Notes under the pieces: model-generated
What the model was told of the DNA's origin: nothing
Databases searched by the model: none
Seen by the model: only the letters and a program-made list of their open reading frames with translations
Translations under genes and position numbers: made by a program
Shown here: piece by piece, positions 1 to 22,138 of the stretch
Position numbering within the stretch: position 1 is the stretch's first letter
Layout: the number at the start of each line of letters is the position of its first letter
NCBI GenBank assembly: GCA_029858305.1
Contig: JAOUFI010000034.1
Span: forward strand, 1 to 22,138
Reading direction: 5' to 3'
DNA length: 22,138 bases
Source of the DNA: Candidatus Thorarchaeota archaeon
Lineage (GTDB): Archaea; Asgardarchaeota; Thorarchaeia; Thorarchaeales; Thorarchaeaceae

Positions 1-447
1 ATTCAATGTAAAGTAAGCAACCGGAGAAACATCATAAAGAGATGCGAATCGATTTTCTAACTCTGTCACTGCAGCCTCCAATGCAATTTGCTTTGATATG
101 TTCTTAATACTAGCAAGAGTGGCTGGCTTTCCCTTTAGAGTGACATGGGTGGGTTTAATCTCAACATGGAGAATACTACCTGTCTTTGAAGCGAGGCGTG
201 TAGTAAAAGGGGAAGGATATTCGCCAACGATAAAAGAGTCAATGATATCACTATCACGACGGCGAGAGAGTTTATCGACGATATCTTCGAAGGCGGTATC
301 AATAATTTCATCACTTTCATACTCTAACATGTCAGCAAATGCTGAATTAGCCATTACAACATCTTCATCTTGGATTACAATCATTCCCTCATTGACGACT
401 TCAAGAACTCTCTGAATCCATTCTGTGTCTTGTAACGAACTGGACAA
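1..447 (-). CDS. PAS-domain (S-box) signalling protein, N-terminal part; runs off the window edge
   Basis: Absent from the ORF track; translated by hand. TTG at 447, preceded by GAGGTG (454-459), opens MSSSLQDTEWIQRVLEVVNEGMIVIQDEDVVMANSAFADMLEYESDEII...HVEIKPTHVTLKGKPATLASIKNISKQIALEAAVTELENRFASLYDVSPVAYFTLN. This is one full PAS/PAC unit, a coiled linker and the start of a second PAS, open to base 1. Confidence 0.88.
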   Translation of the reverse strand, partial: MSSSLQDTEWIQRVLEVVNEGMIVIQDEDVVMANSAFADMLEYESDEIIDTAFEDIVDKLSRRRDSDIIDSFIVGEYPSPFTTRLASKTGSILHVEIKPTHVTLKGKPATLASIKNISKQIALEAAVTELENRFASLYDVSPVAYFTLN

Positions 448-620
448 TCTCAGCACCTCGCTCTCTGAAGAATGTGCAATACTATTGATAAAGAAATGTT
501 GCGAGTCATCAGTGCTCATAAATGCTAAAAAAACACATCAAGAATCCGTATCCAGACTTCCAAAAACACGTATGTGAATTATCATCTTGCAGGCCTCAAT
601 TATTACAATAGGTGTAGAGC

Positions 621-1916
621 TTACCTTTTTGACTTGAAGAGCAGCTCGCTTCTTTGGTGAAATCCTGCGATTTTTCCATTCTGAATGTAACGAAGCAAAA
701 TTAGTAGAATAAAGCAACTAATCAGCATTCCAATACCAGCTGTAGCCCAAACAGCGCGGAGACTGTCAGTCAATTCCCAAATCATAGCTCCGAACAATTG
801 TCCAAACATACCCACAATACCCATCAATAGATCATATGTACCAAGCGCCCGACCTTTTGTTTCTTCGGATACAACGAGCACAATGATGCTTCGTTCTGCA
901 CCAATCCAGAAAACAAATGGTATTGCCCATACAAAATTGATTAGGTACATCATAATGGCACCGCTTCCAATACTGAACCACAAGAAAATGATAGCATTTC
1001 CAAAAACACCCACAATTAATGATCCTTTGAGATTACGATCAGTCAGAGTGCTTGCAGGATACATTATGAAAGCACTTGTCAAGGAGAAAAGACTCCATGT
1101 TAGACCATATGTTATTGCATCAACGTTCCACGGTCCAACACAAAGATTGCCAAGATATTGGATTGATAAACTCCAAGAAAAGGAGAATCCAATCATACCC
1201 AAAGCAAGAAGCCAATAGTCACGACCAAGTTGACGAATGGATATTTTCGGTCCAGAACGGGCCTTCTTACGAACATCAGTGCCTAGTGATTCCTTAATCA
1301 AAATTATAGCTGAAAGAAAAGTAGCCATGGAGATTATTGCAGCAAGACCGTGAAGATTACTTGACTGAAAGCCAGCATTAAGCAAAATAGATCCAAGAAA
1401 AGGACCAAGGGCGTCAAGAAACCATAATGGCATCATAACCATCATGAGTCTGCGTGCAGGATTATGGCCGTCATCAGAAGCAATCTCATCGGCTGGGATT
1501 GCTCGTGACATGAGACGAGCAGTACTCATTCCAAACCAAACCAAAGAATATTGAATTGCCACATATGGCCAAATGGGTATGATGGACATCGTAAGTAGCC
1601 CAAAAGTTACAGGAAGAAAGCCGAGAGCGATTGTCCATCTTCGTCCAATAAAATCAGCAATATAACCAGAGAATATACTTGCAATCAAGCCTGCGAATGT
1701 CGCTACAGAAAAGACGATTCCGATTTGCCAGGGTTGCATGAATCGTTCCAGGAAAATACTGAACTCCCATTTCCAGAGAGCTACAGAGAGCTGTGCTATC
1801 CCCATAACTGCAGCAAGTCTCCAGAGGTTATTACTTAGGCCAAGAAATCCAGTACGCTCTACAATAGGCTCGAAATCATTTTCCTCTCGTTCAGGTAGAC
1901 TGCTATCTTTAACCAT
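621..1916 (-). CDS. Major facilitator superfamily transporter
   Basis: About 12 hydrophobic segments and MFS motif A (GYIADFIGRR). Start moved from 2039 to the ATG at 1916 (MVKDSSLPE) because the extra 41 codons do not look protein-like. Confidence 0.88.
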   Translation of the reverse strand: MVKDSSLPEREENDFEPIVERTGFLGLSNNLWRLAAVMGIAQLSVALWKWEFSIFLERFMQPWQIGIVFSVATFAGLIASIFSGYIADFIGRRWTIALGFLPVTFGLLTMSIIPIWPYVAIQYSLVWFGMSTARLMSRAIPADEIASDDGHNPARRLMMVMMPLWFLDALGPFLGSILLNAGFQSSNLHGLAAIISMATFLSAIILIKESLGTDVRKKARSGPKISIRQLGRDYWLLALGMIGFSFSWSLSIQYLGNLCVGPWNVDAITYGLTWSLFSLTSAFIMYPASTLTDRNLKGSLIVGVFGNAIIFLWFSIGSGAIMMYLINFVWAIPFVFWIGAERSIIVLVVSEETKGRALGTYDLLMGIVGMFGQLFGAMIWELTDSLRAVWATAGIGMLISCFILLILLRYIQNGKIAGFHQRSELLFKSKR

Positions 1917-2073
1917 AGACCTATCACAGCTCGGAAAAAAACGAAGGCGGACTATCTTAAGATAGTGCCGATAATAGCTAAAACGGTTTGAATCATATAC
2001 ATGAAGGAATAGCAATAAACGATAGATATCATCAGACACTCAACAATCCAAGAAAGCTAATGGAAGGGCAATC

Positions 2074-2280
2074 TTGACTGAACCTGACATGCATGGCATT
2101 TTCTCTCGACTGACACAGATGAAATCTGCTGAAGTAATCGAACGATATGGATTCGATGACTTTCTAGCGATAGCTAGAGAGGTCCGTGAACGAGTGGGTA
2201 ATCATGTATGGTAGGAAGTAAGCTGGTAAATCATGGAATTCTATGGTTGCGATTATATGAGAACTCTTCAGATTCCGACG
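2074..2280 (+). pseudogene. Possible degraded small gene, or a 46-aa ORF (2074-2214), of unknown function
   Basis: TTG at 2074 after GGAAGG reads LTEPDMHGIFSRLTQMKSAEVIERYGFDDFLAIAREVRERVGNHVW*EVSW*IMEFYGCDYMRTLQIPT. Helical, protein-like sequence continues through stops at 2212-2214 and 2227-2229. End coordinate approximate. Confidence 0.35.
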
Positions 2281-2325
2281 ATAACCGCTATTTGGAAATT
2301 TCGACGAATACGACTGGATATTGAT

Positions 2326-2381
2326 GATAATAAAAGGAAAAGAAAAGATGCTACGGGCAATCTTATTGGTTGCCCGTGCAT
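2326..2381 (-). terminator. Hairpin plus U-rich tract terminating ssb
   Basis: Inverted repeat ATGC(T)ACGGGCAA...TTGCCCGTGCAT (2348-2381), followed on the minus strand by CTTTTCTTTTCCTTTTATT, about 40 nt after the ssb stop. Confidence 0.65.
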
Positions 2382-2419
2382 AGGTTTGTTAAATGGTGTT
2401 TATTTCTATCTTGAATGGA

Positions 2420-2989
2420 TTAGCGCCTTCGGCTTCCGCCATAGCCGCCGCTGCCGCCTCTACGGTCACGACCACCATAGCCGCCACCGCCACCGCCACC
2501 GCGTCTGTCTCCACCATAGCCGCCGCCGCCACCACCATAGCCGCCGCCGCCACCGCGTCTGTCTCCACCGTAGCCACCTCGGCCACCGCCATAGCTTCTG
2601 CGTGGGCGATCGTCTTCGTGCTCTTCAGCACTCATATCATTCTCAAGGTTGACTTCCTCAATAGCGGTCTCAGCTACTGCGAGCTCGCCATACTTGCCAA
2701 CATTAAGACGTAGATTACCTCTGAAAAGACCAGTGTAACCGTTCTTGAGTGTGTATGTGGTTCCAGGTGTAGCGTTGTCAATTGCATCGTCCCAGAGTGG
2801 TACTTGGACGCTTCCTGTCGAATCTGCTACTGTAACATCAGCAACCCTGTGGGTTTCTCCATCGTTTCTGGAAGTAACTTCGCGGACCTCGCCCGCTTCT
2901 ACTACCTTGAAAGTGATAGTAACATTCTTCATGCGTGGCTTCAACTCAGCCACTGTAGCCTCAATAGGCTCTCTTTCTTCGTAACTCAT
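2420..2989 (-). CDS. ssb: Single-stranded DNA-binding protein (single OB fold, crenarchaeal SSB/hSSB1-like) with Gly/Arg/Tyr-rich tail
   Basis: TVAELKPRMKNVTITFKVVE...HRVADVTVADSTGSVQVPLWD...TYTLKNGYTGLFRGNLRLNVGKYGEL matches the Sulfolobus-SSB/RPA OB pattern. Likely start is the ATG at 2989 (MSYEERE), not 3157. Confidence 0.9.
   Translation of the reverse strand: MSYEEREPIEATVAELKPRMKNVTITFKVVEAGEVREVTSRNDGETHRVADVTVADSTGSVQVPLWDDAIDNATPGTTYTLKNGYTGLFRGNLRLNVGKYGELAVAETAIEEVNLENDMSAEEHEDDRPRRSYGGGRGGYGGDRRGGGGGYGGGGGGYGGDRRGGGGGGGYGGRDRRGGSGGYGGSRRR
2432..2596 (-). repeat. GC-rich low-complexity coding repeat (GGYGG / GGDRRGGGG)
   Basis: Repeated GCCGCC/CCACCATAGCC units and two copies of CCACCGCGTCTGTCTCCACC, encoding the SSB tail. 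Confidence 0.85.
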
Positions 2990-3239
2990 TTTGGATCTCT
3001 CGCTAAAGCGATATGCAAGTAGTTCAAAACTGGCGTGTTCTTTTGGGGATGTACGATGCGTGAAAAAACCCTCGACAAATCCTATGTAAGAAAGCGCTCC
3101 TCGCTTGGTAGTACCTGCACGTTTTAGTAAATAACTTGTCCTTAAGAACTTGTGCACAGTGGCCCTCTAACATTTGTAAAGAAATCATTAATGATTGCTT
3201 CTAATTTAGAGGAAAGAGAACTAATCTTCGTTTTATTGG

Positions 3240-3842
3240 TTATTTGGAATTCAGTGAGGCTATATTGTAAGAGAGCAATCCAACATAGACTAGTGAGCCA
3301 AAAACCGTATACCATTCGATAAGTGGTCCACCCAGATAAATCTCTAGGGGGAGGCTTAAGAGGGTCATGATAATGCCATAGATGCCTATAGCTTTGATGA
3401 ATCGATTGTGTAATAATAGTGCAATGTTGATTAGAATCAATACAATGAAATTCAACAGGAAGAATGTTGATGATGCTATCAAGTGGGGACTCCCTTGATC
3501 TTCAGAGAACACTCCTATTAGAATCAATGCAAACGAAGCACAGACTCCAATGATTTTGCTTAAAATCAATAATCCTTTAGCGATTTTACTATCAGTGTCC
3601 CAACTTTGCAGCCCTACAAAAAAGAAGATGAGCGTGATGCCTGCTAGGATACAACCCAGATTGTAGAAATAGGCTCCAAGAGGACTATAGTTGAAGTTAC
3701 CAAGACGACTAAGATAATGTGACCATGGAGCAAAATCATCTGGATAAAGAGCCCAAGCAGAGAAAGTAAACGAGCAATAGAGAATAATAACAAGTAAACC
3801 AGCAACACTCGCTAGAGGATATTTCAGATTAATTATCTTCAG
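3240..3842 (-). CDS. DUF998-like membrane protein (about 200 aa), probably with a non-canonical CTG start
   Basis: The frame of ORF 3240-3569 stays open upstream: LKIINLKYPLASVAGLLVIILYCSFTFSAWALYPDDFAPWSHYLSRLGNFNYSPLGAYFYNLGCILAG... The LSxLG and IGVFSED...H motifs are typical of DUF998. GGAGGG lies 6 nt before CTG 3842-3840. Confidence 0.75.
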   Translation of the reverse strand: MKIINLKYPLASVAGLLVIILYCSFTFSAWALYPDDFAPWSHYLSRLGNFNYSPLGAYFYNLGCILAGITLIFFFVGLQSWDTDSKIAKGLLILSKIIGVCASFALILIGVFSEDQGSPHLIASSTFFLLNFIVLILINIALLLHNRFIKAIGIYGIIMTLLSLPLEIYLGGPLIEWYTVFGSLVYVGLLSYNIASLNSK

Positions 3843-3863
3843 ACAAATCCCTCCATCGTATTG

Positions 3864-6134
3864 TCACTCATTCTCAGTAGCTTCCAAAAGGCCTACTACA
3901 AATGCTGTTCGAATTTCCGATTTATTGATACTTGTTTCACGGATTGAGAAATGGCCTTTCAGCGACTCTGTTAATATCCTCGCAGCCATCAGACCCAAGG
4001 AATTGCTACTATAATTCTCAGTATCAGCATTGTACATTCTAAATCGCTCACCTTGTCGAATCCATTGGCCAGGCACCTCAATGATTGTTTCCCACCAATT
4101 TGCTCCAGAGTGAACATTGTGTACTATTTCAACAGTTATGCTTCTTTCTTCAAGCGAATATTCTAGCGCACTGTATAGAATATTCAAGAAGACATGATAG
4201 AGAAGCTCATTTGCCAAGACAAGCGCATCGTCCATATCAGGTTTGAACTCGATGGTCACATTTTCAGAGAGACCCTGCTGTGTGAATGCATCAAGAGAAC
4301 TTACTATAGTAGATACAAGATTTGTAGATTGAAGCTCAATACTTGTTAGCCGCTCTGTTTCACTCAGTAATCTCACATTATTGATTAATTGCTCTGCAAA
4401 GGAGATTACTCGAGAACCATCACGAGCAACCCTTGCCCGTTGAATGTCTTCAATATCGCCCGATCCAAGCAACTCAAGAGAGGTCAAAATCATCTGGTTA
4501 TAGTTGGTTATGTCATGCTTCAATAAATCTGCCATGAGATTGGCTTTTGCCCGTGATCCTTCTGATTCATATGTTTCCTGGATATATAGCCATGCCAGAA
4601 GTGGCGGACCTGCAAGCAGTCCTACAAATAATAGACTCTCCGACACCCACCACCCAGTGCTCCAATAGATGTAATAGCTCTTGAGTATATTTGGCAAAAT
4701 CCACATAGTTAGGAAAACGACTACAAATAGATCAACTGAGCTGTGACCTCTCGATTGATTTGCAAGAATAAAGATAAGGAATGCAAGGGCTAAAATGATA
4801 ATCAGATTCGAAACTAAAAGAATGGTAGGTCCAATAGCACTATTCTGAAGTTGTGGGTATGCATCCACAACAAATATGTTAACTAGTTCGCCAATTACAA
4901 CAAACGCAACTGTGATAGCATAAACAATTGTAAGTTTTGGTATTAGGAAAGATGGCTGTACGGGTTTTGGGGGTTTTATCGTCCACCGAATAGAAACAAG
5001 CAATAGAATGAGAGTGAGTAAGCTTCCCGCAATGAAGGAAATCAGAGGCTCATTGTATGTGGGATTTTCCACCAATACTACTTGCATTATTGATAGGGTT
5101 GACCAGAGACCAAAGAGAAGAATCAATGGATAATAGTTCCAACTGAGCTTTCGCCTGGAATGCAAGTATAATAGAACAGCCATCATACCAGCAAGAGAAG
5201 CAGCGCCAATGTGGATGATAGAGAATCCGAGGATATTCGAGGGATTTACCATATCATTCAAACCCATTGACTCTATGATAATTGTAGAGAGAAATGGTAT
5301 GTATGCCATTAGCAGAAGACCGAGTCCAAGTATGTATGCCGCTCGACGTCTGAATCCTACGCTGCGCAGGTAGGGGATACACAGAGAGAGGCTCAGGACA
5401 AGAAATGATGCTATTTGTAGGGATTCTGCGAGTACCCAATCAATTGTTGTGGATAGGAGGCTAAACATGAGTACAACAGAAGCGACAATGATCATGAGCA
5501 GAGAGCTGGCAAAATATCCTATGTCAATTGGTAGTGCTTTTAGCTTGATTCTTGGGCTTAGGTACAGTGTAGCAATGATGAAAGCTATTGATCCAAATCC
5601 AAGACTCCAACCCACTCCTGTCAATATACTCGATGGCAATAGGAAACTAATTGCGTACCACAAGAAAGAATACAATGCTGGGGGGATCAGTACAATCCCA
5701 AAAACTGTTATCCAAGAGTGTTTGTTTTGTTTTATTAGTTGAGGTCGTGAATAGCAGAGGATGCACGCAAAGAATAGAAAACCAATGAGCGTGAATTCGA
5801 ATAAATCCAGAACTGCATTTGCATTTGTATACTCAATGGATGACTGGTTAAGAATGAACAGATTTTTCGCTGCACTTCCTGTATGAATAATCATCATGAA
5901 GAAAAGTGCTGATGTCATCAAAACATGTGCACGCAAGGGTTTTCTGATGTATGCAAAGACAGCAACAGCAGTAGGTACTGAAACCCAATAAGCAAGTAAT
6001 GAATGAACACTTACTCGCGTGGCTGGATTGTATGATACAATTCCTCCAGGTCCCAGGAAGAAGACTGAAGCAATGATTGACAATGGAACAAGAACAGCAA
6101 TCTTTGTAATGGTGCGCCTTTTTCCCTGCAACAA
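3864..6134 (-). CDS. Multi-pass membrane sensor with histidine-kinase-like C-terminus (degenerate HATPase)
   Basis: About 14-15 hydrophobic segments, then H-box-like DLLKHDITNYNQ and HATPase-like VLANELLYHVFLNIL...SLGL...LKGHFSI. Confidence 0.8.
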   Translation of the reverse strand: MLQGKRRTITKIAVLVPLSIIASVFFLGPGGIVSYNPATRVSVHSLLAYWVSVPTAVAVFAYIRKPLRAHVLMTSALFFMMIIHTGSAAKNLFILNQSSIEYTNANAVLDLFEFTLIGFLFFACILCYSRPQLIKQNKHSWITVFGIVLIPPALYSFLWYAISFLLPSSILTGVGWSLGFGSIAFIIATLYLSPRIKLKALPIDIGYFASSLLMIIVASVVLMFSLLSTTIDWVLAESLQIASFLVLSLSLCIPYLRSVGFRRRAAYILGLGLLLMAYIPFLSTIIIESMGLNDMVNPSNILGFSIIHIGAASLAGMMAVLLYLHSRRKLSWNYYPLILLFGLWSTLSIMQVVLVENPTYNEPLISFIAGSLLTLILLLVSIRWTIKPPKPVQPSFLIPKLTIVYAITVAFVVIGELVNIFVVDAYPQLQNSAIGPTILLVSNLIIILALAFLIFILANQSRGHSSVDLFVVVFLTMWILPNILKSYYIYWSTGWWVSESLLFVGLLAGPPLLAWLYIQETYESEGSRAKANLMADLLKHDITNYNQMILTSLELLGSGDIEDIQRARVARDGSRVISFAEQLINNVRLLSETERLTSIELQSTNLVSTIVSSLDAFTQQGLSENVTIEFKPDMDDALVLANELLYHVFLNILYSALEYSLEERSITVEIVHNVHSGANWWETIIEVPGQWIRQGERFRMYNADTENYSSNSLGLMAARILTESLKGHFSIRETSINKSEIRTAFVVGLLEATENE

Positions 6135-6247
6135 TTCATGCCTCGTGTTTAGAATTATTCTAATATGCTAATGAAAAAGATATCTGGCTTGGCTTATTCA
6201 CTCTCTGATATAGGTTAAAGTTTCAATCTCTCATCTTAATGACTACC

Positions 6248-6663
6248 TCAGTCCGGATTCCATAACATTGTAATCTTTTGCACATTTCCAATCTGAGGTA
6301 CAAGTTTCTGTGCATGTTCCAAAGTCTTCTTAGCTTCATCACATCGCTTCTTCATCGTAAGGTAGATTCCAAGATTCACCCATTGCATCACATCATCAGC
6401 TCCAAATTTAATCGCGTTCCGTAGTAGTGCTTCTGCGTCATATTTCGACCCATCTCAATTAGAAGCACACCTAGATCTGACCAATAACGATAATGGTCAG
6501 GACTGCACTCTACGATTTTCCTATAGGCAGCCTCAGCATCCTGCATACGCCTTTATCGATCATAGAAACCAGCCAGTTGGTACCATGTATTGGTATAATC
6601 TGGTTTGAGCGGGATAGCCTGCTGCATTGCATATTCTCCCTCTTTCATTCTCTTGGGCCACAC
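6248..6663 (-). pseudogene. TPR-repeat protein pseudogene
   Basis: Hand translation: KRMKEGEYAMQQAIPLKPDYTNTWYQLAGFYDR*RRMQDAEAAYRKIVECSPDHYRYWSDLGVLLIEMGR / frameshift near 6443 / YDAEALLRNAIKFGADDVMQWVNLGIYLTMKKRCDEAKKTLEHAQKLVPQ...NPD*. Three 34-aa TPR-consensus units with an internal TAA at 6553-6555. Confidence 0.78.
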
Positions 6664-6710
6664 ACATTCTCACTCATCAGATGAAAAACACTCTTTGCGC
6701 TCTAAGCACC

Positions 6711-6720
6711 TTCTATATAC
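6711..6720 (+). promoter_or_regulatory. Putative TATA box of a leaderless nitroreductase transcript
   Basis: TTCTATATAC about 25-30 nt upstream of ATG 6743, with no Shine-Dalgarno motif in between. Confidence 0.45.
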
Positions 6721-6742
6721 TAGTTACACATCCCTAAAACCC

Positions 6743-7255
6743 ATGGAAACTCTTGAAGCGATAAATACACGTAGGAGTATTAGAAAATTCATCCTGAAAG
6801 AGATACCAGACGATGCAGTGACAAAAATACTGCATGCTGGAATGTGCGCACCTACTTCGGGAAATCAACGACCCTGGCAATTCATCGTCATCAGAGACCG
6901 GGTAATGATTGACCAATTCATTGAAGCTTATCCGTACTCAAAGAAAATGCTACCTGATGTACCAGTTACCATCATGGTATGCTTTGATAGAAATCTCGAG
7001 AAATATGAGAAGCGGTGGCAGATAGACTGCGCGAATGCTACATTATGCATGTTACTTGCCACCCATAGCCTCGGCTATGGTGGACTATGGTTAGAGATTT
7101 ATCCAATAGAGGAACGAATTAATAAAATTCAGGATTCTTTCGGTATTCCTAAATCTGTAGTTCCATTCGCACTAGTCACCATAGGGCATGCGGCAGAGGA
7201 AAAACCACCAATAGAACGATTTGATCAATCAATTATTCATTACGACAAGTGGTGA
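6743..7255 (+). CDS. Nitroreductase family flavoprotein
   Basis: METLEAINTRRSIRKF, APTSGNQRPWQFIVI, LATHSLGYGGLW and VTIGH are classic FMN nitroreductase motifs. Start set at ATG 6743. Confidence 0.93.
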   Translation: METLEAINTRRSIRKFILKEIPDDAVTKILHAGMCAPTSGNQRPWQFIVIRDRVMIDQFIEAYPYSKKMLPDVPVTIMVCFDRNLEKYEKRWQIDCANATLCMLLATHSLGYGGLWLEIYPIEERINKIQDSFGIPKSVVPFALVTIGHAAEEKPPIERFDQSIIHYDKW

Positions 7256-7303
7256 CATCCTGGTTCTACCCTAAGAAGATGCAGAACTTGTGAATGCATC
7301 AGG

Positions 7304-8137
7304 TCAATCGAAATGCTCCTCCAGCCAGACACCCAGAGGATCCCAGCTACCAGGTTGAAACTCTGCATGCTTTCCCCCCTCAACAACGTAGAACCGCTTG
7401 ACCTCTGACGGGACTTCCTCAAAGAGCATCTTGCAGTCCTCAACAGAGAAGAGCTCATCACAATCTCCAACACCAACGAATACTGGGATTTGCATGTCCT
7501 TTGGAAATTCCATTTGCCTGAGTGCTAGTATTCTCATAAAACGGAGAGTGTAGCGAAAATTGAATATTGGATCATCAAGACCAACTTGCCCCTCTCGTTC
7601 ATACTTGATGACTGGTTTGCTTGGATTGATAAGAGAACTCAGAAGGATTTTCATCTTTTGACCAAAGGGAATATTCTGAGCATCATTTGATTTGAGAGTT
7701 CTTGCTCCACTTAGAAGCACTACACCAGCTACTTTGTCTAGACAGTTGTTCAGAGCAATTATACTTGATAACACTCCAAGACTATGACCAAGTATAATCA
7801 CATTCTGATGACGTTCCTTTACAAATGAAACAGCTTCACAAAGATCCTTGACAAGCCGTTCTCTGCTCGGATAGTCGCCTCTTATTCCATCCGAGAGCCC
7901 GTGTCCTCTAAGGTCTAACCCGTAGACTGTGTACCCACGCTTTAAGAGAGGATTGACCAGCAGCTCATATGGTCCAGCATAGGCAGTAATTCCATGAAAC
8001 AGAAGGATAGCCGAGTTTTTACGAGGTTGATCATGAGGTTGCCAGAGCCAGACGAACAGAATCTTGTTGTCTGTGGTTTCCAACAAGCAATGAGGCGCTT
8101 CAAACTTTGACCTGAGTTCAACAACATCAATCGCCAT
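7304..8137 (-). CDS. Alpha/beta hydrolase (lysophospholipase/monoacylglyceride lipase-like)
   Basis: FHG oxyanion motif, DLRGHGLSDG, nucleophile elbow GHSLG, catalytic Asp (GDCDEL) and His (GGKH). Confidence 0.92.
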   Translation of the reverse strand: MAIDVVELRSKFEAPHCLLETTDNKILFVWLWQPHDQPRKNSAILLFHGITAYAGPYELLVNPLLKRGYTVYGLDLRGHGLSDGIRGDYPSRERLVKDLCEAVSFVKERHQNVIILGHSLGVLSSIIALNNCLDKVAGVVLLSGARTLKSNDAQNIPFGQKMKILLSSLINPSKPVIKYEREGQVGLDDPIFNFRYTLRFMRILALRQMEFPKDMQIPVFVGVGDCDELFSVEDCKMLFEEVPSEVKRFYVVEGGKHAEFQPGSWDPLGVWLEEHFD

Positions 8138-8230
8138 ATCTTTTCATTTCCTCAGTGATTCATGCTCTTTAAGAATAGCTCGAAAGTTAGTTTAGCAAAC
8201 ATAGAAATGCACATTCTCATATAATTGACT

Positions 8231-8272
8231 GTTTGAAAAAACATATTCAAACTCAGTTTGAAGTGTTCAAAC
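8231..8272. promoter_or_regulatory. Putative operator: four alternating GTTTGAA/TTCAAAC heptamers in a divergent intergenic region
   Basis: GTTTGAA 8231-8237, TTCAAAC 8246-8252, GTTTGAA 8256-8262, TTCAAAC 8266-8272, all perfect copies. The function is inferred. Confidence 0.6.
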
Positions 8273-8291
8273 CGAATTAGGAAGAGAGAGT

Positions 8292-10841
8292 TTGACAGAC
8301 AATACTCAAGAAGACCTTAATCGTGCATTAGCTCTCTGCAAGGATGGAGAATACGAAAGGTCTCTTGAAATTGCAAAAGCGTTGGTTGCGAGCAAAGGTC
8401 CAAAGGATCCTATGATGACATTGGATGCTTTAATTCTTGAAGCTGAAATTTCATGGCGAACCGGGAAACTAGATGAAGGCCTTAGCACCGTGGAAATGGC
8501 AGAGGATTTAATAAAAACAAAAGGATTGAAACACCTAGAGAAAGGTCTTCAGGAAAGAAGAGCAAAACTCTTCTCACAAGCTGGCGTAATTCATTGGTAT
8601 ATGGGTAACTTAGATAGGGCAATGGAATATCATGAAGATAGTTTGAGGATAAGTCAGAATCTTGGTGACAAGGTAGGAGTTTCTGTAGTCTTCAATAACC
8701 TTGGTCTGGTATTATGGACAAAAGGAGACCTCGATAGAGCATCTGAATACTACAAGAAAAGCATTGCAATCTATGAAGAATTGAATGATGAAAATGGCAT
8801 ATCGAGGGTCCTTAACAATCTTGCAAATATCAGTTCAACAAGAGGAGAGTTAGACCAAGCACTTAGCTATCATCTAAAAAGTCTTGAAATCAAGAAGAGA
8901 ATCGCAAGCAAGCAGGACATAGCTACATCATTAATTAATGTGGGAGTCATCCATAGGCTGAAGGGTAATCTTGAACAAGCTGCAGAATATTACAATAAAA
9001 GTCTGACAATTCAACAGAATCTTAGTATTGGACCTGAGTTCGCTCTCGCCCTAAATAATTTAGGTGAAATCCACAATTTAAAGGGAAATCTAGATTCTGC
9101 ACTAGAGTTCTATCAACGCAGTTTTCTTATTTACGAAGCCATGGGAGCTAAAGAGGGGATTGCACTTACCCTTCTCAATATAGGTGACATTCAGAGGAGA
9201 AAGGGCAATAATGAAAATGCGTTCGAATACTACCAACGTAGCTTAGCAATCTCTGAAGGTATGGGAAATACCCGATTAATTTCTGCAGTGTTGGGAGAAC
9301 TAGTGGCATTAGCTTTGGACAGTAATGATTCAAACCTTTCAAAAGAATACTTGACCAGACTTGAGCAGGTCGATGAAAAATCAGAAAGTGCTGTTATCAA
9401 CCAGCAATTCCGAATTTCAAATGCACTAATTCTTAAACACAGCCCGCGTACCCGTGATAGAGTTAAGGCCGAGGAGATTCTTGAGAGAATAGTTAGCGAA
9501 GAAGTCGCGGATCATACATTAACAATTGCTGCAATGATTCATCTATGTGACCTATTATTGCTTGAACTCAAAGCAACTAGGGCAGATGAAGTACTAAAGA
9601 AAGTCAATGATTTGACAAAACAGCTCATGTCTGTTGCCCAAGAACAAGCCTCGCATCCACTTGTTGTAGAATCATATTTACTACAATCAAAACTTGCTCT
9701 AATTGACTTTGAAGTCAGCAAAGCAAAACAACTATTGGTGAGGGCTAAAAATCTCGCTGATGAAAAGGGATTGTTTAGATTAAGCCATATTGTTGATAGA
9801 GAGATACAAACACTCCAAAATGAATTACAAAGATGGGAATCCATCCTTGAGGAAAATCCCTCAAAACAAGAGATGGTTAATCTAACTAACTTGGATGATT
9901 TGGTAAAGCGAATGGTTCTGAAGACAGTAGAAAGTCTTGGCATAGAATCGACCGCTGAGTTGAGAAAACCAAAGTATAAACTGATACACAAGGATATGCT
10001 CGTGGGGACTGACAAGTCAGAGAGGGGCTTTTTCAGAGTGGGAATAGCACAGATGGGGCTTTCCAAGAAAGGCGACATTTTGAATGAAATTTACGAAGAG
10101 AAAGTGGATGGTCTCATAGGACTTCGAGAGGAATCGATTGAACCGACTAGAGTGAAAGTAAGAAGTATGATAGAGAAGGCTCACTCTGACGGAATCAATG
10201 TTCTTCTCTTCCCGGAAATGACTATTGACCTTAGCTATGTTCAATTAATCCAAGATTTAGCAGAGCTCGCTAAGGAATTCAGAATGCTCATTATTCCAGG
10301 ATCATTCCATGATCAAGAGTCTAAACGCAACCTATGCAGAGTCTTTAGCCCAGAAGGGATTCTCTGGGAACAGGAAAAACACATCCCTGCCATCATCCAC
10401 ATCAATGGTAAGAGATTCATGGAAAGAATAGACACTGCAACAGATGCGAAGAAAGCTATCATTTGTAACACCGAATTTGGTAGGATTGCCATTGCTATAT
10501 GTCGCGATTTTCTTGATATGGACTTAAGAGTGGAATTGAAGAACTCCGACCCCCCTGTTGATCTAGTTATCAATCCTGCGTTCACTCCGGTGACTGAGGA
10601 TTTCAAAGCCGCACATTTTGACGCAAGAAGGTCCATCTACGCCTATTGCTTCTTTGCTAATGTGGCGGAATTTGGAGAGTCACTAATCTATACACCAGAA
10701 AAGGAACGTATTGAGAGAAACATCCCGAAGGGAGAAGAAGGTATCATTTACAAAGACGTTAATCTTTTCCAACTTCGTTCTGAACGTAAAAAATGGGAAG
10801 AGTTGCAGAAGCAAAGAGCTTTCATTCAGAGTACAAGATAG
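8292..10841 (+). CDS. TPR-repeat protein fused to a C-terminal carbon-nitrogen hydrolase (nitrilase-fold) domain
   Basis: About 6-7 40-aa TPR-like repeats (NNLGxI...G.LD.ALEYY..SL.I), a helical region, then RVGIAQ, LLFPE(642), QEK(696)HIP, IAIC(737)RDF, LVINPAF and FFANVA...GES. Confidence 0.9.
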   Translation: MTDNTQEDLNRALALCKDGEYERSLEIAKALVASKGPKDPMMTLDALILEAEISWRTGKLDEGLSTVEMAEDLIKTKGLKHLEKGLQERRAKLFSQAGVIHWYMGNLDRAMEYHEDSLRISQNLGDKVGVSVVFNNLGLVLWTKGDLDRASEYYKKSIAIYEELNDENGISRVLNNLANISSTRGELDQALSYHLKSLEIKKRIASKQDIATSLINVGVIHRLKGNLEQAAEYYNKSLTIQQNLSIGPEFALALNNLGEIHNLKGNLDSALEFYQRSFLIYEAMGAKEGIALTLLNIGDIQRRKGNNENAFEYYQRSLAISEGMGNTRLISAVLGELVALALDSNDSNLSKEYLTRLEQVDEKSESAVINQQFRISNALILKHSPRTRDRVKAEEILERIVSEEVADHTLTIAAMIHLCDLLLLELKATRADEVLKKVNDLTKQLMSVAQEQASHPLVVESYLLQSKLALIDFEVSKAKQLLVRAKNLADEKGLFRLSHIVDREIQTLQNELQRWESILEENPSKQEMVNLTNLDDLVKRMVLKTVESLGIESTAELRKPKYKLIHKDMLVGTDKSERGFFRVGIAQMGLSKKGDILNEIYEEKVDGLIGLREESIEPTRVKVRSMIEKAHSDGINVLLFPEMTIDLSYVQLIQDLAELAKEFRMLIIPGSFHDQESKRNLCRVFSPEGILWEQEKHIPAIIHINGKRFMERIDTATDAKKAIICNTEFGRIAIAICRDFLDMDLRVELKNSDPPVDLVINPAFTPVTEDFKAAHFDARRSIYAYCFFANVAEFGESLIYTPEKERIERNIPKGEEGIIYKDVNLFQLRSERKKWEELQKQRAFIQSTR

Positions 10842-10845
10842 AGGA

Positions 10846-11301
10846 TTATATTTCTTTCATCAGTGAGGGAGACGAAGTACAGAGAGTTGTGAATTCAACT
10901 GATTGCTTCATATCAGATGGTATCTTGTCCCGTGTGACAATTAGAAATCCCTTTCTTTTGAAATATTCCTCAGCTGTATCAGTAAGAAGATAGAGTCGAG
11001 TGATTCCTTTCTTTTTTGCTAATTTTGTAATTTGGTCAACCAGCTGTGAACCTAATCCGGCTCTCTGAAAATCTGGGTGAACGGCAAGAGACCGAAACAA
11101 AGCTGAGTTTCCGTAGATCTCCAGACCAACAGAGCCTACAAGGAATCCCGAACTGATATCAGCTTCCGGATTTCTGATGACAAGGAAGTTCATCAAATGT
11201 GCTTCTATACCATCAGGAGGAAGGTTTGTTTCTTTCAATAGATCTACAAGCGCAGAATAGTCCGAATTCTTCGCTTTTTCAATCCTAAGATTTCTTGTCA
11301 T
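10846..11301 (-). CDS. GNAT N-acetyltransferase, ArsN2/ArgA-like
   Basis: LP.DG, GSVGLEIYGNSALFRSLAVHPDFQRAGLGSQL, LYLLTDTAEEYF..KGF and C-terminal SVEFTTLCTSS..M match the ArsN2-type family pattern. Confidence 0.82.
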   Translation of the reverse strand: MTRNLRIEKAKNSDYSALVDLLKETNLPPDGIEAHLMNFLVIRNPEADISSGFLVGSVGLEIYGNSALFRSLAVHPDFQRAGLGSQLVDQITKLAKKKGITRLYLLTDTAEEYFKRKGFLIVTRDKIPSDMKQSVEFTTLCTSSPSLMKEI

Positions 11302-11415
11302 AATTCAGATTGGTGAAGTCTTGGGCTTTATCAATCTTGGTATGTGTGAGGACAATCAGATTTGACCAAAACTTTTCTAATAGAATTCAATTATCATTTA
11401 GTGAAGTGAGGATTC

Positions 11416-12213
11416 ATGATAGATATTAGACCGATGAAACTGGAGGATTGGGAAGAGCTTCATATGATTGATGTTGAAATCTTCCCAGATGATCCTCTCG
11501 AGGAAGAGTCATTCCGAAAATGGTTAGGACGAGATGGGTGTTTTGTACTCCTTCACGATGATCAGATTGCTGGACATCTGATTGTTGCTCGATTCGGTCA
11601 AGACGAGGGACATCTTGGAAGGATTGGCGTAGCAAAGGCTCATCAAAAGAGAGGTTTTGGCTCAGTACTTATGGAGTATTCCATTAATTGGTTTCAAAAG
11701 CAAGGCGGAATTAGGCAAGTCCATCTCTACACTCAGGATTTCAATTTATCAGCTCAGTCATTGTACAAGAAGTATGGATTCGAAAAGACAGGCACAACTT
11801 GGCATTTCTTCGTTCCCTACAATTCTGTTAGTCTCAGGCACGAATACTCCTGTCAAACGATTCAGGATGATGAGATTGAGTTTGTGGGAGAGAAATTCCC
11901 AGAATTGCCAGCAAAACAAATTCGTAGATACCTTTCAGACGAAGAGTACATTGTCTTGACACTCAAGGACCATAATGGCAACATCGAAGGTGCCTGTCGA
12001 TTCACTCCATCTTTTCCAGGCTGCTTTCCGTTCAAAATCACCCATACTGACTGCTTTGACGATTTTATCAACGGCATGAGGGAGTTCAGTCTTCCAGAAT
12101 ATGATTATGTCCGAGCGACTTTCACGGATCTGCCTGAGCTCGCGAAACTCTGTGAATCAAGAAACTACAAGCTGCATCATAGGCTCTTCAAGATGTCACT
12201 TTCCCTTGAATGA
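11416..12213 (+). CDS. GNAT N-acetyltransferase with an extra C-terminal domain
   Basis: Acetyl-CoA motif IGVAKAHQKRGFGSVLM and N.SAQSLYKKYGF. The roughly 130-aa C-terminal extension may be a degenerate second GNAT. RBS-like GTGAGG upstream. Confidence 0.85.
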   Translation: MIDIRPMKLEDWEELHMIDVEIFPDDPLEEESFRKWLGRDGCFVLLHDDQIAGHLIVARFGQDEGHLGRIGVAKAHQKRGFGSVLMEYSINWFQKQGGIRQVHLYTQDFNLSAQSLYKKYGFEKTGTTWHFFVPYNSVSLRHEYSCQTIQDDEIEFVGEKFPELPAKQIRRYLSDEEYIVLTLKDHNGNIEGACRFTPSFPGCFPFKITHTDCFDDFINGMREFSLPEYDYVRATFTDLPELAKLCESRNYKLHHRLFKMSLSLE

Positions 12214-12320
12214 TATTTGCCACGAAAATCAGCTACTAGAAAATTATAGATTATAGAGTTTCAAACCAAAATGCAAGTGTCGCTAGGATGAAGCCAGTTG
12301 GAGATAGAAACGAGGATAAC

Positions 12321-12360
12321 AAGAGGAGGGGTCTTTGATTGAGGCCCCTCTTCTTTTCTC
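12321..12360. terminator. Hairpin between convergent genes, possibly a bidirectional terminator
   Basis: AAGAGGAGGGGTC...GGCCCCTCTTCTT inverted repeat followed by TTCTC, immediately past the stop of the beta-helix gene. Confidence 0.6.
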
Positions 12361-12368
12361 TAATTGGT

Positions 12369-14708
12369 CTAAGTTCGGCTTTTCTTCAATATCACCAAAA
12401 GCACAACAACCACGACAACAGCTACCCCAGCCCCTATTATAAGTAGCAGCGTTGTCGGGAGTCCACCATCTATTTGAGCAGTTACTGTAATGGTGACATC
12501 TTGGTATGCAATGTGGCCAAAGATGTCAGATACTTCAATGCGAATTGTGTACTCACCAACTGGTAAATCAGTGATGCCAGTCAGTGCCCCATTAGAATCG
12601 ATAGCAAAATTGACTGTATCATTAACTGCCCATCCAGTTATACCCGAAGGATCCATAGCTGTATAATGTTCAGATACTCTATCACCAAGTACGATACTGA
12701 TGTGACTTGGGCCAACAAGAGATGGAGGTGTGAGGTCTTCTACATCTGCTGTAGTAGAATTGCCCATTGAGTGGCCGGAGATGTGGTAGACCACTAGTTC
12801 GACTGTATGTACTCCGTGTGCGAGTCCATCAGCTAGAAACTCTATGTCATTACCGTCCCATTCTTTTACACGAACACTGGAACCGTCAACAAACACTTCG
12901 TAATGCGAAGGATTCAAGGCATATGCCTCCCAGACAATCACATTATCTGTCTCAAGTATCTCGAATTCAATTGGTCCAGGTCGCTCAAGATCCAAGCTTC
13001 TAGATGGAAAGAGATCCTGTTTGTCAATACCAGTATCCGTGGTGATATTATAGTATCCAGTGTAGTTGTAATTATGCCACCAATTGCCTATACTCACATT
13101 ATCATGCCAGAGAATATACATTCCGTAGAAAGTATTTGTCTCATATGCATTCATTGTGTTCCAACCAATGTCATTACCATAAATTGAGCAGTTACCACTG
13201 GAATGTATGTAGATACCATAGTCGTTATCAAAGACTATGTTGTCAGTTATGTTCGAACCGATATTAACGATATAGAGTCCATAATCACAGAGATATACTA
13301 TATTCATGGAGTAACTGTTGTTATAGCATTCAAATGAACCAATACCAGTTTCACAATTGTAGATCTTATTCCCCACAAGTTCATTCCTGTCACCCTCGAA
13401 AATAATTCCATAATCCGAATGATTGTATATCTGATTACTCGTAATGTTGCAGTCATGATATCCCACAAAGTTAATGCCAGCATAATTATTATTATGGATG
13501 ATGTTATCTTCAATCGTTAGATATTGATAATCTGCTCCACCCATTCCATAAATTCCATTTCCGATATTATTGAAGATCTGATTATTGGAAATCTGAATTC
13601 GTTCAGAATAACTGATAGTAATCCCATTTAGCGTATTGTTCCAAATTATATTACCAGAGATTGTCCAATCTATATCATTGTCCAGATAGACTCCACCCAT
13701 AGCACTAGGTGTCTGTGGCCACCAAGCATTACCATGAACGTCGTTCTGTATGATTGTTCCATTAGTTGAATATTTCACATCAATACCGTTGTCTGAGTTG
13801 TCGTAGATCTCATTATCAAAGACATGCGACCAATAAGAAGAATCAATGTGAATGCCGTTCTCTTCGTTGTGGTAGATCTCATTTCCAACGATAGATGCAT
13901 GATCTGACTCTTCGATGTACACCCCAGCCCAAGACCCCGTGCCGAGAGCATTATCGTGGATTATATTTTCTTCAATTGTAGTATACGGTGATACAAATGC
14001 TGCAATGCCACTCATCCCGCAATGGGATATGTGATTGCCATTTATAGTGACATAATATGATTCCTCAACAAATATTCCTTCACCAGTTGCAGAATTAGTT
14101 ATCACATTATAGGAAATCAGTGAGTTATTACATTGGTTAAAATATATTCCATCATTTGTGTTATCGTAGATATCACATTCGGTAATTGTTGCACCAGTGC
14201 AGTTGAATAAAGCAATGAGATAGTTATCATGAATAGTGCAATTCTCAATGTACGGTGCTGAGGTGTCACGTAATTCCATTGAGTTCTGTTTGTTTTGAAT
14301 TACAGTGTCTACAATAGCCGCTTGAGTTACATTATCGATGTGTATTCCAGTACCACTACTACCTGAAATGCTAGAGATGTAGCAGTTCCGAATCTCAAAA
14401 GCTCGGACAGTATCACGAATCTCGATACATGTTCCATCTGAGGTGATATTGTACCCGTCAATGATGTATGGTGTATCAGGGGATCCATTGCCGTCCCACA
14501 ATAGAGCAGAAGCCCAATTGTCCATGTCAGTGTCATTGTAGGCCAAGATAGGAGCCTGTTCCACATAAGAGGGCACATTGACCTTTGTTGGGATTGGTGA
14601 AATTGCAGCCTTTTCTTCGTTATTAATGGCGGGATGTAGAATCCCTGCCAGAAATAAAGGGATTACAAGTAAAATTAGAAGTAGTAGCGCTTTCCTTGCG
14701 TGCTTCAT
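12369..14708 (-). CDS. Secreted, membrane-anchored right-handed parallel beta-helix (NosD/CASH-like) surface protein with Ig-like C-terminal domains
   Basis: N-terminal signal peptide, GNGSPDTPYII cap, many I.GN.IY.N...GI repeats, beta-rich domains (GEYTIRIEVSDIFGH), C-terminal TM plus KKSRT, and many N-x-S/T sequons. Confidence 0.88.
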   Translation of the reverse strand: MKHARKALLLLILLVIPLFLAGILHPAINNEEKAAISPIPTKVNVPSYVEQAPILAYNDTDMDNWASALLWDGNGSPDTPYIIDGYNITSDGTCIEIRDTVRAFEIRNCYISSISGSSGTGIHIDNVTQAAIVDTVIQNKQNSMELRDTSAPYIENCTIHDNYLIALFNCTGATITECDIYDNTNDGIYFNQCNNSLISYNVITNSATGEGIFVEESYYVTINGNHISHCGMSGIAAFVSPYTTIEENIIHDNALGTGSWAGVYIEESDHASIVGNEIYHNEENGIHIDSSYWSHVFDNEIYDNSDNGIDVKYSTNGTIIQNDVHGNAWWPQTPSAMGGVYLDNDIDWTISGNIIWNNTLNGITISYSERIQISNNQIFNNIGNGIYGMGGADYQYLTIEDNIIHNNNYAGINFVGYHDCNITSNQIYNHSDYGIIFEGDRNELVGNKIYNCETGIGSFECYNNSYSMNIVYLCDYGLYIVNIGSNITDNIVFDNDYGIYIHSSGNCSIYGNDIGWNTMNAYETNTFYGMYILWHDNVSIGNWWHNYNYTGYYNITTDTGIDKQDLFPSRSLDLERPGPIEFEILETDNVIVWEAYALNPSHYEVFVDGSSVRVKEWDGNDIEFLADGLAHGVHTVELVVYHISGHSMGNSTTADVEDLTPPSLVGPSHISIVLGDRVSEHYTAMDPSGITGWAVNDTVNFAIDSNGALTGITDLPVGEYTIRIEVSDIFGHIAYQDVTITVTAQIDGGLPTTLLLIIGAGVAVVVVVVLLVILKKSRT

Positions 14709-14830
14709 TCATTAATCTCCTAAATTCGCGAATAGCTAAGTCGATTTGGCGCATGTTTTAGGATATATCTATTCTGGAGAAAAGACTCATCTCAAAAATT
14801 CCGATTTACAATACCTTCAATTTCTGGCTT

Positions 14831-14897
14831 ATGCACAGAATCACGCGTTTTATAAATTTGGTGCACTCTCAACATCTTTTGTTACATACGTGGAGGA
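14831..14897 (+). promoter_or_regulatory. Putative promoter (TTTTATAAA at 14848-14856) and RBS (GGAGG) of the C25 peptidase
   Basis: TATA consensus 56 nt before the ATG, flanked by inverted TGCAC/GTGCA. GGAGGAG lies just before the start. Confidence 0.55.
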
Positions 14898-14903
14898 GCT
14901 ACA

Positions 14904-17765
14904 ATGAAGAAGGTCAATCTGAGCAAGAGTGGAAGTATACAGAGACTGACTGCAATTGCAGTTTCCGCGATAATCATCATCTCATCATTTCTAATGTTTG
15001 ACGGTGCACCAATCATACCTGGTAATTCAATCTTCGATTCCACTACTCCAAGAAACATCAGATCCGATCATCCAACAGTACTTCGAGGAGATGCGATTCC
15101 CAGCTCAAATGGAGGAAACTGGATAGATCTGGGTATACCTTCAGTAGTAGGAACTCCAGCAGAAATCTTTGTTTCTGTTTCAAATGAAACTGGGATTACT
15201 GTCATTTCCAACATCTACGGATTTTGGTATGGTAATATTACCTATAATAACTCAAAATTCAACACAATTGATCTTCCTGCAGCTTCACCTAGAACTATTG
15301 TGGGACAGCCACAAATTCCTCGTTTGACATTCACAGTGGAAGTACCAAGTGATGTCGATATTACAATCAATATTCTAAGTGCATCGTCGGTAACTCTTGG
15401 AGGATACAACATTACTCCAACGCAGATCCCTTCAGTTGGTCTAAATGACAGAGTGATGCCCCTGTTTTCAATCAATGCAACTACGTACTCTTCAGATTTG
15501 TTTTATCCAAACTATAACTTCACCCTTAATGGTCAAAGTTCACTATCTCCGATAGTTCTTCGTGGTAGAAGATTGTTACAAGTCTCTACATTTCCAATTC
15601 AAGCCAGCCCGGGTTCAGGGCAACTGAAAGCATATACTCAATTCGAAATTCGAATCAATTATGACCACGTTGCACAAATAGAACCTGTAGATGTTTCGTT
15701 GGTATCAAATGCATTTGAGAGTCTATACCAAAGGATTCTGTTGAATTACCGACCATGGGTAGCTCCTACTGCAATAACCACAACACCATCAATAACAATA
15801 CCTCCAACAACTTCAGAGATCACAAATACCTATTCCAGCCCTGGTGCTCTTTCCGTTGAGAATTTCATCCCAGCTGAGGAATCAAATTCTGGAGAGCCAC
15901 ATTATCTTATCATTTATTATGATGAGTTTTTAGAACACGTACAAAGACTTGCAGACTGGAAAACTCAGAAGGGGATATTCACACACTTGGTACCTACTTC
16001 AGATATATTTGTCGGAGTAGATTCTGTAACTGGAGAATACTTTGAGTATACTGACGAAAATGGCCTAGCAACTCATGAAAGCAGAATTGCCGATCTGAAA
16101 ACCTACATTGATGATACTGTTCTTCGTATGACTCCAGTTCCAACGTATATTCTCCTCTTTGGAGATGCCAGTCACATTCCATGTGACTATAGTTCTGTGG
16201 AACATACCGCTGGACGAGTAGATCCATCTGCTGGAATGGGCTATCATGGAACTGAGGCTCATGCGAGGATAGCTACAGACGTCACCTATTTCTGTGTTCA
16301 AGGTGATGACTTCCTTCCGGAGTTCTACCATGGAAGAATTTCTGTCGAAAGCAATGTTCAAGCAGGATACATTGTAGACAAGATAATCGCATATGAGCAA
16401 CAGCTTAATGACCATGATACATTCTATAATGATATATTGGTATCCTCATTTTTCGATGATTGGAGAGAACCAAATCCTAATCCGGTAGATGTGAATCAAG
16501 ATGGTGAACCAGACGATCCATGGATATATGGATCTGATGGAATTAGTGATGAGCCGTATATTTCTACAACAGAGGAAATCTATAACGCCTTTATTGATAA
16601 TGGCTATGGGTACTCAATACATAAGAATTACGCCAGATACTCAGAAGCGGATTTTCCACTAACACTCTATAACGGAGATTCTGTCAGCACGATTGAATGG
16701 GGAACTAGTCCGACTTGGAATCCTCCCTCACTTGGCGCAACCACTGATGACATTAGAAACAATATTCTTGCTGGAAGATTTTTGATGTATCATATAGATC
16801 ACGGAGTGTCAGGCAACTATTTCAATTACCTCAATGAGCAAGATAATTCTGATAATCTTCCGCGGAGAGAATATGAGGGATGGGATTTCCCAGCTTTTAT
16901 GACAACAGATTTTGGTGGTCTTGAGTGCTTGCCGACAGATCCAGATTATGAAAGTAATCTTGGAAAATACCCGTTGATCCTGAGTATGGATTGCAATACT
17001 GGCTGGTTTGATGGTGAAACCGATGGATTTATCGATGAAACTCTTGCATTTCAGACATACTACATCTATGATTGCTTTGCTGAAGAAATCCTCAGAATTC
17101 AAAACGGGGGAGCTGTAGCAGTGATAGCTCCAACTCGAATCAGTTACAACTTGAGAGCTTCGGGTTTAATGAAAGGAATTACGAATGCCTTTTGGCCAGA
17201 TTTAGAACTTGTAAATGTCGCATATCCGGAAGATACCGAACCACCAATAAACAATCTTGGTATAGCTCTCTACTTAGGAAAATACTATATTGAGAACTCC
17301 ATTGTAGATGAAACAGTAGACGAAGATGATATTGTCTACGAAAAAGGAGATATTACCAATCTAATTTATCAATTATTTGGAGATCCTGAAACGTCACTCT
17401 GGACAGAACAACCAACTACTCTTCAGGGAGATCACTCACCTGTTGTATGTATTGGTTCTCAAGACTATAGCATCAGAGTATATGACGAATATGGTCCTGT
17501 TGAAGGAGCTAAGGTATGTCTATACAGGCACCCCGATATCTACGAGATAGAATACACCAACTCAACAGGCTATGCTGTATTACATATCGGAAATTCTGAT
17601 GTAGGTAGAGTACAAATCACCATCACCAAACTGAATTCGAAACCATATATTTCGTCATTTACCTTAGAGTGGATCCTTTGTCCTCCAGTTATCACTTTCA
17701 TAGGTGCAGGGATTCTCATTGTTGGTGTAGTGATTGTTTTGATTATGATGAAAAGGAAGAGGTAA
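14904..17765 (+). CDS. C25 family (gingipain-like) cysteine peptidase with propeptide and C-terminal membrane anchor
   Basis: Signal/TM, C25 propeptide (GQPQIP...VEVP, YP, LRGRR), catalytic-domain motifs YLII, LADWKTQKG, YILLFGD, TD.TY..GDD..PE..GRI, HIDH(633)G, MDC(697)NTG, GGAVAVIA and LFGDP, then an Ig-like domain and TM plus KRKR. Confidence 0.92.
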   Translation: MKKVNLSKSGSIQRLTAIAVSAIIIISSFLMFDGAPIIPGNSIFDSTTPRNIRSDHPTVLRGDAIPSSNGGNWIDLGIPSVVGTPAEIFVSVSNETGITVISNIYGFWYGNITYNNSKFNTIDLPAASPRTIVGQPQIPRLTFTVEVPSDVDITINILSASSVTLGGYNITPTQIPSVGLNDRVMPLFSINATTYSSDLFYPNYNFTLNGQSSLSPIVLRGRRLLQVSTFPIQASPGSGQLKAYTQFEIRINYDHVAQIEPVDVSLVSNAFESLYQRILLNYRPWVAPTAITTTPSITIPPTTSEITNTYSSPGALSVENFIPAEESNSGEPHYLIIYYDEFLEHVQRLADWKTQKGIFTHLVPTSDIFVGVDSVTGEYFEYTDENGLATHESRIADLKTYIDDTVLRMTPVPTYILLFGDASHIPCDYSSVEHTAGRVDPSAGMGYHGTEAHARIATDVTYFCVQGDDFLPEFYHGRISVESNVQAGYIVDKIIAYEQQLNDHDTFYNDILVSSFFDDWREPNPNPVDVNQDGEPDDPWIYGSDGISDEPYISTTEEIYNAFIDNGYGYSIHKNYARYSEADFPLTLYNGDSVSTIEWGTSPTWNPPSLGATTDDIRNNILAGRFLMYHIDHGVSGNYFNYLNEQDNSDNLPRREYEGWDFPAFMTTDFGGLECLPTDPDYESNLGKYPLILSMDCNTGWFDGETDGFIDETLAFQTYYIYDCFAEEILRIQNGGAVAVIAPTRISYNLRASGLMKGITNAFWPDLELVNVAYPEDTEPPINNLGIALYLGKYYIENSIVDETVDEDDIVYEKGDITNLIYQLFGDPETSLWTEQPTTLQGDHSPVVCIGSQDYSIRVYDEYGPVEGAKVCLYRHPDIYEIEYTNSTGYAVLHIGNSDVGRVQITITKLNSKPYISSFTLEWILCPPVITFIGAGILIVGVVIVLIMMKRKR

Positions 17766-17788
17766 AATTAATCCTTGATAATGAGCTA

Positions 17789-17854
17789 ATGCACTAAATA
17801 AGTAGCCTTTTATAAAAGTTGATTGACCACTATCTAAATTTGCACTTATGGAGG
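17789..17854 (+). promoter_or_regulatory. Putative promoter (TTTTATAAA at 17808-17816) and RBS (GGAGG) of the 159-aa gene
   Basis: TATA consensus 54 nt before ATG 17862, with GGAGG 7 nt upstream of the start. Confidence 0.55.
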
Positions 17855-17861
17855 CAGAAAG

Positions 17862-18341
17862 ATGTGTGAAACTGATCTGGAAAGTGCATTTGCAGAAGTT
17901 CTAAAGAAGGCTTGCGAAAACAATAACATCAGAGGTTTGATTCAAGCGTGTTGGGTTGGCGGTCCTGGTGGCACACCTTACAATACCAGGCACCATCTTA
18001 CAATAAACTCAACTTATTTGCACAACATATATGGTTGGTGGTATTTAGTACATAGAACACAAGATGGAATAGGCGCGCAGTTAATCATTAGATTCTTCTA
18101 TACAGTATGGCTAAGAGAGCTAAACGCAGCGGGCAATTATCAAGACATCAGTGCTGCAGATCAGGAGGCATACTTCTTAGCTAATGGTACACCAGGAAAC
18201 CCTGCAGTGCCGGATAAATTAATTCGCGTAGAGTTCATCAACTTTTTGAGATCACAACCTAATTGGTTCGAGTCAAGCTACGGTTCAGTGGCTGCTGGTG
18301 ACATAGGTCCTTGGCCAACGACTGGAAGTGGAGGAGACTAA
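17862..18341 (+). CDS. Hypothetical protein (159 aa)
   Basis: Clean ATG with GGAGG and a TATA box, filling the gap between two genes. No recognisable family. Confidence 0.75.
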   Translation: MCETDLESAFAEVLKKACENNNIRGLIQACWVGGPGGTPYNTRHHLTINSTYLHNIYGWWYLVHRTQDGIGAQLIIRFFYTVWLRELNAAGNYQDISAADQEAYFLANGTPGNPAVPDKLIRVEFINFLRSQPNWFESSYGSVAAGDIGPWPTTGSGGD

Positions 18342-18373
18342 TCAACGGACATAAATTCCAAGTGATAGCTTGG

Positions 18374-19837
18374 TCAAATTCGACTCATGAGTTTCTCAAT
18401 GTATGGCACGAGAAATTGTAATCCGGGCTTCTCTGCTAATTCGTTTAGACTTTGGAGAATATCGCGTAGTGATGAGTCATCATGTTGAATAAGAGCCAGA
18501 TCAGATTTCAAAACCAATGCTTGACCCATCAATCCTGGGAGATCCTCTGATACAGCTTGTTCCTCTAGGAGTGCGAGATAAGGAAAAATCTCGGTGTTGA
18601 GTCCAGCTTGCGCAACTTCAATCCTCGCTAGATAGTAAAGAGACATGTTCCGATACCTCTTCAGTCCATCATGTGATTCGAAGATTTTCAGGGATTCTTC
18701 AAGACTGCTTACTGCTGAGGCCACATTGCCCTTTGAGAACTCGATTAGCCCAATAACGAAATTAAGCCAACCTAGATGACTTTCACGACCAGACTTTAGA
18801 ACTAATTCATGAACTGTATCTAGGATGAGTTCTGCTTCAGAAAGTCTATCAAGAAGAACGAGTGACCACGCCTGACACATAATAGCACGAGGTCTTAAAG
18901 AGGGTCGTCCCTTGAATTGATCATCAGCCATTTGCGCCCATTCAAGACCGGATTCACACTCGCCCACACTGTTGTACACTGAAGCAAGCATTAGACTGGC
19001 CATTCCTGTTTCTAATTCCAATCTTTCACGAATGGATACAGACTTGAGATAGTAATCAATCGCGTTTGTGAACTCGCCGCGAATCATAGAGATTGTGCCT
19101 AATTGTTCGAGTACGTCAGCATAACCATCAGTAGAACCGAGAGCGTCCATGATTTCGAGGGCTTCCCGGAGTAATTTCATAGCGAGGATTCTATCGTTTG
19201 ATGAGATTCGTGATTGCTTGATAAGACAATATGCAAGTCGTATCTGGTCATCATATAATCTTGCATTTTGAAGAGCTATTTGATTGCAGCGATTCCACTC
19301 TTCAGAATTTCCATCTTTGTCTGCTATTTGAGCTAAGTTGCTATATAATACAGTTTCATAGAACTTGAACCGAGGATCACTATCTATCAGTTCATGAATT
19401 TCAGCAATGTTGGAAGAATCATGAATTACCCCTGGGTAGTTGAAGGTCTCAGCTTCAAACTTCATAAAGCGCATCTCAAGTTTCAACCAGTTATCAGGAT
19501 TTTTTGCAAGGACAGCTTCAGCATTTTGAATGATGCTTCTAAAATCATCTGTTCTTCCCATGTAGTGATTGGCAAAACCAAGGTTTGGTTGTATGATGGG
19601 GATCTCAGGGTACTTTTGTCCTATAGAATCAATCTTCTTTAGATCAAGAAGTTGGGCAGCATGATGAATGGCAAAGTAGACAAGCAAATCAGAACAATCA
19701 GTGTCAAGTACTCTCTCTGATAGGGCATTTGCAAAATCGAAGTAGTTGTCTGACTCTTTCATAATGGTTTCAAGAACATGTCTTGTTTCCGGATCAATGA
19801 ATGGAAAGTAAACGGTAATAGTCCCTAATGGTTTCAT
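18374..19837 (-). CDS. TPR-like all-helical protein
   Basis: TPR-type units (LEQLGTISMIRGEFTNAIDYYLKSVSI; IGLIEFSKGNVASAVSSLEESLKI). The N-terminus MKPLGTITVYFPFID recalls an expanded Thorarchaeota family (from memory). GAGG upstream. Confidence 0.85.
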   Translation of the reverse strand: MKPLGTITVYFPFIDPETRHVLETIMKESDNYFDFANALSERVLDTDCSDLLVYFAIHHAAQLLDLKKIDSIGQKYPEIPIIQPNLGFANHYMGRTDDFRSIIQNAEAVLAKNPDNWLKLEMRFMKFEAETFNYPGVIHDSSNIAEIHELIDSDPRFKFYETVLYSNLAQIADKDGNSEEWNRCNQIALQNARLYDDQIRLAYCLIKQSRISSNDRILAMKLLREALEIMDALGSTDGYADVLEQLGTISMIRGEFTNAIDYYLKSVSIRERLELETGMASLMLASVYNSVGECESGLEWAQMADDQFKGRPSLRPRAIMCQAWSLVLLDRLSEAELILDTVHELVLKSGRESHLGWLNFVIGLIEFSKGNVASAVSSLEESLKIFESHDGLKRYRNMSLYYLARIEVAQAGLNTEIFPYLALLEEQAVSEDLPGLMGQALVLKSDLALIQHDDSSLRDILQSLNELAEKPGLQFLVPYIEKLMSRI

Positions 19838-19988
19838 ACATACTGCCTCAAGATCAAGTTTTCATCGTTCAAATTATCAGATTACCTATCTATAATTTAT
19901 AGTGAATCTTTGAGAAAAATCTTGTTCACAGTGTTTCAGGGCAGTAGTCAAATATACTTCCTATCCTACAAATTCGGTTCATTCATCG

Positions 19989-20034
19989 TAAAAACAAATG
20001 AAAGAGGAGAATTCCCATTCTCCGCTCAATTCAT
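19989..20034 (-). terminator. Hairpin plus U-tract after the 115-aa gene
   Basis: Minus strand ATGAA..GAGCGGAGAAT-GGGA-ATTCTCCTCTTTCAT followed by TTGTTTTT, 4 nt after the stop. Confidence 0.55.
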
Positions 20035-20038
20035 CCAG

Positions 20039-20386
20039 CTAGTCGATTTCACCTTGGCCTATCGGTTCCTGTTGAGTCATGATCATCATCTTTTCGGGCT
20101 CAGTATCATTTAGGTATGCACAAACTGATTTTTCATTTCTAAGTACATCAGTATATTCATATCTTTCACACGATGGAACAAACATCACCGCGAATTTCTT
20201 ATCCTTTAAGTAATATTGAGCAGGTACCGGACTATTCTCGGATAGGAAATACACAATCACGCGATGTTTTTCACCATAACATATGACGTAGCCATTGAAA
20301 ATAGCTGTAATATTATTCCAAGTGTTTTTCAACCGATTTCCCATACATAGTTTGTACTTTTTAATAGGGACTATTTCTGAAGTCAT
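20039..20386 (-). CDS. Hypothetical protein (115 aa)
   Basis: ATG with upstream AAGGGGAA and a downstream terminator. Beta-rich sequence with DVLRNEK.V.AYL and terminal T.QEPIG.GE. Confidence 0.75.
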   Translation of the reverse strand: MTSEIVPIKKYKLCMGNRLKNTWNNITAIFNGYVICYGEKHRVIVYFLSENSPVPAQYYLKDKKFAVMFVPSCERYEYTDVLRNEKSVCAYLNDTEPEKMMIMTQQEPIGQGEID

Positions 20387-20619
20387 CTTACTTTCCCCTT
20401 CTCATATAAATGGACTACAAGGTAATCGTTTTTTGAAAGGAAGCAATCCAGTCATTTTAATGATCGCACTCCTTTCAACGAACTACCAAGCAAATAACCA
20501 TCAGATTGTCTTGCAGACCTTCCTTATTTTTTTATTCATAGTTCAGTGAATTAATGTAAAAATGACATGATTTTCTAACAAAATTTTAGCGTCACGAATC
20601 ATCTCTTCAATCTTTGCAC

Positions 20620-21531
20620 TTATGTCTTGCATTCCTTGATATAGCTGTCAGCACATTCCTCAGAGCAGAATGATTGATTCTTGTTGTCAACCTTGCGAAA
20701 TACCATCATTCCTTTGCTAATTGGATCGCCACAGTATGAGCAGATGTTATCCATATTAGGAGTTGGACCGCAGCAGGGAGTCAAAACAATACTCTTGATC
20801 TCCTTCTGAATATCGACAAATTCAGCATTGTCCGAGAGGTATATGTAAGCCAGACCCTGAAGCAAATCACTAAGAGCGGTAGACTCAACATCTACCTCTT
20901 TGAGATGCATTGCCAAGTACTCCATTGCTTCATCGACCATCTCAATCTGTCGAATCATGAGATCTTCGAGATGAGTCAGAACTTTCTCCTTCAGTTTCAA
21001 TTCAAGGCCTTCTTCAAAGAGCTTGAGATATGTGTTCACAACATCGCCGCTCATCTTCGAATCTATGACAACAAATACCTTGGCTGTTCTTCGATAGTAG
21101 ACACCTCTCTTACTGTGACTGTCGCTGTCATCTCTTGTTGAGAACTCATCCACAAGGCCCTGTTCAACAAGCTTTGGTAGGTGGTAATAGCAGTTGTACT
21201 TTGAAACCTTTATCTCGGGAAGATACTGCTCAACATTCGCTACTATCTCGGGAACAGTCAGCCAAAATCGTTGTGTTTTCTTCTCTTCTACTATTGTGGT
21301 CTTTATCTTTGTGCCGTCTTTTTTGGTCATTTCTTCAAAACTGATGTCCTCTTTCACCGTTTCAGTCCCATACCGCAGTGCCACCAAAATGGCTCGTCGT
21401 ATTGGATCTATGAAGGACTCGACAAGTTCTGGGTCTGTAACTGGAACATAGCTTCGCACTTTAGAATCAGGAAGTTCAATTTTAGAGTCAGAATTGTCAG
21501 GCTGCAATTCAGAAGTCAAGGGCACCACCAT
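20620..21531 (-). CDS. ArsR-like winged-helix transcription regulator with C-terminal TRASH/YHS-type metal-binding domain
   Basis: FIDPIRRAILVAL, LTVPEI...YYHLPKLVEQGLV...YYRRTAKVF wHTH, and C-terminal CSYCG...FCSEEC. Start uncertain: ATG 21531, or TTG 21519 after GGTGGTG. Confidence 0.82.
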   Translation of the reverse strand: MVVPLTSELQPDNSDSKIELPDSKVRSYVPVTDPELVESFIDPIRRAILVALRYGTETVKEDISFEEMTKKDGTKIKTTIVEEKKTQRFWLTVPEIVANVEQYLPEIKVSKYNCYYHLPKLVEQGLVDEFSTRDDSDSHSKRGVYYRRTAKVFVVIDSKMSGDVVNTYLKLFEEGLELKLKEKVLTHLEDLMIRQIEMVDEAMEYLAMHLKEVDVESTALSDLLQGLAYIYLSDNAEFVDIQKEIKSIVLTPCCGPTPNMDNICSYCGDPISKGMMVFRKVDNKNQSFCSEECADSYIKECKT

Positions 21532-21679
21532 TTTGTGTATAGAATACACTTTTTACGTGATAAACATTATGGGTATTGCACTTATATTACTTTCTATTCT
21601 ATTTTTGTATAATACTTACACTTACTACTGCGATAAGTTTATATGCAAGTGTAATGTTTACACTATTAGATGCATTGGT

Positions 21680-21997
21680 TTGCAATAAATGAACCGATGC
21701 GAAAAAAAAGAGGCGATAGATATGGCGTTTAGTATTAACCGAAGAAAGAACACAAAGAATGATTGGAGACTCGATGGAGTAAATCACGGCGTAGACATAG
21801 CCTACCTCTATGGTCGTGCTGTGAATACCGTCACGAGGTAATCTCTTTGAATCTCTATCTCCAATGTCCTAATGGACATCTATCATGGCATCAAACTCAG
21901 ATCTCTGAGTAAGATGCCATGACATTAATTCTTCTAATCCTTCAATGAACACACTACGACTAGTTTTGGTTTCTATTCAACTAATGCTCTGCTTCAC
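21680..21997 (-). pseudogene. Possible decayed roadblock/LC7 (MglB/LAMTOR-like) gene
   Basis: One frame from GTG 21997: MKQSIS*IETKTSRSVFIEGLEELMSWHLTQRSEFDAMIDVH*DIGDRDSKRLPRDGIHSTTIEVGYVYAVIYSIESPIILCVLSSVNTKRHIYRL, with stops at 21977-21979 and 21869-21871. The spacing of EGL...AM...IG.R...L...IE.G.Y..I...L.V resembles roadblock. End approximate; the frame stays open to 21599. Confidence 0.4.
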
Positions 21998-22138
21998 TAC
22001 ACGGCTTTTTTAGCATAGACATACTCACGATTTTCTGTACCTATTATTTCTACAAGATTCCATTTCATGAGTGCAATAAGATTCTCCAGAACATAAGAGC
22101 TTTCCATTTTTGTTGACTTGGAAATTTCAGATATTGTA
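21997..22138 (-). CDS. C-terminal end of a protein with a winged-helix-like terminus (partial)
   Basis: Hand translation TISEISKSTKMESSYVLENLIALMKWNLVEIIGTENREYVYAKKAV* shows an HTH-plus-wing pattern. Stop TAG at 21997-21999; the start lies outside the window. Confidence 0.7.
   Translation of the reverse strand, partial: TISEISKSTKMESSYVLENLIALMKWNLVEIIGTENREYVYAKKAV

What the first reader, a model, noticed from the sequence alone, without database searches (positions are those of the whole stretch)
8292..10841. TPR sensor array fused to a nitrilase-fold enzyme with an intact catalytic triad: candidate ligand-gated effector system
Seen: about 570 aa of TPR/helical scaffold followed from about 10023 by a complete carbon-nitrogen hydrolase domain with E642, K696 and C737, an unusual ICRDF nucleophile context, and a roughly 25-30 aa insertion after the first strand. 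Established: housekeeping nitrilase-family enzymes are usually stand-alone, whereas nitrilase domains appear as fused modules in anti-phage proteins (e.g. the RT-nitrilase DRT1), and TPR arrays are the sensors of Avs/STAND proteins. Inference: the TPRs bind a peptide or viral protein and gate an amidase/deamidase output, making an Asgard signalling or defence effector with no NTPase switch (I see no Walker A).
Basis: partly seen in the sequence, partly recalled or inferred. Interest (0 to 1): 0.8.

Follow-up and report, generated by a model that had tools for sequence, protein, structure and literature searches.

The report
TPR-fused defence-type nitrilase in Asgard archaeon
This gene encodes a long helical-repeat "sensor" arm tethered to an intact nitrilase-type enzyme that is most closely related to the nitrilase effectors of bacterial anti-phage systems, and the same enzyme module is attached to many different sensor domains across Asgard archaea, so it looks like a portable, regulated output enzyme whose substrate is still unknown.

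Summary
ORF 8292-10841 (+) encodes 849 aa: a helical/TPR solenoid (about 1-520), a roughly 40-aa low-confidence linker, and a nitrilase-fold domain with E642, K696 and C737 (C-R-D-F context). There is no Walker A.

It is not a chimera. Full-length orthologues occur in 14 of 24 same-genus genomes.

The roughly 290-aa nitrilase module forms a tight clade, at least 43% identical, with a sharp gap to the next relatives at 31% or less. It is found in 94 of 301 sampled Asgard genomes and in some Myxococcota and Acidobacteriota. It is joined to at least seven partner architectures: TPR, a ~1280-aa helical protein, FIST, protein kinase, Arf-like GTPase, beta-helix, and alpha/beta-hydrolase with or without a STAND ATPase, where it sits between Walker A and Walker B.

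Its nearest outgroups match PADLOC's RT-associated and CARF nitrilase models (47-48 of 60). Three ordinary nitrilases of the same genome do not.

No conserved partner gene and no defence neighbours were found. The paralogues are old and stable.

Best reading: an accessory, input-gated nitrilase effector. A conflict or defence role is slightly favoured over non-viral signalling. Substrate and trigger are unknown. Interest 0.6; a new variant of a known kind.

The parts
8292..10841 (+). Whole gene: TPR-nitrilase protein, 849 aa, TTG start, TAG stop
   Evidence: Orthologues of 848-882 aa without stops in 14 of 24 same-genus genomes. The N-terminus aligns from residue 2 in 35 relatives.
8292..9851 (+). 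Helical solenoid, residues 1-520. Canonical 40-residue TPR_12-type repeats lie at about 85-345 (motifs at 105, 145, 185, 225). Less canonical MalT-like helical repeats run to about 520.
   Evidence: Pfam TPR_12 1.1e-43 and TPR_MalT 214-496. Regular motif spacing. AlphaFold2 helices 4-520, mostly pLDDT above 90.
9843..9965 (+). Flexible linker, residues 518-558
   Evidence: pLDDT below 50 over 518-558 in the full-length model.
9966..10838 (+). Portable nitrilase module, residues 559-849. It starts with the KYKLIHKDML strand and ends with FIQSTR.
   Evidence: BLASTP shows 66-69% identity over 557/561-849 to proteins with unrelated N-termini. AlphaFold2 domain model has pLDDT 95 and pTM 0.92. Nitrilase-superfamily fold with VIA Z 24-27 (rmsd 2.6-4.6 A, 216-249 residues aligned) and Foldseek E down to 5.5e-18.
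10053..10127 (+). Insertion of about 25 residues (588-612) between strand 1 and helix 1 of the nitrilase fold
   Evidence: Secondary structure of the model. Pfam alignment begins at residue 614 = profile position 12.
10215..10217 (+). E642, catalytic Glu (FPEM)
   Evidence: Invariant in A4 and A2; at least 90% in A3.
10377..10379 (+). K696, catalytic Lys (EKHIPA)
   Evidence: Invariant in A2, A3 and A4.
10422..10424 (+). E711, invariant Glu. Candidate fourth residue of a Glu-Lys-Glu-Cys tetrad (inference only).
   Evidence: Invariant in 35 TPR-nitrilase proteins and in 7 bacterial members. Its geometry was not checked.
10500..10508 (+). C737-R738-D739: nucleophile Cys in the family-specific ICRDF motif
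   Evidence: Invariant in A4. C is invariant in A2. Aligned to ICYDM of mouse Nit2.
10812..10838 (+). C-terminal tail QRAFIQSTR. IQSTR is invariant and the tail is low-confidence in the models.
   Evidence: I845-R849 invariant in A4. FIQSTR in the consensus of A1 and A5. pLDDT 34 for the last residues in the full-length model.
10846..11301 (-). GNAT acetyltransferase (151 aa), convergent, 5 bp after the stop codon. A frequent but not universal neighbour.
   Evidence: Pfam Acetyltransf_7 1.2e-11. Adjacent to the TPR-nitrilase gene in 6 of 21 loci, 5 of them from the same genus.
11416..12213 (+). Second GNAT acetyltransferase (265 aa), part of the same accessory block in the genus
   Evidence: Pfam Acetyltransf_1 4.8e-19. 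Present in 6 of 21 loci. An orthologue is missing in 4 of 5 same-genus genomes that lack the nitrilase gene.

Best explanation
The gene encodes a stand-alone, accessory sensor-effector protein. An N-terminal TPR solenoid of about 520 aa is the input. It would bind a protein or peptide ligand and has no NTPase switch. A flexible linker of about 40 aa tethers it to a catalytically competent nitrilase-superfamily module with the Glu642-Lys696-Cys737 triad. This module belongs to a tight, portable family. Asgard archaea, and some Myxococcota and Acidobacteriota, attach it to many different input domains. Its nearest relatives are the nitrilase effectors of RT-based (DRT1, UG5/DRT11) and CARF-based defence systems. 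I propose that the input domain controls the assembly state or unmasking of the nitrilase module, as in DRT1. There, oligomerisation switches the enzyme on and a C-terminal tail acts as a lid. Here the invariant, disordered FIQSTR tail is the candidate lid or interlock. Once active, the enzyme would hydrolyse a C-N bond in a substrate that is not yet known, giving a stress or conflict response. Antiviral or abortive-infection defence is the leading candidate role. What is shown: the architecture, the intact triad, the fold, the clade affinity, the portability of the module, and the accessory distribution. What is inferred: gating by the TPRs, assembly-dependent activation, the role of the tail, and the biological role.
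For: Architecture and triad. Fold: AlphaFold2 pLDDT 95; nitrilase superfamily at VIA Z 24-27 with 216-249 residues aligned; Foldseek E down to 5.5e-18. Disordered linker 518-558. Clade affinity: P0001 and P0002 hit PADLOC CARF_nitrilase (6e-13), RTasNitrilase (2.6e-12), RT_UG5-nitrilase (3.7e-10) and Drt1a (1.8e-4). The three ordinary CN_hydrolases of the same genome (Pfam 160, 125 and 111 bits, against 38.7 for this domain) give 0 hits, 10.9 bits and 0 hits. Of 60 nearest non-family representatives, 48 match RTasNitrilase, 48 match RT_UG5-nitrilase and 47 match CARF_nitrilase, but only 30 match Pfam CN_hydrolase. They include nSTAND3 (3) and HEAT (5) fusions. In the tree, the housekeeping enzymes are split off with support 96 and the family forms a 43-row clade with support 99. 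Portability: the module is 60-70% identical across TPR, ~1280-aa helical, FIST, AAA_16/abhydrolase, kinase, Arf and beta-helix architectures. Accessory distribution: 14 of 24 same-genus genomes and 94 of 301 phylum genomes with E of 2.5e-27 or lower; 1-8 copies per genome. One genome keeps the flanking GNAT block but lacks the gene. Single-gene system: no partner is conserved across 31 archaeal and 14 bacterial loci. Literature, passages read: the DRT1 nitrilase is the effector, needs tetramer assembly and has a C-terminal lid, and its substrate is unknown (PMC13275509). Mutating the nitrilase Cys abolishes UG5-large protection (PMC13436386).
Against: No experiment and no direct computational result links the TPRs to control of the enzyme. 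None of 10 neighbouring genes has a real PADLOC defence hit; there are only weak generic TPR and Csa3-HTH matches. No relative was confirmed on viral contigs (0 of 10 pattern matches). Tandem paralogues are old: 42-51% identical in the N-terminal part and 63-80% in the module. They have clear orthologues between genomes at 74-76% N-terminal identity, which is not the rapid diversification typical of immune receptors. The gene lies in a block that is syntenic within the genus. Many fusion partners are classical signal-transduction modules (FIST, Ser/Thr kinase, Arf-like GTPase, and a histidine kinase on the sister scaffold). The PADLOC matches are weak (37-46 bits) and cover only the nitrilase part of those models.
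Confidence: 0.45

Rival explanations
1. Non-viral signal transduction. The nitrilase module is an output domain of Asgard regulatory proteins, in the same logical position as a histidine-kinase transmitter or a GGDEF domain. It would make or destroy a small-molecule amide in response to cellular or environmental cues sensed by the TPR, FIST, GTPase, kinase or alpha/beta-hydrolase inputs.
For: The partner domains are typical signalling modules: FIST and FIST_C (P0091), Pkinase (P0126, 7.6e-12) and Arf. The closest non-nitrilase relative of the TPR scaffold carries HisKA and HATPase_c (P0310, 35% identity). Paralogues are old and stable, with orthologues between genomes. There are no defence neighbours. 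The module is very strongly conserved, with 34 invariant columns across 35 representatives.
Against: The nearest relatives outside the family are overwhelmingly PADLOC-type nitrilases: 47-48 of 60. Distribution is patchy even among 97-99% complete genomes of one genus. STAND-ATPase fusions are typical of conflict systems. No nitrilase-fold signalling output has been described, as far as my searches show.
Confidence: 0.35
2. Ordinary metabolic amidase, for example an omega-amidase-like or carbamoylase-like enzyme, that merely carries a TPR scaffold for complex formation or localisation. No gating is involved.
For: The best solved-structure matches are metabolic enzymes: mouse Nit2 (E 3.7e-6 by sequence; VIA Z 26.7), P. 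horikoshii amidase and carbamoylases. The bacterial members fuse the module to a second hydrolase (alpha/beta-hydrolase), which could indicate a two-step pathway. GNAT acetyltransferases are frequent neighbours.
Against: The genome already has three conventional CN_hydrolases. This domain scores only 36-39 bits on PF00795 and matches no NCBIfam nitrilase or amidase equivalog. It separates from the housekeeping enzymes in the tree. Structural Z-scores are tied across all nitrilase branches, so they say nothing about the substrate. It is absent from 10 of 24 same-genus genomes. The variety of regulatory partners is hard to explain for a pathway enzyme.
Confidence: 0.12
3. Assembly chimera or decaying gene: the TPR and nitrilase halves do not belong together, or the gene is not functional.
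For: None found. The genome is a 205-contig assembly at 88.9% completeness.
Against: The same 848-882-aa frame without stops is found in 14 other genomes of the genus, and dozens of 90%-identity clusters come from independent sources. Catalytic residues and 81 other columns are invariant across 35 relatives. GC content is uniform across the junction.
Confidence: 0.02

Closest known systems
DRT1 (class 3 UG/Abi reverse transcriptase-nitrilase; PDB 9yfd)
   Same: C-terminal nitrilase domain with an intact catalytic centre used as the effector of a single large protein. The domain here matches PADLOC Drt1a and RTasNitrilase models and, weakly, chain 9yfd (E 0.27). Both have a conserved C-terminal tail after the nitrilase fold. 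The substrate is unknown in both.
   Different: No reverse transcriptase, no alpha-helical-repeat-plus-RT arrangement and no protein-primed DNA. The input here is a TPR solenoid. The host is archaeal. Sequence similarity is low (17-46 bits). Assembly, lid function and defence are proven for DRT1 (PMC13275509, passages read) and are only inferred here.
UG5-large / DRT11 RT-nitrilase and RT-associated stand-alone nitrilases
   Same: Nitrilase of the same broad clade (PADLOC RT_UG5-nitrilase 3.7e-10, RTasNitrilase 2.6e-12). In UG5-large the catalytic Cys is required for function (PMC13436386, passages read).
   Different: No RT partner, either fused or adjacent.
CARF-nitrilase (type III CRISPR-associated candidate effector; PADLOC PDLC01989)
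   Same: This is the best-scoring defence model for the domain (6e-13). The logic is the same: a sensor domain fused to a nitrilase output.
   Different: The match covers only profile positions 215-391, the nitrilase part. There is no CARF domain, and no CRISPR-Cas genes lie in the window.
Avs / STAND NTPases with TPR sensors
   Same: A TPR (MalT-like) array serves as the presumed sensor on a single-protein sensor-effector. Sister architectures of the same nitrilase module do contain an AAA_16 STAND ATPase plus TPR (P0058, P0123).
   Different: This protein has no NTPase domain or Walker A. The effector is C-terminal and the TPRs are N-terminal, the reverse of Avs.
Nit2 / omega-amidase and other branch enzymes of the nitrilase superfamily
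   Same: Same alpha-beta-beta-alpha fold and the same Glu-Lys-Cys triad.
   Different: 13-22% identity. There is a 25-residue insertion after strand 1, a C-R-D rather than C-Y-D or C-W-E nucleophile motif, an extra N-terminal strand and an invariant FIQSTR tail. It is fused to a 520-aa solenoid and separates from the housekeeping paralogues in the tree.

Membership tests
Nitrilase (carbon-nitrogen hydrolase) superfamily, PF00795 | Profile match above the curated cut-off | tested here: met
   36.5 bits against a cut-off of 23.2, residues 614-830; 38.7 bits in the genome scan.
Nitrilase (carbon-nitrogen hydrolase) superfamily, PF00795 | Glu-Lys-Cys catalytic triad in register | tested here: met
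   E642, K696 and C737 fall in the three invariant columns of 60 distant relatives and are invariant in 35 close ones. ICRDF aligns to ICYDM of Nit2.
Nitrilase (carbon-nitrogen hydrolase) superfamily, PF00795 | Four-layer alpha-beta-beta-alpha fold | tested here: met
   Model pLDDT 95. Foldseek E 5.5e-18 to 2w1v. VIA Z 24-27 to all branches, 216-249 residues aligned, rmsd 2.6-4.6 A.
Nitrilase (carbon-nitrogen hydrolase) superfamily, PF00795 | Homo-oligomer (dimer or higher) required for activity | not tested
   No homo-oligomer prediction was run. The requirement is taken from passages of PMC13275509 that cite Pace and Brenner.
DRT1 / class 3 UG-Abi RT-nitrilase | Reverse-transcriptase domain fused or adjacent | tested here: not met
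   No RT family among the Pfam hits of the protein or its neighbours. The PADLOC RT_UG5-nitrilase best stretch spans residues 335-813 against profile positions 446-855, which is downstream of the RT part of that model.
DRT1 / class 3 UG-Abi RT-nitrilase | Nitrilase domain of the RT-associated type | tested here: met
   RTasNitrilase 2.6e-12, RT_UG5-nitrilase 3.7e-10, Drt1a 1.8e-4. The three housekeeping nitrilases of the genome give none or 10.9 bits.
DRT1 / class 3 UG-Abi RT-nitrilase | Anti-phage protection that depends on the nitrilase Cys | not testable with these tools
   Needs an experiment.
CARF-nitrilase | CARF sensor domain | tested here: not met
   The match to PDLC01989 covers only profile positions 215-391 of 457. 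No CARF family in Pfam.
Avs / STAND NTPase | P-loop NTPase (NACHT, NB-ARC or AAA_16) with Walker A | tested here: not met
   No NTPase family in Pfam. No GxxxxGK[ST] or GK[ST] motif.
Avs / STAND NTPase | TPR sensor array | tested here: met
   TPR_12 1.1e-43 and TPR_MalT 1.5e-22.
Asgard/Myxococcota portable nitrilase module (family defined here) | At least 43% identity over about 270 aa, ICRDFLDxDLR and NPAFTP motifs, C-terminal FIQSTR | tested here: met
   43-row clade with SH-aLRT 99.

The most novel reading that the evidence does not exclude
The nitrilase module is a common executioner or output domain of an Asgard sensing network that works by co-assembly. Proteins with quite different inputs all carry nearly the same module: TPR, a STAND ATPase with the module inserted inside its P-loop domain, Arf-like GTPase, Ser/Thr kinase, FIST, beta-helix and alpha/beta-hydrolase. 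When triggered, they would nucleate a shared nitrilase oligomer or filament whose enzymatic activity is the signal or the kill switch. That would be an NTPase-optional, enzyme-filament analogue of TIR or death-fold assemblies, found in the closest archaeal relatives of eukaryotes and shared with myxobacteria.
Probability: 0.12. Interest if true: 0.85.

Novelty: new variant of a known kind. Interest (0 to 1): 0.6.

Why it matters
Nitrilase domains have only recently been shown to be effectors of anti-phage systems (DRT1, UG5/DRT11), and what they hydrolyse is unknown.

This family widens the picture in four ways:
- The same kind of nitrilase is used without any reverse transcriptase or CARF domain.
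- It is used in archaea.
- It is attached to at least seven different input architectures.
- In one architecture it is inserted in the middle of a STAND ATPase domain.

That makes it a natural system for asking how a nitrilase is switched on and what its substrate is. Two cultured bacteria, Labilithrix luteola DSM 27648 and Sandaracinus amylolyticus, carry simple two-domain versions that could be studied directly.

If the role is defence or programmed growth arrest, it adds a widespread single-gene system to the still thin catalogue of Asgard immunity. If it is signalling, it would be a new class of output domain.

Tried and rejected
1. Intramolecular docking of the TPR arm (1-520) on the nitrilase module (557-849) with complex prediction. 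The verdict was 'no answer' (score 0.00, controls not run). This is no evidence either way.

2. Conserved partner gene. I clustered ORFs from 31 archaeal loci and 14 bacterial loci. Nothing is conserved beyond within-genus or within-family synteny. The GNAT neighbour occurs in 6 of 21 TPR-nitrilase loci only.

3. Rosetta-stone link to the adjacent alpha/beta-hydrolase (7304-8137). It shares only 22% identity (E 1e-6) with the fused hydrolase of P0058 and is not syntenic in any of the 9 same-genus loci. I treat it as coincidence. The same applies to the NosD beta-helix gene at 12369-14708.

4. Effector swapping on the same TPR scaffold. Of 87 hits, 74 carry PF00795 by my count of the listing. 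Of the 13 without, P0011, P0131 and P0170 matched the module. Several others are partial. P0299, P0302 and P0309 appear to be TPR-only, and P0310 has a histidine kinase. There is no set of alternative toxic effectors.

5. Viral contigs: 10 pattern matches, none confirmed.

6. Structural neighbours as a guide to substrate. All nitrilase branches tie at Z 24-27, so this is uninformative. DRT1 (9yfd) did not appear in these lists, and the fold library ends in April 2026.

7. Tree. The first attempt, with the mixture model, did not finish in 288 s. I reran it with LG+G4 in quick mode, with SH-aLRT support only. Of 151 rows with an hmmsearch hit, 117 covering at least 170 model positions were kept and 34 fragments were dropped. 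My automatic 'FAM' label was wrong for 12 short outgroup rows, because they had been used to train the extraction HMM. The true family is the 43-row clade.

8. Row selection for the alignments. A1 used 35 of the family representatives; I left out fragments and rows under about 490 aa. A2 used 60 of the non-family rows P0186-P0262; fragments and the list tail P0263-P0272 were left out.

No earlier notes were seen.

10. Literature. Searches found no paper describing this Asgard family. Supplements were not consulted, so a census table in a defence-system paper could list it without my seeing it.

11. The Pfam/PADLOC cap (12 of 12) was reached. Because of that I ran no defence-gene scan of the relatives' neighbourhoods.
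Full report
OBSERVATION. The window has one long frame at 8292-10841 (+): TTG start, 849 codons, TAG stop. Pfam finds strong TPR families over roughly residues 50-500 (TPR_12 1.1e-43, TPR_MalT 214-496). It also finds a weak but above-threshold carbon-nitrogen hydrolase match at 614-830 (E 4.4e-9, 36.5 bits against 23.2). NCBIfam gives only sub-threshold TPR matches and no nitrilase or amidase equivalog. There is no Walker A.

E642, K696 and C737 (codons checked) fall in the only three invariant columns of an alignment of 60 distant relatives. They are invariant in 35 TPR-nitrilase proteins, together with E711 and R738-D739-F740. phmmer aligns ICRDF to ICYDM of mouse Nit2.

An AlphaFold2 model of residues 575-849 is very confident (pLDDT 95, pTM 0.92) and has the nitrilase-superfamily fold. 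Foldseek gives E 5.5e-18 to 2w1v, and VIA Z is 24-27 with 216-249 residues aligned across all branches. In the model, strand 1 is followed by about 25 extra residues (588-612) before helix 1. That agrees with the Pfam alignment starting only at residue 614, so the reported insertion is real.

The full-length model (pLDDT 83) shows a continuous helical solenoid to about residue 520 and a low-confidence linker at 518-558. An extra strand at 562-568 then leads into the enzyme domain.

NOT A CHIMERA, AND PART OF A FAMILY. A word-indexed search with the C-terminal 275 residues returned 858 proteins. TPR-nitrilase proteins of about 850 aa, 66-100% identical in the module, come from many independent sources. 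The sources that name them mostly label them Thorarchaeota, and also Hod-, Loki-/Promethearchaeota and others.

Unexpectedly, the same module at 66-73% identity also ends proteins with quite different N-termini:
- Proteins of about 1275 aa with only helical or TPR-like hints (P0077, P0086).
- A FIST/FIST_C protein (P0091).
- Proteins of about 1090-1105 aa that combine AAA_16, TPR and an alpha/beta-hydrolase (P0058, P0123).

A census of 35 representatives also shows beta-helix/NosD (3), protein kinase (2) and Arf-family GTPase (2) partners.

The module has sharp, constant borders, from KKY.L.Y.DLL to FIQSTR. In P0058 it lies at 144-433. That is between the Walker A motif (GEAGIGKT, 51-58) and a Walker-B-like LLFIDD (about 480-485) of the AAA_16 domain, so it is a domain insertion rather than a terminal fusion (motif names are my reading of the printed sequence).

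HOW ISOLATED IS THE FAMILY? An exhaustive phmmer search of 1.84 billion cluster representatives found only 304 proteins at E of 0.001 or lower, and 46 at 1e-30 or lower. Full-length family members reach down to 43-44% identity (E about 1e-62). Below them there are only fragments, and then a jump to 31% identity or less (E 3.5e-15 and weaker).

The lowest in-family branch is bacterial: alpha/beta-hydrolase plus module, about 570 aa, including Sandaracinus amylolyticus WP_053232411.1. A pattern scan of 185,579 species genomes with that bacterial sub-alignment confirmed 212 loci. Of the best 80:
- 17 are labelled bacterial: Kofleriaceae, Polyangiales, Labilithrix (including the L. luteola DSM 27648 chromosome), Acidobacteriota/Thermoanaerobaculia, Anaeromyxobacteraceae, Desulfococcaceae, SAR324, and single WOR-3 and Nanopelagicaceae bins.
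- 58 carry Asgard labels.
- 4 are 'uncultured archaeon'.
- 1 is Bathyarchaeota.

WHICH NITRILASES ARE ITS KIN? PADLOC models for CARF-nitrilase, RT-associated nitrilase and RT_UG5-nitrilase score the domain at 6e-13, 2.6e-12 and 3.7e-10, better than Pfam's general model. As a control I took the three conventional CN_hydrolases of the same genome (Pfam 160, 125 and 111 bits). They give no PADLOC hit, 10.9 bits (E 0.026) and no hit.

Of 60 nearest non-family representatives, 48 match RTasNitrilase, 48 match RT_UG5-nitrilase, 47 match CARF_nitrilase and 29 match Drt1a. Only 30 reach E of 0.001 or lower on Pfam CN_hydrolase. They include true CARF-nitrilases (best E 5.5e-202) and fusions to nSTAND3 (3), HEAT (5), LRR and TPR.

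A quick maximum-likelihood tree was built (120 rows, LG+G4, SH-aLRT only). It separates the three housekeeping enzymes from everything else with support 96. It recovers the family as one 43-row clade with support 99, lying among these PADLOC-type lineages.

The caveats are that the scores are modest, the tree is a quick one, and only three housekeeping sequences served as contrast.

DISTRIBUTION AND CONTEXT. The window's own genome (3.04 Mb, 205 contigs, 88.9% complete) has a single copy. In 301 genomes sampled across the phylum, 109 have a match at E of 0.001 or lower. Fifteen of those are weak (E of 5.9e-12 or higher), which leaves 94 genomes with E of 2.5e-27 or lower. These are concentrated in four or five of 30 families.

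Within the window's genus, 14 of 24 other genomes have the gene. It was not found in genomes rated 97% and 99% complete. Copy number ranges from 1 to 8. The ~1280-aa form often stands in tandem arrays of three or four (L029, L030).

Those tandem paralogues are not hypervariable. They are 42-51% identical in the N-terminal 1000 residues and 63-80% in the module. They have clear orthologues between two genomes (74-76% and 80-86%).

In the genus the gene lies in a recognisable block. It is followed by a convergent 151-aa GNAT gene and a 265-aa GNAT gene in 5-6 of 10 loci counting the window. The upstream side varies. Across 21 TPR-nitrilase loci from several families, the small GNAT is adjacent in only 6. 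No gene is conserved next to the family across 31 archaeal or 14 bacterial loci.

Four of five same-genus genomes that lack the nitrilase gene also lack the GNAT orthologue. The fifth (G251) keeps the GNAT block, but unrelated genes sit where the nitrilase gene would be. The gene is therefore an accessory, single-gene unit at a variable junction.

None of 10 neighbouring proteins in the window has a meaningful PADLOC hit. No relative was confirmed on viral contigs.

THE SCAFFOLD. Searching with residues 330-560, the less canonical part of the solenoid, returns 87 proteins. By my count of the listing, 74 carry a precomputed PF00795 hit. Several of the other 13 are partial, or matched the module in other searches. 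P0310 (35% identity) carries HisKA and HATPase_c in place of the nitrilase. So this TPR arm is essentially dedicated to this enzyme, and its nearest alternative output is a signalling domain. In this system the enzyme is constant and the sensor varies.

MECHANISM. What is shown:
- A catalytically complete nitrilase-type domain of the clade used as an effector by RT- and CARF-based defence systems.
- A flexible tether connecting it to a large TPR solenoid.
- The enzyme module recurring on many input domains.
- An accessory distribution.

What is known from the literature (passages read): in DRT1 the nitrilase is the effector, is active only in an oligomer and is held shut by a domain-swapped C-terminal tail. 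In UG5-large the nitrilase cysteine is required for protection. In neither case is the substrate known.

By inference, I propose that the TPR arm binds a protein or peptide cue and thereby controls the assembly or unmasking of the nitrilase module. The invariant tail (IQSTR is invariant in 35 of 35; pLDDT 34 in the full-length model) is the candidate lid or interlock. Because the tail is equally conserved in architectures without TPRs, and even when it is internal as in P0058, it more likely serves the enzyme than acts as a TPR ligand.

One family member (P0155) has Asp in place of the catalytic Glu and Gly in place of the Cys. This suggests occasional non-catalytic, perhaps regulatory, paralogues.

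ROLE. Evidence for a conflict or defence role:
- Clade affinity to defence-type nitrilases.
- STAND fusions.
- Patchiness.
- Single-gene sensor-effector logic.

Evidence against, or favouring ordinary signalling:
- No defence neighbours.
- Old, stable paralogues.
- Strong module conservation.
- Signalling-type partners (FIST, kinase, Arf-like GTPase, histidine kinase on the sister scaffold).

I put defence or conflict at about 0.45, non-viral signalling at about 0.35, plain metabolism at about 0.12 and artefact at about 0.02.

COMPARISON AND NOVELTY. It works like DRT1, UG5 and CARF-nitrilase in that a sensor is coupled to a nitrilase effector. It is a member of none of them, because it has no RT, no CARF and no NTPase (membership table). 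My literature searches found no description of TPR-nitrilase proteins or of this Asgard/Myxococcota module. Supplements were closed and could hold census entries. I rate it a new variant of a known kind, interest 0.6. The family-level picture is more interesting than the single gene: a portable nitrilase output on at least seven architectures, including insertion into a STAND P-loop domain. Function remains untested.

Noticed in passing
P0058 and P0123 (relatives; not in the window): The ~290-aa nitrilase module is inserted inside an AAA_16 STAND ATPase domain. It sits between Walker A (GEAGIGKT, 51-58) and a Walker-B-like LLFIDD (about 480-485), and is followed by TPRs and an alpha/beta-hydrolase. 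An enzyme domain nested in a P-loop domain is unusual and suggests nucleotide-state control of the nitrilase.
   Followed up: partly
L029 (G192:C1:152000-171900) and L030 (G121:C33:141000-160900): Tandem arrays of four and three ~1280-aa paralogues that all end in the module. N-terminal parts are 42-51% identical, modules 63-80%, and there are one-to-one orthologues between the two genomes.
   Followed up: yes
P0155 (534 aa, relative): This family member has FPD instead of FPE and INGRDF instead of ICRDF. Both the catalytic Glu and Cys are replaced, so it is probably a non-catalytic paralogue.
   Followed up: no
window 7304-8137 (-) and 12369-14708 (-): An alpha/beta-hydrolase (Hydrolase_4, 2.5e-31) and a NosD-type beta-helix protein (1.5e-66) lie within 2 kb of the gene. 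Both domain families are fused to the same nitrilase module in other organisms. Neither neighbour is syntenic in related genomes, so this is probably coincidence.
   Followed up: partly
P0310 (730 aa, relative of the scaffold): The closest non-nitrilase relative of the TPR/helical scaffold (35% identity over 330-560) carries HisKA and HATPase_c. It is a TPR-histidine kinase with the same input arm.
   Followed up: no
L059 (Labilithrix luteola DSM 27648 chromosome) and P0163 (Sandaracinus amylolyticus WP_053232411.1): Cultured myxobacteria carry a two-domain alpha/beta-hydrolase plus nitrilase-module protein (about 570-580 aa, 44% identical to the Asgard module). This is an experimentally accessible entry point. 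The sharing between Asgard archaea and Myxococcota/Acidobacteriota is itself unexplained.
   Followed up: partly
L110, L116, L119 (relatives): Contigs binned as Nanopelagicaceae, Bathyarchaeota and WOR-3 carry Asgard-like modules (39-41% to the bacterial query, like the Asgard rows). This could be mis-binning or horizontal transfer.
   Followed up: no
window 14904-17765 (+): A 953-aa peptidase C25 (gingipain-type) protein with a C25 propeptide domain (1.1e-41 and 5.8e-9). It is conserved in the same block in 4 related loci.
   Followed up: no
window 2233-3157: This is the GC-richest kilobase of the window (0.483 against about 0.40). It holds overlapping ORFs on both strands. The minus-strand ORF (2420-3157) has an Ssb-like OB fold (1.5e-15), and the plus-strand 139-aa ORF has no family.
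   Followed up: no
window 18374-19837 (-) and 3864-6134 (-): A second, MalT-like TPR protein (487 aa) and a 756-aa protein with a weak HATPase_c match (2.5e-4, below the cut-off) lie in the same window. Whether either relates to the TPR-nitrilase protein was not examined.
   Followed up: no
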